Below, piece by piece: positions 1-64,000 of a stretch of 64,000 nucleotides of DNA. How positions within the stretch are numbered: position 1 is the first letter of the stretch; every line of letters begins with the position of its first letter. The stretch comes from Patescibacteria group bacterium. Lineage in GTDB: Bacteria; Patescibacteriota; Minisyncoccia; Phycocordibacterales; UBA9973. Location of the stretch: assembly GCA_038063635.1 (NCBI GenBank), contig JBBTUS010000006.1, positions 13,500 to 77,499 on the forward strand, in the 5' to 3' direction. The position numbers and the translations under genes were made by a program. The notes below the pieces were generated by a model. That model saw only the letters and a program-made list of their open reading frames with translations. It had not been told where the DNA came from and searched no databases.

Positions 1-440
1 ATTTAATGAAAAGAATTGTTGAATTGCGAAATAAAATAAATCCAGAAACTTTACTCATCGGTAACGGAGATGTCGTAGACATTGACGACGGAAGGAGGAA
101 ATGTGAAGAATATGGTTGCGATGGAGTAATGATAGGCCGTGGAGTTTTTGGTAATCCTTGGTTTTTTCTAGAAAAAGAAAGTGCTGATATTTCAGTTGAA
201 GAAAAATTGAAAGTTCTTATAGAGCACACACAAATTTTCGAGAAAGAACTTTCAGGACCTAAACATAAAAGTTTTGCAGTTATGAAAAAACATTTCAAAG
301 CTTATGTAAATGGTTTTGCTGGCGCTAAAGAACTCCGTACAAAATTAATGAAAACAGAAAACAGCAGGGAAGTGCAGAAAATAATTAATGATTTTTTACC
401 CGCCTTCATTAAAATTTCGGCGAGGCAAGAAAAAATTTGA
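1..440 (+). CDS. dusB: tRNA-dihydrouridine synthase (DusB-like), C-terminal part; the 5' end lies outside the window
   Basis: The ORF is open to the window edge. Motifs GNGDV...GCDGVMIGRGVFGNPW are typical of the Dus family TIM barrel and of the C-terminal helical domain. Confidence 0.65.
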   Translation, partial: LMKRIVELRNKINPETLLIGNGDVVDIDDGRRKCEEYGCDGVMIGRGVFGNPWFFLEKESADISVEEKLKVLIEHTQIFEKELSGPKHKSFAVMKKHFKAYVNGFAGAKELRTKLMKTENSREVQKIINDFLPAFIKISARQEKI

Positions 441-493
441 CCTGTCCCGTAGTAAATTTTGATAAAAATTTTACTATGGGGTAAAATAAGCAA

Positions 494-1543
494 ATGCACG
501 ACTTAGCTTTATATCGCAAATATAGGCCAAAAACTTTCAATGAAGTTCTAGGACAAAACCATATTGTGGATGTGCTTGCAAGTTCCATAGATACAAATAA
601 GATTTCTCACGCTTATCTTTTTGTCGGTTCTAGAGGTACTGGAAAAACGTCGGTGGCTAGGATTTTTGCTGAACAAATGGGTGTAAAGGAAAACGACCTA
701 TATGAGATAGATGCGGCTTCAAATCGCAGTATAGACGATATTAGAGCCCTTCGTGACGGGGTAAGAGTCCTGCCATTTGATTCAAAATATAAAATATACA
801 TTATTGACGAGGTGCATATGCTTACAAAAGAAGCTTGGGGCGCATTGCTTAAAACTCTGGAAGAACCGCCAAGGCATGTTATTTTTATTTTAGCTACGAC
901 AGAATTACATAAAGTTCCGGAAACAATAATTTCCAGATGTCAGGTTTTCACTTTTAAAAAAGCGACTGATTCAATTTTGAAAAATATGATTTTGGAAGTT
1001 ACAAAAAAAGAAGGATTTGAATTAGACAATAGTTCGGCTGAACTTTTGGCAATATTGGGCGATGGCTCATATAGAGACGCGCTAGGCACTCTGCAAAAAG
1101 TTTTAAATTTTAGCAAAAGTAAAAAAATTAAAAAAGAGGATGTTGAAAAAATAACTGGCGCGCCTAAAACAACACTCGTCAATAATTTTATTTCCGCAAT
1201 CGCGGAGAAAAAACTGGAAGACGGAATAATGACAATACGAAAAGCATCGCAAGAAAATTTAGATATGAAATTGTATCTGAAACTGATTATTCAAAAATTC
1301 CGAGTAGCGATAATATTAAAATACGCTCCAAAATTGGAAGATGAAATGGCCAAAGACCTTTCTCCGGAAGATTTAACCTTTTTAAAGAAAACTGTAAAAG
1401 AAGACAAAGAGGGAATATTGCGTTCACCTGCGCTGTCTGTATTGCTTGAGGCATATCAGAATATTGACCGAGCATTTATTACCGAACTTCCGCTAGAACT
1501 TGCTTTGGTGGAGATAATAAGTAAAGATAAGAAAGTTGTTTAA
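494..1543 (+). CDS. dnaX: DNA polymerase III subunit gamma/tau (short form, 349 aa)
   Basis: YRPKTFNEVLGQNHIV...AYLFVGSRGTGKTS is a Walker A in the clamp-loader N-terminus. IIDEVHML is the Walker B with DEVH, and the ATT/SRC sensor motifs are present. Confidence 0.9.
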   Translation: MHDLALYRKYRPKTFNEVLGQNHIVDVLASSIDTNKISHAYLFVGSRGTGKTSVARIFAEQMGVKENDLYEIDAASNRSIDDIRALRDGVRVLPFDSKYKIYIIDEVHMLTKEAWGALLKTLEEPPRHVIFILATTELHKVPETIISRCQVFTFKKATDSILKNMILEVTKKEGFELDNSSAELLAILGDGSYRDALGTLQKVLNFSKSKKIKKEDVEKITGAPKTTLVNNFISAIAEKKLEDGIMTIRKASQENLDMKLYLKLIIQKFRVAIILKYAPKLEDEMAKDLSPEDLTFLKKTVKEDKEGILRSPALSVLLEAYQNIDRAFITELPLELALVEIISKDKKVV

Positions 1544-1557
1544 CAAAGACAATATAT

Positions 1558-1629
1558 TGGGGGGTCGTCTAACGGTAGGACAACAGATTTTGGATCTGTT
1601 TATCTAGGTCCGATTCCTAGTCCCCCAGC
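1558..1629 (+). tRNA. tRNA-Gln (anticodon UUG)
   Basis: A hand-folded cloverleaf fits. Acceptor TGGGGGG/TCCCCCA has a U1:A72 pair and a G73 discriminator, as in bacterial tRNA-Gln. D stem GTCT/GGAC carries a GG-containing D loop. Anticodon stem ACAGA/TCTGT has loop TTTTGGA, giving anticodon TTG at 1590-1592. T stem is CTAGG/CCTAG. CCA is not fully encoded (CC only). Confidence 0.7.
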
Positions 1630-1748
1630 CTTGATAAAACTTAGGTCATTTTCACAAAAATTAACGCGCGCTTTTTGCCACAATAACCGCAAAGGTAACC
1701 GCTAAAAAAGTTATTTTCTTTATAAATAATTACCGGACTTTTATGCTT

Positions 1749-2573
1749 TTAATAAAGCTTATTTACTCCAATAACATCGCCGGCGTTCAGGTCGCGTTTT
1801 TTCGTCTCGCCGTTCGCGGCATAGCCGTACATAGTTTCGTTAGAGCAGTTTGAGTTGTAGAGATCGCCCATACCTACCGAATGGCCGAGTTCATGCGTGG
1901 CGATATTTTCAAAATCCATTTTCCCCGGTTCACCCGCCATTGACCAATCATAGGTTGCGTCGTCGTAGACCTGATCCCATTCAACCAACTGGCGGTTGGC
2001 AGGTCGGCCACCAAAAATGCCCCAGACGATGGTTACCGCAATGGTGTTTGGGTCAGAGAGGTCAGCGAAATATACCTCATTTTGATTGTCAAGCGAAACG
2101 GTGTCGGCTACCAAAGTATCGGCAGTTTCGGCACCATTGCCTAAAATATTAAAAGCCGCGGCAGTTTCCCACTTGGCGATTCCCGCGGTTAGCGTGTCAA
2201 AAACAAAATTTGAACCAAGGCTTCTGGTATTGGCGGGATTCACTATCCATGATTCAGGAGTACCTTTCCATTTGGCGTCTGTTGCCAAAAAGCCGTAACA
2301 GGCAGTCGCACCCGTTTTGGCTTCGCTTGATTTTGCGGCTCCGTCCTTGCGGTGGATAATAGCATAACCCTCAACCTGCTTACCGCTTTTTTGATCAAAA
2401 GCCGTGCCCAAGCTATAAAGGTTGTCGGCCACTTGTACCGCGCTCGCCGGTAATTGAAACTTTGCTTTTTGGCTTTTTGCCAGAGCTATCTGCGGCTGGT
2501 ATGCCAGCAAAGCCCCGTCTGTTCCGATTAAAACCGCCACGGCGACCAAAACAACTAAAAGTTTATTTGTCAT
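1749..2573 (-). CDS. secreted zinc metalloprotease (HExxHxxGxxD motif, snapalysin/metzincin-like), with an N-terminal signal peptide
   Basis: The N-terminus is hydrophobic (LLVVLVAVAVLIGT). The C-terminal ATHELGHSVGMGDLY is a zinc-binding motif with Asp as the third ligand. The gene is visibly more GC-rich (about 50%) than the surrounding genome (about 30%). Confidence 0.65.
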   Translation of the reverse strand: MTNKLLVVLVAVAVLIGTDGALLAYQPQIALAKSQKAKFQLPASAVQVADNLYSLGTAFDQKSGKQVEGYAIIHRKDGAAKSSEAKTGATACYGFLATDAKWKGTPESWIVNPANTRSLGSNFVFDTLTAGIAKWETAAAFNILGNGAETADTLVADTVSLDNQNEVYFADLSDPNTIAVTIVWGIFGGRPANRQLVEWDQVYDDATYDWSMAGEPGKMDFENIATHELGHSVGMGDLYNSNCSNETMYGYAANGETKKRDLNAGDVIGVNKLY

Positions 2574-2880
2574 ATTGATTTTTAATTAAGTATAATTTTT
2601 CGACCTTTGTACATCTAATACCAGTATAGCATTTTCTCAACACCCGCAAATAAAGTGCCGGGTGGTTGGGTGGGGTAAATAAGGCGACCGCAGAAGAAAA
2701 CGACGCAGGCCGAATTGAAAATCGCATAGCGGTTTTTTTTAATGAGAAAGCCGTTGCGGAGAAATTTTTGCATAATAAAATTATGGCAGAGGAATATCTA
2801 GACATCTTAAACGAGAGAGGAATATAGGCGTTTATTAGATTATATAAAATAACTTTATTTCTACGACAACTTACAATATA

Positions 2881-2915
2881 AAAAAGCCTTGATATAAATC
2901 AAGGCTTTTTGTTTT
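2881..2915. terminator. bidirectional rho-independent terminator hairpin
   Basis: Stem AAAGCCTTGAT/ATCAAGGCTTT has a 4-nt loop. It is flanked by an A-run on one side and a T-run on the other, so it works on both strands. It lies immediately downstream of the minus-strand gene 2929..3573. Confidence 0.6.
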
Positions 2916-2928
2916 AGAAACTAGATTA

Positions 2929-3573
2929 TTAGCGAGATAACTGCCATCCACCGCTGGGTGTAAAAAAGACAGGACCACCTCCATAACCATTTGGAGCGTT
3001 TTTGATCATTGGATGTGAATAACCATAAGGAATAGATTTTCTTTCCATTGCTTCTTTGTCCATATTTCCACCAAGACAAAACGCTGGTTTTAAAGATGGT
3101 AGAAGAGTTGGCTTATTGTAAACCTCTGAATAAGATGGAATATTTACAGCTAGATTTTTTTTTGGAAGAGAGGATATAAAGTTATTCATTTTATTCCATT
3201 CAGATAACGTTTTCATGGTTTCTTGTAGTTCTTCTTTTTTTCTCTGTTCCTCTCTTTCTTCTATATCTCCTTGAAGCTTTTTAAAAAATTTTACACAATC
3301 AAGAGAATTAAAACCATATTTGTGAGATATAGAAGTATCTTCTGGAATATGCTTTCCAGTCCATCTTCCAGGATTGAATCCTGTAATTCCATCTTGTTTA
3401 AAAATTCCTCTTACCGCATCACGTTCATCTTGGTGGATGATGTCGTGTACAATTTTAGGAATAAGTTCTGTTGGTCCAGCTAATCTGCCAGGATGGTGGT
3501 CTTCTTCCTCATCCATACAATTTTCCATACCTGCAACATGATTCTTGCAGTGTATTGCCCAAAAATTTTTCAT
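2929..3573 (-). CDS. hypothetical protein (214 aa), with a His/Cys-rich N-terminus and a Gly-rich C-terminus
   Basis: The ORF is long and followed by the terminator. I recognise no family. Confidence 0.45.
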   Translation of the reverse strand: MKNFWAIHCKNHVAGMENCMDEEEDHHPGRLAGPTELIPKIVHDIIHQDERDAVRGIFKQDGITGFNPGRWTGKHIPEDTSISHKYGFNSLDCVKFFKKLQGDIEEREEQRKKEELQETMKTLSEWNKMNNFISSLPKKNLAVNIPSYSEVYNKPTLLPSLKPAFCLGGNMDKEAMERKSIPYGYSHPMIKNAPNGYGGGPVFFTPSGGWQLSR

Positions 3574-3821
3574 AATAATTTATTTTTTAAGTTTTCAAAT
3601 TACATATTTTGTATTCATTTTACCATATACTTAAGTTTTGTAAATAGGCGATAAATAGTAACTATTTCTACTGTAATAAAACCATAAATCCGGTAGTAGA
3701 ATTTCAAATTATTGATTAGTTCTTTCCCGTATTTATTTTTTAATGTAGTTTATGGATTATTAATAATAAAGTTTTAAGTTGTTTTTATGAATCAATAAAG
3801 GACAATTTGAAATTTCACTAA

Positions 3822-3995
3822 CCGGATGAATAAACAAAAAATTGTTTTTATAATACTTCGTTTGGTTATGGGTTTTATGTTTCTTTGGGCGTTTTTTGAT
3901 AAACTTTTTGGCTTGGGATTTGCGACAACCCCTAATCCTCTAACCCCTAACCCCCAATCCTCTAATCTCTAATTCGCGCGAATAGGCGAATAGAT
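3822..3995 (+). repeat. left copy of a direct repeat (about 170 bp, internally deleted) flanking the fic cassette; the right copy is 4966..5478
   Basis: Long identical nucleotide runs were seen by eye at both ends (the start of doxX, and the tail ending ...ttcgcgcgaataggcgaatag). Confidence 0.7.
3826..3972 (+). pseudogene. truncated duplicate of the doxX-like gene at 4970..5422 (5' 110 nt fused to the 3' tail region; 48 codons)
   Basis: Nucleotide stretch 3826-3940 is nearly identical to 4970-5084 (MNKQKIVFIILRLVMGFMFLWAFFDK versus MHKQKIVFIILRLVMGFMFLWAFFDK). It is joined to a tail resembling 5408-5478 (ccaatcctctaatctctaattcgcgcgaataggcgaatag). Confidence 0.6.
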
Positions 3996-4123
3996 AAAAT
4001 AAGAAAAATTAAGTAAAAAAATTCAACGACAGTACATATTTGATTTTAATATATAAATATGTTATAATATATAATGTGTAATACATATTTGATTGGTTTT
4101 GTTATACTTAATATAATAATAAA

Positions 4124-4336
4124 ATGTTAAAAAATCTTATAAAAAGAGACAAAAATATGTCTAGATTGGTTGATCTTCAATTAGAAGCAAGTAGGTTGCC
4201 GGATCTTTCTCATATCGAAAAAACTAAATTTGACCATCTTCTGGCTATTGATCAACTTTACTACTCAAGTAAATTAGAAGGATCTCACTTAACAAAAAGT
4301 GGGCTTGAGCAGGCTATACATGGGAAAAATATTTAG
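4124..4336 (+). CDS. Fic N-terminal segment carrying the inhibitory (S/T)xxxE(G/N) motif (SSKLEGSHLT); either a VbhA/FicA-like antitoxin or the frameshifted N-terminus of a class II Fic
   Basis: The motif SKLEG lies upstream of a Fic-motif ORF. It overlaps the next ORF by 38 nt in a different frame. An A5 run at the junction (gggaaaaat) could be a slippage or sequencing site. Confidence 0.5.
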   Translation: MLKNLIKRDKNMSRLVDLQLEASRLPDLSHIEKTKFDHLLAIDQLYYSSKLEGSHLTKSGLEQAIHGKNI

Positions 4337-4967
4337 TAGACCTAGGAACGAAAAAGAGCTGCAGGAGCGCGAAGCTGCTGGACTTTGGAGAGCACAAGCA
4401 CTTGCAAAAAGTATTGGAGAAAGTAAAGAAAAAATAACTCTTTCAGTCATTTTGCGTATACATAAAATTTTTCTAGAAGATGCTAATCCAGAAATTGCTG
4501 GAAAGTTTAGAGTAATAGGTCAAGATATTAAAAAACTTACCTGTATGATACCTCCACCCGGTTTTGTAGTGCAAGAGGAAATGTATAAATTTTGGAGAGA
4601 ACTCGATTCTCGTCTTTCAAAAGTTCCTCCTATGCTAAAAGGAAAGAAAATATCTAAAACGTCCTTAAGAAAAAGAAATGAGAAAGTTATTAATCTCGCT
4701 GCATGGACACAATATCAGATTACTCGTATTCATCCTTTCTGTGAAGGTAACGGTCGCATGGCAAGATTGATGACAAATTTTATTTTATGGCGTTATAAAT
4801 TTTTACCTACAGATATTAAATACGAAGGCGAAAACAAGCAAAAATATTTAAAATCTCTTTGTGAAATAGATTATACTGGTGATTATAGAATGTTAGTTCA
4901 GCTTATTATAAAAGGTATGACAGCATCTTATAAAAGACTTATTAAAAAGCAAAAGGGGAAATTTTAA
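4299..4967 (+). CDS. fic: Fic family protein (AMPylase/toxin core) with the canonical HPFxEGNGRxxR motif
   Basis: IHPFCEGNGRMARL matches the Fic active-site motif HxFx(D/E)GNGRxxR. Confidence 0.8.
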   Translation: MGLSRLYMGKIFSRPRNEKELQEREAAGLWRAQALAKSIGESKEKITLSVILRIHKIFLEDANPEIAGKFRVIGQDIKKLTCMIPPPGFVVQEEMYKFWRELDSRLSKVPPMLKGKKISKTSLRKRNEKVINLAAWTQYQITRIHPFCEGNGRMARLMTNFILWRYKFLPTDIKYEGENKQKYLKSLCEIDYTGDYRMLVQLIIKGMTASYKRLIKKQKGKF

Positions 4968-5478
4968 CCATGCACAAACAAAAAATAGTTTTTATAATAC
5001 TTCGTTTGGTTATGGGCTTTATGTTTCTTTGGGCATTTTTTGATAAAGTTTTTGGCTTAGGATTTGCGACAACTGCAGACAAAGCATGGATTAACGGGGT
5101 ATCGCCAACAGCTGGTTTTCTTTCTTTCGCGACAGAAGGTCCTTTCGTTAATATATTTCACGCCCTCGCCGGTGTTGCTGTTGTTGATTGGCTATTTATG
5201 CTCGGACTTTTGTTTGCAGGACTAACTCTTGTATTTAATAAATTTATAAAATGGGGATGTATTGCCGGATGTTTAATGCTATTTTTTATGTATTTGTCTT
5301 TGCTCTGGCCGGAAAATAATCCAATTATTGATGAACATATCGTTTATATTTTAGTACTTATACTAATCGCTTTTAATAATAAAAATAACATCGAACAAAA
5401 ACCCACCACCCTTAATCTTTAATCTTTAATCCCCAACCCCCAATCCTCTAATCTCTAATTCGCGCGAATAGGCGAATA
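4966..5478 (+). repeat. right (complete) copy of the direct repeat pair bracketing the fic cassette
   Basis: Its start (4971-5084) and tail (5408-5478) match 3822-3995. Confidence 0.7.
4970..5422 (+). CDS. DoxX-family small membrane protein (four TM helices)
   Basis: At 150 aa and hydrophobic, it has a DoxX-like topology. The N-terminus LRLVMGFMFLWAFFDK is typical of DoxX/DoxD-like proteins. Confidence 0.5.
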   Translation: MHKQKIVFIILRLVMGFMFLWAFFDKVFGLGFATTADKAWINGVSPTAGFLSFATEGPFVNIFHALAGVAVVDWLFMLGLLFAGLTLVFNKFIKWGCIAGCLMLFFMYLSLLWPENNPIIDEHIVYILVLILIAFNNKNNIEQKPTTLNL

Positions 5479-5508
5479 GTTATTATCTAAAGTTTAATAT
5501 AATAAAAA

Positions 5509-6237
5509 ATGAAACTCAAAATTTTATCTTGGAATATATGGGCTGGAACTTATTTAGATGGGGTAATAGAATTTTTAAAAAACATTGATGCTGATATTAT
5601 TGCTCTTCAAGAGGTAGTAGAGGATGACAGAAGAAATATAATAGAAATTATTGCAAAAAAATTAGGGTATGAATACGCTCATGCAGTTGATATGAACATG
5701 CCATTAAAATTTCTTCCTGGACAAAAAAGTGACGATAAAAGAACTATAAAATATGGTAATGCAATTTTAAGTAAATATAAAATTACAAATAGCAATATAT
5801 ATGAGTTAAGTAAAGTAAAAGAATTTAGACGATTGATAATAGAAGTTGATATTAAAATTGAAGATAAAACTCTTCATGTTTTTAGCGTTCATTTGAAGCA
5901 TAATCATCAAAAACCATCGGAAATACAAGACTTGGAAGCTGAAAATTTACTAAAACTTTTATCTGAAAAAAATACAATTGTGATGGGAGATTTTAATGCC
6001 TTGCCTGAAGACACTACAATCAAAAAAATGAGTAAGACATTAATAAACACTGAAAAAAATTCAGCTACCCCAACATGGTCAGTTTATAAAGAAGGATGTA
6101 CTGGTTGTCTTGTTGAAGATATTAAATATAAATTAGATTATATATTCACAAGTAAAGATATAAAATCAGATTTTTTTAAGGTTTATGAATCAAAAAGCTC
6201 TGACCATTTGCCCATTTCAGCTGAAATAGAAATATGA
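5509..6237 (+). CDS. endonuclease/exonuclease/phosphatase (EEP) family protein
   Basis: LKILSWNIWAG...DADIIALQEV...GDFN...SDHLPI are the conserved EEP catalytic motifs. Confidence 0.75.
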   Translation: MKLKILSWNIWAGTYLDGVIEFLKNIDADIIALQEVVEDDRRNIIEIIAKKLGYEYAHAVDMNMPLKFLPGQKSDDKRTIKYGNAILSKYKITNSNIYELSKVKEFRRLIIEVDIKIEDKTLHVFSVHLKHNHQKPSEIQDLEAENLLKLLSEKNTIVMGDFNALPEDTTIKKMSKTLINTEKNSATPTWSVYKEGCTGCLVEDIKYKLDYIFTSKDIKSDFFKVYESKSSDHLPISAEIEI

Positions 6238-6262
6238 GTAATAATTTTGCTATAATAAACTT

Positions 6263-6838
6263 ATGGAAAACAAATTAAATTGCATTATTATTCATGGATG
6301 TCCTTCAAGCAAAGAATCAACAATGAATCCGGAAACAAGGACATATGATAAGCATTGGATTCCTTGGATTAAAAAAGAATTATTGCTGAAGGGGATTAAA
6401 ACTGAAACTCCATCAATGCCAAATCCGTGGGAGCCGAATTATGAAGCTTTTAAGAAAGAATTTGGAAAATATCAAGTTTCCGAAAATACCATTTTAATAG
6501 GACATAGTTGCGGATGCGCTTTTTTGGTTCGTTGGCTAGGCGAATTAAAGCAAAAAATTAAAAAGTTGATTTTAGTCGCGCCTTGGAAAATTCCAAGTGA
6601 AAATGATATTTCTAGAGAAAATTTTTATATGTTTCCAATAGATGAAACTATTAATTCTCGCGTAGAAGGGATTGTTATATTTACATCAGATAACGAAAGG
6701 GAAGATGGAAAGAAAAGTGTAGAAATTTACAAAAAAAGCCTTAATAGTAAAATTATAGAACTAAAAGGAAAAGGGCACTATAAATACAGTGATATGGGAA
6801 CTGAAGAATTTCCAGAATTACTAGAGGAGATTAAATAA
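6263..6838 (+). CDS. alpha/beta serine hydrolase (RBBP9/YdeN-like)
   Basis: IIIHGCPSS...LIGHSCGC is the GxSxG nucleophile elbow. Its size matches YdeN-type serine hydrolases. Confidence 0.5.
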   Translation: MENKLNCIIIHGCPSSKESTMNPETRTYDKHWIPWIKKELLLKGIKTETPSMPNPWEPNYEAFKKEFGKYQVSENTILIGHSCGCAFLVRWLGELKQKIKKLILVAPWKIPSENDISRENFYMFPIDETINSRVEGIVIFTSDNEREDGKKSVEIYKKSLNSKIIELKGKGHYKYSDMGTEEFPELLEEIK

Positions 6839-6886
6839 TTTTAGCCTCGCCCGGCTCGCTCGTAGGTCTATGGCCGAGGGAAAAAT

Positions 6887-7774
6887 TTATCTATGAAATG
6901 GCAATTCAATAAAGAAAGTAGTTCCTTTATTTCTGCCTTTTGACTTGGCATATATCTTGCCATGATGTCGAGCAATAATTTGCCTTGAAAGGTTAAGCCT
7001 TATGCCCATACCGTCCGGATGAGATAATACGGCGTTTTTAGCTCGGAAAAATCGTGAAAAGATTCTTATTTTATCATGAAAGCTCAATCCCGGACCATCG
7101 TCTCTAACGCTCAAAATTAGTTTATTCTTATTAAAAATACAATCAATAAAAATTTGACCATTGGCTGGCGTGTAAATAATCGCATTTTCAATAATAGAAT
7201 CTACAACAAAAGAAATTTTTTTTAAATCAGCCGTGAGCATGGGAATATCCTTAAAAGTTGGAACTTGAAATGTCAAACTTTTTTTATTTATTTCCTCCCG
7301 ATATTTTACAATTGATTTTTCAACAATATCGCGCAGGGAAGTGGCTTGAAAAATATAGCCTGTTTTATCGTCTATATTTTTTATTCCTGCAATCAAATCC
7401 ACTATTTCAATCAATCTGCTCGTGGCGTTATTTAAACTTTGTAAATAGGTAAGTCTTTCGTTCTGAGATAAGTCTTTTTCCAATTCTTTTGAAATCCAAT
7501 TTATTCTGGTTAATGGAGTACGAAATGTATGATTTACTATTGTGGTAAATTCATGTTCAATTTGATTTTTATTTGAGTATAATTCTATATAGCTATATCC
7601 TATATATAAAATAATTATAAATACAATAAGAGGAATAAACCAAACGGGCAAATTAAATAACGCGGTAAGATACTCGTGCCGTAACGCAAGATAAAATATT
7701 ACAAATAAAAACAGTATAATGAAAAAGATTTTTACTAATTGCCGGAAGTTTTTCATATCTATATTATAACTCAT
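6887..7774 (-). CDS. sensor histidine kinase (two N-terminal TM helices, HisKA and HATPase_c domains), with no adjacent response regulator
   Basis: The H-box is NHTFRTPLTRI, the G1 is RDDGPGL, and the G2 is GMGIRLNLSRQI. Confidence 0.8.
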   Translation of the reverse strand: MSYNIDMKNFRQLVKIFFIILFLFVIFYLALRHEYLTALFNLPVWFIPLIVFIIILYIGYSYIELYSNKNQIEHEFTTIVNHTFRTPLTRINWISKELEKDLSQNERLTYLQSLNNATSRLIEIVDLIAGIKNIDDKTGYIFQATSLRDIVEKSIVKYREEINKKSLTFQVPTFKDIPMLTADLKKISFVVDSIIENAIIYTPANGQIFIDCIFNKNKLILSVRDDGPGLSFHDKIRIFSRFFRAKNAVLSHPDGMGIRLNLSRQIIARHHGKIYAKSKGRNKGTTFFIELPFHR

Positions 7775-7810
7775 TATTATTTTAACTCAAAATTATGTTA
7801 TAATATCAAT

Positions 7811-8647
7811 GTGACGAAAAAATATATCGGAATTATTTTATTTTTAATACTCTTTTTGACCCCTTTTTACTTGACTTTTGCGCAAACTTCAAATGCCGGC
7901 TTTATACCCGGAAATATTTGGTATTCTAAGGATCCTTTTGAAGAAGGAGATAAAATAAAGATATATACCTTAATCTACAATCCTGATTCAAGGCAACTGT
8001 CAGGCACAGTATTTTTTTTTGATAAAACTATATTTTTAGGAAGCAAAAGTTTTACTGTTGCAGGAAAGGGAATTCAAGATGTTTCCATAGATTGGACAGC
8101 GACAATTGGCGACCATACAATCTTTGGACAAATTCAAGACGCAAAATTTTTAACGGCAAATAATATTTATCAAAACGCATCCTTATCTGAAACAAAAACA
8201 TCGGAAAGCAAGCGCAGTGTTTCAAAAAAAATAACTTTAAACACAATTGGAGAAAATATAAGTGATTCAAATACCGTTTCAAATATTCAAAATTTTGTAA
8301 AAGAAAATACTCCAGAAGTTGTTTCCAAAACAATAGACACAACTGTAAGCTCGGTTGAAGAATTTCGAGAAAAAATAGGAACTTTTTCAGAAAATAAAAA
8401 AGAAGAAGTGAAAAAAGAGATAAAAATCATAGAAGATAGTAAAATTACGCAAAATTCTGATGCAACAAAAAAAGATACTGAAATTAATCCAATAAATCAA
8501 AATACATTTTTAAAACCATTTAAATATGCAGAACTTTTCGCTTTGACTGTATTTTCAGCTGTTTTCAACAATAAATACATATTTTATGGCCTAATAGTTC
8601 TAATCATTTTCTTTGTTATACGCTATATTATACGCAAGATTTTTTAA
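7811..8647 (+). CDS. hypothetical exported/membrane-anchored protein
   Basis: The ORF track starts at 7739 and overlaps the kinase. The GTG at 7811 gives MTKKYIGIILFLILFLTPFYLTFAQT, a signal-peptide-like start, and is preceded by a TTATAAT -10 box. The C-terminus has a TM helix. Confidence 0.45.
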   Translation: MTKKYIGIILFLILFLTPFYLTFAQTSNAGFIPGNIWYSKDPFEEGDKIKIYTLIYNPDSRQLSGTVFFFDKTIFLGSKSFTVAGKGIQDVSIDWTATIGDHTIFGQIQDAKFLTANNIYQNASLSETKTSESKRSVSKKITLNTIGENISDSNTVSNIQNFVKENTPEVVSKTIDTTVSSVEEFREKIGTFSENKKEEVKKEIKIIEDSKITQNSDATKKDTEINPINQNTFLKPFKYAELFALTVFSAVFNNKYIFYGLIVLIIFFVIRYIIRKIF

Positions 8648-8682
8648 TTTGTAATTTTGCTTAAAATGTGTAATATAAAGCT

Positions 8683-8973
8683 ATGATGCTTCGAATTTTC
8701 GCTTCTATTTTACTTTTATTTTCAATCTTATTTTTGCCTTTTTGGGTTTCAGTTATCCTAGCTCTTTTAGGAATGCTGTATTTTTCTTTATTTTATGAAG
8801 CTGTGGTTTTATTTTTATTATCAGACTTGCTTTATGGCGCGCCAGAAGCAAGATTATTTAATATATTTTTCTTTTCATTTATTTTATCTATAATATTTTT
8901 ATTAGTTATAGAATTTTTAAAAAAGAAATTAAAATTTTATAAGAAAAATCAGCATGTCTTTAAAGATTTTTAA
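8683..8973 (+). CDS. small hydrophobic membrane protein (96 aa), possibly MreD-like given its position upstream of PBP2
   Basis: It is hydrophobic throughout and overlaps the PBP2 start. No motif was recognised. Confidence 0.4.
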   Translation: MMLRIFASILLLFSILFLPFWVSVILALLGMLYFSLFYEAVVLFLLSDLLYGAPEARLFNIFFFSFILSIIFLLVIEFLKKKLKFYKKNQHVFKDF

Positions 8974-10690
8974 AAAACATAAAATAAAAAATGTAAACTC
9001 CTTTGTGGAACCGGATGAGATATTTTTGGATTCGGAAAATTTGGAAAATTTTGACAGCCAGCAGTTTGAAGGACGAATAGAAAAACAAATACATAAAAAA
9101 ACCGTTATTTTTCTTGGTATTTTCTGTGTTTTTTTTATAGGATTATTTTTAATCCAGCTAGGACGCTTGCAAATACAAAAAGGCGAAGCCTATTTAAAAA
9201 GAAGCGAAAATAATACTTTAACAAAACAAGTTATTTTTGCCGATAGAGGAGTAATTTATGATAGAAATAATGTAAAATTAGTTTGGAATGAAAAAGGAAA
9301 AGATATTACTGCTCAAGCTACAACAACAGAAATAGCGAAAGATTTTAAAATGCCGACAAGAGAATACTTATCGCCCGGATTTTCACATATTTTGGGCTAT
9401 GTAAGCTATCCAACGCAAGATAAATCCGGAAAATTTTGGCAAACTGAATTTATTGGAATAAATGGCCTTGAAAAACAATATAATGACAAAATAAAAGGGG
9501 AGAATGGTTCAAAAACAGTGGAAATAGATGCGACGGGAAAAGTTCAATCAGAAAATGTGGTTAATTCTCCAAAACTCGGCGCGGATTTGGTAACTACACT
9601 TGATTCACGCATTCAAAAACAATTATTTTTATTTATAAAAGGATTGGCAGAAAGCCGTTCTTTCGTTGGCGGAGCCGGAGTAATAATGAATGCGCAAAAT
9701 GGAGAAATTTTAACTTCAGTCAGTTTCCCGGAATATAATTCTAAAATTTTATCTTTAGGTAAAGACACGAAAACAATAAAAAATTATTTTTCGGATAAGA
9801 GAAAAGTTTTTATGAATAGGACAATTTCCGGCTTATATACTCCCGGTTCCGTAGTAAAGCCGTTTTTTGCATTAAGCGCTTTAACTGAGGGAATAATAGA
9901 CCCTTCAAAGCAAATTCTTTCAACAGGCTCTATTTCTATTCAAAATCCGTATTTTCCAGACCAAACAACGGTTTTTAAAGACTGGAGAGTAAATGGATGG
10001 ACAGATATGAGAGAAGCTATCGCCGTATCTTCTGACGTGTATTTTTACACTATTGGCGGAGGATATCAGGGACAAAAAGGACTTGGTATCGTAAATCTTG
10101 GAAAATACGCAAGAATGTTTGGCATAGGCGCAGGGTTAACTGGCATTGATTTGTTGGGAGAAAAAGAAGGAACTATTCCAAGTATTGAATGGAAAGAGGA
10201 AAATTTTCCCGGTGACCCTTGGCGTATTGGAAACACTTATCACACATCTATCGGACAATATGGATTTCAAGTTACCTTAATGCAAATGGTTCGCGCTGTT
10301 TCTGCTTTGGCCAATAATGGCAAACTAGTCACTCCGCATTATATACTGGGAGATACTGAAAAAGAAAAACAATTTTCAATAATAGATATTAAAAAAGAAA
10401 ATTTTGATGTGGTGCACGAAGGCATGAGACAAGCTGTCACTTATGGCACAGCTATAGCGCTTGATGTGCCTTATGTAAGTGTCGCCGCTAAAACCGGTAC
10501 GGCACAATTGGGAGTTTTAAAAAATAAAGTTAACTCTTGGGTTATGGGATTTTTCCCGTATGAAAATCCTAAATACACATTTGTCATAATGATGGAATCC
10601 GGGTCTTCTACAAACAGTACGGGAGCATCAAGTGTTATGAGGCAACTATTGGATTGGATGTCTGTAAATACTCCAGAATATTTTAAATAA
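8954..10690 (+). CDS. mrdA: penicillin-binding protein 2 / peptidoglycan D,D-transpeptidase
   Basis: It has an N-terminal TM. SVVKP (SxxK), SSD (SxN) and KTGTA (KTG) are the transpeptidase motifs. Confidence 0.85.
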   Translation: MSLKIFKKHKIKNVNSFVEPDEIFLDSENLENFDSQQFEGRIEKQIHKKTVIFLGIFCVFFIGLFLIQLGRLQIQKGEAYLKRSENNTLTKQVIFADRGVIYDRNNVKLVWNEKGKDITAQATTTEIAKDFKMPTREYLSPGFSHILGYVSYPTQDKSGKFWQTEFIGINGLEKQYNDKIKGENGSKTVEIDATGKVQSENVVNSPKLGADLVTTLDSRIQKQLFLFIKGLAESRSFVGGAGVIMNAQNGEILTSVSFPEYNSKILSLGKDTKTIKNYFSDKRKVFMNRTISGLYTPGSVVKPFFALSALTEGIIDPSKQILSTGSISIQNPYFPDQTTVFKDWRVNGWTDMREAIAVSSDVYFYTIGGGYQGQKGLGIVNLGKYARMFGIGAGLTGIDLLGEKEGTIPSIEWKEENFPGDPWRIGNTYHTSIGQYGFQVTLMQMVRAVSALANNGKLVTPHYILGDTEKEKQFSIIDIKKENFDVVHEGMRQAVTYGTAIALDVPYVSVAAKTGTAQLGVLKNKVNSWVMGFFPYENPKYTFVIMMESGSSTNSTGASSVMRQLLDWMSVNTPEYFK

Positions 10691-10738
10691 AAATTTATTT
10701 GCATTTTAGACCAATCGTGAAGTATAATAATATAGTTA

Positions 10739-10992
10739 TGAAAACAGCAAGAATACTTTTAATGTTGGCGGTTTGGGTGGCAATATTGCCATACTTAGGT
10801 TTTCCATCTTCATGGAAAAATATTTTATTCACAATTACCGGCTTAGCGCTTGCCTATTTAGCTTATAGTCTATATAAAGAATATAAAATAAATACAAAAG
10901 ATATAATAAAAGAAGAAATTTTTGATAATTTTTTGGAAAATAAAGATTTTAATGAAGATAAAACAAATACAGATGAAAATAATTTCAATTAA
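10739..10992 (+). CDS. small membrane protein (two TM helices)
   Basis: The ORF starts at 10699 in the track. The ATG at 10739 (MKTARILLMLAVW...) is the more plausible start. Confidence 0.4.
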
Positions 10993-12235
10993 AAATGTAT
11001 TCAACAAAAAATTCATATATGAATTCGTAAAAAATAGAAAAAATATTTTTCTAGTTTTGCTTCTTATTCTATTCTTTGGTTTCGGTGTTTATATTGGATT
11101 TAACAATAGACCGGAAACAACTAAAATTTTAGATTTATTTAACAAAGATGGGGAAATTATAAGTCAGACGGATTTTTCGCCATTTTGGAAAGCATGGAAT
11201 GCCATCAATGAAAAATATCCCGATGCTGGCAAAACAAGCAATCAAGAAAGAATTTATGGGGCTATTTCGGGTCTGGTAAATTCATTAAATGACCCGTATA
11301 GCGTATTTTTTAATCCGGAAGATACAAAAAATTTTGAAGATGATATGTCCGGCAGTTTTAGCGGGGTAGGCATGGAAGTTGGAATTAAAGATAAAGTATT
11401 GACAGTTATTTCTCCGCTTAAAGACACTCCAGCTTATAAAGCTGGCTTAAAGGCCGGTGATAAAATTTTGAAAATAGACCAAGTCCCGACTTTTGATTTA
11501 ACAATAGAAAAAGCTATTAGATTAATTCGCGGTGAAAGGGGAACTGTCGTTGTGTTAACAATATTCAATGAAAATAATAAAAATTCAAAAGATATAAGCG
11601 TAACTAGAGATATTATAAATCTGCCTACTCTTGATACTGAATTACGGCCTGACGGCATTTTTGTCATAAAACTTTACACCTTTTCCGCCAATTCAATGGA
11701 TCTCTTTCGTAATGCAATAAAAAAATTCTATGAATCTAAATCAGATAAACTACTGCTTGATTTAAGAGGGAACCCTGGCGGATATTTAGATGCGGCTGTA
11801 AATATGGCAAGCTGGTTCTTGCCCGGAGGCAAGCCAGTTGTAATTGAAGATTTTGGCAAAAACGCCAAGAAAAAAATTCATAGGAGCGAAGGATATGATG
11901 TTTTTTCTGATAAATTAAAATTTGTAATTTTAATAAATAGCGGTTCTGCTTCAGCTTCTGAAATACTGACCGGAGCAATGCAAGATTATGGCATTGCCAA
12001 AATCGTAGGAGAACAAAGTTATGGCAAGGGTTCAGTGCAAGAAGTTGTAAATGTAACTTCTAATACCATTTTAAAAATAACGATAGCCAAATGGCTGACA
12101 CCCAAAGGTACGTCAATTGGAGATAAGGGAATTACCCCAGATTATAAAGTTGAATTTACTAAAAAAGATGAAAATAATAAAATAGATCCTCAATTAGATA
12201 AAGCGGTAGAATTGTTAAATAATTGGAAAAAATAA
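10922..12235 (+). CDS. ctpA: carboxy-terminal processing protease (S41 family, PDZ domain)
   Basis: The S41 motifs are LDLRGNPGGYLDAAV, FVILINSGSASASE and GKGSVQ. The start is probably an internal Met (10952 or 10973), because 10922 overlaps the previous ORF. Confidence 0.85.
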   Translation: MIIFWKIKILMKIKQIQMKIISIKNVFNKKFIYEFVKNRKNIFLVLLLILFFGFGVYIGFNNRPETTKILDLFNKDGEIISQTDFSPFWKAWNAINEKYPDAGKTSNQERIYGAISGLVNSLNDPYSVFFNPEDTKNFEDDMSGSFSGVGMEVGIKDKVLTVISPLKDTPAYKAGLKAGDKILKIDQVPTFDLTIEKAIRLIRGERGTVVVLTIFNENNKNSKDISVTRDIINLPTLDTELRPDGIFVIKLYTFSANSMDLFRNAIKKFYESKSDKLLLDLRGNPGGYLDAAVNMASWFLPGGKPVVIEDFGKNAKKKIHRSEGYDVFSDKLKFVILINSGSASASEILTGAMQDYGIAKIVGEQSYGKGSVQEVVNVTSNTILKITIAKWLTPKGTSIGDKGITPDYKVEFTKKDENNKIDPQLDKAVELLNNWKK

Positions 12236-12237
12236 AT

Positions 12238-12681
12238 ATGAAAGTAATTTTTTCAAAAGATGTGCCGAGAGTTGGGAAAAAAAATGATGTAAAGGAAGTT
12301 AATGATGGATATGCTATAAATTTTTTATTTCCTAACAAGCTTGCTGAGAGAGCTTCTTCAAGTTCATTAAGAGAATTGGAAAAGAGACAAAAAGAAATTT
12401 TAATTGAAAGGGAACTGGAAGAAAGTCTTTTAATAAAAAATTTAGGGGAAATAGAAGGCAAAAAGATAACCTTAAAAGGCAAGGCAAATGATAAAGGCCA
12501 CTTATTTTCGGCAATTCATAAAAAAGAAATTTTAGAAGCGATGAAAAATGAACACAAGATTGAAATTGATGAAGATTTTCTTGTTCTTGAAAAACCGATA
12601 AAAGAGATAGGGGAGTTTAATATTTCAATTAAAGTAAAGAATAAAAAATCGTTTTTAAAATTAAGAGTTGAAGAATTATAA
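12238..12681 (+). CDS. rplI: 50S ribosomal protein L9
   Basis: MKVIFSKDVPRVGKKNDVKEVNDGYAINFLFPNKLA is the canonical L9 N-terminus. Confidence 0.9.
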   Translation: MKVIFSKDVPRVGKKNDVKEVNDGYAINFLFPNKLAERASSSSLRELEKRQKEILIERELEESLLIKNLGEIEGKKITLKGKANDKGHLFSAIHKKEILEAMKNEHKIEIDEDFLVLEKPIKEIGEFNISIKVKNKKSFLKLRVEEL

Positions 12682-12687
12682 TAAAAA

Positions 12688-12713
12688 ATCCCCAAGCTAG
12701 TGGGGATTTTTTA
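12688..12713. terminator. rho-independent terminator shared by convergent rplI and rpmA
   Basis: Stem ATCCCCA/TGGGGAT has a 6-nt loop and is followed by TTTTT. An A-run lies on the other side. Confidence 0.7.
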
Positions 12714-12716
12714 TTA

Positions 12717-12989
12717 TTATATTACATTAATTATTTTTTTTACTATTGTCTTGCCATTAAAAGAAGTTTTACGTCTAGCGCCAAATTTTACTATGCCATC
12801 CTTTAAAGCGAATAGGGTATGGTCTTTCCCGACATCCACATTTTTTCCCGCCATAATAACCGTTCCGCGCTGGCGAACGATAATAGACCCAGCTTGAGCC
12901 TTTTGACCATCTGTCAGCTTAATACCTAGGTACTTTGGGTTTGAATCTCTTAAATTTTTGGCGGTACCGCCAGCTTTCCTGTGTGCCAT
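12717..12989 (-). CDS. rpmA: 50S ribosomal protein L27
   Basis: [24 protein letters not shown]...VRQRGT matches L27. Confidence 0.9.
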
Positions 12990-13076
12990 CGAATTAGTTA
13001 TCAGGTTCTAGGTTTTAGTTTCTAGTTAAAATAAAGAAAATAAAAACCATAGACTAAATATTTAATATTATTTATA

Positions 13077-13499
13077 ATGAAAACAATTATGAGTATAAAC
13101 AATTTCATGGAAAAAATCAAGCTTTTTTTAGAAAGTGAAAAGGGGAAAGATATTTTAGTTATAATGATAGTTGTATTGGTAGGCCTAGCATCATTTGAAT
13201 TAGGTAGATTATCTAAACAAGACTCAAGTAATGGCCTTAAAATTGAATATCAGGGCCAAGAGGCCAATGCAATGGGCTCTATTAGCTCAAATATGCCTAA
13301 ATTAGCCCAAAATACGGCTTTTCAGGGTAATACAGACAACTCAAATAAAGGAAGTTATTTTGCTTCTAAATTGGGTAAAAAATTTTATTCAATAACTTGT
13401 TCGGCAGGAAAAACCATTAAACAAGAAAATAGAATTTATTTTTCTTCCACGATTGAAGCAACTAATGCAGGATACGAACTTTCCAGCGCGTGCAGATAA
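13077..13499 (+). CDS. membrane-anchored protein with a C-terminal Ada-like metal-binding domain
   Basis: It has an N-terminal TM. The C-terminal FYSITCSAGKTIKQENRIYFSSTIEATNAGYELSSAC resembles the Ada Zn-binding pattern Y..C......EN...F.s..EA...GY.PC..C. Confidence 0.4.
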   Translation: MKTIMSINNFMEKIKLFLESEKGKDILVIMIVVLVGLASFELGRLSKQDSSNGLKIEYQGQEANAMGSISSNMPKLAQNTAFQGNTDNSNKGSYFASKLGKKFYSITCSAGKTIKQENRIYFSSTIEATNAGYELSSACR

Positions 13500-13594
13500 A
13501 TTGGTATAGGGAAGTGCTGTATTTAAAAGAAATACCGTGTCGCACAATATATCTTTTCCGACGCAGTATTTCTAATAACCCAATAAAATGAGCT

Positions 13595-13936
13595 TTAGGG
13601 CTTTGTACCTGTTAATGGCATTGTCGGCGCAGCTTCTTCAAAATTTGTGGGTTTTCCATCGCGAATTCTTTCCATATTTAAAATAAAAGATTTCCAAAAA
13701 ATTTCTATAAAAATATCATTCCAAAGATAAGCTACAGGTTTCTTTAAATAAGCTTGCCAAATAGTCATGCTAGTTTCTTTAACATAACTTATATTACCCT
13801 GCCCTTCCGGACTTTCTACAACAGACTTAATATCTACTTTAAAATAACTAAGAACTAAAATCAGAATGAATCCTAAAATTAAAATTCTTATTAAGCTCAT
13901 ACCGCGATTTTTTTCTTTTTTTGCGATATTTGTCAT
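13595..13936 (-). CDS. hypothetical membrane protein (113 aa)
   Basis: The ORF has an N-terminal TM. It is preceded by a possible 48-codon small hydrophobic ORF at 13944..14090 on the same strand. Confidence 0.4.
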   Translation of the reverse strand: MTNIAKKEKNRGMSLIRILILGFILILVLSYFKVDIKSVVESPEGQGNISYVKETSMTIWQAYLKKPVAYLWNDIFIEIFWKSFILNMERIRDGKPTNFEEAAPTMPLTGTKP

Positions 13937-14134
13937 AGTCTTTCAATTAATTAAAAAATATTTCTTATCGCAGATATAAACCAATCAATGAATCCTCTTA
14001 CAGTTATATGAAAATAGCTCATTAAAAAAACTGCGATTATAATAAAAATAATAAATGTTAGAAATCCACCTGTTTTATTTTTTTTAACCATATTTATATA
14101 ATACTACAATATATAACTATAAGACAACAGGTAC

Positions 14135-14182
14135 TTAGAGGCGAGGCAGGCCCGCCTTGACTTGCATTAGAGGCGAGGCAGG
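14135..14182. repeat. 16-bp direct repeat ttagaggcgaggcagg x2 (14135-14150 and 14167-14182), GC-rich; the second copy begins exactly at the stop codon of the M23 peptidase
   Basis: The repeat was seen directly in the sequence. Confidence 0.6.
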
Positions 14183-15450
14183 TAATACATCGGGTCTAAA
14201 TATGCATTTACCGGGGCTATAGGCATCGTATAAATACGTCCTCCACATGTCCTAGAAGGCCTAGATTCCATTTTTACGGCCCCTGATGCGTATAAAGACA
14301 CGTGTAAATGAGGGCCGGTTGAATATCCAGTATTCCCAGTATAACCAACAATTTCTCCTCTTGTCACTCTTTGTCCTTCATAAACTTTAATTAAAGATAA
14401 ATGCCCATAGGTGCTGGAAAGACCATTGTCATACTGTATAAATATAAATTTTCCAAAAGACGCGCCGAGACAAGTCAAATCCGTATTCCCTGTTCCTAAA
14501 ACTTTTCCATCAGCCATAGCTTTAAGCGGAGTACCAACTGAAGCTCTGAAATCAACGCCATTATGCGTACCGTTTGCATACAAGCGCTTGCCAGCTTCTG
14601 TTTTGCCAAAAAATTGGGTTATATAAATATAATCAAGCGGCCAACTTAGAACTCCAGCCCCCGGAAGCTTGGTTGGGTCAAGAATAAAACTTATTTTAGA
14701 TTCATAATCGCGAACTTCTTTTTCAAACGCTTCTTTCTTTGCCAGTCTATTCTTTAAAAGTTTTTGATAATTTATCTCGCTATTTTTAGTTTCCGCTAAT
14801 AATTTTTTCTTTTCGGTTGTATTTTGTTCTATAATTTTTTTCTGGTCGGCTAAATTTGTTTTCAATAATATTAATTCCTTTTTAGCATCAATAGTTTCTT
14901 TTCTGGTATCTTCCAATTCACTCTTTATTTCTTTTAATTCTATTATTTTATCCCGAATCTTTTCGCGAATAGTCGCCATATTGTCTATATCATTCCACGC
15001 AGTTGTAAAATCATTGTTAGATAATAGTATTTCCACTATGCTTTCATTTTCAAATTCATCGGTTTTTCTGATATAAAGTCCTAAGGAATTTATATTATTT
15101 GAAATAGAATTCTGTTCAGTGATTATTTGAGAATTTAATCCTTGAATTTTTAAATTTGTTTTATCTATTTTTTTTTGAGTTAATGCAATATCTACAGTCA
15201 ATTTTTTCTTATTTAAATCAAGTTCTTTAATAGAATTACTCAAGGATTTTTTTTGCTTTCCAACTAAATTTAACTCTGTTTGATATTGTTCAATTTCTTG
15301 TTCTAATGCGGTTATATCAATATTTTTTTGATTTATTTTACTATTTAATTCTTCTATCGTTTCGGCAAAAGAAAAAACAATGGGCATCAAAAGAGATAAT
15401 CCTATGATTATAAAACTAAATAGCCTTTTGTATTCGAGATAAGGTTTCAT
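14167..15450 (-). CDS. M23 family peptidoglycan metalloendopeptidase with a long N-terminal coiled coil (EnvC-like)
   Basis: A signal/TM is followed by about 230 aa of coiled coil. The C-terminal HNGVDF...GNTGYSTGPHLHVSLY is the M23 HxxxD/HxH motif. Confidence 0.8.
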   Translation of the reverse strand: MKPYLEYKRLFSFIIIGLSLLMPIVFSFAETIEELNSKINQKNIDITALEQEIEQYQTELNLVGKQKKSLSNSIKELDLNKKKLTVDIALTQKKIDKTNLKIQGLNSQIITEQNSISNNINSLGLYIRKTDEFENESIVEILLSNNDFTTAWNDIDNMATIREKIRDKIIELKEIKSELEDTRKETIDAKKELILLKTNLADQKKIIEQNTTEKKKLLAETKNSEINYQKLLKNRLAKKEAFEKEVRDYESKISFILDPTKLPGAGVLSWPLDYIYITQFFGKTEAGKRLYANGTHNGVDFRASVGTPLKAMADGKVLGTGNTDLTCLGASFGKFIFIQYDNGLSSTYGHLSLIKVYEGQRVTRGEIVGYTGNTGYSTGPHLHVSLYASGAVKMESRPSRTCGGRIYTMPIAPVNAYLDPMYYLPRL

Positions 15451-16879
15451 TTTTTCCTAAAATTTCAGCAATAACAAAGGGGTCTGGAGATTTATCAAGG
15501 CCAGATAAAGCAAAACGCACCGGATGCAGTAACTCTCCCCTGCTCCCCTTCTTTTCCGCAATTTTCATTAAAATATTTTTTATATTTTCTACTGTAAAAT
15601 CATTTTCATTTATTTTTTCAAGCGCCGATAAAATTTCTTTCAAATTTGATGAAATTTTATCGGCTGAAATGTTTTTGAAAATTAATTTATCTTTTGAATA
15701 TTCCGGCTGTTTATAAAAAAAATCAAGTTCTCCGTTATTTATCATTTCTTTTATATCTCCGAATTTTGAAATTCTTTCAGCAATAATAGGAATAAGTTTT
15801 TCAATTTTTAAGTTTTCCGGCAAATACTCAAAAATTTTATTTTTTAATTCTTCTTTTGGAAGTTTTTTAATATGTTCCTTGTTTATCCAATCTAATTTTT
15901 CCATATTTATTTGCGCGCCGGAATGCCCTATGCGAGAAATATCAAAAGCTTTTATCAGTTCATCTTCGGTAAAAATTTCCCTATCGTCTCCGGGATTCCA
16001 ACCTAAAAGAGCCAAAAAATTTACAAGAGCTGATGGCAAATATCCTTCATTTTTATATTCTAAAATATCTTTTGCTCCATCTCTTTTGCTTAATTTTTTC
16101 TTTCCATCTGTGGCCATAATCGGCGGCAAAGTTGCAAATAGCGGCGGTTTAATATTAAGCGCTTCATAGACAGATAAAAATTTCGGAGTTGAAGAAATAA
16201 ATTCTTGTCCGCGCATAACATGAGTCACACCCATTTCTATATCATCAATAATATGGGCAAAATTATAAGTAGGATAGCCATCGCTCTTTATTAAAATAAA
16301 GTCATCTAAGGCCTCAGGCCCTGCTGATAAACCGCCATAGACCAAATCATTCCATTTATAGCTTTTTATTTCTGGAACTTTAAAGCGAAGAGGTTTTGTG
16401 ACCCCGCCAGAGGACGGGCAGGCATCCCAGACATTAAATTTTTCTGACCCGCCCAGACTCGAGTTAGTTGAGGCTGGCCTATTTTCTCTGTATAAAAATG
16501 GTTTTCTTGCAAGTTCCGCTTTATCGCGAAAAATTCCGACTTCTTCTTCAGTATATGGGTCTGGATATGCAAAACCTTTTTCAATTAAAATTTCGGCATA
16601 TTTTTTATATAAATTTAATCTCTTTGATTGAATATATGGGGCATGTGAACCGCCTATATCAGGACCTTCATCCCAATTTATACCTAACCATTTTAAAGAT
16701 TTTATTATATGTTCTATTGAACCTTCTATTTCTCTTTCTTTGTCTGTGTCTTCAATTCTCAAAATAAAAGAACCTTTATTTTTCTTAGCCCACAGATACG
16801 CATATAATGCAGTACGAATACCCCCGACATGCATAAAACCGGTTGGTGATGGTGCAAATCGTGTTACAACTTTATTCAT
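15416..16879 (-). CDS. gltX: glutamyl-tRNA synthetase
   Basis: RFAPSPTGFMHVGGIRTALY is the HIGH region. LRIEDTD and KLSKR (KMSKS-like) are present. Confidence 0.9.
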   Translation of the reverse strand: MNKVVTRFAPSPTGFMHVGGIRTALYAYLWAKKNKGSFILRIEDTDKEREIEGSIEHIIKSLKWLGINWDEGPDIGGSHAPYIQSKRLNLYKKYAEILIEKGFAYPDPYTEEEVGIFRDKAELARKPFLYRENRPASTNSSLGGSEKFNVWDACPSSGGVTKPLRFKVPEIKSYKWNDLVYGGLSAGPEALDDFILIKSDGYPTYNFAHIIDDIEMGVTHVMRGQEFISSTPKFLSVYEALNIKPPLFATLPPIMATDGKKKLSKRDGAKDILEYKNEGYLPSALVNFLALLGWNPGDDREIFTEDELIKAFDISRIGHSGAQINMEKLDWINKEHIKKLPKEELKNKIFEYLPENLKIEKLIPIIAERISKFGDIKEMINNGELDFFYKQPEYSKDKLIFKNISADKISSNLKEILSALEKINENDFTVENIKNILMKIAEKKGSRGELLHPVRFALSGLDKSPDPFVIAEILGKNETLSRIQKAI

Positions 16880-16895
16880 TCTTCTATTTTAACAT

Positions 16896-18026
16896 TTAAA
16901 TTTCGTGAGATAAAGCCATATGCAAAAGCTCTTTGGCTATTTTTTCAGCCGCATCTTTTTTATGAAAAGCCAAAGCATTGTTTGCCATTCTGCTATAAGT
17001 GTCTTTGTCTTCCATTATTCTTTCAATTTCTGAACTTAAAATATTTGCTGTCATATTTTTTTCTTCAATCACATTGCAAGCTCCCGCGCGCGCATAACAA
17101 AAAGCATTTTTCTTTGCATGGTCGGCATTTGATTCAGTAAATGGAACTAATATTGATGGCACCCCCCAAGACGCTATTTCAAAAATTGTTGAACCTGCCC
17201 GTGAAATAATAATCGTCGCAACTCCGGAAGCCATTTTCATTTGCAGCGGATTAAGAAAAGAAAATGCAAGATATCTTGATTTATTTTCATTGTTAATAAG
17301 CACAACATCGGCTTGACTCATAACTTCTTTATAATTTCTGACTCCTGTTTGATGAATGACTCTGAAATTTTTTAAAAACCTCGGCAAGGCATCTAATACC
17401 GTATTATTTATAAGTTCTGCCCCTTGAGAACCGCCTAATACCAAAATAATCGGTAAATCTGACTCTAGTTTGAAAAAATCAAGAGCTTTATTACGATCCG
17501 CTTTTTGTTCTATTTCTACACGAATCGGCTGACCTGTCCAGGCCACACGCTCTTTAGGAAAAAATTCTGCCGCTTCTTTAAAAGAAACAGCAATTCTTTT
17601 TGCAAAACGTCCCGCCCAACTATTCACTCTTCCGGGAGCGGAATCCGACTCATGGATAAATACAGGAATATTTAAAATTTTTGCCGCTAGAATCGTTGGA
17701 AAACTGGCATATCCGCCTTTGCCAAAAACAACATCCGGATAAATAGAAAAAATTTTATAAATTGCATTTAAAACGCCAAAAAATGTTTTTATAACATCGG
17801 AAAAATTTTTAAAAGAAAAATAAGTTCTTAATTTACCGGTACTTACATTTTCATAAATAAGTCCGTTTTTAAAAAGCATTTCTTTGTCATAAGGACTATT
17901 AGAAAAATAATATAGTTTTGCTCCTATTATTTTTTCTTCATCTATTAATTTATTTATTTTTTGGGTGACGGCAATAATTGGATAAAAATGCCCCCCTGTT
18001 CCCCCTCCTGTAAAAACTATTTTCAT
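16896..18026 (-). CDS. murG: UDP-GlcNAc:lipid I N-acetylglucosaminyltransferase
   Basis: MKIVFTGGGTGGHFYP is the MurG glycine-rich N-terminal motif. It lies in a cluster with ftsW and mraY. Confidence 0.9.
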   Translation of the reverse strand: MKIVFTGGGTGGHFYPIIAVTQKINKLIDEEKIIGAKLYYFSNSPYDKEMLFKNGLIYENVSTGKLRTYFSFKNFSDVIKTFFGVLNAIYKIFSIYPDVVFGKGGYASFPTILAAKILNIPVFIHESDSAPGRVNSWAGRFAKRIAVSFKEAAEFFPKERVAWTGQPIRVEIEQKADRNKALDFFKLESDLPIILVLGGSQGAELINNTVLDALPRFLKNFRVIHQTGVRNYKEVMSQADVVLINNENKSRYLAFSFLNPLQMKMASGVATIIISRAGSTIFEIASWGVPSILVPFTESNADHAKKNAFCYARAGACNVIEEKNMTANILSSEIERIMEDKDTYSRMANNALAFHKKDAAEKIAKELLHMALSHEI

Positions 18027-18078
18027 GATTGATTTTAAACAAGCGAAGCGATTATTAAAATTATATTCGTTTCACTCG

Positions 18079-19179
18079 TTAATTTTTACTAAATTTTGAT
18101 ATTTGCAACACTATTCCTATTGACATAAGATATATCATAAGCGAAGTACCTCCATGACTCATAAAAACAAGCGGAACCCCGGTCAACGGAAAAACTCCGG
18201 TAATAGAAGCTATGTTCATAAATGACTGAGCCGTAATCAGTATAACAATTCCAGCCACTAAAAGTCTACTGAATAAATCCGGTGAATTATTTGCAATATG
18301 AAGTCCTCGCAAGGCAAATAATGCATATAAAATTATAGTGGCAACAGACCCGATAAAACCTAATTCTTCACCTAGGACGGCAAAAATAGAGTCTCCTTGC
18401 GGTTCGGGAAGATAACTAAACTTTTGAATACTTTGACCAAAACCCCGCCCAAATATTCCTCCTGAACCTATGGCAATTAAAGATTGTTGAATTTGATAAG
18501 ATGACCCTTGAGAATCTTGCGATGGGTTGATAAAAGTTTTAACTCGTTCTTGGAGATAAGGAGTGACTGCAACCAAAGAAAAAAGAGCGATGCTTACCAG
18601 AAGTCCTATTCCTAAAAGATATTTTATCGGAACATCAGAAATAAAAAGCATAGCCAACCCTGTAATTGCAATTAAAATAAAACTTTTTGTGTCCGGTTGT
18701 TTAAATAAAATAAGAGCTATTATGCCAAGCATAATAAATAAAGGAAGAATGCTAAACCTAAAACTTTTTACTCTTATTTTTGCCCAAGAAAGCCAGGCGG
18801 CAAAATAAACAATAAATCCAAATTTTAGAAATTCTACCGGTTGAAACGTGCCTAATGGCCCTAATTTAATCCATCTCTCTGCTCCCCCATGACTCCACCC
18901 CAAATACGGTATAAATACGGCAGCCGTAAGAAGAATCGACCCTAAAAAAATATAAAATGCATGCTTTTTCCAAAACTTGTAATTTATTTTTAAACAAAAA
19001 AGCATGCCAACAACACCCAAACCAAGACCTAAAACAAGTTGGCTAAAAAGAACTGAATAAAAAATTTTTGGATTTTTAGCCAATATTCCGAAAGAGGCTG
19101 AAATAAACATTGCCAGTCCAATAAAAATTAAGAGAATTACAATTGTCAAAAAAAATCTATCAATTCTTTTTTCTTTCAT
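18079..19179 (-). CDS. ftsW: SEDS-family peptidoglycan polymerase FtsW/RodA
   Basis: It is a 10-TM protein between mraY and murG. The FtsW/RodA-conserved C-terminal region is PLTGVPLVFMSHGGTS. Confidence 0.8.
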   Translation of the reverse strand: MKEKRIDRFFLTIVILLIFIGLAMFISASFGILAKNPKIFYSVLFSQLVLGLGLGVVGMLFCLKINYKFWKKHAFYIFLGSILLTAAVFIPYLGWSHGGAERWIKLGPLGTFQPVEFLKFGFIVYFAAWLSWAKIRVKSFRFSILPLFIMLGIIALILFKQPDTKSFILIAITGLAMLFISDVPIKYLLGIGLLVSIALFSLVAVTPYLQERVKTFINPSQDSQGSSYQIQQSLIAIGSGGIFGRGFGQSIQKFSYLPEPQGDSIFAVLGEELGFIGSVATIILYALFALRGLHIANNSPDLFSRLLVAGIVILITAQSFMNIASITGVFPLTGVPLVFMSHGGTSLMIYLMSIGIVLQISKFSKN

Positions 19180-20231
19180 CGGCTAATAACTGCTAAAATT
19201 ATTCCTATAATAGCGAAAATAATCGAGAAAACCCAATAACGCATCGTAACTTTATAACTTGGCCAACCAATCGCTTCAAAATGATGATGAATCGGCGCCA
19301 ATTTAAATATTCTTTTGCCTCCTCTGAATTTTTTAGAAAGAATTTGTAAAATTACCGACAATGAAGTTATAACCAACGGCAATGCAACTATTGGAAGAAT
19401 TAAAACCGAATCGGTTAAAAAAGCTAAGGTCGCCAGTGTTATGGTAAGACCCATAATTCCAGTTTCTCCCATATAAAATCTAGCTGGCGGAATATTAAAC
19501 CAAAGAAATGCCAATATGGCTCCGGTAATCACTCCTGAAAACGTGGCTAAGTTTATTTGATTATTAGCGAAAGCAATTACAGAATATGAAGCAAAAATGG
19601 AGGCGAACACTCCGCCGGAAAGTCCATCAAGGCCATCAATCACTCCTCCGGAAAATACCGCCAGCGCGACTAAAATAAAAAATGGAATAATTAAAATTCC
19701 AAAATATATCTGCCCCATAAACGGCACATGGATTGAGGTTATGCCAAGTTTATAAAAAAACCAAAGACCAATAAGCAACGAAATGAAAGTTATTATAAAA
19801 ACTTTCCATCTTCTCCAAGATTTATCATCGTGAGCAATTTTTCCTTTTCCAAAGCATTGAATTAAATCATCCCAAAGTCCTATTAAAGAACCTAAAATGA
19901 GAGTAAAAAACGGTATTAGCGTTTGGTCACGGCTCAAAAAATTTATTTTTTCTGAAAAAGCTGAAGGAAAAATTATTGCAAACAATATTGCTAAAAATGT
20001 CGTAATGAAAACTGATGCCCAAATAATTATTCCCCCAACTCGCGGGGTTTTAAGTTCTTCCTTTTCATTGTGTATTTTTTTAAAATCTTCTACTGTCGTA
20101 TCTTCGTTTCTGGAATATTTTTTCCACATTTTATATTTATAAAAAAAATGCGTTGCAACCGGCGTAATAGCCAGCCCCACAAAAAACGCTAAAGCTGTTG
20201 GAATAAAAATTTTAACCAAATTAATAAACAT
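19176..20231 (-). CDS. mraY: phospho-N-acetylmuramoyl-pentapeptide transferase
   Basis: VIDGLDGLSGG and APIHHHFE are the MraY signature motifs. Confidence 0.9.
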   Translation of the reverse strand: MFINLVKIFIPTALAFFVGLAITPVATHFFYKYKMWKKYSRNEDTTVEDFKKIHNEKEELKTPRVGGIIIWASVFITTFLAILFAIIFPSAFSEKINFLSRDQTLIPFFTLILGSLIGLWDDLIQCFGKGKIAHDDKSWRRWKVFIITFISLLIGLWFFYKLGITSIHVPFMGQIYFGILIIPFFILVALAVFSGGVIDGLDGLSGGVFASIFASYSVIAFANNQINLATFSGVITGAILAFLWFNIPPARFYMGETGIMGLTITLATLAFLTDSVLILPIVALPLVITSLSVILQILSKKFRGGKRIFKLAPIHHHFEAIGWPSYKVTMRYWVFSIIFAIIGIILAVISR

Positions 20232-21146
20232 TTATTCAGTATAACTTAATTGTAATATATTTACGAGTTTTTCCATATCGGAAAATCTTCCATTAAAAGT
20301 AGACCCCAGCACTGTAATAGCTATATCATGCTTCATTTTATCCCTAAAAATAACGGTTAAATTACCACCAGCTAGTTCAGTGTATCCGGTTTTTGAAAAT
20401 AGCGCATTGGGTATTTTATCTAAAATAATATTGGTGTTTTTTATATTATGGATAAATCCTGATTTAGATTTTAAATTTATTTCCGGCAATATTGTAGCAC
20501 CAAAAATTATCGGGTGGGCTTTCAGCCCATAGATTGCCATAATATTAGCATCTTCCGCGGAGGCAAATGCTCCAGCCTTTTTTATATCAATATCCAGTCC
20601 GGTAGAATTTAAAAATACGGTATTTTTCATACCCAATTTTCCGGCTTTATTATTCATCTTTTTTAGATATTCATGATTATTTTCAACTAGAGCATAAATG
20701 CCATCATTGGCGGAGGAAATAAGTGTAAGTTTTACAAGGTCATAAATACTCCACTTTTCATTTACAAATATTCCAAAATCTCCAGCTTGGCTAATAGCAT
20801 CTTTTGAAATAAGAATTTCTCCATCTGGCTGATAGTTATTAAGAATGATAATTATAGCCATAGTCTTGGCCAACGAAGCTATAGGCATCGGAACATTGTC
20901 ATTCTGGCCGTAAATTTTTTCACCCAAAGTCATATCATAAATAGAATACGATTTTGCTAAAATTGGCGCATCGCTTAATAAGTTTTTAATTCTTGCTAAT
21001 CTAATTTGATGATTTTTAAAATCGTTATTCAATCTATTGTTTTCAATAGTAAAAAAAATACCCTCAAGAGTAATAAAAAATAAAATAAAAATCAAAAGAT
21101 AATTTTTACTATAAATTTGCGTCATTTGGAGATTCTTTTGTCTCAA
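20232..21146 (-). CDS. dacA: D-alanyl-D-alanine carboxypeptidase (serine-type, S11/PBP5-like)
   Basis: ASLAKTM (SxxK), SSANDG (SxN) and KTGYT (KTG) are present. Confidence 0.75.
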   Translation of the reverse strand: MRQKNLQMTQIYSKNYLLIFILFFITLEGIFFTIENNRLNNDFKNHQIRLARIKNLLSDAPILAKSYSIYDMTLGEKIYGQNDNVPMPIASLAKTMAIIIILNNYQPDGEILISKDAISQAGDFGIFVNEKWSIYDLVKLTLISSANDGIYALVENNHEYLKKMNNKAGKLGMKNTVFLNSTGLDIDIKKAGAFASAEDANIMAIYGLKAHPIIFGATILPEINLKSKSGFIHNIKNTNIILDKIPNALFSKTGYTELAGGNLTVIFRDKMKHDIAITVLGSTFNGRFSDMEKLVNILQLSYTE

Positions 21147-21693
21147 TAACAGAGGGGTCTTCTAAATTTTCCACTGCGTTTTTTATAGAATTATTTATTT
21201 CGCTATATTCGGGTAATTCTTCAATAGATTTCACTCCCATATAAGCCAATAAATCAAAGCTGGGTTTATAAACATAACGCCGGTTGTCACTCGGGTCAAT
21301 AATTTTATCTATTAGTCCTCTGATTGAAAGCGCTCGTAAAATAAAACTTGAATTTACTCCTCTAATGTAATCAATTTCATGCCTATTTACTTCATTTTTA
21401 TAAAGAATTATGGCTAACGTTTCCAAACTGGCCTTGGAAAGGCCTTTATTTATTTCTTCTTTCTGTAAATCTTTAATCAGCTCTGAAAATATTGGCGCGG
21501 TGCCAAGCATTATTTCATTGTCTTTTTCAATCAGTGCCACTCCCCTATTTTTTAAATTTTCTTTAAGTTTATTTATTCCATCATTTATTTCCGTCTGGCC
21601 AGTTTTTAAAATTTCCGAAAGTCTTTTTCGCGACATTGGTTCACTTTTGAAAAAAAGTATTGCTTCAATTTTTTGTTCTGTATTCATATTCAT
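21109..21693 (-). CDS. scpB: segregation and condensation protein B
   Basis: IEAILFFKSEPMSRKRLSEIL is the ScpB N-terminal winged helix. It lies adjacent to scpA. Confidence 0.8.
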   Translation of the reverse strand: MNMNTEQKIEAILFFKSEPMSRKRLSEILKTGQTEINDGINKLKENLKNRGVALIEKDNEIMLGTAPIFSELIKDLQKEEINKGLSKASLETLAIILYKNEVNRHEIDYIRGVNSSFILRALSIRGLIDKIIDPSDNRRYVYKPSFDLLAYMGVKSIEELPEYSEINNSIKNAVENLEDPSVIETKESPNDANL

Positions 21694-21722
21694 CTTAAAT
21701 TAAAAAGATTAAAAGATTTTAA

Positions 21723-21765
21723 GAGCCGTGGGTTCCCTGTCCTAGGACTCCGAGGGCGAAGGCTC
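21723..21765. repeat. GC-rich hairpin element, family 1 (copy A), intergenic between scpA and scpB
   Basis: gagccgtgggttccctgtcctaggactccgagggcgaaggctc. The terminal inverted repeat is gagcc/ggctc. It is near-identical to copies at 36931 and 59283. Confidence 0.75.
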
Positions 21766-21793
21766 AGAAATCTTTTAATTTTCTTAATTTATT

Positions 21794-22546
21794 TTACATT
21801 GTCTCGGCTTCTTGTTTTTTAATTATAATATCCGCAAAATTATTTTCTTGCACAGCATGGAGTATTCCCTGCCTGACAAGTTCTAGCATAGCAAGAAATC
21901 CAACAATTACAACAACTCTTTCTTCTTTGGTTTCTGCTTTGCCGGAAAAATCTTTAAAATTAAATTTGAGAGAATTCTCAATTCTTTTTGTCAATCTATC
22001 TATCATTTCTTCTATGCTTATCACTTTTTTCACTTCTACTTTGGGTAAAAATACTTTTTGAGGAATTTTATCTAACGCCCCGCGAGCAAAAGTCATCATA
22101 TTTCTGGCAGTAATTTGTTCATCTGGCAAAAATGCCAAAATCTCATTTTTTCTTTCAAGCGGCGCAAAAATTATATTTTTGCCGAAATTTATTTTTATAT
22201 TATTTGCAAGCCTGGAATAAAGTTCAAAAATTTTCAGTCTATCTTCTAAATCTTTAATATCGCTTTCTTCTTCCAAAGTTAGATTTAAATTCGGCAATAA
22301 TGATTTTGATTTAATAAGTATAAGCGTAGCCGCTACAACTATAAAGCTTGCAATTTCAGCGGCTTGCCAGCCGGCAAGCCTGTTTTTATCCAACTGTAAA
22401 TTGTTCACATACTTTAAATAATCCTCTGTTACCCGAGCAAGAGATATTTCATTAATAAAAAGCTTTCGCTCTTCAATTAAATTTAAAAGAACCACAAACG
22501 GCCCTTCAAAATTCACGGTTTTTATTGTATAAGCTTGGTTTTCCAC
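21794..22546 (-). CDS. scpA: segregation and condensation protein A (kleisin)
   Basis: FEGPFVVLLNLIEERKLFINEISLARVTEDYL matches the ScpA N-terminus. Confidence 0.8.
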   Translation of the reverse strand: MENQAYTIKTVNFEGPFVVLLNLIEERKLFINEISLARVTEDYLKYVNNLQLDKNRLAGWQAAEIASFIVVAATLILIKSKSLLPNLNLTLEEESDIKDLEDRLKIFELYSRLANNIKINFGKNIIFAPLERKNEILAFLPDEQITARNMMTFARGALDKIPQKVFLPKVEVKKVISIEEMIDRLTKRIENSLKFNFKDFSGKAETKEERVVVIVGFLAMLELVRQGILHAVQENNFADIIIKKQEAETM

Positions 22547-22582
22547 TCTCTTATTTTAGCATATTAAAAAGATATATAAAAC

Positions 22583-24001
22583 TTATGATTTATAATCTTC
22601 AATCAGTTTATATAAGAGTCTAACCGGAGTACCAAGAGCGCCTTGAGCTAAAAATTCGTCAGTCATTGCCGTCATCCTTGGAGCTATGTCTATATGAGCC
22701 CATTTATAACCTTTAATAAATTGCTGCAGAAAAATTGCGCCATAAGTTGCGCCACCGTAGCGAGAATCTTTATTATGAACGTTTGACCAATCACCTAAGT
22801 TTCCTTTTATTTCATTCTCATATTCTTCCCACATGGGCAGTCGCCACATATAATCTCCCGTTTTATCTCCGATTTTTTCCAACTTAACGCATAATTCATC
22901 ATCGTCTGTAAAAATTGCCGACATGCGTTCGCCCAGCGCCACTACCGCCGCGCCTGTAAGAGTCGCAACATCAATCACAACTTCCGGATTATATTTTTTA
23001 GAATAAGTAAGCGCGTCAGCCAGAATAACTCTTCCCTCTGCGTCTGTATTTAATATTTCAATTGTCTGGCCGGACATTGAACGGATGACATCCCCGGGAC
23101 GATAACTTTTTCCGGATGGCATATTTTCAACCGAAGGAATTAATACAACTACATTTTTTTTTAATTTCATTTTTGCCACAAGAGCAATCACGTGTATGCA
23201 AGCCGCTCCGCCGGACATATCCATATTCATGCCGGAAAGCGAAGATGATGGTTTTAAATTTAATCCTCCGGTATCAAAAGTTACACCCTTGCCGACAAGA
23301 ACTATCGGTTTCTCGTTTTTTTTGCTCCGTCCCGACTTAGGTCGGGATAGACCCCAATATTCCATAATAATAAATTTTGATTCTTCGTCTGACCCGCGAC
23401 CGACAGAAAGCACCGCTTCCATGTTTAGTTTTTCCATTTCTTTTTCACCCAATACTTTAACTTTTACCGGTAAACCCCTTACAGCTTCTTTTGCTTTTTG
23501 CGCAAGTATTTGAGGTGTCATATCTCCGCCTGGAGTATTTGATAATGAGCGAGCTTTATTTACTTCTTGGGTTATAGCGTGACCTTTCAAAATTGCTTTT
23601 TTTATCTCTATTTTATTTGCGCCTGAAATTATCACTTCTTTAATAGAATTAAAACCTTCTCCAGTTAGTGTTTTATATTCTATAAATTCATAATTGGCAA
23701 AATCAAGTTGTGAACCGATTATTTCTCCGAGTTCTTCATCAGATATTTTTATATTCTTGAATTTTAAATCGTTAAAATCAAAACCTATCTTTTCTGCTTT
23801 CACTCCTTTTGCTAAAATAATCATTTTACGTACAAGTAAAAAAAGCTTTCTGGAATTCATTTTTTCTGCTTCATCACATTTTAGATAAAGAGTTTTTACT
23901 CCTTTTTCTTTAATAATTTCATCTTTATTTTTAGAACTAACAGATATAAAAAGCGTTTCTTTTTTTGCTTCTTTTAAACTGTTTTTGAAGGTTATTTTCA
24001 T
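22583..24001 (-). CDS. pepA: leucyl aminopeptidase (M17)
   Basis: VGKGVTFDTGG and NTDAEGRVILADAL are the M17 signature motifs. Confidence 0.9.
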   Translation of the reverse strand: MKITFKNSLKEAKKETLFISVSSKNKDEIIKEKGVKTLYLKCDEAEKMNSRKLFLLVRKMIILAKGVKAEKIGFDFNDLKFKNIKISDEELGEIIGSQLDFANYEFIEYKTLTGEGFNSIKEVIISGANKIEIKKAILKGHAITQEVNKARSLSNTPGGDMTPQILAQKAKEAVRGLPVKVKVLGEKEMEKLNMEAVLSVGRGSDEESKFIIMEYWGLSRPKSGRSKKNEKPIVLVGKGVTFDTGGLNLKPSSSLSGMNMDMSGGAACIHVIALVAKMKLKKNVVVLIPSVENMPSGKSYRPGDVIRSMSGQTIEILNTDAEGRVILADALTYSKKYNPEVVIDVATLTGAAVVALGERMSAIFTDDDELCVKLEKIGDKTGDYMWRLPMWEEYENEIKGNLGDWSNVHNKDSRYGGATYGAIFLQQFIKGYKWAHIDIAPRMTAMTDEFLAQGALGTPVRLLYKLIEDYKS

Positions 24002-24011
24002 GCCTAATTTA

Positions 24012-25424
24012 TTAGATTAATTTTATGCCCAATTCTTTCAATTGTTTATCGGAAATTTCCGAAGGAGAACCCATCATTAAATCTTTTCCTTCACCTGTTT
24101 TTGGGAAAGCGATAACTTCACGAATATTCGGTTCATTTTCAAGTATCATCATCAACCTATCAAAACCCCAAGCGATTCCTCCGTGTGGCGGAGTACCGGA
24201 ACGAAATGCTTCAAGCATATAAAATAAATTTTTTTCTGTTTCTTCTTTTTTAACTCCCATAATGTCATAAACAGCCAAGAGCGCTTCCGGTTCATGGTTT
24301 CTAATTGAACCGCCGCCAATTTCAAAACCATTTAAGGTTATATCATATTGATTCGTAAGAATATTCGGAATATTTCTTTTATTTAATAAATCGTCATGAA
24401 ATTTCGCCTGAGCCGCTGAAAATGGATTATGCGTAAAAGTCCATTCGCCTTCTGCTTGCGGATTATTGTCTTTGTTTGCTTTTTCAAAAAATGGAAAATC
24501 AATAACCCAGCAAAATGCCAAAAGATTTTTATTATTTTTATCTTTTCTTAAATCCGGCCTGTCGTTTCCATATTTTTCCATCGCTTCTTTATGCGAAATT
24601 TTTGGAAATGGAATTTCTTGTATTTCTTTTTCCGGATACAATTTTTGAACAATTTCTATCAATAAATTCTCGTTTAAATTCATCACTTCTTCCTTCTCTA
24701 CAAAACTCATCTCCATATCAAGCTGAGTAAATTCCGGCTGGCGATCTCCTCGCAAGTCTTCATCGCGCATACATTTTGCCATCTGAAAGTATTTTTCCAT
24801 GCCAGATGCCATTAAAAGTTGTTTATGTTGTTGAGGCGCTTGAGGTAATGCAAAAAATTTACCTTTATCAAGTCTGGAAGGAACAATAAAATCTCTAGCT
24901 CCTTCAGCTGTTGATTTTGAAAGTATTGGAGTTTCTATTTCAATGAAATTTTCCTTATCTAAATAATCACGAATAAATTTTACGACTTTATGCCTGTTGC
25001 GAATATTTTTCTGCATACGGCCTCTGCGCAAGTCAAGATATCTATATTTCATTCTGTGTTCTTCTCCTATTTCATATCCATCAGTTGATAAATCAATAGC
25101 TGAAGTTTCCGCTTTGTTAAGAATTTCAATATTTACAGCTTCAAGTTCAACATCGCCATTTAACACATCATCTTTTATATTTTTATCAGGACGCTTGTTT
25201 ACAATACCGGTAATTTTTAAAACCCATTCTGGACGAATCTCTTTCGCCATTTCTATGGCTTCAATGCGGCTTGGCAATGCTATGCATTGCGCCTTCCCTG
25301 TCATGTCGCGTATATCAAAAAAAACCATTTTGCCTTGATCGCGACGCACATCCACCCACCCCGCAATTACAATTTCTTTTCCAATATTATTTTTTAAATC
25401 TTTAATATAAATTCTATTTTTCAT
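24012..25424 (-). CDS. aspS: aspartyl-tRNA synthetase (bacterial-type catalytic core, lacks the GAD insertion domain)
   Basis: It has an N-terminal OB fold. LPQAPQQHKQLLM resembles the QSPQ motif. CMRDEDLRGDRQPEFTQLD, GGGSIRNH and GTPPHGG..GFDRL are class II AspRS motifs. Confidence 0.75.
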   Translation of the reverse strand: MKNRIYIKDLKNNIGKEIVIAGWVDVRRDQGKMVFFDIRDMTGKAQCIALPSRIEAIEMAKEIRPEWVLKITGIVNKRPDKNIKDDVLNGDVELEAVNIEILNKAETSAIDLSTDGYEIGEEHRMKYRYLDLRRGRMQKNIRNRHKVVKFIRDYLDKENFIEIETPILSKSTAEGARDFIVPSRLDKGKFFALPQAPQQHKQLLMASGMEKYFQMAKCMRDEDLRGDRQPEFTQLDMEMSFVEKEEVMNLNENLLIEIVQKLYPEKEIQEIPFPKISHKEAMEKYGNDRPDLRKDKNNKNLLAFCWVIDFPFFEKANKDNNPQAEGEWTFTHNPFSAAQAKFHDDLLNKRNIPNILTNQYDITLNGFEIGGGSIRNHEPEALLAVYDIMGVKKEETEKNLFYMLEAFRSGTPPHGGIAWGFDRLMMILENEPNIREVIAFPKTGEGKDLMMGSPSEISDKQLKELGIKLI

Positions 25425-25456
25425 GTTAAAAAGTATATCATAAAATAAGCAATAAA

Positions 25457-26464
25457 TTAAAAATAGTCAATCTTTACGGCTTTTCTTACCTCCTTTATCG
25501 TTTTATTTGCCACTATCCGCGCTTTTTCAGTTCCCTCTTTTAAAATTTCCATGACTGCTTCAGGATTTTTTGCAAGCTCTTCCCTTTTTGCGCGAATAGG
25601 CGCAATCATCTTTTCCAGAACTTCAATCAAGCGCTTTTTAATTACAACATCACCCAGCCCGCCTTTTCTGTATTGCTCTTTCAACTTTTTAATTTCTTCT
25701 TTGTCTTCATCAAAAATATCCAAATATATAAAAACAACATTACCCTCTGTTTGCCCCTTGTCATTCACGTGAATATGGTTCGGGTCAGTATACATGTCCA
25801 TAACTTTTTTAGAAATTTCTTCATAACTGTCAGAAAGGTAAATACAATTATTTAATGACTTGCTCATCTTTAAACCTCCGTCTATGCCAACCAGTCTTGG
25901 CGTATCACCTATTAAATGTTTAACTTTTTTAAAAGTTTCCCCATAAAAACGATTAAAGTCATCTACAATTTCATTGGTTTGTTCAATCATTGGCTTTTGG
26001 TCTTCGCCAACTGGAACTATGTTGCCATGACAAAATAAAATATCTGCGGCTTGCGAAACAGGATGCATTAAAAACCCGGCCGGCACATCTTCGCCATAAC
26101 CTTTATCTTTCATTTCATCTTTTACCGTGGGATTTCTTTTGAGTCGCGCTAGTGTTACTAAATTTAAAAAAAGTATTGTGAGTTCAGCAATCTCTGGAAT
26201 TTCGGATTGAATAAACATTACGGTTTTATTGGGGTCAAGTCCGCAAGCTAAATTATCTAACGCAACTTCTAAAACATTTTCTCTGACCTTGGCTGGATTA
26301 TCCGCATTGGAAGTCAAGGCCTGGATATCAGCCACCATATAAAAGCATTGATTGCCTTCATTTTGAAGTTTAACCCTGTTTTGTATAGACCCGACAAAAT
26401 GACCCAAATGGAGTTTTCCTGTCGGGCGATCACCGGTTAGCGCTATTTTTTCATCTTTTGCCAT
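25457..26464 (-). CDS. trpS: tryptophanyl-tRNA synthetase
   Basis: TGDRPTGKLHLGHFVGS is the HIGH-like region and KMSKS is present. The 335-aa size fits TrpS rather than TyrS. Confidence 0.8.
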   Translation of the reverse strand: MAKDEKIALTGDRPTGKLHLGHFVGSIQNRVKLQNEGNQCFYMVADIQALTSNADNPAKVRENVLEVALDNLACGLDPNKTVMFIQSEIPEIAELTILFLNLVTLARLKRNPTVKDEMKDKGYGEDVPAGFLMHPVSQAADILFCHGNIVPVGEDQKPMIEQTNEIVDDFNRFYGETFKKVKHLIGDTPRLVGIDGGLKMSKSLNNCIYLSDSYEEISKKVMDMYTDPNHIHVNDKGQTEGNVVFIYLDIFDEDKEEIKKLKEQYRKGGLGDVVIKKRLIEVLEKMIAPIRAKREELAKNPEAVMEILKEGTEKARIVANKTIKEVRKAVKIDYF

Positions 26465-26554
26465 GAGTTTATAATATCATAATTTTCCCCATTTTAATAA
26501 CAGATTGCGCACTTTTTGACTTTGACTATTTTTCTATCGTGCTAAAATGCGCTT

Positions 26555-27943
26555 ATGGTAAAAACAAAAAGAGACAATATTCGCATACCGCCTCAAAGCA
26601 TTGACTCAGAAAAAGCGGTATTAGGTTCTATTATGCTGCGCAAAGAAGCAATGGATGAAATAGAAGATTTAATTAATCCAGATTCTTTTTATGTAGAAAA
26701 ACATAAAATAATTTTTAGAGCAATGCTTGATCTTTCCATAAAAAATGAACCGATTGACATGCTATCGCTTTCTATAAAGTTAGGTGAACAAAAACTGCTT
26801 GATGCTATTGGTAACAATCAATACTTGGCGGAAATAGTAAATGTCGTTCCTTCATCTGTCAATGTAAAACATTACGCAGAGATTGTGCAAAAAAAATACA
26901 TCTTAAGAAGTTTAATTGAAGCGGCAGATTATGTGTCTGAACTTGCCTTTGAAGAAAATGACGACCATATGGATGAAATTTTAGACATGGCAGAGAAAAA
27001 AATATTCGGAGTTGTTTCTTCTCCTAAGAATCAAAAGTTCACGAGCATCAAAGATGCATTGCCGGAAGCATGGGAGCGATTAGAAAAACTTCATGAACAT
27101 AAAGATGCCTTGAGAGGCCTGCCTACCGGATTTAAAGATTTAGACAATCTGCTTTCTGGTTTTCAAAAATCCGACTTAATAATCTTGGCGGCGAGACCTT
27201 CTATGGGTAAAACTACATTGGCGCTTGATATTGCCCGCATGGCTGCAATTTTACATAATAAATCAGTTGGAATATTTTCTCTGGAAATGTCTTCTCAGCA
27301 ATTAGTCGACAGAATGCTATCCGCTGAATCCAGAGTGAACGCTTGGAATTTAAGAACTGGACGTATTTCAACTGATAAAGAATTTTTACAACTTAGAGAT
27401 TCACTTGATAAATTATCAAAAGCAAAAATATATATTGATGACTATCCTGGAAACTCAATAATCAGGATGAAGGCCGTATCTCGCCGACTTAAAGCAGAAA
27501 AAGGTCTTGACCTTATTGTTGTGGATTACTTGCAACTTATGACAACTTCTAAAAATTACGACTCAATGGTCAATCAAGTCACGGAAATTTCAAGGTCGTT
27601 AAAAAGCTTGGCCAAGGAACTTAATTTACCAGTGCTGGCGCTTTCACAGCTTTCCCGCGCAGTTGAATCTCGTGGTGGAAAACCAAGACTTTCAGACCTT
27701 CGTGACTCCGGATCTATTGAGCAAGACGCTGATGTGGTTATGTTTATACACCGTGAAGATAAAGGCAAAGATGAATCAGAAAGAACAAATATCGCTGAGA
27801 TATTAGTTGAAAAACACAGAAATGGACCAACGGGAAAAATTGAACTTTACTTTGATGAAAAAACCACAACCTTTTTAACTCTGGAAAAAAGTATCAGTGA
27901 GTTTTCAACAAAAAAAATTAGTAGTGCGCTTGATGAGTTTTAA
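26555..27943 (+). CDS. dnaB: replicative DNA helicase DnaB
   Basis: The N-terminal domain has PPQSIDSEKAVLGSIM. GKTTLALD is the Walker A and IVVDYLQLM is the RecA-like core. Confidence 0.9.
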   Translation: MVKTKRDNIRIPPQSIDSEKAVLGSIMLRKEAMDEIEDLINPDSFYVEKHKIIFRAMLDLSIKNEPIDMLSLSIKLGEQKLLDAIGNNQYLAEIVNVVPSSVNVKHYAEIVQKKYILRSLIEAADYVSELAFEENDDHMDEILDMAEKKIFGVVSSPKNQKFTSIKDALPEAWERLEKLHEHKDALRGLPTGFKDLDNLLSGFQKSDLIILAARPSMGKTTLALDIARMAAILHNKSVGIFSLEMSSQQLVDRMLSAESRVNAWNLRTGRISTDKEFLQLRDSLDKLSKAKIYIDDYPGNSIIRMKAVSRRLKAEKGLDLIVVDYLQLMTTSKNYDSMVNQVTEISRSLKSLAKELNLPVLALSQLSRAVESRGGKPRLSDLRDSGSIEQDADVVMFIHREDKGKDESERTNIAEILVEKHRNGPTGKIELYFDEKTTTFLTLEKSISEFSTKKISSALDEF

Positions 27944-27956
27944 GTGAAAATCAATC

Positions 27957-28622
27957 ATGGATATAATAGAAAAATTAACTGAGATATTTAAAGAATTTCC
28001 GGGCATTGGCGAGCGACAAGCAAAACGCTTTGTATATTTTTTAATGTCTAAAAATCCCGCTTATGCGAAAAATCTATCTCTTTTGGTTTCGGATTTAAAA
28101 AAAGAAATAGCTCAATGTAAAGAATGTTTCAGATTTTTTATCTTGCCTGCTTCGCCGAGTCAAGGCGAGAATTCTAAAAAAGAAAAATTGTGCGACATTT
28201 GCGCTAACCTAAATACAGATTCTTCAATGCTAATGATTGTAGAGAAAGATTCTGATTTAGAAAGTGTCAGAAAAAGCAAAGTTTATTATGGAAAATATTT
28301 TATTTTAGGAGGACTTGTGCCTATTGTTGAAAAAAATACTAAAAATAAAATACGCATAAAAGAACTTATTGAAAGGATATCCGCCAAAGGCGGATCCGCC
28401 TCTGGCGGAAAAAACAACGGTAGTCTTAAAGAAATAATCTTGGGATTTTCTTTAAGTCCGCAAGGCGACCATACGGATTTTTATATTAAAAATGAAATAA
28501 AAGATTTAGCAGAATCTTTAAATATAAAAATTTCATCTTTAGGCCGTGGATTATCTACCGGAACCGAACTTGAATATTCTGACAACGACACCATAAAAAA
28601 TGCTCTAAAAAATAGGCAATAA
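27957..28622 (+). CDS. recR: recombination protein RecR
   Basis: FPGIGERQAKRFVYFL is the HhH. The C4 zinc finger CKEC...CDIC is present, and the size fits a Toprim region. Confidence 0.8.
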   Translation: MDIIEKLTEIFKEFPGIGERQAKRFVYFLMSKNPAYAKNLSLLVSDLKKEIAQCKECFRFFILPASPSQGENSKKEKLCDICANLNTDSSMLMIVEKDSDLESVRKSKVYYGKYFILGGLVPIVEKNTKNKIRIKELIERISAKGGSASGGKNNGSLKEIILGFSLSPQGDHTDFYIKNEIKDLAESLNIKISSLGRGLSTGTELEYSDNDTIKNALKNRQ

Positions 28623-28655
28623 TTCTTCCCCTTGGTAGTCCTACTGCCAAGTTTC

Positions 28656-28973
28656 TTATTTTATAGAAGTAATTTTTACTTTGATATATGGCTGACGATG
28701 ACCATTTCGGCGAAGATAACGAGATTTTTGTTTATATTTCATAACGAGAATTTTACGAGCTCGGCCAATTTCCACAACTTCAGAATCAACTTTAGCGCCA
28801 GTAATAAAAGGCGTGCCAATCGTGGTATTTTTGCCATCATCAACCAAAAGAACTTTATCAAAAGAAATTTTATCCCCTTTTTTAAATTCCCCTTTGATTT
28901 TTTCAACAGAAATAAAAGTCCCTAAAGAGACCTTATATTGCTTTCCGCCTGTTTTTATGACTGCAAATTCCAT
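28656..28973 (-). CDS. rplU: 50S ribosomal protein L21
   Basis: MEFAVIKTGGKQYKVSLGTFISVEKI matches the L21 N-terminus. The start was taken at the internal Met of the track ORF 28656..29009. Confidence 0.85.
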   Translation of the reverse strand: MEFAVIKTGGKQYKVSLGTFISVEKIKGEFKKGDKISFDKVLLVDDGKNTTIGTPFITGAKVDSEVVEIGRARKILVMKYKQKSRYLRRNGHRQPYIKVKITSIK

Positions 28974-29065
28974 AAAATCCATATTATCTGAAATTATCTG
29001 AAAACGCAAGTCCTTATAATATATTTTATTTACGGCTTGTCTAAATTTTGTTATACTAAGTCAGT

Positions 29066-30073
29066 ATGCAAACAAAAACATTTGAGAGGTATTTTTTGTT
29101 AAGTCTTTTATTTATAACGTTTATTTTTACTTTTTTCATTTTTCGCCCTTTTTGGATAGTACTCATTTTGGGAGCTTGTTTTGCCGTAGTGCTGCAACCC
29201 ATACATAAGTGGCTAAATAAAATTAAAATACCTAATTCTATTTCGGCATTTATTACTGTTATTTTATTTTTCATCGTTCTTTGTGTTCCAGTATTTAGCA
29301 TAAGTTCTATAATCTTTAATCAATCTCAAAATGTTTATCAAGGAATTGTGGCCAATGGAAACGTAGGGTCATTTTTAGGTTCAATTGGAGATAAAATAAA
29401 TTTAGCCTTGCCCCAAGGAGTAGTTTTTAATACAAATGAAATAGCTTCAAACTTTGTTTCTTTTATAACAAACAATATTACAAAAATATTCAATACTTCT
29501 CTTTCTGCTTTAATTTCATTAATCCTGCTTTTTTTAGCTACATTTTATTTTTTAAAAGACGGTCAGGAGTGGAAAAAGAAAATTATTTTATTAAGTCCTC
29601 TTTCAGACGATAATGATGAAAAAATAATCAATAAACTTTCAAAAACCATAAATGGAGTGATGGTAGGATATATGTTGATTGCTTTAATTCAGGGAATGTT
29701 GATGTGGATTGGATTGTCATTGTTTGGCGTGCCAAACCCAGCTTTTTGGGGATTGGTGGCAGCCATAGCCGCTCTTATCCCGCCATTTGGCACTAGCCTT
29801 GTTTCTGTTCCAGCAATAATTTTTCTCTTTGCAACAGGACATACGTTGCCTGCCATTGGTCTTCTAGTCTGGGCTATAGTTATGGTTGGAATGATAGATA
29901 ATTTTTTAAATCCGTTTATTATCGGTAAAAAAATAGAAATATCTCCATTTTTAATACTTTTTTCTGTGTTGGGTGGCATTGCCCTCTTGGGGCCTGTGGG
30001 AATTTTAATCGGTCCGCTGGCTGTAACCATGCTTAATACTCTCTTTTTAATTTATAGAAATGAATCAATCTAA
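29066..30073 (+). CDS. AI-2E family transporter (UPF0118 / PerM-like)
   Basis: The topology is about 8 TM. The typical central motif is FYFLKDG...LIALIQGML. Confidence 0.55.
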   Translation: MQTKTFERYFLLSLLFITFIFTFFIFRPFWIVLILGACFAVVLQPIHKWLNKIKIPNSISAFITVILFFIVLCVPVFSISSIIFNQSQNVYQGIVANGNVGSFLGSIGDKINLALPQGVVFNTNEIASNFVSFITNNITKIFNTSLSALISLILLFLATFYFLKDGQEWKKKIILLSPLSDDNDEKIINKLSKTINGVMVGYMLIALIQGMLMWIGLSLFGVPNPAFWGLVAAIAALIPPFGTSLVSVPAIIFLFATGHTLPAIGLLVWAIVMVGMIDNFLNPFIIGKKIEISPFLILFSVLGGIALLGPVGILIGPLAVTMLNTLFLIYRNESI

Positions 30074-31469
30074 AATAAAACTTTATAACACTCTGAGTAG
30101 AAAAAAAGAAGAATTTACGCCGATAAATGAACTGGAAGTCCGCATGTACACCTGCGGACCGACAGTTTATAACTACACACACATAGGCAATCTGCGTTCT
30201 TATATTTTTGCCGATATATTATGCCGTACCCTCAAATATAGCGGATTAAAAGTAAAACAAGTAATAAACATTACAGATATCGGACATCTTTCCAGTGATG
30301 CTGATTCTGGCGACGATAAAATGACCAAGGGACTTTTGCGCGAAGGAAAAGAATTAAGCTTAAAAAATATGCGCGAACTTGCGGAATTTTATACAGAAAG
30401 TTTTAAAGAAGATTTAAAAATACTTAATGTTGAAAAACCTAACGGAATGTATTTTGCCAGTGATTATATAAAAGAAGATATTGATTTAATAAAAAAATTA
30501 GAAAAAAAGGGATACACATATAAAACAAGTGATGGAATTTATTTTAATATCTCTAAAATGTCTGATTATGGAATATTGTCTGGTGGAAAAAAAAATTGGA
30601 ATAAAGAAGGAGCCAGAATAGCCGAAAATTCCGAGAAAAAAAATCCGGAAGATTTTGCATTATGGAAATTTAATAATGAGATTGGTTTTAAATCTCCTTT
30701 TGGAAAAGGTTTCCCGGGATGGCACATAGAATGTTCGGCAATGAGTATGAAATTTTTAGGCGAACAGTTTGATATTCATACCGGTGGAATTGATTTAATC
30801 CCAATACATCATACAAATGAAATTGCCCAATCGGAATGCGCAACTGGCAAAAAACCTTTTGTAAAATTTTGGATGCATAGTGAGCATGTAGATACAGGAG
30901 GAGAGAGAATGGCAAAATCAGTCGGCAATTTTCTAAAAATTCAAAGTTTAATAGAAAAAGGCATAAATCCTATAACCTACCGTTTTTGGCTTTTAATGGC
31001 TAATTACAGAACTAAGGTGAACTTCGTTTGGGAAGCCCTGGAGGGCGCAGAAACAGCCCTTAAACGCCTTTATCGGCTTTATTTGAACCTTGGAGAAGAG
31101 GTTGGAGACATAAACAAGAATTATCAAAAAAAGTTTAAAGAGTGTTTGAAAGACGACCTAGATACTTCAAAAGCTCTTGCTCTTCTTTGGGATTTGTTAA
31201 AAGACCTGCCCGCCGATAAGGAGAGTGAGAAAATTTTAAACAAAGATAAAAAAGCTACAATATTGGATTTTGATAAAGTTTTAGGCTTAGGTTTTCTAAA
31301 TTTAAAAGAAGAAGATATTCCAAAAAAAATTACAAAATTAGCGGAAGAGCGCGAACTCGCCCGTAAAAATAAAGATTGGAACACAGCTGATGAAATTCGC
31401 GAGAAAATATCAGAAATGGGATACGATACAGACGACACTTCTTCCGGTCCAAGAATACGTAAAGTTTAA
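30060..31469 (+). CDS. cysS: cysteinyl-tRNA synthetase
   Basis: MYTCGPTVYNYTHIGNLRSY is the HIGH region. GWHIECSAMS and KMSKS (RMAKSVGN) are present. Confidence 0.9.
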   Translation: MNQSKIKLYNTLSRKKEEFTPINELEVRMYTCGPTVYNYTHIGNLRSYIFADILCRTLKYSGLKVKQVINITDIGHLSSDADSGDDKMTKGLLREGKELSLKNMRELAEFYTESFKEDLKILNVEKPNGMYFASDYIKEDIDLIKKLEKKGYTYKTSDGIYFNISKMSDYGILSGGKKNWNKEGARIAENSEKKNPEDFALWKFNNEIGFKSPFGKGFPGWHIECSAMSMKFLGEQFDIHTGGIDLIPIHHTNEIAQSECATGKKPFVKFWMHSEHVDTGGERMAKSVGNFLKIQSLIEKGINPITYRFWLLMANYRTKVNFVWEALEGAETALKRLYRLYLNLGEEVGDINKNYQKKFKECLKDDLDTSKALALLWDLLKDLPADKESEKILNKDKKATILDFDKVLGLGFLNLKEEDIPKKITKLAEERELARKNKDWNTADEIREKISEMGYDTDDTSSGPRIRKV

Positions 31470-31474
31470 TTTAC

Positions 31475-32419
31475 TTATTTCTCCCAAGGAAAATCAGGCC
31501 TTCCAAAATGACCCCATTGTGAAGTTTCGGCAAATTTAATATTCTCTAAATTTAATAATTTTTTTATTCCTTTTGGAGTTAAATTATATCCTTCTATGAT
31601 AGTTTCCTTTCCATCTAATACTGCAATAGCCATAACTGGTTCTGGCTTCCCTATTGCATAGGCAAGTTTTACAAAAACTTCTTTTGCTTTATACATTTTT
31701 ATAAAATCTATTGCAATTTTTCGAGCTATATATGCTCCGCTTCTATCCACTTTTGTGCAGTCTTTCCCGGAAAAAGACCCTCCCCCAATCGGTATTTCTG
31801 GACCGTAATTATCTACCACTAATTTTCTGCCTGACAAGCCGGCATCCGCGTCAAACCCGCCCATCGTCCAATCTCCAGCCGGATTAATTAAATATTTCTC
31901 GGCAGAAATTATGCTTTTTACTAGCGGTAATAAGTCTGTGTTTTTAGAACTTTGAAAACTTACTACGACTGTTTTTATTTTATCCCCGTCTAGCGTAACT
32001 TGCACTTTACCGTCATATGGATATTTTTCATAAATTTTCATACAAAGATTTCTAGCTAATTCATATTCTAATGGCATTAAATTTCTTGTTTCAGCAGTGG
32101 CATATCCTTTCATAATTCCTTGGTCTCCTGCGCCTCCAATATCTACTCCTTGAGCAATCTCTGGACTTTGTTTGGATAAATTAACAATAACTTTATAATT
32201 TTCTCCGACAATTCTTTTTATTAAAAACTCTAAATTCGGCGATGCTTTGCTCGTAACTTCTCCGTTGACAGTGATAAGATTATGGCCACCCATTACTTCT
32301 ATGCCTACGCGACTTTCTTTGTCATTTTCCAAATAGGCATCTAGTATAGAATCCGCGATAAAATCACAAATTTTATCTGGATGACCGGGACTTACAAATT
32401 CTGCTGTTTTTATACTCAT
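31475..32419 (-). CDS. metK: S-adenosylmethionine synthetase (compact 314-aa form)
   Basis: GHPDKICD, GAGDQG and GGGSFSGKDCTKVDRS are MetK motifs. Confidence 0.85.
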   Translation of the reverse strand: MSIKTAEFVSPGHPDKICDFIADSILDAYLENDKESRVGIEVMGGHNLITVNGEVTSKASPNLEFLIKRIVGENYKVIVNLSKQSPEIAQGVDIGGAGDQGIMKGYATAETRNLMPLEYELARNLCMKIYEKYPYDGKVQVTLDGDKIKTVVVSFQSSKNTDLLPLVKSIISAEKYLINPAGDWTMGGFDADAGLSGRKLVVDNYGPEIPIGGGSFSGKDCTKVDRSGAYIARKIAIDFIKMYKAKEVFVKLAYAIGKPEPVMAIAVLDGKETIIEGYNLTPKGIKKLLNLENIKFAETSQWGHFGRPDFPWEK

Positions 32420-32513
32420 ATTTTTTAAAATAAAAGGTATTAAACCTTTTAATTCGACGTCGACTCGGACGTCGTGAACGAGATTACTCGTTCACACGCT
32501 CCTCGCTCGTCGA

Positions 32514-32712
32514 AATAAAAAATCCTCTAATTGAGGAAAGATTTTTACGTTGACTGGACGTACTTATCTCTCCTAATATTGCTTTTGCAATATTGGTTGG
32601 ATTTAGCACCTTGCCAAATAAATTCTAACAGGTTGCTGAGCGACTCGAGCCAAATCTCGTTCTCCATCCGCAGTTTTAACGAAGGAGGATCATCGCTACT
32701 CTTGATACAAAC
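32514..32712 (-). ncRNA. SAM-I (S-box) riboswitch with a terminator expression platform in the metK leader
   Basis: The minus strand reads ...TATCAAGAG...CAGCAACC...AAGGTGCTAAATCC...GAGAGATAAG in the order of the conserved S-box segments. The P3 pairing is AGCA(A)CC/GGTGCT and the P4 hairpin is CAATATTGC-AAAA-GCAATATTG. A TCCTC-AATTA-GAGGA hairpin plus TTTTTTATTT follows. The element sits directly upstream of metK. Confidence 0.6.
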
Positions 32713-32833
32713 TATTTAGTTATAAATACATAATAGCAAATATATACTTTTATGCAAATATATTTTAAAAAGTAAAATATTGCTTAATTTCTTTACTTAT
32801 AATAGTATTTACTATATATTTAATTAATAAATT

Positions 32834-33730
32834 ATGATGGTAGACTCAATTATTAGTGCAAAAAAAATAAACGAATCAGATGTCGTTATTCTGCTGGCCG
32901 GTTATGAAAAAACTGTTTCGTCAAAAAAGGGCGCATCAAAAGGTCCTAAAAAAGTTTTAGAAATGCTTGACTCAAAAATTGAGTTTTTTGACCGTACTTA
33001 TAAAACAATTCCTAGTAATAAAATTAAAATTGGAGAAAAAAATCTTGGTATTATGAAGTTTTTTTCTCCAGAAAAAGTTTATAAAAAAATAACATTGGAG
33101 TGCGAAAAATTACTTAAAAATAATAAATTTATATTCTTACTAGGAGGAGAACATTCCGTCTCATTAGGACATTTAAAGGCTTTAACAACAAAAATAAATC
33201 CGAAAGAAGTTACAATAGTGCAAATAGATGCTCATTGCGACTTACGTGATAACGATAGCGACTATAGTAAAAAACCATCAAAATTTGCGCATTCATGTGT
33301 GGCGCGTCGCGCTCATGAATTAGGATATAATCTTATTCAAATTGGTATTCGTACTTATTCCATTGATGAATATAATTATTTTTCTGATCCACAAAATAAT
33401 ATTACGGTTTTTGAATGGGGTGTTGGCAAAAAAATTCCAACCATAGAAGAAATAATTGGGTCTATTAAAACAAAATATGTTTATATTACTATAGATATAG
33501 ACGGATTTGACCCAAAATATATGCCTGGAACCGGCACTCCCGTACAGGGTGGCCTTGATTGGTGGTATGGAATAGAGCTTATAGAAAATATTATAGATAA
33601 AAAAGACATGATAGGAGCAGATATAGTAGAAGTATCCCCTGTTAAAGATTCAGTTCTAACTGAATACGGAGCTGCTCAACTTTGTTATACAATGATAGCT
33701 CATAAATTTAGGGATAAATTAATTTCTTAA
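32834..33730 (+). CDS. arginase/agmatinase-family ureohydrolase (agmatinase-like)
   Basis: GGEHSVS, QIDAHCDLRD and ITIDIDGFDP are the ureohydrolase Mn-binding motifs. Confidence 0.75.
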   Translation: MMVDSIISAKKINESDVVILLAGYEKTVSSKKGASKGPKKVLEMLDSKIEFFDRTYKTIPSNKIKIGEKNLGIMKFFSPEKVYKKITLECEKLLKNNKFIFLLGGEHSVSLGHLKALTTKINPKEVTIVQIDAHCDLRDNDSDYSKKPSKFAHSCVARRAHELGYNLIQIGIRTYSIDEYNYFSDPQNNITVFEWGVGKKIPTIEEIIGSIKTKYVYITIDIDGFDPKYMPGTGTPVQGGLDWWYGIELIENIIDKKDMIGADIVEVSPVKDSVLTEYGAAQLCYTMIAHKFRDKLIS

Positions 33731-34298
33731 AAATTTTTTTTCTATAAATACAAAATACTATAATCAAATTTATTATTATAAAATAGACGCCAAAAGAGTA
33801 TATTGAAAAAATCCAATTTTTTATAATTAACAAGCCTATAATATTATTTACTATTCCAGAAAGATATAAAATCCCTGTTTCTGTGTGCGGAAACTTCCAA
33901 GATTTTATGATGGTTGGAAAGGCTGCTAGACCATCGCTTAATATTGCAAAAAGAATTGAAACTCCCAAATTCTTAGTTAAAATATATATTGCGAGAGCAA
34001 TTAATGATAAAAAACCACAAAACATATCAAATTTTGTGATTTTCCAATAACCATTTTTCACAATTAAAGAAGCGACCAATACAATCAAGGGGCCAAAACC
34101 AGCAATAAATACCGGTAGCACAGAAAGTCCTGCTCCCGCTTTCAGCTGAAAAAATACGCCAATAAATGGCGCAAGCATCCAAATAAACCAAGAAACCAGA
34201 TTGGGTCTTGTTTCTCCAAAAAACATATTCTTAAAATAAAAATAATAACCTATTACGGTTGAAAGTATAATTAGATATCCAAATTGTTCAGGAAGCAT
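33708..34298 (-). CDS. hypothetical polytopic membrane protein (about 6 TM)
   Basis: Hydrophobicity pattern only. Confidence 0.4.
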   Translation of the reverse strand: MLPEQFGYLIILSTVIGYYFYFKNMFFGETRPNLVSWFIWMLAPFIGVFFQLKAGAGLSVLPVFIAGFGPLIVLVASLIVKNGYWKITKFDMFCGFLSLIALAIYILTKNLGVSILFAILSDGLAAFPTIIKSWKFPHTETGILYLSGIVNNIIGLLIIKNWIFSIYSFGVYFIIINLIIVFCIYRKKIFKKLIYP

Positions 34299-34325
34299 TC
34301 TAAAATTATATCATATTACTCCAGT

Positions 34326-35081
34326 AAACAAGGTTCAACCTTGTTAAAATCTTGTTAAAATTCTTTTCTGAAATTTAACCAGTCACTTATAAAATCCTTA
34401 AACTCTTTACGGTATTTAAAGTATTGTGGAAAATTTTCCATATCCAAAATAGATTTTTCTTTTCTATTAAAACCACAATGATCTAAAAAGCTTGAGAACT
34501 TATAATTAAACAAAAAAATTTTTACCCTTATTAAATTTTTAATTCCCTCTTCTTTCCAATTTTTCTCTATTAATTTTACTGGGTTTAATCCAATATAAGC
34601 GAACAAATACTTTAAATAATTATCCTTTTGAACATGACTGCCTTTAAATCTACCTTGAAAGAGGGTGCCATTTCTATTGTATTTCTTATTGAAATACATA
34701 GTATAAGCAGTCATTAATTTTTGCATAAACAAACTAATTCCACCTTCACTTTTTTCATTGATTAAAATATGAAAGTGATTAGGCATCAAACAATAAGCAC
34801 CAATTTCAACCAATGTTTCGTTTCTCTCTAAATTCAAAAGTTCTGACAAGGTCTGACCTTGTCTTAAATAGTCTCCTAAATCTACTTTCAAATTACTATT
34901 GCATAAATATAAAAGAATTAAAAATCTATAATAATCACTTGTTTCATTAAAAATAATTCTTTTATCGGTACCTCTGTTATAAATATGATAAAACTCGCCG
35001 ATAGAAAATTCTATATTTCTACTCATTAATATATTTTAGCAAAGAATACACAGAAGACAAGGTTCAACCTTGTCTTCTGTG
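34326..35081 (-). mobile_element. REP-associated tyrosine transposase (RAYT) / IS200-like unit: a HUH-Y1 transposase gene flanked by palindromes with the shared core acaaggttcaaccttgt
   Basis: The left hairpin is aacaaggttcaaccttgtt (34326-34344). The right is a perfect 33-bp palindrome cacagaagacaaggttcaaccttgtcttctgtg (35049-35081). Confidence 0.7.
34355..35026 (-). CDS. HUH Y1 transposase (IS200/IS605 TnpA-like / RAYT family)
   Basis: CLMPNHFHILI is the HuH motif. YIGLNPVKL matches the catalytic Tyr context YI..NPVK. Confidence 0.7.
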   Translation of the reverse strand: MSRNIEFSIGEFYHIYNRGTDKRIIFNETSDYYRFLILLYLCNSNLKVDLGDYLRQGQTLSELLNLERNETLVEIGAYCLMPNHFHILINEKSEGGISLFMQKLMTAYTMYFNKKYNRNGTLFQGRFKGSHVQKDNYLKYLFAYIGLNPVKLIEKNWKEEGIKNLIRVKIFLFNYKFSSFLDHCGFNRKEKSILDMENFPQYFKYRKEFKDFISDWLNFRKEF

Positions 35082-35103
35082 TTGTTTGTATTAAAAATGA
35101 AAC

Positions 35104-35700
35104 CTAAGAAGCAAGAGGTGATCTAGATTCTAGTATTACTCTTAAGCTTTGAATTTTATCAAGTGCCTCTTTCAGCATATTAACACCTTGTTCATGTAAA
35201 GTATTTTTCTCTTGTTCAGAATAATCTTTATATTTTGTGTCTGCCAATTTAGCTTCGGGGTCTATAAGATAATTTCCTTGTTTCTCTTTAAACAACGGGT
35301 CTTCGGCTTTAATTATTAAATCATAAATTTTTTCGAGCTTTTCATCAAATACCTTAATGGGTTCATACGAATATATTTCATCTTTATTTTTTGGATAAAA
35401 ATACCCGCCGTAACTCTCTTGAGCACACTTAAGATATAATTGGGCAAGTTCGTCAAAAGAATTTTCAAGGTCAAGTGCTAATGATTGATCTACATTATAA
35501 TTTTTATTATAAGGAGGTAAATATTGATCAATACGTCCTGAAACGTGTTTAATTCGAGCTAAAATTGCTTCATGAAGTTTATCATAATGTTTCTCCCTGA
35601 CTTTTGGTCCCCATATGCCAGGTGCTGCATTGGGGAAGGATTTGTATTTAATACTTTTTCTTTCCTCAACTGTTGGTTTAATATCCATTGATTTATTCAT
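35104..35700 (-). CDS. hypothetical protein (198 aa)
   Basis: The ORF is long. I recognise no family. Confidence 0.4.
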   Translation of the reverse strand: MNKSMDIKPTVEERKSIKYKSFPNAAPGIWGPKVREKHYDKLHEAILARIKHVSGRIDQYLPPYNKNYNVDQSLALDLENSFDELAQLYLKCAQESYGGYFYPKNKDEIYSYEPIKVFDEKLEKIYDLIIKAEDPLFKEKQGNYLIDPEAKLADTKYKDYSEQEKNTLHEQGVNMLKEALDKIQSLRVILESRSPLAS

Positions 35701-35778
35701 AAAATTTTTGAATTTGATTTAATTTATAATATTTAGATTACACTACTTTAACATTTAAAGTCAAAATTTTTAGCTATT

Positions 35779-36873
35779 TTATATTCCTTCTTTTTTAAGC
35801 TGTTCTATAATCTCACGAGATTTGTGAGAAAGCTTGTTGGGAAGTTTAATATTTAATTTAATCAATAAATCTCCACGTTTTGTTTTTGAAACAGGCACAC
35901 CTTTGCCGCGCACGCGAAGTATTTCATTTATGGAAACACCTTCTGGAATGGTAACTTTTATTTCTCCATCTAAAGTTTGAATTGGATACTCCGTGCCAAG
36001 CAGCGCTTCAGAAAGTTTTAAATTTAGATTCATTACAAGGTCATTTCCATCTCTCTTAAATATTGAATGTGGCACAACATTTATTTTTATATAAAGATCC
36101 CCGATTGTTCCATTTTTTACAGCTTCTCCCATGCCACTCATGCGAATCATTTCTCCGTTACGAATTCCGGCAGGTATTGAAATTGATATTTCTTCTTCGC
36201 GACGCAATACTCCTGCGCCCTTGCAATGAGAACAAATTTCTTTTGGAATTTCTCCCACGCCTAAGCATTCATTGCAGAGTTTTGTACTTGAAATATTTCC
36301 AAAAATAGTTCTTTTTGCTTCGCGAATTTTTCCTTGTCCATTGCAAGTTTTGCAAGTTTGCGTTTTTGTACCTTCCTTGGCTCCGGAACCGCCACAAATA
36401 CTGCACTTAGATATTTTAGTAATTAAAACTTTTCTAGTAACGCCAAAGATGGAATCAGAAAAAGAAATTTGAATCTCCGTTGAAATATCGCGTCCACGAC
36501 GTGTTTCATATCTTTGTTCTCCGTTTCCTCCAGTAAAGAAATCGCTAAAAATGTCATTTAAATTTCCAAAATCAAATTCTGAACCAGAACCATTTTGAAA
36601 ACCGCTGAAATCAAAACCGCCGAATCCGCCTTGTTGGTATCTAGCGCCTCCGCCTTGATTTATATTTTTAAACCCAGCTCCAAATTGGTCATATTTTGAA
36701 CGCTTAGAGTCATCAGAAAGCACCTGATAAGCTTCATTTGTTTCTTTAAACTTAGCTTCGTTGCCACCTTTCTTGTCTGGATGATATTTGTGCGCTAACT
36801 TATAAAAAGCCTTTTTGATTTCATCTTTTGACGCATTTTTATTTACACCCAATGTATTATAATAATCTTTCAT
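35779..36873 (-). CDS. dnaJ: chaperone DnaJ
   Basis: The J domain is DYYNTLGV...HPDK. A G/F region follows, then four CxxCxGxG zinc-finger repeats and a C-terminal domain. Confidence 0.9.
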   Translation of the reverse strand: MKDYYNTLGVNKNASKDEIKKAFYKLAHKYHPDKKGGNEAKFKETNEAYQVLSDDSKRSKYDQFGAGFKNINQGGGARYQQGGFGGFDFSGFQNGSGSEFDFGNLNDIFSDFFTGGNGEQRYETRRGRDISTEIQISFSDSIFGVTRKVLITKISKCSICGGSGAKEGTKTQTCKTCNGQGKIREAKRTIFGNISSTKLCNECLGVGEIPKEICSHCKGAGVLRREEEISISIPAGIRNGEMIRMSGMGEAVKNGTIGDLYIKINVVPHSIFKRDGNDLVMNLNLKLSEALLGTEYPIQTLDGEIKVTIPEGVSINEILRVRGKGVPVSKTKRGDLLIKLNIKLPNKLSHKSREIIEQLKKEGI

Positions 36874-36930
36874 AATGTTTAAAGAAGCATTATATCATAT
36901 ATTATGTAAACATTTCAATAAAAATTTAAA

Positions 36931-36972
36931 GCGTCGTGGGTTCCTTGTCCTATATCTCCGAGGGCGAAGGCG
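36931..36972. repeat. GC-rich hairpin element, family 1 (copy B), between ATPase-1 and dnaJ
   Basis: gcgtcgtgggttccttgtcctatatctccgagggcgaaggcgc. The terminal arms gcgtc/ggcgc give a G-U wobble if transcribed. Confidence 0.75.
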
Positions 36973-36997
36973 CTAAAATTTCTATTGGAATGTTTAT

Positions 36998-38524
36998 TTA
37001 TATCATGGGTTCTGCTTCCTGTGAAGCTTTATTTGCCTTCAACGCTTCTTTTGAAACACCTGATTCAACCTCATCGGTTCTTTCTTCGTCTTCTTCGTAT
37101 TCCTCTTGCACTTTTCTCTTTGTTTTTCCTTCAATTATCGTCTTTTCTTCCGCGCTTCTTATAATTGTTGCTTCTTCTTCAGCGATAAGTCTAGCTGCAT
37201 CATGTTTTGATATAGAATATTTTCTGTGAGATGCAGAAATAATATCTTCTCGATAAGAAGGATGCGTAGGCGGTAGTACTCTCAAAGTTTCCGCGGAAAA
37301 TGGGTCATATGATTCTCCGTCAATCGTCATTTTTACATAAATTTCTCCAACCGCTAGATTGATTAAATCTTTTATGTCAAAAACTGGAGCAAATTCCGGT
37401 TTCATTTTAATCGCATCTTCTCCGCCAATTCTAAAAGCAATAATACTGCCACAGTTACCAAGCACTGCTTGATGTACTTTAGTAATAATCTGACCGACAT
37501 ACTGATGCGCTATAGTTAAATTTAGCGCATATTTTCTAGCTTCTGATAAAATATTTTCAAAAGTTTGCGTAACTACATTTTGAAACTCGTCTACATATAA
37601 GTAAAAATCCGTACGGTCTTTTTCCGGAATAGCCGCGCGCTCCATTCCTGCTTGTTTTATTTTAGTCAGGAATATTGAACCAAGAAAACTGGAATTTTCT
37701 TCCCCAAGGCGGCCCTTGGAAAGATTAATCAGAATTATTTTTTCTTCGTTCATTAATTTACTTATATCTATTTTATTTTGTTTCTGTCCAAAGATATTTC
37801 TAAGCAATGGGTCGGATAAAAATTGTCCGAGTTTATTTACAAGCGGAATAATAGCATCAGTATCAAATTTTTCAGACCAATCGGCGAATTCAATAGCGAA
37901 GAATCTTTTAACCATGTCGTCTGTAATATATTCAACAACTTTTTGCCTATAATTTCTGTCTGTCAGCATTGAAATCATCCCGCGCATGGTTGCATGCGGA
38001 TAATCAAGCAAGGCTAAACACGTAAAACGAAAAACGTGTTCAAGACGAGGTGTCCAATTGGCTCCGAATTGTTTTTGAAAAACCTCAATAAGACCTTGAG
38101 TAAGTTGAAACTTAAACATCGGGTCCACGTTCGCCAGTGGATTAAATGAAGCTGGATATTCAAGGTCTGTAGGGTCAATAATGCACACGTCTTCAACGCG
38201 TTCTTTTGGTATGTAGTCTAAAATAGCATCAATAACGTCTCCGTGCGGATCAATAAAACACAAGCCATGATTATATGTTATGTCTTGACGCATAAAAAGT
38301 TCAAGTAGTTTACTTTTTCCTACACCGGATTTTCCAATAACATAAAGATGTCTTCTGCGGTCAATACGCTTTATGCCGAAAATAAATTTCTTTTCTTCCA
38401 GAGCTGCCACATAATTCGTACGGCCAATAAAAGAAACCTCCTCTGGATTAACTTTTCCAAAAACAGGAAGTTCTGGCGGAGGAGGAGCATATTTAATTAT
38501 CTGCACTCGATTTGGCTTTGGCAT
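36998..38524 (-). CDS. soluble TraD/TrwB/VirD4-like P-loop ATPase (FtsK/HerA superfamily; paralog 1)
   Basis: GKSGVGKS is the Walker A, followed by IDPHGD. YLYVDEFQN is the Walker B and LTIAHQY is present. It has no N-terminal TM. It is a paralog of 42514..44763. Confidence 0.65.
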   Translation of the reverse strand: MPKPNRVQIIKYAPPPPELPVFGKVNPEEVSFIGRTNYVAALEEKKFIFGIKRIDRRRHLYVIGKSGVGKSKLLELFMRQDITYNHGLCFIDPHGDVIDAILDYIPKERVEDVCIIDPTDLEYPASFNPLANVDPMFKFQLTQGLIEVFQKQFGANWTPRLEHVFRFTCLALLDYPHATMRGMISMLTDRNYRQKVVEYITDDMVKRFFAIEFADWSEKFDTDAIIPLVNKLGQFLSDPLLRNIFGQKQNKIDISKLMNEEKIILINLSKGRLGEENSSFLGSIFLTKIKQAGMERAAIPEKDRTDFYLYVDEFQNVVTQTFENILSEARKYALNLTIAHQYVGQIITKVHQAVLGNCGSIIAFRIGGEDAIKMKPEFAPVFDIKDLINLAVGEIYVKMTIDGESYDPFSAETLRVLPPTHPSYREDIISASHRKYSISKHDAARLIAEEEATIIRSAEEKTIIEGKTKRKVQEEYEEDEERTDEVESGVSKEALKANKASQEAEPMI

Positions 38525-38565
38525 ATTATTTTGTTATTTTACTACAATTTTGGCTTATTTTCAAC

Positions 38566-38593
38566 CTGTTTCTGTTTCCCCTAAGTCCGACTT
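38566..38593. repeat. perfect 12-bp-stem palindrome tttcccctaagtc-cg-acttaggggaaa, sharing the core ccgacttagg with a palindrome inside pepA (23318-23342)
   Basis: Seen directly in the sequence. It is intergenic between Cys-rich paralog 1 and ATPase-1, and no T-tract follows. Confidence 0.6.
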
Positions 38594-38603
38594 AGGGGAA
38601 ACT

Positions 38604-40343
38604 TTAATACACTTCCTGTTGATAACACTTTTCACAATATATTATTTCGGGTCGGTTGGGAGCGTAGGATGTTTCAAATTCTACACTGCATTTTCCTTTA
38701 TGTTCATGGTTTTCTTTATCGCACATGCAAGACCTATGCCAAAGTTTCATTGGATTTCGTTGTTTTAATCTTTGATAATGTCTGCAGTTTGGGCAAAATC
38801 TTGGTAAAGCAATATTATTTTTTCTCAAAAAATTTAATTCATCTTTTATGATGCGATAAGCTTGCGTACATAAAGTTAACTCACTGCCATTATTGGGACA
38901 AGCTATAGTTTCATTTAGAATATCTTCTTTTACATCTTGAATATGATTTGGCAAATCGTTTGATTTTAACGTAGTTTTATATTCTTTCTTTAGAGGTTCT
39001 CTAAAAAAATATCCTTCTTCCGTTATTTCTTTTTTGGTTTTTGGAAAATATTCTTGGGCAATTGTTTCATTGTAGGAGAATGGAGATAATTCGCTTGGGA
39101 AAAATTCACCATATTTATATACTCTGCCTTTACTATCTACATAAGGCATATCGTTCATATGTTTTATTATTTTAGGAACTAATTCTTCATATTCTTCTTT
39201 TGTATATTTTTTATTCAAAATACAATATTCCCCTTTTCTTATTCCAATACAACCAAATAAATTTTTCGAGTTATAACACATATAAGTATAATTGGTATCC
39301 AAACAACTGTGGGTTAATATTGAAAAATGTTGATTAAACGCTTTTATTCCCGTATCAACCCCCTCATACAACAAAGAAGCGCTAGCCCCAAAACCATAAC
39401 AATCATAATTATTTTCTGCCCAACCTCCGTGAGCTGAAAATTTTGTATCCTTGTTGTCTCCATAAATATCAAAAGATTGTTTGGTATTTTTTGAATTCAT
39501 AATATTATCTCCGGTACTATCTGAAGATTTTATTATATTGACATATTTATTAGGAAATTTTAAAACAAAGTCAGTATATTTATTTTTAAAATCAGATAAA
39601 ATTTTATAATTTCCAAAATCTAGATTCTTTTTTATTTTTAAATACTCTTCTTTGGAATATTGTTTGTTAAAAACACAGTATTTTTTGTTATGTAAATTAA
39701 TACAACCTATGCAATCTTGGCAATTCACGCAATTTTTCAAAAAATAACAGTTTATAGATTGACCTGAATTATAAGAAAAATGAGTTTGAAACAAAGAATC
39801 AGAAAGTATGTCTTCATAACATAATTCGGATTTTACAATAGAATATGTGTCAACGCAGTTTTTTAAACTAGATGCGCCTTGAGAATAAAGAACGTCTTCA
39901 TTTAAATAGGAAGCATAAACAAGATAACAATTTTTACAATCAGCATTATGATTGCCATATGGAAAATTTACACAATTAGTATTGCCAACATTGGCTAAAG
40001 GCACTTTTAATAATAATTCTTTATATTGTTCGAAGAATGGCTTACTAAAATCATAATCTTTTCCATAAGAAGCAGCGTCCCAATCATCTCCCCACCAAAT
40101 ATCATGATCATAAACTTTTCCCTTAAATTCAGGGTTAAACATCGCTATTATTGATTTATTTGTTTTGTCACAAGTTCTTTTAAAGAGAGCTCTTTCATTT
40201 CTCCAAGTTAGCCTTCTTATCATCCTGCATTCCGGACAAAAAGTCGGAGGCGGAACTTTTATTTTCTCATAGAAATTAAAATCTTCCGGCTCTATTATAA
40301 AGTCTTTTTGGCAATTTTGACATTGTTGAATTTTTTTTTGCAT
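38604..40343 (-). CDS. large cysteine-rich zinc-ribbon-containing protein (family not recognised; paralog 1 of 3)
   Basis: At 579 aa it has more than 40 Cys. The N-terminus is CQNCQKDFIIEPEDFNFYEKIKVPPPTFCPECR. The C-terminus LPRFCPNCRHYQRLKQRNPMKLWHRSCMC...YCEKCYQQEVY is related to it. Internal repeats are YC[VI][FL]NK[QK]Y[ST]KEEY. Confidence 0.6.
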   Translation of the reverse strand: MQKKIQQCQNCQKDFIIEPEDFNFYEKIKVPPPTFCPECRMIRRLTWRNERALFKRTCDKTNKSIIAMFNPEFKGKVYDHDIWWGDDWDAASYGKDYDFSKPFFEQYKELLLKVPLANVGNTNCVNFPYGNHNADCKNCYLVYASYLNEDVLYSQGASSLKNCVDTYSIVKSELCYEDILSDSLFQTHFSYNSGQSINCYFLKNCVNCQDCIGCINLHNKKYCVFNKQYSKEEYLKIKKNLDFGNYKILSDFKNKYTDFVLKFPNKYVNIIKSSDSTGDNIMNSKNTKQSFDIYGDNKDTKFSAHGGWAENNYDCYGFGASASLLYEGVDTGIKAFNQHFSILTHSCLDTNYTYMCYNSKNLFGCIGIRKGEYCILNKKYTKEEYEELVPKIIKHMNDMPYVDSKGRVYKYGEFFPSELSPFSYNETIAQEYFPKTKKEITEEGYFFREPLKKEYKTTLKSNDLPNHIQDVKEDILNETIACPNNGSELTLCTQAYRIIKDELNFLRKNNIALPRFCPNCRHYQRLKQRNPMKLWHRSCMCDKENHEHKGKCSVEFETSYAPNRPEIIYCEKCYQQEVY

Positions 40344-40448
40344 ATGTTTAAAAATTTTTATGCTTCCAAATTTTAACTCGAAATTTTATAGTTTTCCATA
40401 TAATTGATAAGGTGTATATAAAATATTCTAGTTTTAATTTTATTTTTT

Positions 40449-42224
40449 TCATAGAAATTCAGCTTGATAACATTTTTCGCAATATACAATTTCTTTTCGG
40501 TTATTATTAATCGCTGTTTCAAATTCATTTTGGCATGGATTTTCTGCGTGAAAATGCCCAATGGTATTTTTATATTCTTTATTTTCTGATTCTACACCAT
40601 TACACATGCATTTTCTATGCCAGAGTTTTGGCGGATTAACCATTTTTAACCGTTCATAATACCGGCAATTAGGACATAAATGGGGCAAAGCTAGCCTCAT
40701 AGATTGATAAAATTTTAACTCGTCTGGTAAAATACGAAAAGCTGTCGTGCATTGTTCATTGCAATTACCTTTATGTTCACATTCAATAACTTCATTTAAT
40801 ATGGACTCGGTAACATCGTTAATATGATCAGGTAAATTTTCTGGTTGAATGGTTATTTTATAATCTCTTGTAATTGAATCACGCCAATAAAATCCTTGTT
40901 TTAACGCCTCTTCTTTTGTAAGAGGAAAATATTTATTTGCCCATGTTTCATTATATGCCCATAAAGAAAGTTCAGACGGATAAAATTCTCCATACTTATA
41001 GATTCTTCCCTTTTTATCAACATAAGGCATATCGTTCATATGTTTTTTAATTTTAGGAATTAATTTTTCGTATTCTTCTTTTGTATATTGTTTGTTTAAA
41101 ATACAGTATTTTTTTTGCTTTAGCCTAACACAGCCAAAAAGATTAGCGCCACCATAAATATTCTCGGAATATTCAACATCTATAACATTATTGCTCCCAC
41201 GACAAAAAAAACTTCGCTGTGATTGAGTGCTTCCATTTACTTCGTATAAAAGCTCTGAGGTATCCCCTCCAAAAGTAATATCATAACTATCTTTTAATAA
41301 AAGCCCGCAAGTAAAAATATTTTTGCAATTTTCTACACCTTCAAGAGTAATAAAACAGTTTTTACAATTTTTAGTATTTTGAAGACCATCACCGCTTACA
41401 TTATATGAGTTTATGACAATAGAAAATCGTCTTGGTGTCTTATAATAAAGTTCCATAAATTTTTCTTTCGCTTTTTGTATAACTTTATAGCTTCCTAAAT
41501 CCCATTTAGCTATTTGTTTCTTATATTCTTCTTTTGTATATTGAACATTAAAAATATTGTGTTTTTGATTTCTTAAATTTATACAGCCAAAGCAATTTGA
41601 ACATCCTATACAATAAAAAAGGAAAGATGAGTCAAGACACTCATCCGAAAAATAAGTAAATTTTGTATTATAGACTCCAGTTGAGTTTATGGTATTGTAT
41701 ACATGATCAGCATTCCAAATAACATCAGAATCCATAGAATCGCGAGAAAAAAGTGGAGCTTGACAATAATAAGAATTAATAGATTGAAAACCGCCAAAAA
41801 CAAAAGTGCAGTTTTTGCAACGAACATTTCCATGGCAATATTTATTATTAGTACAATTTCTTGAATTTGTCCCCTGTGACGGAACAATTTTTTGTAGTTC
41901 ATATAATTGTTGGAAAAATGGCTTATTAAAATCATAATCTCTACCATATAGAGTTCCATCCCAATCATCTTTCCACCAACACGGAGAACAATAAACGACA
42001 AAAGGAGTTTCAGGAGCAAATAAACTTACAATATTTTCTCCACATTTATCACACTTATCTTTATATAAAGCACGTTCTTCACGATAAGCTAAACGTCGAA
42101 TTAGTCTGCACTCCGGACAAAAAGTCGGTGGCGGAACCTTTATTTTTTCATAAAATAAAAAATCGTCTGGCTCGATTATAAAGTCTTTTTGGCAATTCTG
42201 ACAGTTTCTAGTTTCATTTTTCAT
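40449..42224 (-). CDS. large cysteine-rich zinc-ribbon-containing protein (paralog 2 of 3)
   Basis: At 591 aa its N-terminal 70 aa are about 70% identical to paralog 1. The C-terminus is LPHLCPNCRYYERLKMVNPPKLWHRKCMC...YCEKCYQAEFL. Confidence 0.6.
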   Translation of the reverse strand: MKNETRNCQNCQKDFIIEPDDFLFYEKIKVPPPTFCPECRLIRRLAYREERALYKDKCDKCGENIVSLFAPETPFVVYCSPCWWKDDWDGTLYGRDYDFNKPFFQQLYELQKIVPSQGTNSRNCTNNKYCHGNVRCKNCTFVFGGFQSINSYYCQAPLFSRDSMDSDVIWNADHVYNTINSTGVYNTKFTYFSDECLDSSFLFYCIGCSNCFGCINLRNQKHNIFNVQYTKEEYKKQIAKWDLGSYKVIQKAKEKFMELYYKTPRRFSIVINSYNVSGDGLQNTKNCKNCFITLEGVENCKNIFTCGLLLKDSYDITFGGDTSELLYEVNGSTQSQRSFFCRGSNNVIDVEYSENIYGGANLFGCVRLKQKKYCILNKQYTKEEYEKLIPKIKKHMNDMPYVDKKGRIYKYGEFYPSELSLWAYNETWANKYFPLTKEEALKQGFYWRDSITRDYKITIQPENLPDHINDVTESILNEVIECEHKGNCNEQCTTAFRILPDELKFYQSMRLALPHLCPNCRYYERLKMVNPPKLWHRKCMCNGVESENKEYKNTIGHFHAENPCQNEFETAINNNRKEIVYCEKCYQAEFL

Positions 42225-42232
42225 TTCTTAAT

Positions 42233-42475
42233 CTAAAAAAAGTCGTCTATCCACTTAAAAATTTTTGGTTCTACTTTTTTATATTTTTTCCATAATTTAT
42301 TTGGTAATTTTTCCAAATCTGGAAATTTATATTCATCTCTTAAAATCGGATAAAAAAAACAAATAAGTATTATCAGTATGGTAAGCGGTATACACCAAAG
42401 AAATATAGTAAAACCCAAAAAACGAATTATTAAAATAGCTACGATTATTGCAAATATTAAAGTTCCATTATGCAT
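42233..42475 (-). CDS. small membrane protein (two TM, 80 aa)
   Basis: It is hydrophobic and tightly packed between ATPase-2 and Cys-rich paralog 2. Confidence 0.4.
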   Translation of the reverse strand: MHNGTLIFAIIVAILIIRFLGFTIFLWCIPLTILIILICFFYPILRDEYKFPDLEKLPNKLWKKYKKVEPKIFKWIDDFF

Positions 42476-42513
42476 ATTTAATTTATATAAAAATTTTTAA
42501 ATTAATAAGTATA

Positions 42514-44763
42514 TTACTCTAGTATTTTTTTTAATACATCTTCCGGCACTTCACGAATTGTTCCCGAAGAAGAAATAGGGTTTTGTGTTTTTGGGTTTTC
42601 TTCTTTTTTGATAGGTATTTCTTCTTTCTTTTTTATCTCTTCCTTTACTTCTTTGGAAACTTCAGGCGATTCAGCTCCGTTAGATTTAGCTGAAATGAAA
42701 TTTTTTAATTTATCCATATCTTCCCTGCTTGCAGATCTATCTTTTGACGGAGAACTGGATGTTGGTTGCGTATTTTTTAATTCATTTAGAGAGATTGAAG
42801 GCGTTTCTTTTTCTATAGGTTTTTCTTCTTTATTTGTTTGAGAAGATGAAAAAACCTTATTTTCAGAAAGAGTTTTGTTTAAAATTTCTCTTAAAGCTAT
42901 ATTTTCTTTGGGTTTTTCCCCGCCTGCCTGCCCGACACGTTGACGCGAGTCATGCGGGCGGGCATTAGCTGTGCTAAAAGCATTGCGGTCAGGTTTTTGC
43001 GTTTGATTTACAAATTTATTTTTAATTGGTGCATATTGCTGTTTATCTCTTGGTTGTGGATTTGAAAATGAAGCTTTTTTATCAAAAACTCTTTTAATCG
43101 CCGAAAATATTCCCGGTCTTCTTATTGCTTCGTCCGGATGTTGGATATGTATATCAACTCTTTCTGGATATCTTTCTTCTCGGGCTCTTTCTATATTATT
43201 GGTATAAACTTCTTTTTTTTCAAATTCTATTCCTAAATCAGATAATGGCTTATAAAACTTTACTTCATCTTGTCTTACTTGGCTCATTGACCCTTTTATA
43301 GGCTTTAATTCTCCAGATTTCATTTTTGCTATGCAATCCCTGCAATACACTGGACGTCCTTTTTCTGGCTTAAAAGGCACAGTTGTTTCTTTTTTACAAA
43401 TAGAACATTCAGCGGGAAATTTTTCTACCTCACTAGCTTCATTTTCATTTCCAAGAGACATTCCACTCCAATTGTTTATTTCTCGTTCTACAACTTCTTT
43501 TGATCTGCAATATAAATCACGAGAAGATTTTATAACTTCTTCCTCTGTTTCTTTATTGCCTTTTGCCATTGGAGGTATTGTTCTAGCTGAAAAAGGTCTT
43601 GAAGTTACACCGTCTATCATTAATTTTAAATATATTTTATAGTTTGGAAGATTAACAATATCTTGAGGAGTAAATTCCGGGTCAAATTCTTTTTCTAAAA
43701 ATTCCGCATCATCGGCGCCGCAACGAAAAACTATCATCGTGCCAACGTTGCCAAAAACAGCATCACGAACTGCAGAACTTTTATCCGAAACAAGCTGGGC
43801 GGTATATTGATGAGCAACCGTCAGATTTAATCTGTATTTTCTGGCTTCAGATAAAATACCGGCAAAAGCGTCCGTCACAAAATTTTGAAATTCATCCACA
43901 TAAAGATAAAAATCTTTTCTTTCATCTTCTGGAATACGCACACGTTCCATCGCCGCAAGTTGAATTTTAGTAATAATCATACCACCCAAAAGCGAAGAAT
44001 TGTCTTCACCGATGCGCCCTTTGGAAACATTTACAAGAAAAATTTTTCCCTCATTCATTATGTCAAAAATGTTTATTGTGCTTTTTGACTGCCCTACAAC
44101 ATTTCGAATAATGGAAGTAGAAAGAAATTGACCTACTTTATTTTGGATAGGAGCAATAGCTTCATTTCTAAATTTGTCTTGCCAAGCCTCATATTCGTGA
44201 ATCCAAAAAGCTTTAATAACTGGGTCTTTTAGATTTGAAATTATTTTTTGGCGATAATCTTTGTCCACTAGCATTCTAGGTATGCCAAGAAGCGTAGTCC
44301 CAGGAGTATCTAGAAGAGCTAAAATAGCATTATTTAAAATGTATTCCATTCGAGCGCTCCAAGCATTGGCCCAAATTTTGGTAAATATTCCCATAAGACC
44401 TGAAGCGACCAAATGCTTGTATTTAGGGTCAATAAGTTCTAGAACATTAAAACCAACATGATATTCTGTGTCTGCCGGATTAAAATAAACAACATCTTTC
44501 ATGCGATTTGGAGGAATTGAAGAAAGAATTGCTTCAACATTTTCTCCGTGCGGGTCAACCATACATACACCATCGCCATTTTTGATGTTCTGAATAATCA
44601 TATTAAACATGAGCACAGATTTACCTGTTCCTGATTTTCCAAGAATATAAACATGCTGGCGCCTATCTTTGCGCTTTATGCCAAAAAGCTGATTTTTATC
44701 TCTATAAGTAGAATACCCAATATATGTAATATCTTTATTTAAAGGCAAATCTAAGGCGTTCAT
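42514..44763 (-). CDS. soluble TraD/TrwB/VirD4-like P-loop ATPase (paralog 2) with a 300-aa low-complexity C-terminal extension containing a CxxC...CxxC zinc ribbon
   Basis: GKSGTGKS, VDPHGE, YLYVDEFQN and LTVAHQY are present. The tail is Lys/Glu-rich and carries the family-2 repeat insertion. Confidence 0.65.
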   Translation of the reverse strand: MNALDLPLNKDITYIGYSTYRDKNQLFGIKRKDRRQHVYILGKSGTGKSVLMFNMIIQNIKNGDGVCMVDPHGENVEAILSSIPPNRMKDVVYFNPADTEYHVGFNVLELIDPKYKHLVASGLMGIFTKIWANAWSARMEYILNNAILALLDTPGTTLLGIPRMLVDKDYRQKIISNLKDPVIKAFWIHEYEAWQDKFRNEAIAPIQNKVGQFLSTSIIRNVVGQSKSTINIFDIMNEGKIFLVNVSKGRIGEDNSSLLGGMIITKIQLAAMERVRIPEDERKDFYLYVDEFQNFVTDAFAGILSEARKYRLNLTVAHQYTAQLVSDKSSAVRDAVFGNVGTMIVFRCGADDAEFLEKEFDPEFTPQDIVNLPNYKIYLKLMIDGVTSRPFSARTIPPMAKGNKETEEEVIKSSRDLYCRSKEVVEREINNWSGMSLGNENEASEVEKFPAECSICKKETTVPFKPEKGRPVYCRDCIAKMKSGELKPIKGSMSQVRQDEVKFYKPLSDLGIEFEKKEVYTNNIERAREERYPERVDIHIQHPDEAIRRPGIFSAIKRVFDKKASFSNPQPRDKQQYAPIKNKFVNQTQKPDRNAFSTANARPHDSRQRVGQAGGEKPKENIALREILNKTLSENKVFSSSQTNKEEKPIEKETPSISLNELKNTQPTSSSPSKDRSASREDMDKLKNFISAKSNGAESPEVSKEVKEEIKKKEEIPIKKEENPKTQNPISSSGTIREVPEDVLKKILE
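42913..42997. repeat. GC-rich palindromic element, family 2 (copy 1), in-frame inside the C-terminal tail of ATPase-2
   Basis: It is about 88% identical over about 85 nt to 50265-50349. The termini CCTGCCCG...CGGGCAGG form an inverted repeat. It encodes NAFSTANARPHDSRQRVGQAGGEK. Confidence 0.75.
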
Positions 44764-44851
44764 ATGTTAAATTATAACACTCTATAATAGATTTTAGCAA
44801 AAAATTTTAAGGGTTTTTATGTTTTTGGACCTGCTCCATAGTGAGTTTGCT

Positions 44852-46792
44852 TTATTTTTTAGGAGCTTCCTCTTCCGGCTTTTCTTTTGCCTCGTCTGTA
44901 GACGGACCTTCTTTATATTCTGCATCGCGAACTTTAGAATCTTTTTCTTCAGAAGTTGCTTGTTCTGATTTTGCTGAAGAACTGGTTTCATCTACTTTTG
45001 CCATAGCTTCGCCAATTTTAGACATCTCACTGGAAAGTTCTTCGGTGGCTTTTTTAATTGCTTCAGAATCCGTTCCGTCTTTTACTTCTTTCAAAGAAGT
45101 TATTTTAGCATTTACCCCATCCTTAATATCCGATGGGATTTTTGCTTCGTTATCTTTCAATGCTTTTTCCGCAGTGTAAATAATCATTTCCGCGGTATTT
45201 TTTATATCAACAATTTCTTTTTTCTTTTTATCTTCCTCTGCATGAAGTTCAGCATCGGCCTGCATTTTCTTAATATCTTCTTCTTTTAATCCAGAACTTG
45301 CTTCAATTTTAATTGATTGAGCTTTTCCGGAAGCTTTATCTTTTGCCGTAACATTTAAAATTCCATTTGCATCAACATCAAAAGTAACTTCAACTTGTGG
45401 AATACCGCGAGGTGCTGGCGGAATTCCATCTAATATAAATCTTCCTAAACTCTTGTTATCGGAAACCATTGGACGTTCTCCTTGCACAATATGAATTTCA
45501 ACAGAAGTTTGATTGTCGGCTGCAGTTGAAAAAATTTGAGATTTAGAAGATGGAATAGTTGTGTTTCTTTCAATTAATTTTGTAGAAACTCCTCCAAGCG
45601 TTTCAATACCGAGTGAAAGAGGTATAACGTCCAAAAGCAACACATCACGAACTTCACCGGCCAAAACTCCAGCTTGAACCGCAGCTCCTAAAGCCACAAC
45701 TTCATCGGGATTTATAGACATATTCGGTGTTTTTCCAAAAAGATTTTTCACCGCATCAACAATCGCCGGCATTCTTGTTTGTCCGCCAACCATTATAATT
45801 TCGTTTATTTCATTCATTTTAAACGGCGATGCTTCAAGAGCTTTTTTTGTTATTTCAATTGAACGGTCAATATATTCTTTTGTTAATGATTCCAGAGTTG
45901 CTCGAGACATTTTTAAAAGCAAATGTTTTGGTCCGGAAGAATCAGAAGTGATAAATGGAACATTTATTTCCGTTTCCATTGTTGTAGAAAGTTCATGCTT
46001 TGCTTTTTCCGCAGCTTCTTTTAATCTCTGATGAGCCAGCGGGTCTTTTCTGACATCAATGCCAGATTCTTTTTTATATTCCTCGGCTATCCAAGTAATA
46101 ATTTTTCTATCAATATCGCCTCCACCCATATGTGAATCTCCGTCAGTTGATTTTACTTCAATAATATCATCTCCAATTTCTAAAACTGAAACATCAAAAG
46201 TTCCGCCGCCAAAATCATAGACAACTATTTTTTCATTTTTCTTTTTATCAAATCCATAAGCCAGAGCTGCGGCTGTAGGCTCGTTTATAATACGTTTCAC
46301 GTCAAGTCCGGCAATCTGACCGGCATCTTTGGTTGCTTTTCTTTGAGCATCATTAAAATAAGCGGGAACAGTAATAACTGCTTCTGTTATTTTCTCGCCT
46401 AATTTTGTTTCAACATCTGTTTTAATTTTTTGCAAAATCATCGCTGAAATTTCTTCCGGACGATAAAATTTATCCAGCATTTTAACTTTTACGCCGCCAC
46501 TTTCACCAGCTTCAATTTTAAATGACGCAGTAACTTTATCTTTTTGCACTTCCGGGTCGTCGTATCTATGACCCATATAGCGTTTTATTTCTGAAATTGT
46601 ATTTTCCGGATTAGTAACTGCTTGCCTCTTTGAGAGAAGTCCGGTAATACGGTCACCATTTTTTGTAGTGGCTACTACAGAAGGCGTGGTGCGGTTGCCT
46701 TCTACGTTTTCAATAATTTTCGGTGCGCCTCCTTCAATAATTGCTACAGCCGAATTTGTTGTACCCAAATCTATACCTATTATTTTTGACAT
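44852..46792 (-). CDS. dnaK: chaperone DnaK (Hsp70)
   Basis: [23 protein letters not shown] and the rest of the Hsp70 signature set are present. Confidence 0.95.
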
Positions 46793-46809
46793 AATATTTT
46801 ATTTAATTT

Positions 46810-46839
46810 CCGCCTGAGGCGGATCAGCCCTTTGGCTGA
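46810..46839 (-). promoter_or_regulatory. two short GC hairpins in the dnaK 5' leader (ccgcctgaggcgg and tcagccctttggctga); no CIRCE consensus was seen
   Basis: Inverted repeats lie 18-47 nt upstream of the dnaK start codon. Confidence 0.35.
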
Positions 46840-46953
46840 AATTATTAATAATCTTATTTATACAACCATTATATACGAAACAAATATTTTTAGCAAGTTT
46901 TTAGTGACCGCGAAATACTTGTCAAAAGACAGTATATATTATAATATATAGCT

Positions 46954-47475
46954 ATGTCAAGAAAAATGGATTATTCTAATAAGATATTAAAGATTTTGGC
47001 CGAAAAACCAGTTGTTTCAGTTGAATCAATAAAAAGTGAGGATCCTAAGAAAAATTATGCTTTTGCTCGTTCAATAAAAAATTTAGTTGAATCAGGATGC
47101 ATTGAAATGCTTCAGTCTGATAATCAAACTTATTTAAAAATAACTAAAAAAGGTAAAGGCAAATTAAATTGTATAAAACTAGAGGGTGAAGAAGCGCTTG
47201 TGTCTAATACTTGGGATGGATTTTGGAGAATTATAATTTTAGATATTCCCGAAAACAGAAAACCGGAACGCGAAGCATTGCGTTATCTTTTAAAGAAAGC
47301 GAATTTTATTTGCGTAAAAAATACCGTATGGATTTCTCCTTATCCTTACGAAAATCTTTTTACAAACATTAAAAAAGATTTAGGTTTGGGAACTGAACTA
47401 ATGATTATAGTGACAAACAAGCTGGATTCAGAAACAAATTCAGCATTTTTAAAAAATGTAAATAAAATTCAGTAA
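46954..47475 (+). CDS. putative transcriptional regulator (small PaaX-like: wHTH plus a PaaX_C-like domain), divergent from dnaK
   Basis: DGFWRIIILDIPENRKPEREALRYLLKKANFICVKNTVWISPYP resembles the PaaX C-terminal domain pattern. A TTGTCA-N17-TATATTATAAT promoter is upstream. Confidence 0.4.
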   Translation: MSRKMDYSNKILKILAEKPVVSVESIKSEDPKKNYAFARSIKNLVESGCIEMLQSDNQTYLKITKKGKGKLNCIKLEGEEALVSNTWDGFWRIIILDIPENRKPEREALRYLLKKANFICVKNTVWISPYPYENLFTNIKKDLGLGTELMIIVTNKLDSETNSAFLKNVNKIQ

Positions 47476-49160
47476 ATTTCTTTATTGTAACAACTTTCGC
47501 AATAAATTATTTCTTTTCGGTCTGGAGAATAACTTGTTTCAAATTCATTAGAACAACCTTCTTTCATGCATTTTCGGTGCCAAAGTTTGCGAGGCAGACG
47601 AATTGCAAAACGTTTTTTATATCTGCATTCTGGACAAAAATGCGGTAATGGAATATTTTCTTTTTTATAAAATGCTAATTCGTCTTTTGTTATATTATAA
47701 TTTTTTTTACATTTATCACACGCTAAAACAGCCATTAAAATTTCATCATTAATATCTTTAATATCATCTGGGATATTTTCTAGTTTAACGGTTTCTTTTC
47801 CAAAAATTCCCGGAATCTTATCTTCCCATTTCCACCCGCGAGAAAGAATAGTTTCTTTCTCTTCCGGCATATAATAATTTCCCTGAGTTTCGTTATAACA
47901 AACAGGAGAAATAGATGGTGGAAAAAATTCTCCATACTCCCCTGTTTTCTTCATATGTTCTATTATTTTTTCTTTCAATTCCAAATATTCTTCTTTTGAA
48001 TATTTTTTATTAAAAATCATATACTCCCCTTTTTTAATTGAAATACACCCAAAAAGGTTTTGACAATTCTGACAAGAGTCCGAATATTCTATATCTCTAT
48101 TGTCATAACAAAGATGACAAAATTTACTGTTATATAAACCTTTGCATCCGTGAATTTCATACGACAATTCCGTACCCCAACCCACATGATACAAATCCAT
48201 TGAAGATTTTAAGGAAACAGATGCGTAAATATTTTTTGTATCTTCAAGCATTTCCACATCAAAACTATTTATTGAATTCTTACTATTAAATATCATATTG
48301 CCGGTACAATTAATATTGCGTTCGCTTATCACGTAGCGATGAATAGAATCCTTAATCATTAAATCAAAAAATTCTTGTTTTAACTTCTCACGAACATTAT
48401 AAGAACCTAAATTATATTCTTTTATTTTTTCTAAATAAGCCTCACGAGAATATTGTTTATTTTTAAAAACATATTTTTTATTGCGCAAATTAGACGATAA
48501 AAAACAATCATTGCAGTTACGACAATCGTAACAATAATAGCAATTTACGCAATTTTCCAATAAAAAACCAAATTGGCATTGATATGATTTTCTTGAATCA
48601 ATACATTCATAAAGTTTTTCTCCGCTGTCATATATATAACTGCAATCCATGCAGTTTCTAGATTTCATTATCCAAGTTGAATAAAGTACATCTTCAGTAT
48701 TGAAACAGCTAAAAGATAAATAAGCATTTTTGTCATCTCCGGAATGATTGGCATAATCCGAATTAATGCTATTTTTACTCAAAAGGGCTACACGAGGAAC
48801 TTCAAGCTGTAATTCATGATATTGTTCAAAAAATGACCTGGAAAAATCAAAATCACGTCCATAAACAGCAGGGTCCCAGTTATCTCCCCACCAGCATTTC
48901 AAACAATAAACTTTTAATAATTTATTTGGAGAATAAACGGTAACAATGCTTTTATTGCACAAGTCGCAGTCTCGCCTATATAAAGTTCTTTCGTTTCGCC
49001 AAGCATAACGACGTTGTTGACGACAATTCGGACACCACAAAGGCGGTGGAACTTTTATTTTTTCATAAAAATCAAAATCTTCAGGTTCTATTGTAAAATC
49101 TTTTTTGCAATTCTGGCAATTTTTATTTTTCTGTTGTTGGCTCATTATATTCAAAGACAT
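47469..49160 (-). CDS. large cysteine-rich zinc-ribbon-containing protein (paralog 3 of 3), translationally coupled to grpE
   Basis: At 563 aa its N-terminus is CQNCKKDFTIEPEDFDFYEKIKVPPPLWCPNCR and its C-terminus is LPHFCPECRYKKRFAIRLPRKLWHRKCM...YCESCYNKEIY. Its start overlaps the grpE 3' end by 38 nt. Confidence 0.6.
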   Translation of the reverse strand: MSLNIMSQQQKNKNCQNCKKDFTIEPEDFDFYEKIKVPPPLWCPNCRQQRRYAWRNERTLYRRDCDLCNKSIVTVYSPNKLLKVYCLKCWWGDNWDPAVYGRDFDFSRSFFEQYHELQLEVPRVALLSKNSINSDYANHSGDDKNAYLSFSCFNTEDVLYSTWIMKSRNCMDCSYIYDSGEKLYECIDSRKSYQCQFGFLLENCVNCYYCYDCRNCNDCFLSSNLRNKKYVFKNKQYSREAYLEKIKEYNLGSYNVREKLKQEFFDLMIKDSIHRYVISERNINCTGNMIFNSKNSINSFDVEMLEDTKNIYASVSLKSSMDLYHVGWGTELSYEIHGCKGLYNSKFCHLCYDNRDIEYSDSCQNCQNLFGCISIKKGEYMIFNKKYSKEEYLELKEKIIEHMKKTGEYGEFFPPSISPVCYNETQGNYYMPEEKETILSRGWKWEDKIPGIFGKETVKLENIPDDIKDINDEILMAVLACDKCKKNYNITKDELAFYKKENIPLPHFCPECRYKKRFAIRLPRKLWHRKCMKEGCSNEFETSYSPDRKEIIYCESCYNKEIY

Positions 49161-49731
49161 TTACTTGAGCAACACGTATCACGTGATTATCAAGTTTATA
49201 TCCTTTTTGAACAACTTCACAAACTTTATGGTCTTCTTCTTTTTTATCAGTCGGTATTGCCTTTATTGATTGGTGAATATTAGGGTCAAAATTCTCACCT
49301 GCCTCGCCTATCGGTTTTACTCCATATTCTTCAAAGATTGTATTTATTTGAGTATAAATATGTTCAACTCCCCTTCTCCAACTTTCATCTACTTTTTCCC
49401 AAGCTTCTTTGTTTGAAAACGCCATATTAAAACTGTCTAAAACACTCAAAAAACTAAAAAGAATACGCTCGCGCACTGCTTCTGAAAAATTTATTTTTCT
49501 ATCTTCTTCTTGTTTTTTATAATTGGTAAATTCTGCTCGCTCTTTTTGCCAGCCAGTCAAATATTCTTCTTTCTCAGTCTTGCACGCTTTTAAATCAACC
49601 CTCAATTTTTTAAGGGTTTTCTTTAAATCTTCCTCTCCGTTTTCATTAAATTCAAATTCAAGAACTTCAGATTCGTTTTTTTCTTCCGTTGGTTCCGAAA
49701 CTTCAGATTTTTCTTCTTCATTATCTGCCAT
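49123..49731 (-). CDS. grpE: nucleotide exchange factor GrpE
   Basis: A coiled coil is followed by the GrpE motif RAEFTNYKKQ and the C-terminal beta domain. Confidence 0.85.
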   Translation of the reverse strand: MADNEEEKSEVSEPTEEKNESEVLEFEFNENGEEDLKKTLKKLRVDLKACKTEKEEYLTGWQKERAEFTNYKKQEEDRKINFSEAVRERILFSFLSVLDSFNMAFSNKEAWEKVDESWRRGVEHIYTQINTIFEEYGVKPIGEAGENFDPNIHQSIKAIPTDKKEEDHKVCEVVQKGYKLDNHVIRVAQVNVFEYNEPTTEK

Positions 49732-49880
49732 AAATATATATTATCATAAATCTAATAAAAATAATGTTTTTAAGGGGTTTGCCGAGTGACGACGAGGCAA
49801 TTTCAGGATTTTTTAAGCTTCAAAAAATCCGTACCGACAAAAACATTATTCTTGATTTTTATTTTTAAAAACACAACTAA

Positions 49881-50387
49881 CTAACGTTTGCTCCATTGTG
49901 GGGCTTTTCTTGCCTTTTTAAGTCCGAATTTTCTTCGCTCTTTAGCCCTTCCATCACGCTTTAAAAATCCTAATGTTTTTAATTTTGCGCGAAGTTCGCC
50001 ATCTGATTCCACTAAAGCTCTAGTAAGCCCATGGCGTACTGCTTCAGATTGAGAGTGAATTCCACCTCCAGAAACTCTTGCTTCAATGCTCCATTTTGAC
50101 CCAGGCTTACCCTTAGTAATCGGGTCTGTAATCAAGCGACGCTGTTCTTCTGTTTTAAAATAATCTTTTGCATCTTTTCCATTTACAACAAAACTTGTTT
50201 TAGCAGATTCATAAATACGAACTCTGGCCGTAGAAGTTTTTCTTCTGCCTATTGCTTCAATATATTTTTCCCCGCCTGCCTGCCCGACACGCTGACGCGA
50301 GTCATATGGGCGAGCATCAGCTATGCTGAAAGCATTGCGGGCAGGTTTTGTTGTTGTTTTGTTGTCATCTATCATAATATTATTCAT
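49881..50387 (-). CDS. rpsI: 30S ribosomal protein S9 with a 40-aa N-terminal extension
   Basis: The core from YIEAIGRRKTSTARV to the C-terminal KKARKAPQWSKR is canonical S9. The extension contains the family-2 repeat. Confidence 0.9.
   Translation of the reverse strand: MNNIMIDDNKTTTKPARNAFSIADARPYDSRQRVGQAGGEKYIEAIGRRKTSTARVRIYESAKTSFVVNGKDAKDYFKTEEQRRLITDPITKGKPGSKWSIEARVSGGGIHSQSEAVRHGLTRALVESDGELRAKLKTLGFLKRDGRAKERRKFGLKKARKAPQWSKR
50265..50349. repeat. GC-rich palindromic element, family 2 (copy 2), in-frame at the 5' end of rpsI
   Basis: It encodes NAFSIADARPYDSRQRVGQAGGEK, the same peptide frame as copy 1. No in-frame start codon exists between the element and the conserved S9 core. 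Confidence 0.75.
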
Positions 50388-50743
50388 TAATTTTCTATTT
50401 TTAAATTTTTCATCATTTCTCTTCTTATTTTATTTCCTGGAAGCATTTGAAAAACAGCGTGCTTTAATAATTCACTCATTCCTTTTTTTTCAACAGTTTC
50501 TGTACCTTTTAATAGACGAAGTCCTCCTCTGTGACCTGAATATCTTTTATGGACAATGCTGTCTAATTTTTTTGCCGTTATTTTAATTTTTGATACATTT
50601 ATAACTTTAACTGGAACGCCAGAATAAACATTTCTTTCAAATGTTACTTTTGTTTTACCCATCAAAGACATTGCTGCCACGGAAGCCACTCTTCCTAGTG
50701 TCATATCTTGCGCGTCTATTATTTTTGTATCATTTTTTACCAT
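50387..50743 (-). CDS. rplM: 50S ribosomal protein L13
   Basis: LGRVASVAAMSLMGK...RYSGHRGGL is the L13 pattern. Confidence 0.85.
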   Translation of the reverse strand: MVKNDTKIIDAQDMTLGRVASVAAMSLMGKTKVTFERNVYSGVPVKVINVSKIKITAKKLDSIVHKRYSGHRGGLRLLKGTETVEKKGMSELLKHAVFQMLPGNKIRREMMKNLKIEN

Positions 50744-50841
50744 ATATTTTTATCCGCCTAAATTTTAAATATTTTTTCTTTTTTATTATTCTACTTAATT
50801 TTTGTAAAAAATTTTGGCGGATGAATTAAAATAATTATTTT

Positions 50842-51195
50842 CTAAACAAATTCAATAATTGCCATTTTGGCTCCATCTGACTTTCTAACTCCCATTTTTA
50901 TAATTCTGGTGTATCCTCCTTTTTTATCTTTATATTTAGGCGCAATAACATCAAAAAGTTTTTTTACTTCTTTCTTGCGATTTGAAAGTTTTGAAACTAT
51001 CAACTTTTTACTTTCCAGATTATTTCTTTTTGCGGAAGTTATAATCTTTTCAATAAAAGGTCGCAATTCTTTTGCTTTTGGCTCAGTTGTTTTTATTTTT
51101 TCTCGTATAATTAAGTTAAGCGCTAAAGAATTAATCAAAGCATTTCTTTGATTCTTCCTTCTACCAAATTTTCTTTTAGAATTATGATGTCGCAT
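50842..51195 (-). CDS. rplQ: 50S ribosomal protein L17
   Basis: MRHHNSKRKFGRRKNQRNAL...TTEPKAKELRPFIEKIIT matches L17. Confidence 0.9.
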   Translation of the reverse strand: MRHHNSKRKFGRRKNQRNALINSLALNLIIREKIKTTEPKAKELRPFIEKIITSAKRNNLESKKLIVSKLSNRKKEVKKLFDVIAPKYKDKKGGYTRIIKMGVRKSDGAKMAIIEFV

Positions 51196-51206
51196 ATATT
51201 ATAAAA

Positions 51207-52184
51207 TTATTCTTTCAAATTAAGACCAAACTTGCCAAGCACTTTTTTAATTTCAGCAATCCCCTTTTCTCCCATGCCTTCAACCTCAAGCAAATCTTCT
51301 CGCTTCTTTCTAGCTAGACCCCCAAGAGTTCTAATGTTTGCAAAAGTAAGAGCGTTTAAAGTCCTTGTTGAAAGTTCAAGATTGTCTATACGAGTTTTTA
51401 AAACATCAATAAAACTATCTTCTTTCTTTTCATTTTCCTCTTTTTTATCTTCAATTTTTACAACTTTTTTATCAATAATTAATTCTTCTTCAGGCTCTAT
51501 ATAATCAACAATGGCCTTCAGCTGATTAATCATTATTTCAATAGAATTTGAAAGAGCTTCGCGGGGAGTCAATGTGCCATCTGTTTCTATCACTATTCTT
51601 AAACGATTATGGTTAGTTTTTTCGCCAACACGCATATTTTCAACTTCATAAGAAACCCTGCGAACTGGAGTAAATATAGCGTCAACAGCAATAGTGCCTA
51701 TGTCAACTTTTTCTTTTCGTAAAACTTCTTTCGGAACAAAACCAAGGCCTTTTTCAAGTCTCATTTCAATATTTAAATTTATTTTTCCTGTAATTTCTGC
51801 AATATAAAGTTCTGGATTTAATATTTCAACTTGTCCGCCAATTTTTATGTCTCCGGCAGTAACCTGTTTTGGACCCTTAACTAATAAATTAACTGTTTGA
51901 GGTTCATCAGAAATCATTTTAAAATGAGTCTTTTTTAAATTTAAAATAATCGCGATTACGTCTTCTTTGACTCCATCTATGGTTGCAAATTCATGAGAAA
52001 CACCGTCTATTTTTATCGATACTACACTAGTACCCGGTAAAGAAGAAAGAATTATTCTTCTAAGACTATTTCCTAAAGTATGACCATATCCAGGATATAA
52101 ACCATCTATTTCAAATATTCCCTTGTTGCCTTCTTCTAAAACTACACGAGGCTTTGAAGGCATAATTATTTTATATTCAGGCAT
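51207..52184 (-). CDS. rpoA: DNA-directed RNA polymerase subunit alpha
   Basis: The NTD has GYGHTLGNSLRRILLSS-like GHTLGNSLRRIILSSLPG. The C-terminal alphaCTD has LELSTRTLNAL. It sits in the S13-S11-S4-rpoA-L17 context. Confidence 0.9.
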   Translation of the reverse strand: MPEYKIIMPSKPRVVLEEGNKGIFEIDGLYPGYGHTLGNSLRRIILSSLPGTSVVSIKIDGVSHEFATIDGVKEDVIAIILNLKKTHFKMISDEPQTVNLLVKGPKQVTAGDIKIGGQVEILNPELYIAEITGKINLNIEMRLEKGLGFVPKEVLRKEKVDIGTIAVDAIFTPVRRVSYEVENMRVGEKTNHNRLRIVIETDGTLTPREALSNSIEIMINQLKAIVDYIEPEEELIIDKKVVKIEDKKEENEKKEDSFIDVLKTRIDNLELSTRTLNALTFANIRTLGGLARKKREDLLEVEGMGEKGIAEIKKVLGKFGLNLKE

Positions 52185-52255
52185 ATTTTTATATAAAAAT
52201 TACTGTTAGTTTTAATAATACTTGTCCCGCTAACAGCGGGGAATAAATAATAATG

Positions 52256-52858
52256 TTAACGACTATAAAATTCTAAGACGACATTTAAATCAAGAAAAGT
52301 TTCTGTATTTTTGGGCTTATCTAAAATTTTTCCTTCAATCTTTGCAATATCAAATGAAATCCAATCCGGCGCTTTATATTCTTTTAATCTTTCAGCTAAA
52401 TTATCAAAAATTTTCTTTGCCTTTGATCCTTCACGAATTTTTATAATATCTCCAATTTTAACCTGATATGAAGGAATAGTAACCCTACGGTCATTTACTA
52501 AAAAGTGCCCATGAGAAACCATCTGTCTGGCTGCGCGGCGGCTATTTCCTAAACCCATGCGATAAACAACATTATCCAGACGTGACTCAAGTTCTTCATG
52601 AAATTTTTCAGCTGTACGGGCGCCTTTTACCAGAAAAGCTTTTTTCACATAATTTGAAAGTTGTCTTTCGGTTATACCATAAGAAAATCGGATTTTTTGT
52701 TTTTCATTAAGCTGAGTTCCATATTCTGAAAGGGCTTTTGGACGACGAGCGCCTGGCTTAAAACTTGCGGCTGCAACAGTAAATTTATTAGTCTGACATT
52801 TATCGAAGACTCCTGCGCCTAATCTTTTACAAATTTTAAATTTTGGTTTTGATATCAT
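52256..52858 (-). CDS. rpsD: 30S ribosomal protein S4
   Basis: The N-terminus is KICKRLGAGVF, the S4 domain is RLDNVVYRMGL, and the gene is in the conserved order. Confidence 0.9.
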   Translation of the reverse strand: MISKPKFKICKRLGAGVFDKCQTNKFTVAAASFKPGARRPKALSEYGTQLNEKQKIRFSYGITERQLSNYVKKAFLVKGARTAEKFHEELESRLDNVVYRMGLGNSRRAARQMVSHGHFLVNDRRVTIPSYQVKIGDIIKIREGSKAKKIFDNLAERLKEYKAPDWISFDIAKIEGKILDKPKNTETFLDLNVVLEFYSR

Positions 52859-52872
52859 GTTTTAAAAAAAAA

Positions 52873-53310
52873 TTATACTCTTCTTGGTTTCTTTGGTTTT
52901 GGACCATTATGCGGTACAGGAGTAACATCTTTTATGGAAGTGATTTCAATTCCATAAGCCATAAAAGCCCTAATTGCGGGTTCACGGCCAGAACCAACGC
53001 CTTTTACAATAACATCAGCATCTTTTACTCCAAGCGTGATTGCTTTATTTCCAATAACATCACCAACTTTTGAAGCGGCAAAAGGAGTTCCCTTTTTTGC
53101 TCCTCTAAAACCCATAGCTCCAGCGCTAGATGCAAATAATACGTTACCTTTCTTGTCAGAAAATAAAATTTTAGTATTGTTGAAAGTAGCGTCAATATGA
53201 ATAATGCCAGAACTTATTTTCTTTTTAGGAAGCCTGGATGAAATTGCTTTTACTTCTTCCGCTTTTTTAATTTCTGTATTTGATTCTTTTGTAATTTTTG
53301 TTTTTCCCAT
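52873..53310 (-). CDS. rpsK: 30S ribosomal protein S11
   Basis: GIIHIDATFNNTKILFSDKKGNVLFASSAGAMGFRGAKKGTPFAA matches S11. Confidence 0.9.
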   Translation of the reverse strand: MGKTKITKESNTEIKKAEEVKAISSRLPKKKISSGIIHIDATFNNTKILFSDKKGNVLFASSAGAMGFRGAKKGTPFAASKVGDVIGNKAITLGVKDADVIVKGVGSGREPAIRAFMAYGIEITSIKDVTPVPHNGPKPKKPRRV

Positions 53311-53393
53311 TTTTATCCGCCTAAATTTTTTAATAATACTTTAACACTTTACCCACCTTATTTTTTCAAAAAAATTTTGGTGGATAAAATTAA

Positions 53394-53774
53394 TTATGTT
53401 TTGCTTTCTTTTCTTTTACCTGATGCCATTGTTTTTCGAACATTTCCCCTTATAGTTCTTGAATTGGTCTTAGTTCTTTGCCCGCGTACCGGCAATCTTC
53501 TCATATGGCGAACACCTTTATATGCCTTTATGTCTTTTAGTCTTTTTATATTAGCAGAAACTTCTCTCTTTAAATTTCCTTCTATATTCATTCCTTCTAT
53601 AATTGCGCGTATTTTATTTTCTTCATCAGGAATTAAATCTTTGGCATGTTTGCCGCGCTCTATGCCAACTTTATCTAGAATTTTACGAGCAGATGAAATA
53701 CCTATGCCGTATATATAAGTTAAGCCAATCTCAAGTCTCTTTTCATCTGGTACTGTTATTCCAAGAATTCTCAT
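53394..53774 (-). CDS. rpsM: 30S ribosomal protein S13
   Basis: MRILGITVPDEKRLEIGLTYIYGIG matches S13. Confidence 0.9.
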   Translation of the reverse strand: MRILGITVPDEKRLEIGLTYIYGIGISSARKILDKVGIERGKHAKDLIPDEENKIRAIIEGMNIEGNLKREVSANIKRLKDIKAYKGVRHMRRLPVRGQRTKTNSRTIRGNVRKTMASGKRKESKT

Positions 53775-53777
53775 AAA

Positions 53778-53888
53778 TTATTGTTTTTGTTTGTGTTTGG
53801 GATTTGAACAAATAATCCTTAAATGCCTTTGGCGTTTAATCATTTTACATTTATCACAAATTTTTTTGACTGATGCTTTTATTTTCAT
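53778..53888 (-). CDS. rpmJ: 50S ribosomal protein L36 (36 aa; below the ORF-track cutoff)
   Basis: The minus-strand translation is [36 protein letters not shown]. The CxxC...C...H zinc ribbon of L36 is present, and the gene lies between infA and rpsM. Confidence 0.85.
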
Positions 53889-53997
53889 AAAAATAGTTCT
53901 ACCCAAAACAAAACAAAAACAAAGGGGAAACCCTTATTTTTAAATGTTTATAATCTTTTTAAACTGTACTTTCCATAATACACCATTATCAAAAAAT

Positions 53998-54249
53998 TTA
54001 CAACCTTTTTACAATTCTTCCTTTTCCGCCATATGGATCTAATACCACTTCAACAGAATCTCCAATTAAAACCTTAATTCGGTGCATTCTCATTTTTCCC
54101 GAAAGATATGCAAGAATTTCTCTATCATCTCCGTTTGCTCTCTCTTGAGAGCCGGCAGGTTCTAATTTTACCTTAAATAAAGTACTAGGCAACGCTTCGG
54201 TAACAAAACCGCGCACTGTTAATATTTTTTCGTTTTTTGGATCACTCAT
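53998..54249 (-). CDS. infA: translation initiation factor IF-1 (with an insertion of about 13 aa)
   Basis: The S1-like fold signature is ILTVRGFVTEALPSTLFKVKLE...ILAYLSGKMRMHRIKVLIGDSVEV. Confidence 0.85.
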   Translation of the reverse strand: MSDPKNEKILTVRGFVTEALPSTLFKVKLEPAGSQERANGDDREILAYLSGKMRMHRIKVLIGDSVEVVLDPYGGKGRIVKRL

Positions 54250-54348
54250 TAAGATACCTAATCCTACTAAATTTATAACTTTAAGTCAACTCAAAATAAG
54301 TTTTCAAAATTTTCTTTACTTGTCGACGCGGCAGGTTGACAAGTTTTT

Positions 54349-55620
54349 CTATTTTGGATAATTTACGATAACTTTTATGTTTTTGCTTTTTTCTGGAAAA
54401 GATAATTTCCAGATTGGCCTAATAGACAATGAAGCTGAATCTATATTTTGATACTGGGATAATATTTGATTAAAATCTTTTTTATTTTTACCCGGAAGCT
54501 CAGAAACTAATTTTGTTGAGTCAAATTTATAAACAACTTTTTGTACGCCATAAATATTAAAATCTATGCTTGTCACATCATTAAAAATGATGCCTTCCTT
54601 ATTAGAAAGAGCAAATGTTAAATCTTTAATATTTGATATATAAACTTCACTTCCATCATAATCTGGAATAAAAAATTCAACAATTTTTTTGGTTAATTTC
54701 TTTTCATTAAAAATAAATCCATAAAGCGTGCCTTGAACATTGATTGTTATAGATCCATCTGGAGACGTTGGACTAATATCACTGTCATCAATATTAAAAA
54801 AAGTAGCATCTTTAAACAATACAAATCCTTCTGGAATTTGACTCACAACTTTATTAAAAAGTTTATTTTCTAAACTAGTTTTTAATTCTTTTTCTGCTAT
54901 TGTTTTTTGTATATCGGTAATTTGGCGGGATTTACCGATAAATCCACCTGTTATATCCCCCACTGATCTGCCGTCAAACTTTGAATATTTGGACGTTCCT
55001 TTAAAACCAAATATTTTAAAATCTAGCGGAATGCTATTATATTCCTCTCCTGGGGCTAAAGCATAAATATCAACGCTTACTTTTCCGGGAGTGCCGTCTT
55101 TATTCATTCCGGGAATTACTGTCTTTGTTTTTGTTTTATAAATTTTACTATTTGATCCTTCAAGTCGCGTATTTATCAAAAGCAACTGAGGCGAAGAGCT
55201 AAATTTATTGTAAAGAAGGACCTTACCTTTTGCGCTTTCTTTCAAATCTTTTTCTTCTCCGCCTTTAATTAATCTGGATTCTTGGTCGGAAAGCACTACA
55301 AGGTCAAAGGATAGTTTGTCGGTGTTTGAATCTTTTACGGCAGATAAATTCTGATTTAATGATAAAGTTTTTATTTTTGGATTAATTGTAACTGTAGCTT
55401 TGGAAAACAAAAATGATAAAGCAAAAAAAAGAAAAATCAAAGAGATTAGCGCTACAATCCAAAGCGTATAACGAGAACCTTTTATTTTTTGTTCTTCATT
55501 ATTATTAATATTCGCCTCATTAATTTTAGATACGGCAGGAATATATTTATTAAGAATTTTATTTCTTTTAGTTGTTTCTATTTTTTTTATATCTTGAAGT
55601 AAATTTCTAGGCATAAGCAT
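54349..55620 (-). CDS. hypothetical single-pass membrane protein (423 aa), a possible partner of the upstream actin-like ATPase
   Basis: One TM lies at about residues 52-73, and the large domain is probably extracytoplasmic. It is tightly linked (4 nt) to 55624..56796. Confidence 0.4.
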   Translation of the reverse strand: MLMPRNLLQDIKKIETTKRNKILNKYIPAVSKINEANINNNEEQKIKGSRYTLWIVALISLIFLFFALSFLFSKATVTINPKIKTLSLNQNLSAVKDSNTDKLSFDLVVLSDQESRLIKGGEEKDLKESAKGKVLLYNKFSSSPQLLLINTRLEGSNSKIYKTKTKTVIPGMNKDGTPGKVSVDIYALAPGEEYNSIPLDFKIFGFKGTSKYSKFDGRSVGDITGGFIGKSRQITDIQKTIAEKELKTSLENKLFNKVVSQIPEGFVLFKDATFFNIDDSDISPTSPDGSITINVQGTLYGFIFNEKKLTKKIVEFFIPDYDGSEVYISNIKDLTFALSNKEGIIFNDVTSIDFNIYGVQKVVYKFDSTKLVSELPGKNKKDFNQILSQYQNIDSASLSIRPIWKLSFPEKSKNIKVIVNYPK

Positions 55621-55623
55621 GTT

Positions 55624-56796
55624 TTATACTAAAAAACGATTGATAAAAATAGATTCAATGGTAATAAATGAATCGTGTTTCACGTCTTTTTTATATTCTG
55701 CGATACCGTGAAGCATTTGGGTGCTTAAGTATATAACTCTGAATTTTGATTCAGAAAAAGCATATTGATTAAATTGTTCATTTACGATTGTTTCTGAAAA
55801 GAATTCTGCCAATTCTTCGTCAATAGTCATGAAAATAGTGGAAGGAACAAAAAGGTTATTCGACAAAAAAACAAAAGATTCTTGAAATTTATCAAGCCAA
55901 TTTGATTTTAACTTCTCAATAATCGGTTTTAATTTATTTTCCACAGCAACTGATGCATGATTATCTTTATAAAGAGAAATGTAAGATTTTGCCTCATCTA
56001 GTGAACATTTTAAACTAGACGACAATCCTCGCACAATATAGTTGTATCCGATTGGAAAAGAAGCGGATGAACTTAATGCATCTTTTTTAACTAAAGAAAT
56101 TTCTGTAATTTCTCCACCGATATCAATTAAAGCAAAATTATCTTGGTGTATAAACATATCACGAGCAACAGTAAAAGATGCTAAAGCAAAAGAAGAAAAC
56201 TTGACATTTTTCTGATGAAAATGTTTGTCTACAACATTTTCTATCCTACTTAATACTTCTTTTGGGCTCATTGATATAAAAATAGCCATCTCTACCTCTC
56301 TTGTTTTTTGATTTAAAGGCTTATTTGTTATATAACCATTCAACATAGTCCTCATATTTTTAAGTTCTATTAAACAAACTTTATTTTTACTTGGTGAATT
56401 TTTAAGATATTCTTCTTTAAAAAGAAAGCTTTCTTTTTGGATTAATTCATTGGCAAGTTTTGAAGTAAAAATAAAAGAAATATTCTTTTTAAGAGAAATA
56501 ATCCTAACTTGAGAAGAATACCAAGGTGAGGAAAGCACGCAGAAAAACTTAGTTGGAGCGCCTAAACCTTTAGCGCTTATTTTCCTTATTACTATTTCAA
56601 GTGTTTTTATGGTTGAAGACAATAATTCATCAAAATCAATTTTTTCTTTAAGTTCTATAGATTCACGAACAGATAAAATTATTTTAGGAGTTCCTAGTTT
56701 TTGCATTTCAAAAAGAGCGCCTCCGATAGAAGAAGACCCAATATCAAAAACCAATGCTAATTCTTTTTTATCTTTTAACTCAAAAAAAATTCCCAT
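55624..56796 (-). CDS. actin-fold ATPase of the FtsA/PilM type
   Basis: Two phosphate-binding motifs are LVFDIGSSSIGGALF and FALIDIGGEITEISLV. Confidence 0.45.
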   Translation of the reverse strand: MGIFFELKDKKELALVFDIGSSSIGGALFEMQKLGTPKIILSVRESIELKEKIDFDELLSSTIKTLEIVIRKISAKGLGAPTKFFCVLSSPWYSSQVRIISLKKNISFIFTSKLANELIQKESFLFKEEYLKNSPSKNKVCLIELKNMRTMLNGYITNKPLNQKTREVEMAIFISMSPKEVLSRIENVVDKHFHQKNVKFSSFALASFTVARDMFIHQDNFALIDIGGEITEISLVKKDALSSSASFPIGYNYIVRGLSSSLKCSLDEAKSYISLYKDNHASVAVENKLKPIIEKLKSNWLDKFQESFVFLSNNLFVPSTIFMTIDEELAEFFSETIVNEQFNQYAFSESKFRVIYLSTQMLHGIAEYKKDVKHDSFITIESIFINRFLV

Positions 56797-56814
56797 GGAT
56801 ATTATTGTATTATA

Positions 56815-58479
56815 TCACAAAAGTACGGCTTTGATACGCCTGACACCTGCTGATATAGCTTCCTCTTTTTGAATTTTAAAATGCTTGGGTGCCTCTTTAT
56901 CGGTGCCAGCCAATTCGGAAATATTTTTCACATGTGGTCCCCCGCAAAATTCCCTGCTAAAGTATCCTGTATTTTTATCTCCTATAGAATAAACCTTTAC
57001 AATATCACCATACTTTTCATTGAAAGAATGCGTCGCAATTTTTTCTGCTTCTTCTTTTGGCATTTCTACAAAACCAACGGGCAATTTTTCGTTAATTTTA
57101 TCATTTACAATTTTCTCAACCATCTTTTTTTCTTCTTCAGTCATTTTTTGCGTATGAGTAAAATCAAAACGCAAGCGTTCAGCTGTAATATTGCTTCCCT
57201 TTTGCATAATATGATTGCCAAGAACTTGCCGAAGAGCGGCATTTAATAAATGCGTTGCCGTATGTAACTTTTTAGTTTCTTCACTACTATCTGATAAACC
57301 TCCTTTGAACATGCCGGCGGAAGATGTCTGTGATAGTTTTTGGTGTTCTGCCATTTTCTTTTTAAAATCTTCTAAATCTATTTCTATACCTTTTTGCTCC
57401 GCTAATTCAAGAGTTAATTCAATCGGGAAACCATAAGTCGTAAATAAAACAAATGGATCTGCGTTTTTTTCAAATTCTTTTAAACCATGTTCAAGTGTCT
57501 GACGAAATTTATTTTCTTCTTTTTGAATTTCTCCCTTGTCTTGAAGATTGTATATTTCTTGATATATTTTCTTATTTCTTTCAATTATTTCTTCTAATGA
57601 TTTTTTGGAAAATCTGACTGCTCGACGAATTAATCGTCTGGGAATATATCCTGCTCCAGTGTTTGAAGGAACTACGCCATCTGAAATAATAAAAAGAGAT
57701 GCTCTTGTATGGTCAGTTACAATTCTTTCTTCTCTTGTTTTTTCATTATTAAATAAATCCGTCTCATAAACACTTTCTTTTTCTTGCACTATAGAAACTA
57801 ATCTTTCTAATCCCATTCCAGTATCAATACCCAGTGTGTCTAATTTTTTAAGAGTTGCTTCGCCTTTATCCAATTTTTCACGAGAACCATCGCAAAAATA
57901 TTCGTTAAAAACAATATTCCAAATTTCCACATCTTCATTATTTACATTCTTGCAATAAATTTCTGTCGTTGGACCGCATGGGCCAGAATCTCCAGTCGGA
58001 CCCCAAAAAACATCTTCTCCTTCTTCTTTTATTTTTTCAATTCCGAGTTCTTTCCAAATTTTTTCTGATTCTTCGTCTTTTGGAACATTTTTACTTCTCT
58101 TGTAAATTGTAACATAAGAAATTTTCAATCCCATTTCTTTTGTAATAAATTCATAAGCATATTCTATCGCTTTTTTTCTTCCATATCCGCCAAAAGAAAA
58201 ATTACCTAACATTTCAAAGAATGTCAGGTGGGTAGAATCTCCAACTTCGTCTATGTCTCCGGTACGCACGCATTTTTGAACAGTAACTACATTCAAACCG
58301 CCAAAATCTTTTTCCGCTTCTTTGGGATTGGTATAATATTTTTTAAATTGTTGCATTCCAGCAGTTGTAAAAAGCACCGATTTATCATTTTCTGGAACAA
58401 GAGAAGAAGAAGGGATTATTTTATGCCCTCTTTCTTCAAAGAATTTTAAAAATCTTAATCTTACTTCGCTTGCTTGCAT
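56815..58479 (-). CDS. alaS: alanyl-tRNA synthetase (compact 554-aa form: catalytic domain plus editing domain, no C-Ala domain)
   Basis: The N-terminus is FLKFFEERGHKIIPSSSLVPENDKSVLFTTAGMQQFK...HLTFFEMLGNFSFGGY. The editing-domain motifs are HTATHLLNAALRQ and CGGPH. Confidence 0.85.
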   Translation of the reverse strand: MQASEVRLRFLKFFEERGHKIIPSSSLVPENDKSVLFTTAGMQQFKKYYTNPKEAEKDFGGLNVVTVQKCVRTGDIDEVGDSTHLTFFEMLGNFSFGGYGRKKAIEYAYEFITKEMGLKISYVTIYKRSKNVPKDEESEKIWKELGIEKIKEEGEDVFWGPTGDSGPCGPTTEIYCKNVNNEDVEIWNIVFNEYFCDGSREKLDKGEATLKKLDTLGIDTGMGLERLVSIVQEKESVYETDLFNNEKTREERIVTDHTRASLFIISDGVVPSNTGAGYIPRRLIRRAVRFSKKSLEEIIERNKKIYQEIYNLQDKGEIQKEENKFRQTLEHGLKEFEKNADPFVLFTTYGFPIELTLELAEQKGIEIDLEDFKKKMAEHQKLSQTSSAGMFKGGLSDSSEETKKLHTATHLLNAALRQVLGNHIMQKGSNITAERLRFDFTHTQKMTEEEKKMVEKIVNDKINEKLPVGFVEMPKEEAEKIATHSFNEKYGDIVKVYSIGDKNTGYFSREFCGGPHVKNISELAGTDKEAPKHFKIQKEEAISAGVRRIKAVLL

Positions 58480-58480
58480 A

Positions 58481-58963
58481 TCATATTTCTATTTTATCGG
58501 AATCATTAAGTTTATCGTTAGATATTTTCAGTAACGGTCTTTCAATTAAATTCATCACAACAAGGATTATCAAAACAAGAACAGTTGAAATAATAGCAAG
58601 ACTAAAAAGTCCGAATCCTGCCGCCATACCAATACCTGCCGTAACCCAAAGCCCGCCGGCTGTCGTAAGTCCTTTTAAGCGAGTACCTGAAAAAATTATA
58701 GAACCTGCTCCTAAAAATCCAATACCAACAATTATATTTGATGCCATTATTCCGGGATTATAACCGGCTTTTTCCGCGTATAGCACCGACAAATATTCAG
58801 AAATAATAATAAAAAGAGCTGAACCTAAAGAAACGAGAGAGTGAGTTTTCAAACCAGCCTCTTTGTGCACTAAAAAACGCTCAGCCCCAATAATCATACC
58901 CAAACCTATTGCTACCGCTAATCTTAAAATAATTTGACTATTTTGCGTAAAAAATTGTTCCAT
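58481..58963 (-). CDS. MgtC/SapB family membrane protein
   Basis: ILRLAVAIGLGMIIGAERFLVHKEAGLKTHSLVSLGSALF matches the MgtC N-terminal domain. Confidence 0.7.
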   Translation of the reverse strand: MEQFFTQNSQIILRLAVAIGLGMIIGAERFLVHKEAGLKTHSLVSLGSALFIIISEYLSVLYAEKAGYNPGIMASNIIVGIGFLGAGSIIFSGTRLKGLTTAGGLWVTAGIGMAAGFGLFSLAIISTVLVLIILVVMNLIERPLLKISNDKLNDSDKIEI

Positions 58964-59014
58964 ATCTGTATATTATATCAAAAAATGAGGAGTACAAGCA
59001 AATTTAGATATTAG

Positions 59015-60319
59015 TTATTTTATAACTCCCCCTCCTAAAACAACATTTTTATCATATATAACGCAAGACTGTCCTTTATCAACTAAAACAGGCTTATTAA
59101 AGCTGACTTTCGCGCTTTTTTTATTTATTATCTTAATTTTACATGGCAAAAATTCACCATGATAACGAATTTGCGCTTGGTAATTCTTGCCGTTTTTTGG
59201 AATTTCAGACCTGTTCCTGAATTGGCGGGCAGGAATCCAATTTGTATTCTTTATTTCTAAATGGAAACCTGAAAAATTTAAAGCGTCGCGGGTTCCCTGT
59301 TCTATGTCTCCGAGGACGAAGACGCTGGAATTTTTTAGATTTTCATTTTTAAAATTTTTATCTTGAGAAACTATTAAAATATTTTTCTTAATATTTTTAT
59401 CTATTATGTAATATGGGCCGTCATTCGGACTTTTTTGGGTAATCGTAAAACCATGCCGTTCTCCCAAGGTATAAAAAACCACTCCATTGTGATAACCTAT
59501 TTCTTCCCTTTTTTCATTAAGCGTTTTCCCTTTTTTTTCTTTTATATAATGTCTTAAAAATTCCTTTAAATCTACCGCGCCTAAAAAACATATTCCTTGA
59601 CTGTCTTTTTTTTCTGCAACCGGCAAATTGAATTTTTTTGCCAGTTTGCGAACTTCTGTTTTTTTGAGATGGCCTATTGGAAACAAAATTTTCTTCAATT
59701 GTTCTTGCTTTAATGTCCAAAGAAAATAACTTTGATCTTTGGATGGATCTAGTCCAACTTTTAGCTCATAGCTTTTAGCTTTTAGCTTGTGATTTCCTCT
59801 ATCAGCTATCAGCCATAAGCTATCAGCTATTCTGGCATAGTGTCCCGTTGCCACAAAATCAGCTCCCATTGAAATCGCTTCTTTAAAAAATGCGCCAAAT
59901 TTTACTTCCTTATTGCACATCACATCAGGGTTTGGCGTCCTGCCGGCTCTATATTCAGAAATCATATAATCTGCAACCTCTTTTTTATACACATCTTCAA
60001 AATCAAAAGTTAAAAATGGAATATCTAAAAAGGCGGCAACACGCATTGCGTCATGACGCTCTTCTTCTTCATTGCACTCTAAAAAATCCGGATGCCAAGT
60101 TTTAATAAAAACTCCAACAACTTCATATCCACTAAACCCCTTCGGGGTCGGGCGACCAAAAAATTTTAAAAAATTTTTTGGTGTAGCCTGTTTTAAAAGT
60201 GCTGCCGAAACAGCGCTATCTACTCCTCCCGAAAGTCCTACAAAAACTGTTTTTTTATTACTTTTCATAGAATTAAAATGTCTTTTAAAAAGCATTGCGC
60301 AGGCTGACGAGCCGAGCAT
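59015..60319 (-). CDS. mnmA: tRNA-specific 2-thiouridylase MnmA (carries an in-frame repeat insertion in the C-terminal region)
   Basis: The PP-loop is VFVGLSGGVDSAV, plus DPSKDQSYFL and catalytic cysteines. The family-1 element is translated as SVFVLGDIEQGTRDA. Confidence 0.85.
   Translation of the reverse strand: MLGSSACAMLFKRHFNSMKSNKKTVFVGLSGGVDSAVSAALLKQATPKNFLKFFGRPTPKGFSGYEVVGVFIKTWHPDFLECNEEEERHDAMRVAAFLDIPFLTFDFEDVYKKEVADYMISEYRAGRTPNPDVMCNKEVKFGAFFKEAISMGADFVATGHYARIADSLWLIADRGNHKLKAKSYELKVGLDPSKDQSYFLWTLKQEQLKKILFPIGHLKKTEVRKLAKKFNLPVAEKKDSQGICFLGAVDLKEFLRHYIKEKKGKTLNEKREEIGYHNGVVFYTLGERHGFTITQKSPNDGPYYIIDKNIKKNILIVSQDKNFKNENLKNSSVFVLGDIEQGTRDALNFSGFHLEIKNTNWIPARQFRNRSEIPKNGKNYQAQIRYHGEFLPCKIKIINKKSAKVSFNKPVLVDKGQSCVIYDKNVVLGGGVIK
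59283..59325. repeat. GC-rich hairpin element, family 1 (copy C), in-frame inside mnmA
   Basis: gcgtcgcgggttccctgttctatgtctccgaggacgaagacgc. The arms are gcgtc/gacgc, and the flanks aatttaaa..aat are shared with copy B. Confidence 0.75.
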
Positions 60320-60370
60320 AGCAATCCGCCAGCAGGCGGATATGCGCGGTTTTTAAAAGATATTTTGATT

Positions 60371-60898
60371 CTATAAGGACATCAGCTTTTTGTAAAGCTC
60401 AAAAGTTGCGTAAGCGTCCGAAAGAGCGCTGTGGGGATGTTCGTTTTTTATATCAAAATGCTTGCATAATTCACGCAGAGAAAAACGGTCAATATCCGGA
60501 TTGTCATGAAATTTAGCCCAAGCTATGGAAATCGTATCCAGCTTGTGATAATGCATATTATTTTTAAATTCAGCTTTGGCAAAAGCATATTCCAAAAATC
60601 CTGAATCAAAAGACACATTTTGCCCAATCATTATACAATCTTTGACTTTTTTAGAAAAAATTTTCATTGCATTTCTGAGCGTATAAGCAAGCACCCAGTT
60701 TACTGAATCATAATGATTAATTTTAAGAGCCACCGGGTCAGCATTTTCTATATGTTCTGGTTTTATTTTTAATTCAAATTTTTCAATTATTTCAAGTTTT
60801 GGTGTGGTTATTACACAACCAATTTCAATAATCTCATGTTTTGTGATATCAAGTCCGGTAGTTTCTATATCTATAAAAGCTAAATTATGTTTTCTCAT
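60371..60898 (-). CDS. DEDDh 3'-5' exonuclease (DnaQ/epsilon-like)
   Basis: Exo I is FIDIETTGLD, and exo II/III regions with H..SD...A are near the C-terminus. Confidence 0.75.
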   Translation of the reverse strand: MRKHNLAFIDIETTGLDITKHEIIEIGCVITTPKLEIIEKFELKIKPEHIENADPVALKINHYDSVNWVLAYTLRNAMKIFSKKVKDCIMIGQNVSFDSGFLEYAFAKAEFKNNMHYHKLDTISIAWAKFHDNPDIDRFSLRELCKHFDIKNEHPHSALSDAYATFELYKKLMSL

Positions 60899-60937
60899 GA
60901 TTAATTTTTAAGGAGTGAAACAACTATAAAAATCGTC

Positions 60938-61042
60938 ACCCCGCACATAACTCTACATTGTTCATAATTATTATAATAATTTCTTTTATTGATTTTAATA
61001 AACATATATTTTAAAAATTAAATATAAAGTTATGTGCGGGGT
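60938..61042. repeat. 15-bp perfect inverted repeat (accccgcacataact / agttatgtgcggggt) enclosing 75 nt of AT-rich sequence
   Basis: Seen directly. It is intergenic between the mltG stop and the exonuclease start. The loop contains TATAAT-like boxes. Confidence 0.6.
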
Positions 61043-61065
61043 AAGGAAAATCATATTCGCTATGC

Positions 61066-62019
61066 TCATTGATTTTCACTTAAATACTTTCTTATGTTCG
61101 TCTGATGCTCTGCAAAAGTCCTGGCATAATGAATTAATCCATTTTTATCATGCAAGTAATAAAGGTATTGGGAACTGATTGGATTTATTGATGCTTTTAT
61201 AGCTTCAATTCCAGGATTAGAAATTGGATTTTGAGGCAAGCCTCTTGTCTTGTAAGTTTCTGGCGCTGCATCCACCTGCAACGGCATTTTTTTAGAAATT
61301 CTATTCCATAAAATTCCTGAGATAATTCCCCTATCGTTGTCTCCCTTGGCTTCTCTTTCTATAATAGACGCCATTATTATAATCTCATTCTGATTTTTAC
61401 CCGATGATACAATATCACGCTCAAATGGTTTTATTTTTTTATTAAAATTATCGCTCATATATTTTATTACATCTTCATCATTATCGGTAGTAAGGAAAAA
61501 ATATGTATCCGGGAAAAGATACCCTTCCTTGTTTTTTACGAGCAATAAAAAATTATCTTTATTAAAGTTTTTTAATTTAAGAGAAAATGCTTCCGCTATT
61601 TGCAGTCTGTCAAAACCTTCCGGAATTGTAACTTTAACCGGCGCCAAGTGGCGATCTCTTTTTACCATTCTTCTGGCAACTTCAAAAACTGGTAATTTAT
61701 TTTCAAATAAATAATCACCTTCCCCTATATGATTTTCACCGCCATAAATTATGACAAAAGTTTCAAATAAGACTTTTGAACGAATAATGTGTTTTTCTTT
61801 TAAATCTTCTGAAATGCTTTTTAAGGTCGCTCCTTTTTCAATGTTAACAATAATTTGATTTGGGAAGGCATCCGGCGCGCTAAAAAATAAAAAATAAATA
61901 AACACAAAAAATAAAACAATACTAGCAACAATAATAATTGCTCCTTTAAAAAATAAATTATATTTAGAAGAATTATCCGTAAATTCAACTCTGTTTTTTG
62001 GTGAAGATAAATTTTCCAT
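61066..62019 (-). CDS. mltG: endolytic murein transglycosylase MltG (YceG-like)
   Basis: It has an N-terminal TM. TIPEGFDRLQIAE and the C-terminal RGLPQNPISNPG are YceG-family motifs. Confidence 0.8.
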   Translation of the reverse strand: MENLSSPKNRVEFTDNSSKYNLFFKGAIIIVASIVLFFVFIYFLFFSAPDAFPNQIIVNIEKGATLKSISEDLKEKHIIRSKVLFETFVIIYGGENHIGEGDYLFENKLPVFEVARRMVKRDRHLAPVKVTIPEGFDRLQIAEAFSLKLKNFNKDNFLLLVKNKEGYLFPDTYFFLTTDNDEDVIKYMSDNFNKKIKPFERDIVSSGKNQNEIIIMASIIEREAKGDNDRGIISGILWNRISKKMPLQVDAAPETYKTRGLPQNPISNPGIEAIKASINPISSQYLYYLHDKNGLIHYARTFAEHQTNIRKYLSENQ

Positions 62020-62024
62020 ATATA

Positions 62025-63335
62025 TTAAGTAGGTAAGTCAGTCGGAGGAGCCGCTTCTTTTGATTCAATGCGTTCAAGAGTTGGAACTTTAAGTATCTGA
62101 CCCGGGAAGTGCCATAAGGTGGCTAATTCCTCTACATTTAAGACAAAAGTTTCAGAATGAACAAATGGATGAAGAAGAATGGAAAAAGGCCAAAAGATAG
62201 TATGCACACTAAAAAGACGATGCCGCAATGGTTCATGAAAAAAAGAACGTTCTCTGTATTCATGAAGCATTCTATTCGCCAAAATCATAACTGTTTTAGG
62301 CGTAGCCGAAAAATATCCGCTATAAGCGTCCGCCTGAGTTGAATTAAAACGCATAAGCTGATTGGAGAAAGGATTGGCATACTGGCGAAAAATCAAACGA
62401 AGATTGCGTCGGCTGTTCATTTGAAAAGCTTCTTTTTTAGCAACATAATAAATTCTAATTCCAGTATCAAAGCCAAGCTTAGAAAGTTTTCTACCAGATC
62501 CTTTAATCATTTCATCCATAAATCCTGGAGCACGAATTTCTTGAGAAAAGCTTCCACCCATCTTATCTCCTGTTGCTCTTGCACGTGAACCAGTATATGG
62601 CACTAATTTTTTCTTTAACTGTATTTGTCCCTCTTCCACCCAATTATGTTTGCCAAAATATGTGCTTTTAGTATGATATGTCTTTTTTGAAGGCGTAATT
62701 ACAATTTGCATCCACATCTGCTCTCCTTTTTGGATAGAACCAAAAAGTTCTATAACCGAAGAAATTGGGTCAACTTTAAATTCTTCTTTGGGGTCTTTAT
62801 CTAAACCAAAATCAACATAAGTTTTTAAAGAAAATACTTCAGGTTTTTCCAATTTAAATTCACATCCCCAGCCATTCCAGGCGCTGTCTGGAGAAATTTT
62901 ATCAATCGCCAAAGTGTAATCTTCCGCTACTTTTACTTGAGCTTGAGGATACTGCGCATACATTTGCGTTTCAATCAATTCTTTCAAACGAGAAGGTGCG
63001 CGCAGAAAAAAATGCACTTGTCCGTCTATTGAGGCAATTTCCAAAGAAAACCAAAACCAAACCGCTCCCTGCCAATATTCTTCACGTCCGCCTTTCATAC
63101 TCCACTGATAAAGAGCATTGGTTAAAAATAATTCCATTGCTTTTGGAGACCTTAAAACATCTCGCGGTGGAATAATTTCAAGTAAAACCCACTCTATGCC
63201 GGAAATAAAATCCTGCTGGATATAGTGAATCCAAAGTTTCCAACCAATATACACAAGAAACACCGTCGCGAGATAAGGCAAAAGAAATAGAATTACTTCC
63301 CAAAAATAGACAAGTATTATATTAACATTAATCAT
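62025..63335 (-). CDS. hypothetical membrane-anchored protein (436 aa)
   Basis: An N-terminal hydrophobic region is followed by a Trp/Phe-rich domain. No family was recognised. Confidence 0.4.
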   Translation of the reverse strand: MINVNIILVYFWEVILFLLPYLATVFLVYIGWKLWIHYIQQDFISGIEWVLLEIIPPRDVLRSPKAMELFLTNALYQWSMKGGREEYWQGAVWFWFSLEIASIDGQVHFFLRAPSRLKELIETQMYAQYPQAQVKVAEDYTLAIDKISPDSAWNGWGCEFKLEKPEVFSLKTYVDFGLDKDPKEEFKVDPISSVIELFGSIQKGEQMWMQIVITPSKKTYHTKSTYFGKHNWVEEGQIQLKKKLVPYTGSRARATGDKMGGSFSQEIRAPGFMDEMIKGSGRKLSKLGFDTGIRIYYVAKKEAFQMNSRRNLRLIFRQYANPFSNQLMRFNSTQADAYSGYFSATPKTVMILANRMLHEYRERSFFHEPLRHRLFSVHTIFWPFSILLHPFVHSETFVLNVEELATLWHFPGQILKVPTLERIESKEAAPPTDLPT

Positions 63336-63388
63336 TATCTATATTTTAATATAAAAACCTTAAAATAAGAAGCAATTTTGTGGAAAGA

Positions 63389-63994
63389 TTAAACTAGAGT
63401 GTAAAGCCCGTCTTTATTTTTTTTGAAATATTTTGAATTAGCTAGATTCACTAAAATAGTATTTTTTTTAAAATATCTCTCTTTCATTACTTTTTCCGCC
63501 ACTTGTTCTTTGGTAAGCGGTCCTTCTCTTTTTAAAATATCCCGAATTACCTCTCGCGCAATGCCCGCTTTATACCCCCATTCAGAGAGAGCATACATTC
63601 CGCGTCCGACTAAAACAAAACGAGGGTCTTTAATAAGTTCATTATGGCAAGTTGCATAATGTATTTTCTTGCCAAAAATTTTCGTTATTGCATCAGCCAC
63701 TTCTCTAAAATGCATCGGGGAACCATGGCGTCTCATAACCAAAAATGCATAATCTTTAACTCCGCGTGTTCTAATATTGGGTGAAGTTGATTTTCCCCAC
63801 TCTCCAAGAGGATTCTTAGAAATTGTCTTGGACATAGCTAGCCATCTTTTTGCAATTTCTTCATTCTTATATTGCTCGGAAACATCTTTCATTTCATTAA
63901 AAAACTTTTTTATCATTTCTGCTTCTAAAATAATATCTTCATCATTTAAGCTTGAATAAAGTTTTTTTAGAGAGTCATGAACACGAGATGCCAT
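63389..63994 (-). CDS. hypothetical protein; the ORF is open toward the window edge, so the true start may lie beyond 64000
   Basis: No stop is seen upstream within the window. No family was recognised. Confidence 0.35.
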   Translation of the reverse strand: MASRVHDSLKKLYSSLNDEDIILEAEMIKKFFNEMKDVSEQYKNEEIAKRWLAMSKTISKNPLGEWGKSTSPNIRTRGVKDYAFLVMRRHGSPMHFREVADAITKIFGKKIHYATCHNELIKDPRFVLVGRGMYALSEWGYKAGIAREVIRDILKREGPLTKEQVAEKVMKERYFKKNTILVNLANSKYFKKNKDGLYTLV

Positions 63995-64000
63995 TTCATC

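Follow-up and report, generated by a model that had tools for sequence, protein, structure and literature searches.

A putative SAM-I riboswitch with a branched P2 helix in the metK leader of a Patescibacteria genome

SAM-I (S-box) riboswitches (RF00162), such as those of T. tengcongensis metF and B. subtilis yitJ, fold into a four-way junction of the helices P1 to P4, lie upstream of a SAM-cycle gene, and act through a terminator/antiterminator platform that uses the P1 3' strand. SAM-I/IV riboswitches are without the kink-turn internal loop. Together with SAM-IV (clan CL00012), they have the ligand-binding core in common with SAM-I, while their P4 and pseudoknot are located downstream of P1.

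In SAM-I, a kink-turn gives P2 the bend that its loop needs for docking, and disruption of the kink-turn abolishes SAM binding in a model riboswitch (PMC3672288). A different kinking element can substitute for it, at the price of weaker binding, and an engineered SAM-I in which the kink-turn was exchanged for the RNase P pk-turn bound SAM about 1000-fold more weakly (PMC3672288). A kink-turn whose non-bulged strand contains an additional hairpin is termed a k-junction and has been described in TPP riboswitches (Wang et al. 2014, PMC4005666). In the literature covered, which is incomplete, neither a natural replacement of the kink-turn by a junction nor a k-junction was found described for SAM-I. 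Within the same incomplete coverage no report of SAM riboswitches in Patescibacteria was found, which is weak evidence of novelty.

The metK leader considered here lies in a 64,000-nucleotide stretch of a Patescibacteria MAG (the window). It has in common with RF00162 the four-way junction P1-P4, the core blocks UAUCAAGAG, GCAACC, AAGGUGCnAAnUCC and AGAUA, a pseudoknot at the same positions, the place upstream of a SAM-cycle gene and a terminator/antiterminator platform that uses the P1 3' strand. It differs in a predicted three-way junction where the kink-turn is expected, an unusually short P1 and a score below the Rfam threshold and, relative to Firmicute S-boxes, in its host. As in the pk-turn construct (PMC3672288), another kinking element would be combined with a preserved core and pseudoknot; that construct is artificial, whereas the window case is natural, recurrent and made of a branched junction. 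With a probability of roughly 85%, we consider the metK leader to be a SAM-I riboswitch acting by transcription attenuation, in which the kink in P2 is made by a three-way junction.

The metK locus and its SAM-I aptamer

The putative riboswitch precedes a compact metK gene.

31475-32419, minus strand: metK, short 314-aa form, the putatively regulated gene (Pfam N, M and C MetK domains)

The metK product matches solved MetK structures with an E value of 1.9e-57, and the divergent gene (32834-33730) on the other side of the spacer (32420-32833) belongs to the arginase family (agmatinase-like), so that both flanking genes are those named in the earlier note. That note had also described the spacer as GC-rich, which applies to the transcribed leader (0.40 GC) but not to the promoter part (0.12) or the spacer as a whole (0.31, against 0.33 for the window). 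The short 314-aa MetK is the usual form across Patescibacteria.

Compared with solved MetKs (377-430 aa), the window MetK is shorter by ~70-100 residues; the deletions map to surface loops, including ~15 residues directly before GAGDQG, and the NCBI name for the short form is only “domain-containing protein”. The gene repeatedly adjoins polyamine or SAM-cycle genes, such as the arginase-family gene in the window (32834-33730), a gene for AdoHcy hydrolase (L196, 1-741; L numbers denote loci), or, in close relatives (L198/L199, 1-1483), genes for agmatine deiminase (PAD_porph) and CN_hydrolase. An ORF with an IS200-like Y1 transposase domain (PF01797, E 1e-9) is found at 34355-35026, two genes from the riboswitch locus. 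A 62-aa plus-strand ORF at 32531-32719, which overlaps the aptamer in antisense, was judged spurious.

The aptamer and its parts outside P2 are as follows.

32555-32716, minus strand: putative SAM-I (S-box) aptamer, full length (clade covariance model R2 and Rfam RF00162)
32707-32699, minus strand: S-box block UAUCAAGAG
32638-32631, minus strand: S-box block CAGCAACC
32612-32599, minus strand: S-box block AAGGUGCUAAAUCC
32572-32563, minus strand: S-box block GAGAGAUAAG
32704-32712, minus strand: P1 5' strand GUUUGUAUC, with the solid core UAUC (32707-32704) pairing with GAUA (32568-32565)
32605-32637, minus strand: P3, GCAACC...GGUGC with a bulged A (Rfam alignment and fold)
32597-32604, minus strand: J3/4 AAAUCCAA, in which CCAA (32600-32597) is the 3' half of the pseudoknot
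32572-32596, minus strand: P4 hairpin CCAAUAUUGC-AAAA-GCAAUAUUAGG (similar P4 in L196 and L115)
32560-32571, minus strand: J4/1 (AGA) and P1 3' strand (GAUAAGUAC) (Rfam and R2 alignments)

A significant minus-strand match to RF00162 had been predicted, and a sensitive scan of 32400-32850 (451 nt) returned one at 32711-32561 that covers model positions 1-108 (30.3 bits, E 6.3e-5). This match is full-length and significant, but its score is below the Rfam SAM gathering threshold of 44.4 bits; a default Rfam scan of the whole 64-kb window yielded a single tRNA and no SAM match. Every upper-case consensus position of the RF00162 alignment is matched by the window aptamer. The low score is explained by P2, where 52 nt occupy the place of the 19-nt P2 tip of the model because P2 carries a 31-nt extra hairpin segment (H1) and is without the 3-nt kink-turn bulge.

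Loci of MetK relatives were retrieved (80 genome and 80 metagenome), and a clade covariance model, R2, was seeded with 23 clean clade metK leaders, the window being left out. R2 matched the window at 32716-32555 with 54.2 bits (E 1.2e-10 over 415 kb, model positions 1-112), and this match in the metK leader is the only one in the 64 kb. The search identified 57 aptamers in 99 sources, and several of the seed leaders exceed the Rfam SAM cut-off unaided. In the 23-leader seed alignment, the SAM-I helices and pseudoknot are 93% paired, compared to 32-42% for slid controls, with two-sided changes at 15 pairs and covariation at all four pseudoknot pairs.

The four-way junction P1-P2-P3-P4 thus has both family covariation and the minimum free energy (MFE) structure of the window aptamer behind it, as the aptamer folded alone is predicted to form P1-P4. 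The fold of the metK leader has a z-score of -5.85 relative to shuffled sequence. All conserved nucleotides of the ligand pocket are present, namely, UAUC/GAUA in P1, AAGAG in J1/2, GCAACC/GGUGC with the bulged A in P3, and AAnUCC in J3/4, and the four conserved blocks UAUCAAGAG, CAGCAACC, AAGGUGCUAAAUCC and GAGAGAUAAG were recovered on the minus strand in the order first noted.

Individual helices largely agree with the initial description. P3 with its bulged A forms in the predicted fold and is 99% paired in the family. The P4 hairpin exists, although it is not the perfect 9-bp helix that had been claimed, having 8 contiguous pairs (AAUAUUGC/GCAAUAUU) or 10 with a 1-nt bulge. The caveats that P1 is short and that the P2/kink-turn region is divergent were justified; only four pairs of P1 are well conserved across the clade, which makes the short P1 a family trait.

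The pseudoknot between the P2b loop (UUGG, 32653-32650) and J3/4 (CCAA, 32600-32597) is intact in the window. These two elements are complementary at 4/4 positions in 49 of the 57 family aptamers, and the two halves switch together between UUGG:CCAA (n = 23) and CUGG:CCAG (n = 18). SAM-IV and SAM-I/IV were rejected as classes, since P4 (32596-32572) is located between J3/4 and the P1 3' strand, as in SAM-I, and the best match within the clan is RF00162. The full-length Rfam match, the homology to above-threshold leaders, the family covariation and the preserved core blocks all uphold the S-box reading, and by homology to bona fide members the metK leader should be a genuine SAM-I (S-box) riboswitch.

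SAM-I aptamers that are greatly enlarged, probably by insertions in P3 or P4, occur at L015 (2240-2443) and L155/L158 (918-1097); these matches are ~180-200 nt long and still score 67-86 bits with the clade model.

An extra hairpin in P2

P2 of the window consists of the following elements.

32692-32697, minus strand: P2a 5' strand AGCGAU, pairing with GUCGCU (32644-32639)
32690-32691, minus strand: 5'-strand GA, at the kink-turn 2n/1n positions of canonical relatives
32662-32687, minus strand: H1, extra hairpin of 26 nt, CUCC-UUCGU-UAAAACU-GCGGA-U-GGAG (predicted fold and comparison with sisters)
32646-32659, minus strand: P2b hairpin CGAG-AUUUGG-CUCG, in which UUGG is the 5' half of the pseudoknot (stem and loop as in sisters)
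32639-32646, minus strand: GA and then the P2a 3' strand (GA-GUCGCU), without the 3-nt bulge of the sisters

In canonical sisters (L108, L115, L120, L096), P2 reads GCGA-YGA-GRG-AWUUGG-CYY-NNN-GA-C-UCGC, that is, P2a, the 5' GA, P2b with the pseudoknot loop, a 3-nt kink-turn bulge, the 3' GA and P2a'. L196 and L197, which share 83% MetK identity with the window, have this canonical layout too. The window shares P2a, the GA, P2b and the loop with these sisters, the only differences being the insert and the missing bulge. Its 31-nt segment UCCUCCUUCGUUAAAACUGCGGAUGGAGAAC, made up of H1 and linker nucleotides, lies between the 5' GA and P2b in the non-bulged 5' strand of P2. On the opposite strand, the window has CUC-GA-G-UCGC where the sisters have CUC-NNN-GA-C-UCGC. 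GA is thus present on both strands, and the 3-nt bulge that forms a canonical P2 kink-turn together with tandem G-A pairs is absent. In canonical clade members, the final A of the 5' GA is invariant and the base before it is mostly G; the window UGA is like that of sister L108. All 5 pairs of P2a covary across the family.

H1 recurs at the same P2 site in at least five other lineages, namely, L121/122, L125/126, L151, L138 in a short form (CUCCUU-CGUAC-AAGGAG), and L147/149 as a remnant, and it is absent from the canonical sisters L108, L115, L120, L196 and L197. L137 and L016 have unrelated hairpins at this site, and L007 has one on the 3' side. The insertion position is identical in six H1-carrying leaders (or seven if the L147/149 remnant is counted), as well as in L137 and L016. 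The carriers are scattered on a MetK neighbor-joining tree, which is shallow and unreliable, and P2a of each carrier resembles P2a of its canonical neighbors.

Insert-bearing aptamers tend to be missed by Rfam. In a sensitive scan, the five insert-bearing relatives that registered gave 43.3, 37.5, 37.2, 36.7 and 34.3 bits, all under 44.4, and no SAM match at E <= 0.01 was obtained for L138. The sister L196, with a canonical P2, scored 52.1 bits, and L016 just passed with 44.7 in a separate scan.

A three-way junction in P2 is predicted for the window and for every carrier. The H1 stem is nearly invariant among carriers, where no two-sided covariation was seen, only a U-G to U-A change and, in L125 and L149, an A-C mismatch; shuffle z-scores of isolated P2 domains were not significant. 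Two registers of the stem were compared, and CUCC/GGAG with UUCGU/RCGGA fits best with the L138 short form and with copies found outside S-boxes. The consensus of this conserved and possibly portable hairpin is CCUCC-UUCRUUAAAACURCGG-GGAG.

The insertion position corresponds to that of k-junctions (PMC4005666), as H1 is situated between the 5' GA (2n/1n) and the strand of P2b (C helix). L125 (GUA-GA) and L016 (GAU-GA) retain the full kink-turn signature beside the inserted helix, i.e., the 3-nt loop and GA on both strands, as in a k-junction. The window differs from a k-junction in having no 3-nt loop (CUC-GA-G), and L151 and L121 have in addition lost the 3' GA. From the recurrence of the insert, the preserved pseudoknot and the agreement among predicted folds, we infer that the branched junction supplies the P2 bend in place of the kink-turn, which would leave the kink-turn signature under weaker selection.

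Outside S-boxes, the 22-nt H1 core (CCUCCUUCGUUAAAACUACGGAGG) was found free-standing with its own closing stem in two phage-like IMG/VR contigs, at L161 2239-2260 (minus) and L162 1645-1666 (plus), which makes an origin as a portable module possible. Neither an S-box nor any Rfam family was detected in L161 or L162. In L161, the core directly follows an ORF and has a U-run on the other strand, where it resembles a terminator. A search of IMG/VR for the H1-P2b junction pattern returned 32 chance matches, none with an S-box, and among the 199 loci and the window H1 occurs only within an S-box P2 or in L161/L162.

The leaders of L147 (682-703) and L149 (1137-1158) are decayed S-boxes that keep P1, P2a, H1 and the P2b loop, after which the sequence jumps to a terminator remnant and the metK ATG.

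Expression platform and downstream segment

The leader flanking the aptamer contains the following candidate elements.

32730-32758, minus strand: promoter-like site, TTTGCA, 17-nt spacer and TG-extended TATTAT (consensus scan)
32710-32721, minus strand: 5' leader segment AACUAAAUAGUU, with the clade motif ACAAYUNAAUA and a possible 4-bp hairpin beside P1 (part of the MFE fold)
32534-32574, minus strand: antiterminator, AGGAGAGAU pairing with AUCUUUCCU and enclosing UACGU-CCAGUCA-ACGUA (platform MFE -15 kcal/mol)
32513-32537, minus strand: intrinsic terminator, UCCUC-AAUUA-GAGGA and then UUUUUUAUUU (U6AUUU) (terminator scan)
32453-32514, minus strand: GC-rich long imperfect hairpin, 62 nt (fold)
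32427-32450, minus strand: small second hairpin with a U-run, AAAAGGUU-UAAUA-CCUUUU, immediately 5' of the ATG (fold)

Most related leaders have a TATAAT-like box at equal distance from P1, and the site at 32730-32758 presumably functions as a promoter. Between the -10 box and P1, ACAAYUNAAUA is conserved in most clade leaders (~50 loci; 32710-32730 in the window), where it may mark the 5' end of the transcript, stack on the short P1 or act as a promoter-proximal signal.

The antiterminator and the terminator are alternative pairings. AGGAGAGAU runs from the 3' strand of P4 to the beginning of the 3' strand of P1; the antiterminator overlaps the 5' half of the terminator. The antiterminator pairing is kept in relatives, with an inner stem that covaries around a CUAGUC-type loop. 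A hairpin and U-tract had been proposed to follow the aptamer, and the scan did call a terminator hairpin there (32537-32523, tail TTTTTTATTT). In all, the region had 3 sites of this type, whereas shuffled sequence gave an expectation of 0.4. The stem of the terminator is limited to 5 bp, and the segment folds at -6.7 kcal/mol. Both elements are near-identical to those of L109 and L116 and are conserved clade-wide. With an aptamer 5' of metK and a platform that competes with it for the 3' strand of P1, the leader appears to follow the classical S-box attenuation design.

Transcription would probably start near 32723. When SAM is plentiful, it would bind the P1-P4 four-way-junction aptamer, which is held by the UUGG:CCAA pseudoknot, and the P2 kink would let the P2b loop reach J3/4, with the H1 junction replacing the standard kink-turn here. 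Binding would lock P1 and the base of P4, so that AGGAGAGAU could not pair with AUCUUUCCU, the UCCUC/GAGGA terminator with its U-run would form, and RNA polymerase would stop before metK. At low SAM, the antiterminator would form and metK would be transcribed. The riboswitch thus probably switches off metK by premature termination; SAM binding, termination and the replacement of the kink by the junction are what we infer for this locus.

Further hairpins before the start codon, as the earlier note had it, were seen in the fold, a GC-rich one (32514-32453) and then a second with a U-run (32450-32427). They belong to ~95 extra nt between terminator and ATG and together fold at -40 kcal/mol, whereas in most relatives the ATG follows ~10-25 nt after the U-run. 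The GC-rich hairpin has no other copy in the window and none in the leaders of relatives, a sensitive Rfam scan over it gave noise matches only, and the second hairpin is not conserved in relatives. The ~95-nt segment is treated as a lineage-specific insertion.

A REP-like palindrome is present at the same place, in the terminator-ATG gap of the metK leader, in L125/L126 (1172-1188). The window contains two copies of a ~60-nt intergenic element (3930-3994 and 5416-5479) that consists of CTAATC/CTAACC-type short repeats and then a palindrome TCTCTAATTCGCGCGAATAGGCGAATAG, the core of which recurs in L125/L126, a distant relative. This element looks REP-like and common to Paceibacteria.

Alternative readings and distribution in Patescibacteria

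The P2 insertion might have broken the kink-turn and with it SAM binding, in which case the leader would be a decaying, non-functional S-box relic in the process of being lost. Such decay would fit the sub-threshold Rfam score, the missing kink-turn bulge and the loss of SAM binding on kink-turn disruption in the model riboswitch (PMC3672288), as well as the many close relatives without a leader and the truncated, H1-bearing aptamer of L147/L149. However, all core blocks, P1-P4, the pseudoknot and a complete expression platform are intact in the window, and the real relic in L147/149 looks different, being truncated after the P2b loop. The insert also accompanies intact aptamers in at least five other lineages, where MetK shares only 70-73% identity with that of the window, a pattern that points to long-term retention under selection, and we consider a relic very improbable. 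Control exerted mainly after the terminator, through effects of the downstream hairpins on translation, processing or stability and with an S-box terminator that is not the operative switch, is the least probable of the alternatives. It would make sense of the weak terminator stem (5 bp, -6.7 kcal/mol) and of the unique 95-nt structured insert (-40 kcal/mol), whose second hairpin and U-run abut the ATG, yet the short terminator and its antiterminator are conserved clade-wide and most relatives have their ATG within ~10-25 nt. As it is unique to the lineage, the extra segment is better explained as an insertion of a neutral or REP-like kind, similar to the element in L125.

That H1 is a portable module with its own function (protein-binding, mobile or terminator-type), acting as a second input or as a selfish insert, seems unlikely, though less so than a relic. 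Its sequence is almost invariant while the surrounding P2a varies and matches the canonical sisters of each carrier, its carriers are scattered on the MetK tree, and the 22-nt motif stands free in two IMG/VR contigs without an S-box, with the L161 copy following an ORF. Against this, the tree behind the scatter is shallow and unreliable, and among the 199 loci and the window H1 is confined to an S-box P2 or those two contigs. Moreover, L138 has a shortened stem with a different loop, and the hairpins that occupy this site in L137 and L016 are unrelated to H1, which suggests that a helix there matters more than the H1 sequence. A bolder proposal, which we offer tentatively as somewhat more plausible than an H1 function of its own but still doubtful, is that these leaders form a natural and recurrent sub-class of SAM-I aptamers, in which a portable hairpin has converted the P2 kink-turn into a three-way, k-junction-like junction that sets the P2 bend, and in which the module may spread or bind a factor. 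We retain the reading of a SAM-I attenuator with a branched P2. Its branched P2, the sole unusual feature of the window aptamer, would be a modest structural variant and is mildly new.

SAM-I leaders are common in this group. Of the first 20 genome loci, 13 have an Rfam SAM match above threshold (44.7-69.8 bits) 5' of a short metK, above-threshold metK leaders include those of Saccharibacteria, Uhrbacteria and Paceibacteria MAGs, and an S-box is present at no fewer than 59 of the ~110 metK loci covered in Patescibacteria. An S-box in a CPR genome had been thought notable, a view that these counts contradict; with SAM-I leaders before short metK genes in many Patescibacteria, its occurrence is unremarkable. 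Among the relatives closest in MetK identity, many are without a leader, metK being either ~100 nt from a divergent arginase-family gene or directly after an agmatine deiminase gene, which indicates that the regulation is dispensable and that the switch is often lost in the clade.

Apart from P2, the window would have a textbook feedback loop that leaves knowledge of SAM regulation unchanged. The leaders constitute a natural series in one aptamer background, from a canonical kink-turn, through a kink-turn with an added helix (L125, L016), to a junction without the kink-turn signature (window, L151), which would let the three-way junction be tested as a stand-in for the kink-turn. SAM-I control of metK appears to be widespread in Patescibacteria, and since the Rfam threshold misses branched-P2 copies, riboswitch regulation in these reduced genomes is likely to be under-counted.

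Follow-up and report, generated by a model that had tools for sequence, protein, structure and literature searches.

A probable resident RAYT-type gene of Patescibacteria with cognate low-copy hairpins, one of them within its reading frame

Described systems and the position of this locus

RAYTs are the textbook case of domesticated transposases. TnpA-REP and IS608 TnpA bind folded hairpins on single-stranded DNA. Patescibacteria, the group considered here, have tiny genomes and few mobile elements. For subclass 2.1 or group 1, the largest RAYT group, we know of no previously described DNA partner. Subclass 2.1 corresponds to the group 1 RAYTs of Bertels and to most of the TIRYTs of Di Nocera 2013.

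In the classification of Quentin et al. (2018; PMC6006769), the tyrosine motif is Y-x3-NP in class 2 (TnpA-REP) and Y-x3-Q in subclass 1.1. Subclass 2.1 is characterised by the motifs NH[YF]H, FQ and Y[IV]HLNP and by SS in the proximal tail (PMC6006769, Table 1), with a median length of ca. 238 aa and a low intragenomic copy number. Its members have been reported without nearby REP-like sequences, and some of them have TIRs of the form GGGG[AT][CG]A[CG] (PMC6006769). In subclass 2.4, found in Cyanobacteria and Bacteroidetes, a REP is inserted in-frame within tnpA-REP and leaves the frame undisrupted (PMC6006769); no other precedent for a palindrome of this kind, cognate and within a RAYT frame, has been described.

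The 64-kb stretch of DNA analysed here as a whole (hereafter, the window) carries a Y1/HUH gene whose product fits subclass 2.1 in its motifs (NHFH, LFQG, YIGLNP or, in the family, YIHLNP, and SS) and in its length of 223 aa. Judged by these motifs rather than by the HMMs of Quentin et al. (2018), the protein appears to be subclass 2.1 or Bertels group 1-like. It differs from the described members in that flanking hairpins are the rule here. TIRs of the TIRYT type were rejected as an alternative, as none occurred near the gene: the three matches to the TIR motif in the window were all > 18 kb away and at chance level.

Compared with TnpA-REP of Escherichia coli (RAYT, yafM; REPtron; PDB 4ER8; Ton-Hoang 2012; Messing 2012; PMC3479197), the window protein has ca. 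15% identity and a conserved 70-aa tail. The hairpins also differ from those of the E. coli system: they are perfect palindromes with a conserved AAGG..CCTT top and without a GTAG foot, they number few per genome and not hundreds, and one of them lies in-frame inside the gene. Unlike the REP of subclass 2.4, this in-frame copy is not an insertion, because the gene has the same length with or without it; it occupies a fixed codon position upstream of the HUH motif and co-evolves nucleotide for nucleotide with the flanking copies. The TnpA proteins of IS200, IS608 and ISDra2 (subclass 1.1) have in common with the present system the catalytic fold and the logic of a short unit recognised through a folded hairpin at either end.

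The locus is probably a resident, single-copy class 2 RAYT-type gene with cognate, low-copy REP-like hairpins, and not an autonomous IS200.

Protein and hairpins in the window

The features of the locus are listed in Table 1. The initial annotation had claimed an HUH motif and a Y1-type tyrosine context for the ORF, and both were borne out by a match to the Pfam profile Y1_Tnp (PF01797) over residues 62–145 (E = 1e-9; score of 39 bits, cut-off of 23 bits) and by the invariance of H84, H86 and Y144 in an alignment of 70 homologous sequences. S178 and S179, which form the SS motif in the C-terminal tail, were likewise invariant, as were N148 and P149 of the tyrosine motif (YIGLNP in the window protein, YIHLNP in the family consensus; Y-x3-NP). 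A Pfam search of the window protein gave no Bac_DnaA_C or HTH (HTH_23/HTH_28) match for the tail.

Table 1. Positions of the features of the Y1 locus within the 64-kb window
Feature	Position	Strand	Description
Y1/HUH gene	34355–35026	minus	223 aa; HUH core at residues ca. 12–152 and a ca. 70-aa helical C-terminal tail
HUH residues within CLMPNHFHILI	34769–34777		H84-F85-H86
Catalytic tyrosine within YIGLNPVK	34595–34597		Y144
Upstream hairpin (5' of the minus-strand gene)	35048–35082		Perfect palindrome ACACAGAAGACAAGGTT-C-AACCTTGTCTTCTGTGT; shared core at 35057–35073
Internal in-frame hairpin	34845–34863		GACAAGGTCTGACCTTGTC; inside the ORF; 9-bp stem
Downstream hairpin	34327–34345		AACAAGGTTCAACCTTGTT; 9-bp stem; 9 nt past the stop codon; shared core at 34328–34344
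Y1-gene promoter-like site	35033–35060	minus	Consensus match only; predicted function
Next-gene promoter-like site	34310–34338	minus	Consensus match only; predicted to serve the gene of a 196-aa membrane protein at 33708–34298

In an AF2 model of the protein (pLDDT 86.7), Y144 lies within a helix (residues 135–152). A fold search with this model returned 4er8, the complex of E. coli TnpA-REP with a REP hairpin, as the top match, and the model was structurally nearer to TnpA-REP than to the TnpA of IS608 or ISDra2. The fold search was needed, as a sequence-only search of the PDB was nearly uninformative (E ca. 0.8 to ISDra2 TnpA). The model shows an intact HUH/Tyr ssDNA nuclease-ligase fold that is nearest to that of E. 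coli TnpA-REP. The RAYT affiliation of the protein was supported in part: the Y-x3-NP motif is that of class 2, but the score against the NCBIfam RAYT equivalog NF047646 (44.7 bits) was below its 80-bit cut-off.

The ORF is indeed bracketed by hairpins with a common core, the exact 17-mer ACAAGGTTCAACCTTGT being present on both sides. The upstream hairpin, initially described as a perfect palindrome of 33 bp, actually spans 35 nt (17 + 1 + 17). It is the strongest and longest perfect hairpin of the 64-kb window, with a folding energy of −18.2 kcal/mol as ssDNA (z = −7.5). The two outer hairpins have the same orientation, with 21 of 23 nt identical in direct register. A scan of the window for the core at up to three mismatches gave six strand-matches at three sites, against 0.16 expected and a number reached in none of 100 shuffles, and the further copies sought on the basis of the initial annotation were absent from the remaining 63 kb. 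Because the core occurs only at the Y1 gene, it is a gene-private palindrome in the window and not a dispersed repeat family. The initial annotation had counted it as one of at least three coexisting palindromic repeat systems, a count that needs qualifying in this respect. A dispersed REP family within the window was rejected on the same absence of extra copies, and no RNA family of Rfam was found at the Y1 locus.

The third site, which the initial annotation had overlooked, lies inside the ORF. On the gene strand, AGA CAA GGT CAG ACC TTG TCA encodes R55 Q56 G57 Q58 T59 L60 S61, a segment located in a surface loop that joins helix A to strand 2 in the AF2 model (pLDDT ca. 80). Its stem is identical to that of the flanking hairpins in the window and its loop is different. 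The probability of obtaining this stem through synonymous codon choice was 5.5e-4 under the window's own codon usage; given this value, together with the recurrence and covariation of the palindrome in the family, an origin by chance or as a codon artefact was rejected. The flanking hairpins are also not remnants of truncated gene copies, since their similarity to the internal site stops at the edge of the palindrome.

Promoter-like elements were found at both outer hairpins. At the Y1-gene site, the −35 box (TTGTCT) is part of the upstream hairpin (3' arm). A spacer of 16 nt separates it from a TG-extended −10 box (TAAAAT), which stops 6 nt ahead of the ATG, and a Shine–Dalgarno sequence is absent; this arrangement implies a leaderless or near-leaderless mRNA. 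Among 81 loci of the family, a TAtaaT box was found at −12 to −7 from the ATG with enrichment of T-T-G at −35 to −33, and the spacing between hairpin core, −10 box and ATG was kept across the family. The next-gene site combines a −10 box (TATGAT) with a −35 box (TTGAAC) that the downstream hairpin contributes from its loop and 3' arm, and in a relative with an empty site (L091), the membrane-protein gene begins 3 nt after dnaJ without a promoter of its own. Perfect palindromes that overlap a −35 box and follow a stop codon could be explained in part as transcription signals.

This explanation can be extended to all hairpins, which would then be ordinary expression signals unrelated to the activity of the protein: the upstream hairpin would act as the terminator of the preceding gene and as a −35 box or an operator, the downstream one would terminate the Y1 gene itself and supply the −35 box of the next gene, and the internal one would be an mRNA structure. 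The overlap with the −35 boxes and the conserved spacing are consistent with it, as are the terminator-like character of the upstream hairpin on both strands and the A-tract/T-tract arms of the bidirectional-terminator type in some relatives (L006). However, terminators and promoters need no identity to each other, to a sequence within the ORF or in their loops, and many of the hairpin copies lack a T-run. Moreover, the many other genes of the 64 kb are without the core, the palindrome type is specific to the gene family across genomes and co-varies with the locus, and solo hairpins exist, one of which stands between two tRNA genes. An exclusive role in expression is thus improbable.

Hairpin agreement across the gene family

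The family comparison comprised 82 distinct non-redundant Patescibacteria loci, 80 of which provided a comparison of both flanks. The upstream and downstream hairpins agreed at ≥ 14 of 15 nt in 67 of these 80 loci, whereas cross-locus controls gave 5–7 of 80; this agreement upholds the initial claim that the palindromes are cognate to the gene. The internal copy agreed with a flank at the same threshold in 44 of the 82 loci. Loops were identical up to orientation in 55 of 57 upstream/downstream pairs and in 34 of 35 upstream/internal pairs. That is, the hairpins are the same within a locus and different between genomes, loop bases included, and occur in either orientation.

The palindrome type consists of a constant top, AAGG-N3-5-CCTT, and a variable lower stem. 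The orthologous upstream hairpin of L005, for example, has the same core as that of the window with a different yet still perfect outer stem, and the same three-site layout was present in L005, L006 and L008. The downstream hairpin begins at or overlaps the stop codon across the family (median distance 0). The 14-nt stretches that border 66 upstream and 64 downstream stems on both sides contained no conserved base or motif that might represent a guide, cleavage or foot sequence.

The position of the internal copy is fixed across the family at 74 nt before the Asn codon of the HUH motif. It encodes a semi-conserved [QEK]-G-x-[TS]-[LF], in which G57 is nearly invariant. In 40 loci, the internal stem was 81% paired (63% in shuffles), and seven of the nine pairs showed double changes, that is, compensatory covariation inside a coding sequence. 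The covariation score was 0.41 versus 0.13, a level reached by none of 500 shuffles, and slid controls gave 0.06–0.13. Because a hairpin of the CTAGG..CCTAG type would place a TAG in the internal frame, no internal copy was predicted where the flanks are of this type. This prediction held in L060, L071, L083 and L085 and in 11 metagenome loci, all of which had CTAGG..CCTAG flanks and lacked an internal copy. A recent insertion of the internal hairpin was rejected, since the distance from the start codon to the HUH motif is equal with or without the copy.

Even where loci are syntenic, changes in the three copies go together. This pattern points either to active homogenisation or to selection at both the DNA and the protein level, strong enough to change amino acids; concerted evolution could in principle stem from selection alone, without copying mediated by the enzyme. 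The family-wide concerted evolution, together with the in-frame copy, is the interesting part of this locus and had likewise been overlooked initially.

By analogy with TnpA-REP and IS608 TnpA, the enzyme would bind the folded hairpin on ssDNA and then cut and rejoin the strand there. Such activity would copy or convert hairpins and so preserve homogeneity among the three copies as well as the small number of solos, and the hairpin-bounded gene cassette might occasionally be moved or deleted, with a solo hairpin left behind. The upstream hairpin would also provide a leaderless promoter with its −35 box, and its occupancy or extrusion could exert feedback on expression. Through the internal copy, the gene would itself become a substrate or a site of binding; this copy may be self-limiting or protected by coding constraint.

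One tentative extension, which we regard as possible but doubtful, is that the in-frame hairpin is a protected master copy of the recognition site, against which the HUH enzyme re-templates or converts the flanks and solos. Purifying selection on the coding sequence of the enzyme, of which the hairpin is a part, would keep it intact. If this were true, the specificity of the enzyme would pass on together with its substrate in a single self-referential unit, and pairing at the DNA level, not protein function, would account for the form of [QEK]-G-x-[TS]-[LF]. In a variant of this idea, the internal site may be a programmed self-cleavage or self-binding throttle on the enzyme.

Copy number, mobility and distribution

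The best 80 loci came from 80 different assemblies, one locus each, and no near-identical gene copies were found at different sites among them. The exact window protein was always found in one genomic context, and the 64-kb window contained no second copy of the Y1 gene. The gene looks single-copy per genome, an indirect conclusion drawn from non-closed assemblies. Flank synteny was kept in all seven pairs at ≥ 80% Y1 identity, in 12 of 34 pairs at 70%–80% and in 13 of 82 at 60%–70%.

These results bear on the IS200/IS605 architecture offered by the initial annotation, taken here as an autonomous insertion sequence of this type. The outer hairpins would then be the subterminal ends of a ca. 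760-bp unit that moves by single-strand peel-and-paste. The Y1_Tnp domain, the compact hairpin-bounded unit of IS200-like size and the shared orientation of the outer hairpins in the window agree with this explanation, as do the presence or absence of the gene at the dnaJ slot and the different contexts of the L006 and L008 cassettes. However, the protein has Y-x3-NP instead of the Y-x3-Q of subclass 1.1, is longer, with its conserved tail, than the ca. 150-aa core-only protein, and has a fold nearer to TnpA-REP. Multicopy behaviour was not seen among the 80 assemblies, and synteny among close relatives was complete. In addition, how the end hairpins are oriented towards each other, which only the loop reveals because the stems are perfect palindromes, appears not to be fixed across the family (33 flipped versus 20 same). 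The Y1 locus has no tnpB, and the family lacks a conserved cleavage tetranucleotide. It was also essentially absent from 2.9 M viral contigs, in which a single relative with 27% identity was found; phage carriage was rejected on the same result. An IS200/IS605-type element is therefore quite improbable, and, of the two architectures, a RAYT with cognate palindromes is the one favoured by the tyrosine motif, fold and synteny.

Comparison with relatives, as suggested in the initial annotation, revealed that the gene is present in some and absent from others. The slot between dnaJ and the membrane-protein gene holds the cassette in the window and L005, is empty in L091, contains another gene in L089, and has a solo hairpin of the family type in L092 and L093. 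Such a slot could reflect a hairpin-bounded cassette moved by hairpin-to-hairpin strand exchange, functionally similar to the recombination of integron attC sites as folded single strands, with its own HUH enzyme as the catalyst: excision would leave one solo hairpin, and integration into an existing solo would give two flanks again and thereby homogenise them. The location of the solo exactly in this slot, the variability of the slot and the identity (≥ 14/15 nt) of most flanking copies are in line with this model. Furthermore, the solo-type hairpin CCCTAGGAAAGACCTAGGG was found in 39 metagenome stretches, bracketing a Y1 gene in 11 and standing solo in 26, so that solos outnumber gene-flanking pairs for this hairpin type. 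Nevertheless, the L092 solo is of a different subtype from the window hairpins and thus not a direct footprint, synteny is stable among close relatives, and the internal copy is left unexplained. In L008, the downstream hairpin is missing, and the 3' end of ruvA is instead duplicated over 65 nt. A cassette moved by strand exchange is accordingly unlikely. Target-site duplications were also rejected as a general feature, since the duplication in L008 was the only direct repeat other than the hairpins to flank a cassette.

In 475 kb of relatives' flanks, 18 extra hairpin matches were found at ca. 14 distinct sites in 13 loci, mostly within ca. 1.2 kb of the gene. Solo copies exist elsewhere, at low density. 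Given these low numbers, classical REP/REPIN amplification was not seen. The palindromes of the window also do not qualify as REPs in the usual sense, considering the lack of copies in the other 63 kb, the absence of a GTAG/CGTC foot at the window hairpins and the RAYT score under the cut-off. The preferred explanation remains that of a resident RAYT-type gene with its own few hairpins.

That an HUH nuclease with private hairpins is nearly universal, and in single copy, suggests that it is maintained for a role in the cell. Annotation pipelines call such genes "transposase", and counting them as insertion sequences inflates the mobilome of Patescibacteria genomes. Within Patescibacteria, subclass 2.1/group 1 motifs are carried by a very large clade, with 5,635 protein clusters and no fewer than 585 species genomes. 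This clade shows a candidate DNA partner that is clear, compact and experimentally tractable, namely a short perfect palindrome in three defined places, and natural covariation already maps the constant (AAGG..CCTT) and free bases of the hairpin.

A second ORF of the slot, ORF198 (35104–35700), matched no family of Pfam and lacked an upstream hairpin of the family type. No DnaA box adjoined the gene in the window; in 12 related loci, a perfect DnaA box (TTATCCACA) was ca. 20-fold enriched beside it.

The Y1 gene and its hairpins

The HUH/Y1 call of the initial annotation was confirmed: both motifs were present, and the protein matched the Pfam Y1_Tnp profile at 39 bits, above the gathering score of 23 bits (E = 1e-9). 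It also matched the NCBIfam RAYT equivalog, but below the cut-off (44.7 vs 80 bits). With a threshold of E up to 1e-3, a homologue search yielded 5,635 protein clusters, of which the best 120 were 195–301 aa long (mostly 220–245 aa), had named sources exclusively in Patescibacteria/Parcubacteria, and were annotated as "transposase" or "RayT". H84, H86, Y144, N148, P149, S178 and S179 were invariant across 70 of these best 120 homologues. The AlphaFold model predicted from the homologue alignment was confident (pLDDT 86.7, pTM 0.86), and its nearest solved structure was E. coli TnpA-REP bound to a REP hairpin. The tail of the modelled protein (residues ~153–223) was helical and had neither a Pfam match nor a top structural match. 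By its motifs only (NHFH, FQG, YI(G/H)LNP and SS in the proximal tail), the protein matches subclass 2.1 of Quentin et al. 2018 (PMC6006769, Table 1). This subclass equals Bertels group 1; REP association was reported as absent in both papers, and DnaA_C-like HTH tails were noted in it by Quentin et al.

The flanking hairpins share one core, as had been proposed, with the exact 17-mer ACAAGGTTCAACCTTGT at 34328–34344 and 35057–35073. The right-hand hairpin, initially described as a perfect 33-bp palindrome, is indeed perfect but slightly longer (Table). It is the longest perfect hairpin of the 64-kb window, and folded as ssDNA it reached −18.2 kcal/mol (z = −7.5). At ≤ 3 mismatches, ACAAGGTTCAACCTTGT had three sites in 64 kb vs 0.16 expected, all at the Y1 gene. 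The third site, GACAAGGTCTGACCTTGTC, was absent from the initial annotation and lies within the reading frame, where AGA CAA GGT CAG ACC TTG TCA on the gene strand encodes R55-Q-G57-Q-T-L-S61. Under the window's own codon usage, the probability of this stem arising by synonymous codon choice was 5.5e-4.

Table. Coordinates of the features (window positions unless a locus is named)
Feature	Position	Strand	Description
Y1 gene ORF	34355–35026	minus	223 aa
HUH motif CLMPNHFHILI	34769–34777		H84-F85-H86 of the Y1 gene
Tyrosine motif YIGLNPVK	34595–34597		Y144 of the Y1 gene
Right-hand (upstream) hairpin	35048–35082		Perfect 17+1+17 palindrome, 35 nt
Internal hairpin GACAAGGTCTGACCTTGTC	34845–34863		Inside the Y1 ORF
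Left (downstream) hairpin	34327–34345		9-bp stem, 9 nt past the stop codon
Candidate Y1 promoter		gene strand	−35 TTGTCT in 3′ arm of upstream hairpin; TG-extended TAAAAT; consensus match
Candidate next-gene promoter			−35 TTGAAC of downstream hairpin; consensus match
198-aa ORF	35104–35700	minus	No Pfam family; between dnaJ and the Y1 cassette
62-nt GC-rich element	21712–21773, 36920–36981, 59272–59333		One copy just upstream of dnaJ
ruvA 3′-end repeat pair	L008:5885–5948 and L008:6682–6749		In the related locus L008

Concerted change of the hairpins across the family

The ortholog L005 (82% identical), in the same dnaJ ... membrane-protein context, carried all three copies, built on the window's core (CAAGGT-N3-ACCTTG); the upstream one forms a perfect palindrome of 45 nt, and its outer stem differs in sequence from that in the window. 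All three hairpins were also found in L006 (73%, adjoining rplT), while L008 (74%, adjoining ruvA) had the upstream and internal copies, with the downstream one missing. A further 80 loci from 80 different assemblies were fetched for scripted analysis, and the family statistics were based on 82 non-redundant loci with a delimitable Y1 gene. The upstream and downstream regions had a common 15-mer (at least 14/15) in 67 of 80 loci, and in 44 of 82 the coding region had one in common with at least one flank (in 36, with both); when each locus was paired with a random other locus, the count was 5–7 of 80. The hairpin sequence varied between genomes (e.g., CGCGAAGGGCGGGCCTTCGCG, GGGAAGGACAGTCCTTCCC, ATCAAGGGGAGTCCTTGAT, TACAGAGGTTTAACCTCTGTA), and only the stem top (A-G-G ... 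C-C-T) was near-constant. Unpaired loops were identical up to orientation between upstream and downstream hairpins in 55 of 57 cases (20 same, 33 flipped, 2 self-complementary) and between upstream and internal hairpins in 34 of 35. The end of the upstream hairpin and the ATG were separated by a median of 27 nt, the downstream hairpin began at or overlapped the stop codon (median 0), and in 25 of 36 cases the internal copy was centred 74 nt ahead of the HUH Asn codon.

The internal sites of 40 loci were aligned with codon anchoring and assessed for covariation against 500 shuffles. The 9-pair stem was 81% paired vs 63% in shuffles, double (compensatory) changes occurred in seven of the nine pairs, and the covariation score was 0.41 vs 0.13 in shuffles (reached by 0/500) and 0.06–0.13 for slid partners. 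For example, L066 encodes ..LQGSTLL.. with the stem TACAAGG, and its syntenic relatives L044, L029 and L072 encode ..LQG(S/R)TLE.. with TCCAAGG. Such compensatory changes alter amino acids, implying that DNA pairing is kept at the expense of the peptide. In addition, all three copies carried a common loop variant within syntenic clades (TCA in L023 and L040; TCG or its complement CGA in L027 and L038), which argues for homogenisation in place. Hairpins of the CTAGG..CCTAG type would place TAG in the internal frame, and the prediction that loci flanked by them have no internal copy held (L060, L071, L083, L085). The internal copy was also absent from 11 metagenome loci flanked by CCCTAGGAAAGACCTAGGG, where the peptide reads FRNVIDVTKDV.

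Solo hairpins and probable residency of the cassette

Several findings favour a resident gene. The window's exact protein was found on seven contigs, each time in identical context, and the best 80 genome loci came from 80 assemblies; judged from draft assemblies, the gene appears to be single-copy. Flank synteny was retained in 7/7 pairs at ≥ 80% Y1 identity, 12/34 at 70%–80% and 13/82 at 60%–70%, and the family was practically absent from viral contigs. The initial annotation had proposed either an IS200/IS605 element or a RAYT with cognate palindromes. The second part stood, given the TnpA-REP structural match and the cognate hairpins, whereas the Y motif, the size of the protein, its copy number and its synteny speak against an IS200 insertion sequence, as does the variable orientation of the ends. 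A single-copy RAYT-type HUH/Y1 enzyme with its cognate palindrome is the best-supported explanation.

Relatives of the adjacent 196-aa membrane protein were looked up to compare the slot, and the empty site sought was found: in L091, the membrane-protein gene follows dnaJ after 3 nt, a clean empty site. L092 and L093 had a 40-nt gap with a single hairpin of the family's general type (CCCCTAGGAAAGACCTAGGGG), L089 had a PG_binding gene, L005 the Y1 cassette alone, and the window the cassette plus the 198-aa ORF, which was absent from L005 and the empty-site relatives. These differences between lineages indicate a variable slot in which different genes were gained.

A metagenome scan with the L092 hairpin yielded 39 stretches: 11 had two copies ~695 nt apart, exactly bracketing a Y1 gene, two had a Y1 gene ~700 nt off, and 26 were solos, one between two tRNA genes. 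Roughly 14 extra hairpin sites, in 13 loci, were found in 475 kb of relatives' flanks, mostly < ~1.2 kb from the gene. Like REPs, the palindromes therefore also occur apart from the gene, though at low density. None lay in the window's other 63 kb (≤ 3 mismatches to ACAAGGTTCAACCTTGT). The solo between two tRNA genes, a copy of CCCTAGGAAAGACCTAGGG, lies at the metagenome locus L095:400–500, and on several contigs (L097, L101/L114/L128, L105) CCCTAGGAAAGACCTAGGG solos apparently fall within long ORFs of 178–671 aa. In L008, the 3′ end of ruvA, including the stop codon, recurs as a diverged copy of ~65 nt 5′ of the cassette, and the true ruvA end abuts the cassette on its downstream side; hairpins aside, no other direct repeat flanked a cassette in the 80 loci.

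Recognition, cutting and rejoining of hairpins on ssDNA are established biochemistry for TnpA-REP and IS608 TnpA. By analogy, the Y1 enzyme would act on the folded hairpin in ssDNA, recognising it, cutting and rejoining. Continued copying or conversion by the enzyme would account for three observations: the identity of three copies, one of them coding-constrained, within a genome including the loop; the existence of solos; and the occasional gain or loss of the cassette. The loop flipping is reminiscent, as an analogy only, of the flip/flop of HUH-resolved hairpins; it can also be spontaneous.

Subclass 2.4 offers the only precedent found for a RAYT frame that contains a cognate palindrome; its REPs are inserted variably between HUH and Y (Quentin et al., PMC6006769). 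In contrast, the internal copy here precedes HUH, holds a fixed place in the coding sequence, covaries and is not an insertion. It lies in Patescibacteria genes with the motifs of a subclass reported without REPs, and our literature search found no earlier account of such a hairpin.

Expression signals and other repeats

The TAAAAT box of the candidate Y1 promoter ends 6 nt before the ATG. Across 81 loci, a TAtaaT box was found at −12..−7 from the ATG, T-T-G was enriched at −35..−33, and no Shine-Dalgarno sequence was detected, which suggests leaderless Y1 transcripts with the −35 box in the hairpin. From these consensus matches, we infer that the hairpins may act as regulatory signals. A role as mere terminator and promoter leaves three things unexplained: that the sites are identical, that one copy is internal, and that the hairpins are specific to the Y1 gene family.

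A perfect DnaA box, TTATCCACA, was ~20-fold enriched beside the gene and hairpins in related loci (15 matches in 24 kb near the gene vs 17 in ~500 kb of flanks). All 15 were in gene-strand orientation, usually at ~−51 to −63 or +28 to +49, and lay ≤ 150 nt from Y1 in L013, L017, L018, L019, L021, L034, L039, L047, L061, L075, L082 and L088; the window's copy has no such box alongside it.

Second in strength among the window's perfect hairpins is GTTTCCCCTAAGTCCGACTTAGGGGAAAC (38574–38602, 14-bp stem), which lies 2 nt past the stop codon of a gene on the minus strand. Apart from one missing base pair, it is similar to the family hairpins (cf. AGTAAGGTCCGACCTTACT in L019); it was found in none of the other fetched loci, and could be a solo that has diverged or simply a terminator. 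The 62-nt GC-rich element (AAAAATTTAAAGCGTCGTGGGTTCC...GAGGGCGAAGGCGCTAAAATTT), present in three copies of 81%–100% identity in this AT-rich genome, had no Rfam match and probably represents one of the GC-rich families mentioned initially. Repeated segments of 84 nt (3938–4021 and 5424–5507) and 104 nt (3826–3929 and 4970–5073) contained CCCCTAACCCC-like runs and the palindrome TTCGCGCGAA. Several diverged direct repeats (83–236 nt, 62%–81% identity) at 38600–50350, spaced 1845–1881 and 6915–7352 nt apart, point to a family of paralogous minus-strand genes, in tandem or dispersed. Cumulative GC skew peaked at ~13–14 kb (13000–15000), positive before and negative after, with genes beyond the peak mostly on the minus strand; the peak may mark a replication-related or gene-orientation switch.

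Follow-up and report, generated by a model that had tools for sequence, protein, structure and literature searches.

A cassette of cysteine-rich protein genes bracketed by two coupling-protein-like ATPases between dnaK and dnaJ in a Patescibacteria genome

The chaperone genes grpE, dnaK and dnaJ of this Patescibacteria genome are interleaved with genes for cysteine-rich proteins (CYS) and ATPases (ATP). Within the analyzed 64-kb stretch (the window), the minus strand presents grpE (49123..49731; Pfam GrpE, E 1.5e-34), CYS3 (47469..49160), dnaK (44852..46792; NF001413, 929 bits against a cutoff of 648; TIGR02350, 902 bits), ATP2 (42514..44763), a small ORF encoding two transmembrane segments, CYS2 (40449..42224), CYS1 (38604..40343), ATP1 (36998..38524), a REP-like repeat and dnaJ (35779..36873; TIGR02349, 385.6 bits against a cutoff of 377.2). 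A gene encoding a PaaX_M-like winged-helix regulator (46954..47475, plus strand; PF20803, E 8.7e-19) lies between CYS3 and dnaK and is divergent from the latter. The order and identity assigned to all ten genes in the first-pass annotation are borne out by positions and profile matches, and its range of 8-125 nt for the gaps between dnaK and dnaJ agrees with the 124, 79, 105, 8, 38 and 88 nt (8-124 nt) obtained from the coordinates, read from dnaJ to dnaK. The overlap it described between the 3' end of grpE and the start of CYS3 is also real, but its length of 38 nt applies only if the first ATG is used; from the deposited start at Met6 (49145; 558 aa, MEK7572395.1) the overlap is 23 nt. The small ORF (42233..42475, minus strand; 80 aa, annotated AAB493_00845), whose transmembrane segments were detected in a hydropathy scan, returned no tblastn match in 157 loci at 1e-8 and has no conserved counterpart in relatives, and its membership in the cassette is doubtful.

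The three cysteine-rich proteins (CYS1, 579 aa; CYS2, 591 aa; CYS3, 563 aa from the first ATG) have a Cys content of 5.2-6.2% and full-length identities of 46-47%, with CYS2 and CYS3 being 47% and 46% identical to CYS1. As initially reported, they could not be assigned to any family, and searches of Pfam, NCBIfam and PADLOC gave no family match. They contain four or five Cys4 sites and two variable, solenoid-like segments of 12-residue repeats; in CYS1, zinc-ribbon pairs occupy both termini and each solenoid-like segment closes with a conserved C..FN.QY.KEEY cap. Entropy is low at the conserved termini and caps (1.35-1.66 bits) and higher in the variable solenoid segments (2.5-2.6 bits), whose models reach a pLDDT of just 57-66. 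The 216 CYS proteins collected form 105 clusters at 58% identity, and the content and order of CYS arrays vary between genomes with 86% identical ATP1. CYS is a very large, unannotated multigene family that extends across the Paceibacteria, and its members carry conserved zinc-ribbon modules at either end.

The ATPases flanking CYS1 and CYS2 are soluble proteins with the VirD4/TrwB fold. Foldseek searches with ATP1 (508 aa), which also has TraD/VirD4/TrwB/DUF87 matches, ranked TrwB (E 1.3e-11), Cag-beta and DotL ahead of HerA, with target-normalized TM scores of 0.60-0.63. In ATP2 (749 aa), a VirD4/TrwB-type core (aa 1-440) is followed by a CxxC-x17-CxxC zinc domain and then a ~270-aa tail; the protein passes the Pfam thresholds of TrwB_AAD_bind (36.5 vs 20.5), DUF87, T4SS-DNA_transf and TraG-D_C, and is deposited as 'CxxC-x17-CxxC domain-containing protein'. 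These matches uphold the original TrwB/TraD/VirD4-type assignment, as does hydropathy its observation that an N-terminal membrane anchor is missing: no transmembrane segment was detected in either ATPase, with a top 19-residue hydropathy of 1.1-1.2 vs 2.8 in the small ORF. ATP1 and ATP2 match the 'orphan' type IV coupling-protein homologs reported in Patescibacteria at about two per genome. A survey of 2,918 Patescibacteria genomes found 5,713 VirD4-like homologs, only 148 of them near virB4, and described them as 'possibly exapted' (PMC12102498); as cited in that work, a coupling-protein homolog was non-essential in the sole genetically tested Patescibacterium.

ATP1 and ATP2 are 44% identical over 442 aa, and the zinc domain is present throughout the ATP2-type lineage in a comparison of the two paralog lineages. 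The two are old paralogs with separate sets of orthologs; they flank the CYS genes and are not paired one-to-one with them. The first-pass reading of a duplicated two-component module therefore gives way to that of a single cassette, ATP2-CYS array-ATP1. ATP1 orthologs are 82-91% identical, and the median identity across relatives is 86% for ATP1, 86% for DnaK, 75% for DnaJ and 76% for RpoA. In eight relatives centered on dnaJ and selected without reference to CYS or the ATPases, ATP1 is 85-89% identical and DnaJ 74-81%. Judged by sequence identity, ATP1 evolves as slowly as DnaK.

The zinc domain of ATP2 (aa 447-482; 43318..43425, minus strand) is a treble clef recognized by PF23477 (49.5 bits, cutoff 27) and TIGR04272 (51.4, cutoff 36), and CxxC-x17-CxxC domains have been found to bind zinc in small proteins of M. 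mazei (PMC12704099). Two Cys4 sites of the CYS proteins resemble it. The ZnR2 site of CYS2 has the exact CxxC-x17-CxxC spacing and a sub-threshold match to TIGR04272 (E 1.5e-4), its sole family match among 18,950; ZnR4 and ZnR2 of CYS3 match the same model below threshold (E 0.0084 and 0.084), and hhalign aligned CYS ZnR2 to the ATP2 zinc finger with a probability of 3.9%. ATP2 and the CYS proteins hence appear to have a zinc domain in common.

The position of the cassette beside chaperone genes is not a single-genome accident, since ATP1 lies directly upstream of dnaJ in all eight dnaJ-centered relatives and the arrangement is also seen in 18 CYS-centered genome loci. The dnaK-ATP2 adjacency is observed in four of the eight. 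In the window and in four other genomes (L027, L035, L077 and L164), five in all, the end of grpE runs into the start of a CYS gene. ATP1 and dnaJ are separated by 5-16 nt in 10 of 25 relatives and by 7-18 nt in L160, L162 and L164. The downstream genes (cysS, L21, recR and dnaB) are equally conserved in the dnaJ-centered relatives, which indicates that gene order is generally stable, and in small syntenic genomes it can persist without selection. In Staskawiczbacteria-type loci, the same ATP2-CYSn-ATP1 cassette lies beside SecDF, a HARE-HTH protein and a membrane protein (X), and the ~6-8 kb upstream are free of chaperone genes; in a more distant relative, dnaK and dnaJ are adjacent and a lone CYS gene lies 6 kb away. 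The chaperone linkage raised by the first-pass annotation thus stands for the closer relatives and fails in these other lineages: the layout is real and kept within one clade, and the tie to heat shock is partial.

The bracket of two ATPases around CYS genes was identified in 26 loci and in both gene orders, with ATP1 leading in L031, L044 and L056, and seven of these 26 loci have informative flanks devoid of chaperone genes. An ATPase lies within ~10 kb in 38 of 77 CYS-centered loci, against a rough chance estimate of ~6% that assumes two ATPase genes per 0.7-Mb genome; about half of the 77 have no ATPase in reach. Many CYS arrays lack one, such as those of L029 (10 copies) and L041 (8), and one CYS gene is located among polyamine genes. 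Conversely, the ATPases occur far more widely than CYS, which is absent from ~60 of 80 ATPase-centered metagenome loci, and therefore have a CYS-independent role. Homologs of X lie directly upstream of ATP2- or ATP1-type ATPases in other Patescibacteria, and a SecD-SecF-sig4-X-ATPase synteny was observed in ~35 loci; there, X and the ATPases have a conserved partner in the HARE-HTH protein (sig4). The window encodes both X (62025..63335, minus strand; 436 aa, N-terminal transmembrane segment at aa 1-19; tblastn E of 1e-26 to 1e-49 against X homologs), which has no Pfam family match and is a candidate membrane tether, and sig4 (63389..63994, minus strand; PF05066, E 1.6e-10), which is cut by the window end and whose full-length homolog combines Sigma70_r4 and HARE-HTH domains.

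The first-pass annotation had suggested a stress-linked machine. In such a reading, the genes from grpE to dnaJ would be co-regulated as one heat-shock unit, and the CYS proteins would be zinc-ribbon co-chaperones or obligate Hsp70 clients. The conserved layout in the dnaJ-centered relatives and the tight grpE-CYS and ATP1-dnaJ junctions are consistent with this proposal, and CYS proteins may be demanding to fold, given their many zinc sites and solenoid-like repeats. The regulatory evidence makes it unlikely. A strong terminator hairpin (dG of -17 to -22 kcal/mol, z ~ -5.5) separates dnaK from ATP2 in 8 of 10 relatives and is followed by a TGnTATAAT element matching the position of a promoter-like site that precedes ATP2 in the window (44771..44800, minus strand; TTGCTA-18-TATAAT, extended -10 TG). 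The hairpin is not present in the window itself, which favors the proposal there, but most relatives keep dnaK insulated from the cassette, and the genes hence do not form one heat-shock operon. Furthermore, the dnaK promoter region contains a 28-bp palindromic, operator-like site (CAAGTATTTCGCGGTCACTAAAAACTTG; 46894..46921, minus strand) that is conserved upstream of dnaK in relatives and occurs once in the window vs 0 expected, a search for CIRCE elements found none, and profile searches detected no J-domain, GrpE or other chaperone signature in CYS. Elsewhere, the cassette occurs without chaperone genes. An anti-phage or anti-mobile-element defense island, in which HerA/FtsK-type ATPases are combined with effectors or sensors from a fast-diversifying family, would accommodate the variable CYS copy number and content, the weak PADLOC matches that both ATPases have to mad8 (E 1.9e-11 and 4.7e-15) and HerA models, and the HerA defense complexes among the fold matches. 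It is nonetheless very improbable: the fold search placed coupling proteins above HerA, ATP1 shows DnaK-like conservation, the cassette occupies a fixed position in the core genome rather than a variable island, it lacks a nuclease, Sir2, TIR or methyltransferase partner, CYS has no PADLOC match and viral contigs yielded no CYS relatives.

Our tentative preference is for an exapted coupling-ATPase motor that would act on or with the CYS proteins and be co-expressed with Hsp70 co-chaperones. By analogy with TrwB, Cag-beta and DotL, ATP1 and ATP2 may form a ring motor, diverted from conjugation to a housekeeping task and tethered to the membrane via X. The CYS proteins would be its diversified clients, cargo or adaptors, docking through conserved terminal zinc modules related to the ATP2 domain and presenting variable solenoid faces. 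As Hsp70 co-chaperones, co-expressed DnaJ and GrpE could help to fold or hold these zinc-rich proteins of solenoid type; this would not place the cassette in a heat-shock regulon. We infer the ATPase-CYS interaction from synteny and the weak common domain. Somewhat less probable, though possible, is inherited synteny with no functional link, whereby the two ATPase genes came to lie between dnaK and dnaJ through an ancestral rearrangement, and CYS, a tandemly amplifying family, accumulated at a small number of permissive, well-expressed sites. The CYS proteins would then be autonomous, for instance as zinc-ribbon nucleic-acid-binding or structural proteins, and the ATPases, together with X and the HARE-HTH protein, would serve a housekeeping function unrelated to them. 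The cassettes away from chaperones in other lineages, the distant relative with adjacent dnaK and dnaJ, the lack of CYS at most ATPase loci, the many CYS arrays without ATPase, the equally conserved downstream order and the separate terminator and operator of dnaK all fit this alternative. However, either ATPase paralog can lead the bracket around CYS, and the bracket recurs in at least two genomic contexts, so that a chance origin is hard to sustain; the bracket also persists despite turnover of the array content. The two independent tight junctions to co-chaperone genes and the apparent common zinc domain likewise argue for the motor reading.

Outside the cassette, the PaaX/dnaK divergent pair is conserved in 25 loci, and the PaaX-like protein is probably a local dnaK regulator. 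A promoter-like site before dnaJ (36889..36918, minus strand; TTGAAA-18-TATAAT, TG) is a consensus match only. The 62-nt palindromic REP-like repeat (family-1 repeat) between ATP1 and dnaJ (36920..36981, minus strand) occupies the same junction in L019 and L079, but most relatives lack it and have a gap of 5-16 nt there; the window contains three copies, the other two at 21712 and 59272.

ORF listing and profile searches reproduced the gene map of the first-pass annotation. On the minus strand these identified dnaJ (35779-36873), the ATPase gene ATP1 (36998-38524), the Cys-rich paralogs CYS1 (38604-40343) and CYS2 (40449-42224), the second ATPase gene ATP2 (42514-44763), dnaK (44852-46792), CYS3 (47469-49160) and grpE (49123-49731). 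An 80-aa ORF with two TM segments (42233-42475, minus strand) lies between CYS2 and ATP2, and a PaaX_M-like regulator gene (46954-47475, plus strand) is divergent from dnaK. The reported intergenic gaps were also recovered (8-124 nt measured), and the 38-nt overlap between grpE and CYS3 holds when counting from the first ATG but shrinks to 23 nt from the Met6 start of the deposited annotation. ATP1 is 100% identical to NCBI AAB493_00830, with the remaining genes matching MEK75723xx entries. CYS1-3 are pairwise 46-47% identical over their full length and ATP1 is 44% identical to ATP2; no extra copies of either family were found elsewhere in the window. The genes rpsI, rplM, rplQ and rpoA lie upstream of grpE, and the window as a whole represents core housekeeping DNA from a Patescibacteria MAG of low GC content. 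As in the canonical hrcA-grpE-dnaK-dnaJ operon, the window presents bona fide orthologs of grpE (Pfam GrpE), dnaK and dnaJ (both above equivalog models) in the usual order on one strand. Unlike that operon, it has seven other genes, spanning ~11.5 kb, interleaved among them, and dnaK is preceded by a palindrome other than CIRCE and by the divergent PaaX_M-like gene.

The comparative analysis outlined a recurrent unit, the cassette ATP2 - CYS array - ATP1. In a CYS-centred sample of 77 genome loci, with a median of 3 and a maximum of 10 CYS genes per locus, an ATPase was present in 38 and two ATPases bracketed the CYS genes in 26. Both orders of the bracket are seen (ATP1...ATP2 in L031, L044 and L056), and in seven loci with informative flanks it is accompanied by neither dnaK nor dnaJ. 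Where dnaK was present (18/77), the order was always PaaX(-) dnaK ATP2 CYSn ATP1 dnaJ or one closely similar to it. The same dnaK/dnaJ layout recurred around close ATP1 orthologs in an ATPase-centred sample of 80 metagenome loci, and ATP1 was directly upstream of dnaJ in all eight dnaJ-centred loci, selected solely for long contigs, with dnaK-ATP2 visible in four. One of these (L162) carries other genes upstream of ATP2, and in another (L164) ATP2 and ATP1 have no CYS gene between them and a CYS gene overlaps grpE instead. In a more distant relative (DnaJ 51% and DnaK 78% identical), dnaK and dnaJ are adjacent after PaaX(-) and a single CYS gene lies among polyamine genes. The cassette is real, conserved and well beyond chance, and its chaperone linkage is clade-specific. 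The first-pass annotation, which had read grpE-dnaK-dnaJ as interleaved with duplicated Cys-rich and TraD-like ATPase modules, was partly correct as to the kinds of components and mistaken about the unit, which is one cassette and neither a set of duplicated modules nor a single heat-shock operon. A recent tandem duplication of a CYS-plus-ATPase unit was rejected because ATP1 and ATP2 each have orthologs 64-89% identical in many genomes, and because both ATPase types are present in lineages lacking CYS.

Beyond the chaperone genes, Staskawiczbacteria present the layout SecD SecF sig4 X ATP2 CYSn ATP1 CYSn, where sig4 denotes a HARE-HTH protein and X a membrane protein. Most of the distant ATPase-centred loci lack CYS and consist of SecD-SecF, a protein with Sigma70_r4 and HARE-HTH domains, X and then the ATPase(s). 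In the window, the HARE-HTH protein and X are encoded at 62025-63994, on the same strand and 17 kb upstream. The membrane anchor that these soluble coupling-type ATPases lack may be provided by X. The string of SecD-SecF, Sigma70_r4+HARE-HTH, X and VirD4-like ATPase(s) is kept across diverse Patescibacteria (L005, L093, L100, L108, L118, L129 and others), and X, which matches no Pfam family, has a conserved C-terminal EELAxLWHFP motif. In a relative located via the CYS protein P0044, listed by NCBI also for Parcubacteria bacterium RAAC4_OD1_1, a single CYS gene lies within a polyamine-synthesis cluster (L158/L159, 3936-15088) that encodes Orn/Arg decarboxylase, a saccharopine-dehydrogenase-like protein, CYS, Orn_DAP_Arg_deC, CN_hydrolase and PAD_porph.

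The junctions between chaperone and cassette genes differ in their signals. At the dnaK|ATP2 junction, 8/10 relatives present a hairpin with an A-tract, GC stem and T-tract (dG -17 to -22 kcal/mol, z about -5.5) and, after it, a TGnTATAAT element. These terminators were seen by direct folding and missed by a consensus terminator scanner, as pairing of the A- and T-tracts makes them part of the stem. The window retains a promoter-like element at this junction and lacks the hairpin (dG 0). In most relatives, dnaK is insulated from the cassette. At the other end, the ATP1-dnaJ gap measures 5-16 nt in 10/25 relatives; a REP-like repeat is inserted at this junction in the window, L019 and L079, and in the window a good promoter match follows the repeat. 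An overlap between the grpE stop and a CYS start is present in the window and in L027, L035, L077 and L164. Upstream of dnaK we identified a conserved double promoter-like element with a 28-bp palindrome (46894-46921). Given the terminator after dnaK in relatives, its single-copy palindrome and the tight grpE and dnaJ junctions, dnaK seems to be regulated as a unit of its own, with dnaJ and grpE each apparently coupled physically to cassette genes. In this clade of Paceibacteria, the PaaX_M-like protein is a candidate for a dnaK repressor other than HrcA. Control by CIRCE/HrcA was rejected, no CIRCE being found within 3 mismatches, as was an operator common to the cassette and dnaK, since the window contains a single copy of the palindrome conserved upstream of dnaK.

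Several additional features were observed around these genes. The divergent pair of the PaaX_M-like winged-helix gene and dnaK occurs in 25 loci, with the palindrome between two promoter-like sites. The dnaK 5' leader (46800-46850) contains two small GC hairpins, TCAGCCAAAGGGCTGA and TCCGCCTCAGGCGGA, and relatives have different GC hairpins there. Just after dnaJ lies a perfect, bidirectional terminator-like hairpin with a 16-bp stem (35048-35082), which is downstream of a 198-aa ORF without Pfam family (35104-35700).

To characterize the ATPases, we combined profile and structural searches. ATP1 and ATP2 contain Walker A (GKSGVGKS or GKSGTGKS) and Walker B (YLYVDEFQN) motifs, and Pfam and NCBIfam searches returned P-loop matches that place both proteins in the TraD/VirD4/TrwB/DUF87 neighbourhood, with a phmmer match to TrwB (E 4e-5). 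ATP2 scored above four Pfam cutoffs, including TrwB_AAD_bind (36.5 bits, cutoff 20.5), T4SS-DNA_transf and TraG-D_C. NCBIfam equivalog cutoffs for type IV coupling proteins were far from reached (conju_CD1115 45.6 bits, cutoff 250; SXT_TraD 44.9 bits, cutoff 366). The AlphaFold model obtained for ATP1 is of moderate quality (pLDDT 73, pTM 0.78) and presents helices at residues 135-259, a helical insertion corresponding to the all-alpha domain. Foldseek returned TrwB-deltaN70 as the best match for this model (E 1.3e-11, ~420 aligned columns, target-normalised TM 0.60-0.63), followed by Cag-beta and DotL and then by HerA (E 6e-10 to 1e-7). No TM segment reaching 1.6 was detected in either ATPase, the best 19-residue Kyte-Doolittle windows scoring 1.19 (ATP1) and 1.13 (ATP2). 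The TrwB-first fold ranking and the lack of TM segments therefore indicate that ATP1 and ATP2 are ATPases with a coupling-protein fold and without a membrane anchor.

ATP1 has in common with type IV coupling proteins (VirD4, TraD, TrwB, Cag-beta and DotL) the fold, the Walker motifs and the all-alpha insertion. Unlike them, ATP1 and ATP2 lack the N-terminal TM domain and are two conserved paralogs, of which ATP2 carries a zinc domain and, beyond it, a long tail of ~270 residues. Their neighbours also differ, comprising X, the HARE-HTH protein, secDF and CYS arrays, and a Pfam scan of 28 window ORFs gave no match to T4SS (virB4 etc.) or relaxase genes. Many Nomurabacteria and Paceibacterota assemblies encode an ATP1 ortholog with 82-91% identity. 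In syntenic loci, median identity was 86% for both ATP1 and DnaK, 76% for RpoA, 75% for DnaJ and RpsI and 67% for ATP2, and the dnaJ-centred sample gave the same picture, with ATP1 above DnaJ. Judged by these identities, ATP1 appears to evolve as slowly as DnaK.

Patescibacteria account for a large share of bacterial diversity, and for the majority of the proteins specific to their lineages no role is known. Of the cassette components, the ATPases have been described before, as an orphan family. A 2025 survey reports 5,713 VirD4-like homologs in 2,918 Patescibacteria genomes, or ~2 per genome, of which 148 are near virB4, and its authors propose exaptation (PMC12102498). ATP1 and ATP2 are very probably the same genes as these orphan homologs. 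CYS, X, the HARE-HTH partner and a link to dnaK, dnaJ or chaperones have no mention in the survey text searched (0 occurrences), and a limited literature search did not find the CYS family, the ATPase-pair bracket, the X/HARE-HTH partners or the co-chaperone junctions.

CYS proteins form a large family. At least 7,940 relatives of CYS1 were obtained among 8,000 candidates scored from a set of 5.8 billion proteins, with the best matches 60-89% identical; none of the relatives scored had a precomputed Pfam domain, and every source-named one was annotated as 'hypothetical'. When representatives of 50%-identity clusters were searched exhaustively, 3,818 CYS clusters were obtained at E <= 1e-3, of which 1,499 had E <= 1e-30. 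Named sources were Nomura-, Staskawicz-, Jorgensen-, Lipton- and Sungiibacteria, all Parcubacteria/Paceibacteria. Searches of Pfam, NCBIfam, PADLOC and PDB sequences gave no match for CYS, and no solved homolog was found in the PDB by sequence or by Foldseek. Copy number is high, with at least 9 in the JAHFNS01 assembly and at least 11 in JAKAGX01; in single genomes below 1 Mb, such numbers represent roughly 2% of coding capacity. Turnover is also high: 216 proteins fall into 105 clusters at 58% identity, and array content and order vary among genomes with near-identical ATP1. A phage origin was rejected, since the search of IMG/VR contigs yielded a single relative of the ATPases and none of CYS.

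Conserved cysteine sites are found family-wide at C8/C11/C36/C39, C205/C208/C211/C214, C482/C492/C517/C520 and C539/C552/C570/C573. CYS2 and CYS3 have an additional site (C58/C61/C79/C82) with exact CxxC-x17-CxxC spacing, and in CYS1 orthologs only one of the four cysteines of ZnR2, one of the zinc-ribbon segments, is left. Each protein contains an internal duplication of ~150 aa; its termini and caps are conserved and its solenoid-like segments are the most variable. In solenoid-1 the period is 12/24/36 residues and a Cys recurs once per coil. Known proteins that serve as a comparison for these putative solenoids are the small-coil beta-solenoids, namely insect antifreeze proteins, curli CsgA and left-handed beta-helix enzymes. 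The C205-C214 motif (CxxCxxCxxC) is kept family-wide but does not have the spacing of ferredoxins and has degenerated in CYS1 orthologs; an Fe-S protein was hence rejected and the motif is treated here as a putative Cys4 metal knuckle. The near-neutral pI (family median 6.3) was uninformative regarding a DNA mimic or binder, and this candidate was not retained.

Residues 447-482 of ATP2 constitute a CxxC-x17-CxxC treble-clef zinc domain (TIGR04272, 51.4 bits, cutoff 36; PF23477 zf_Tbcl_2, 49.5 bits, cutoff 27), a domain for which zinc binding has been demonstrated experimentally in small proteins of M. mazei (Methanosarcina) (PMC12704099). CYS2 ZnR2 shares with it the exact spacing and an F.P....VYC..C signature. 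For isolated CYS ZnR2 and ZnR4 segments, TIGR04272 was the sole family match, with sub-threshold scores of 21.5, 15.8 and 12.6 bits (E 1.5e-4, 0.0084 and 0.084; cutoff 36). Weak matches to zf_Tbcl were obtained in 29/62 CYS members and to zf_Tbcl_2 in 5/62, and the hhalign comparison of CYS ZnR2 with the ATP2 zinc domain was weak (E 0.011, probability 3.9%).

We tentatively favour a reading in which the two ATPases would constitute an exapted coupling-type motor working at the membrane with X, and the CYS proteins would be its diversified clients, cargo or adaptors, binding to the motor via conserved zinc modules related to that of ATP2. The dnaJ and grpE junctions would then provide co-chaperone co-expression, not heat-shock control. 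The main rival, possible though somewhat doubtful, is stable inherited synteny, with no direct interaction between the gene products. Both this and the favoured reading are more probable than the stress-linked machine suggested by the first-pass annotation, which we consider unlikely given the terminator between dnaK and ATP2 in most relatives, the single-copy dnaK palindrome, the absence of CIRCE and the occurrence of the cassette away from chaperone genes in other lineages.

A defence system, also less probable than those two, is very improbable. PADLOC returned weak ATPase matches and none for CYS, which argues against a known system. The superfamily of the ATPases is shared with HerA-type hexameric translocases (HerA-NurA, HerA-DUF4297 and HerA-Sir2), and HerA likewise acts with an adjacent partner protein. 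Unlike HerA complexes, the cassette is strongly conserved in a core-genome position and lacks a nuclease or Sir2 partner, Pfam and PADLOC detecting no nuclease, Sir2 or DUF4297 partner domain in neighbouring genes. A HerA helicase/defence complex was rejected given the ranking of HerA below TrwB, Cag-beta and DotL in Foldseek and its weak PADLOC matches (E 2e-8 to 3e-3), and a MADS system given that the ATPases are only mad8-like (E 1.9e-11 and 4.7e-15) and five other neighbours scanned had no MADS match. A further reading, which we regard as speculative and improbable, is a delivery system of episymbiotic Paceibacteria. In it, CYS proteins would be a diversified set of zinc-stabilised beta-solenoid cargo or effectors kept translocation-competent by co-expressed DnaJ and GrpE, and the X-tethered, two-paralog motor would pass them to an export channel, either a Patescibacterial T4SS or another route near SecDF. 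If true, it would define a previously unrecognised host-interaction system of Paceibacteria and explain the role of their 'orphan' coupling proteins. 

The repeated bracketing of CYS by VirD4-like ATPases provides the first concrete candidate partners for orphan coupling proteins left unplaced in the 2025 survey, and CYS, the ATPases, X and the HARE-HTH protein define a testable multi-protein unit. The tight dnaJ and grpE junctions suggest dedicated use of Hsp70 co-chaperones where the proteostasis machinery is minimal.

Repeated elements were also detected in the window, where an Rfam scan returned one tRNA only. Two copies, 81% identical, of a GC-rich element of ~116 nt are located in frame within the ATP2 tail (42882-42997) and at the rpsI 5' end (50234-50349). 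The element encodes ..ARNAFS.A.ARP.DSRQRVGQAGGEK.., a peptide that recurs elsewhere, within unrelated proteins from other genomes (L026, 11749-12546; the ATP1 tail of L060), and the element resembles a small mobile insert that coding regions tolerate. Palindromic REP-like repeats of 62 nt, 81-87% identical, occur at 21712-21773, 36920-36981 and 59272-59333, and an IS200/Y1_Tnp-like gene (34355-35026), possibly RAYT-like, lies 2 kb from one of them, with homologs recurring in related loci. Direct repeats of 84-104 nt (3826-4021, 4970-5073 and 5424-5507), 81-93% identical, flank short ORFs at ~4-5.5 kb and include a C-rich motif (CTCTAACCCCTAACCCCCAATCC...).
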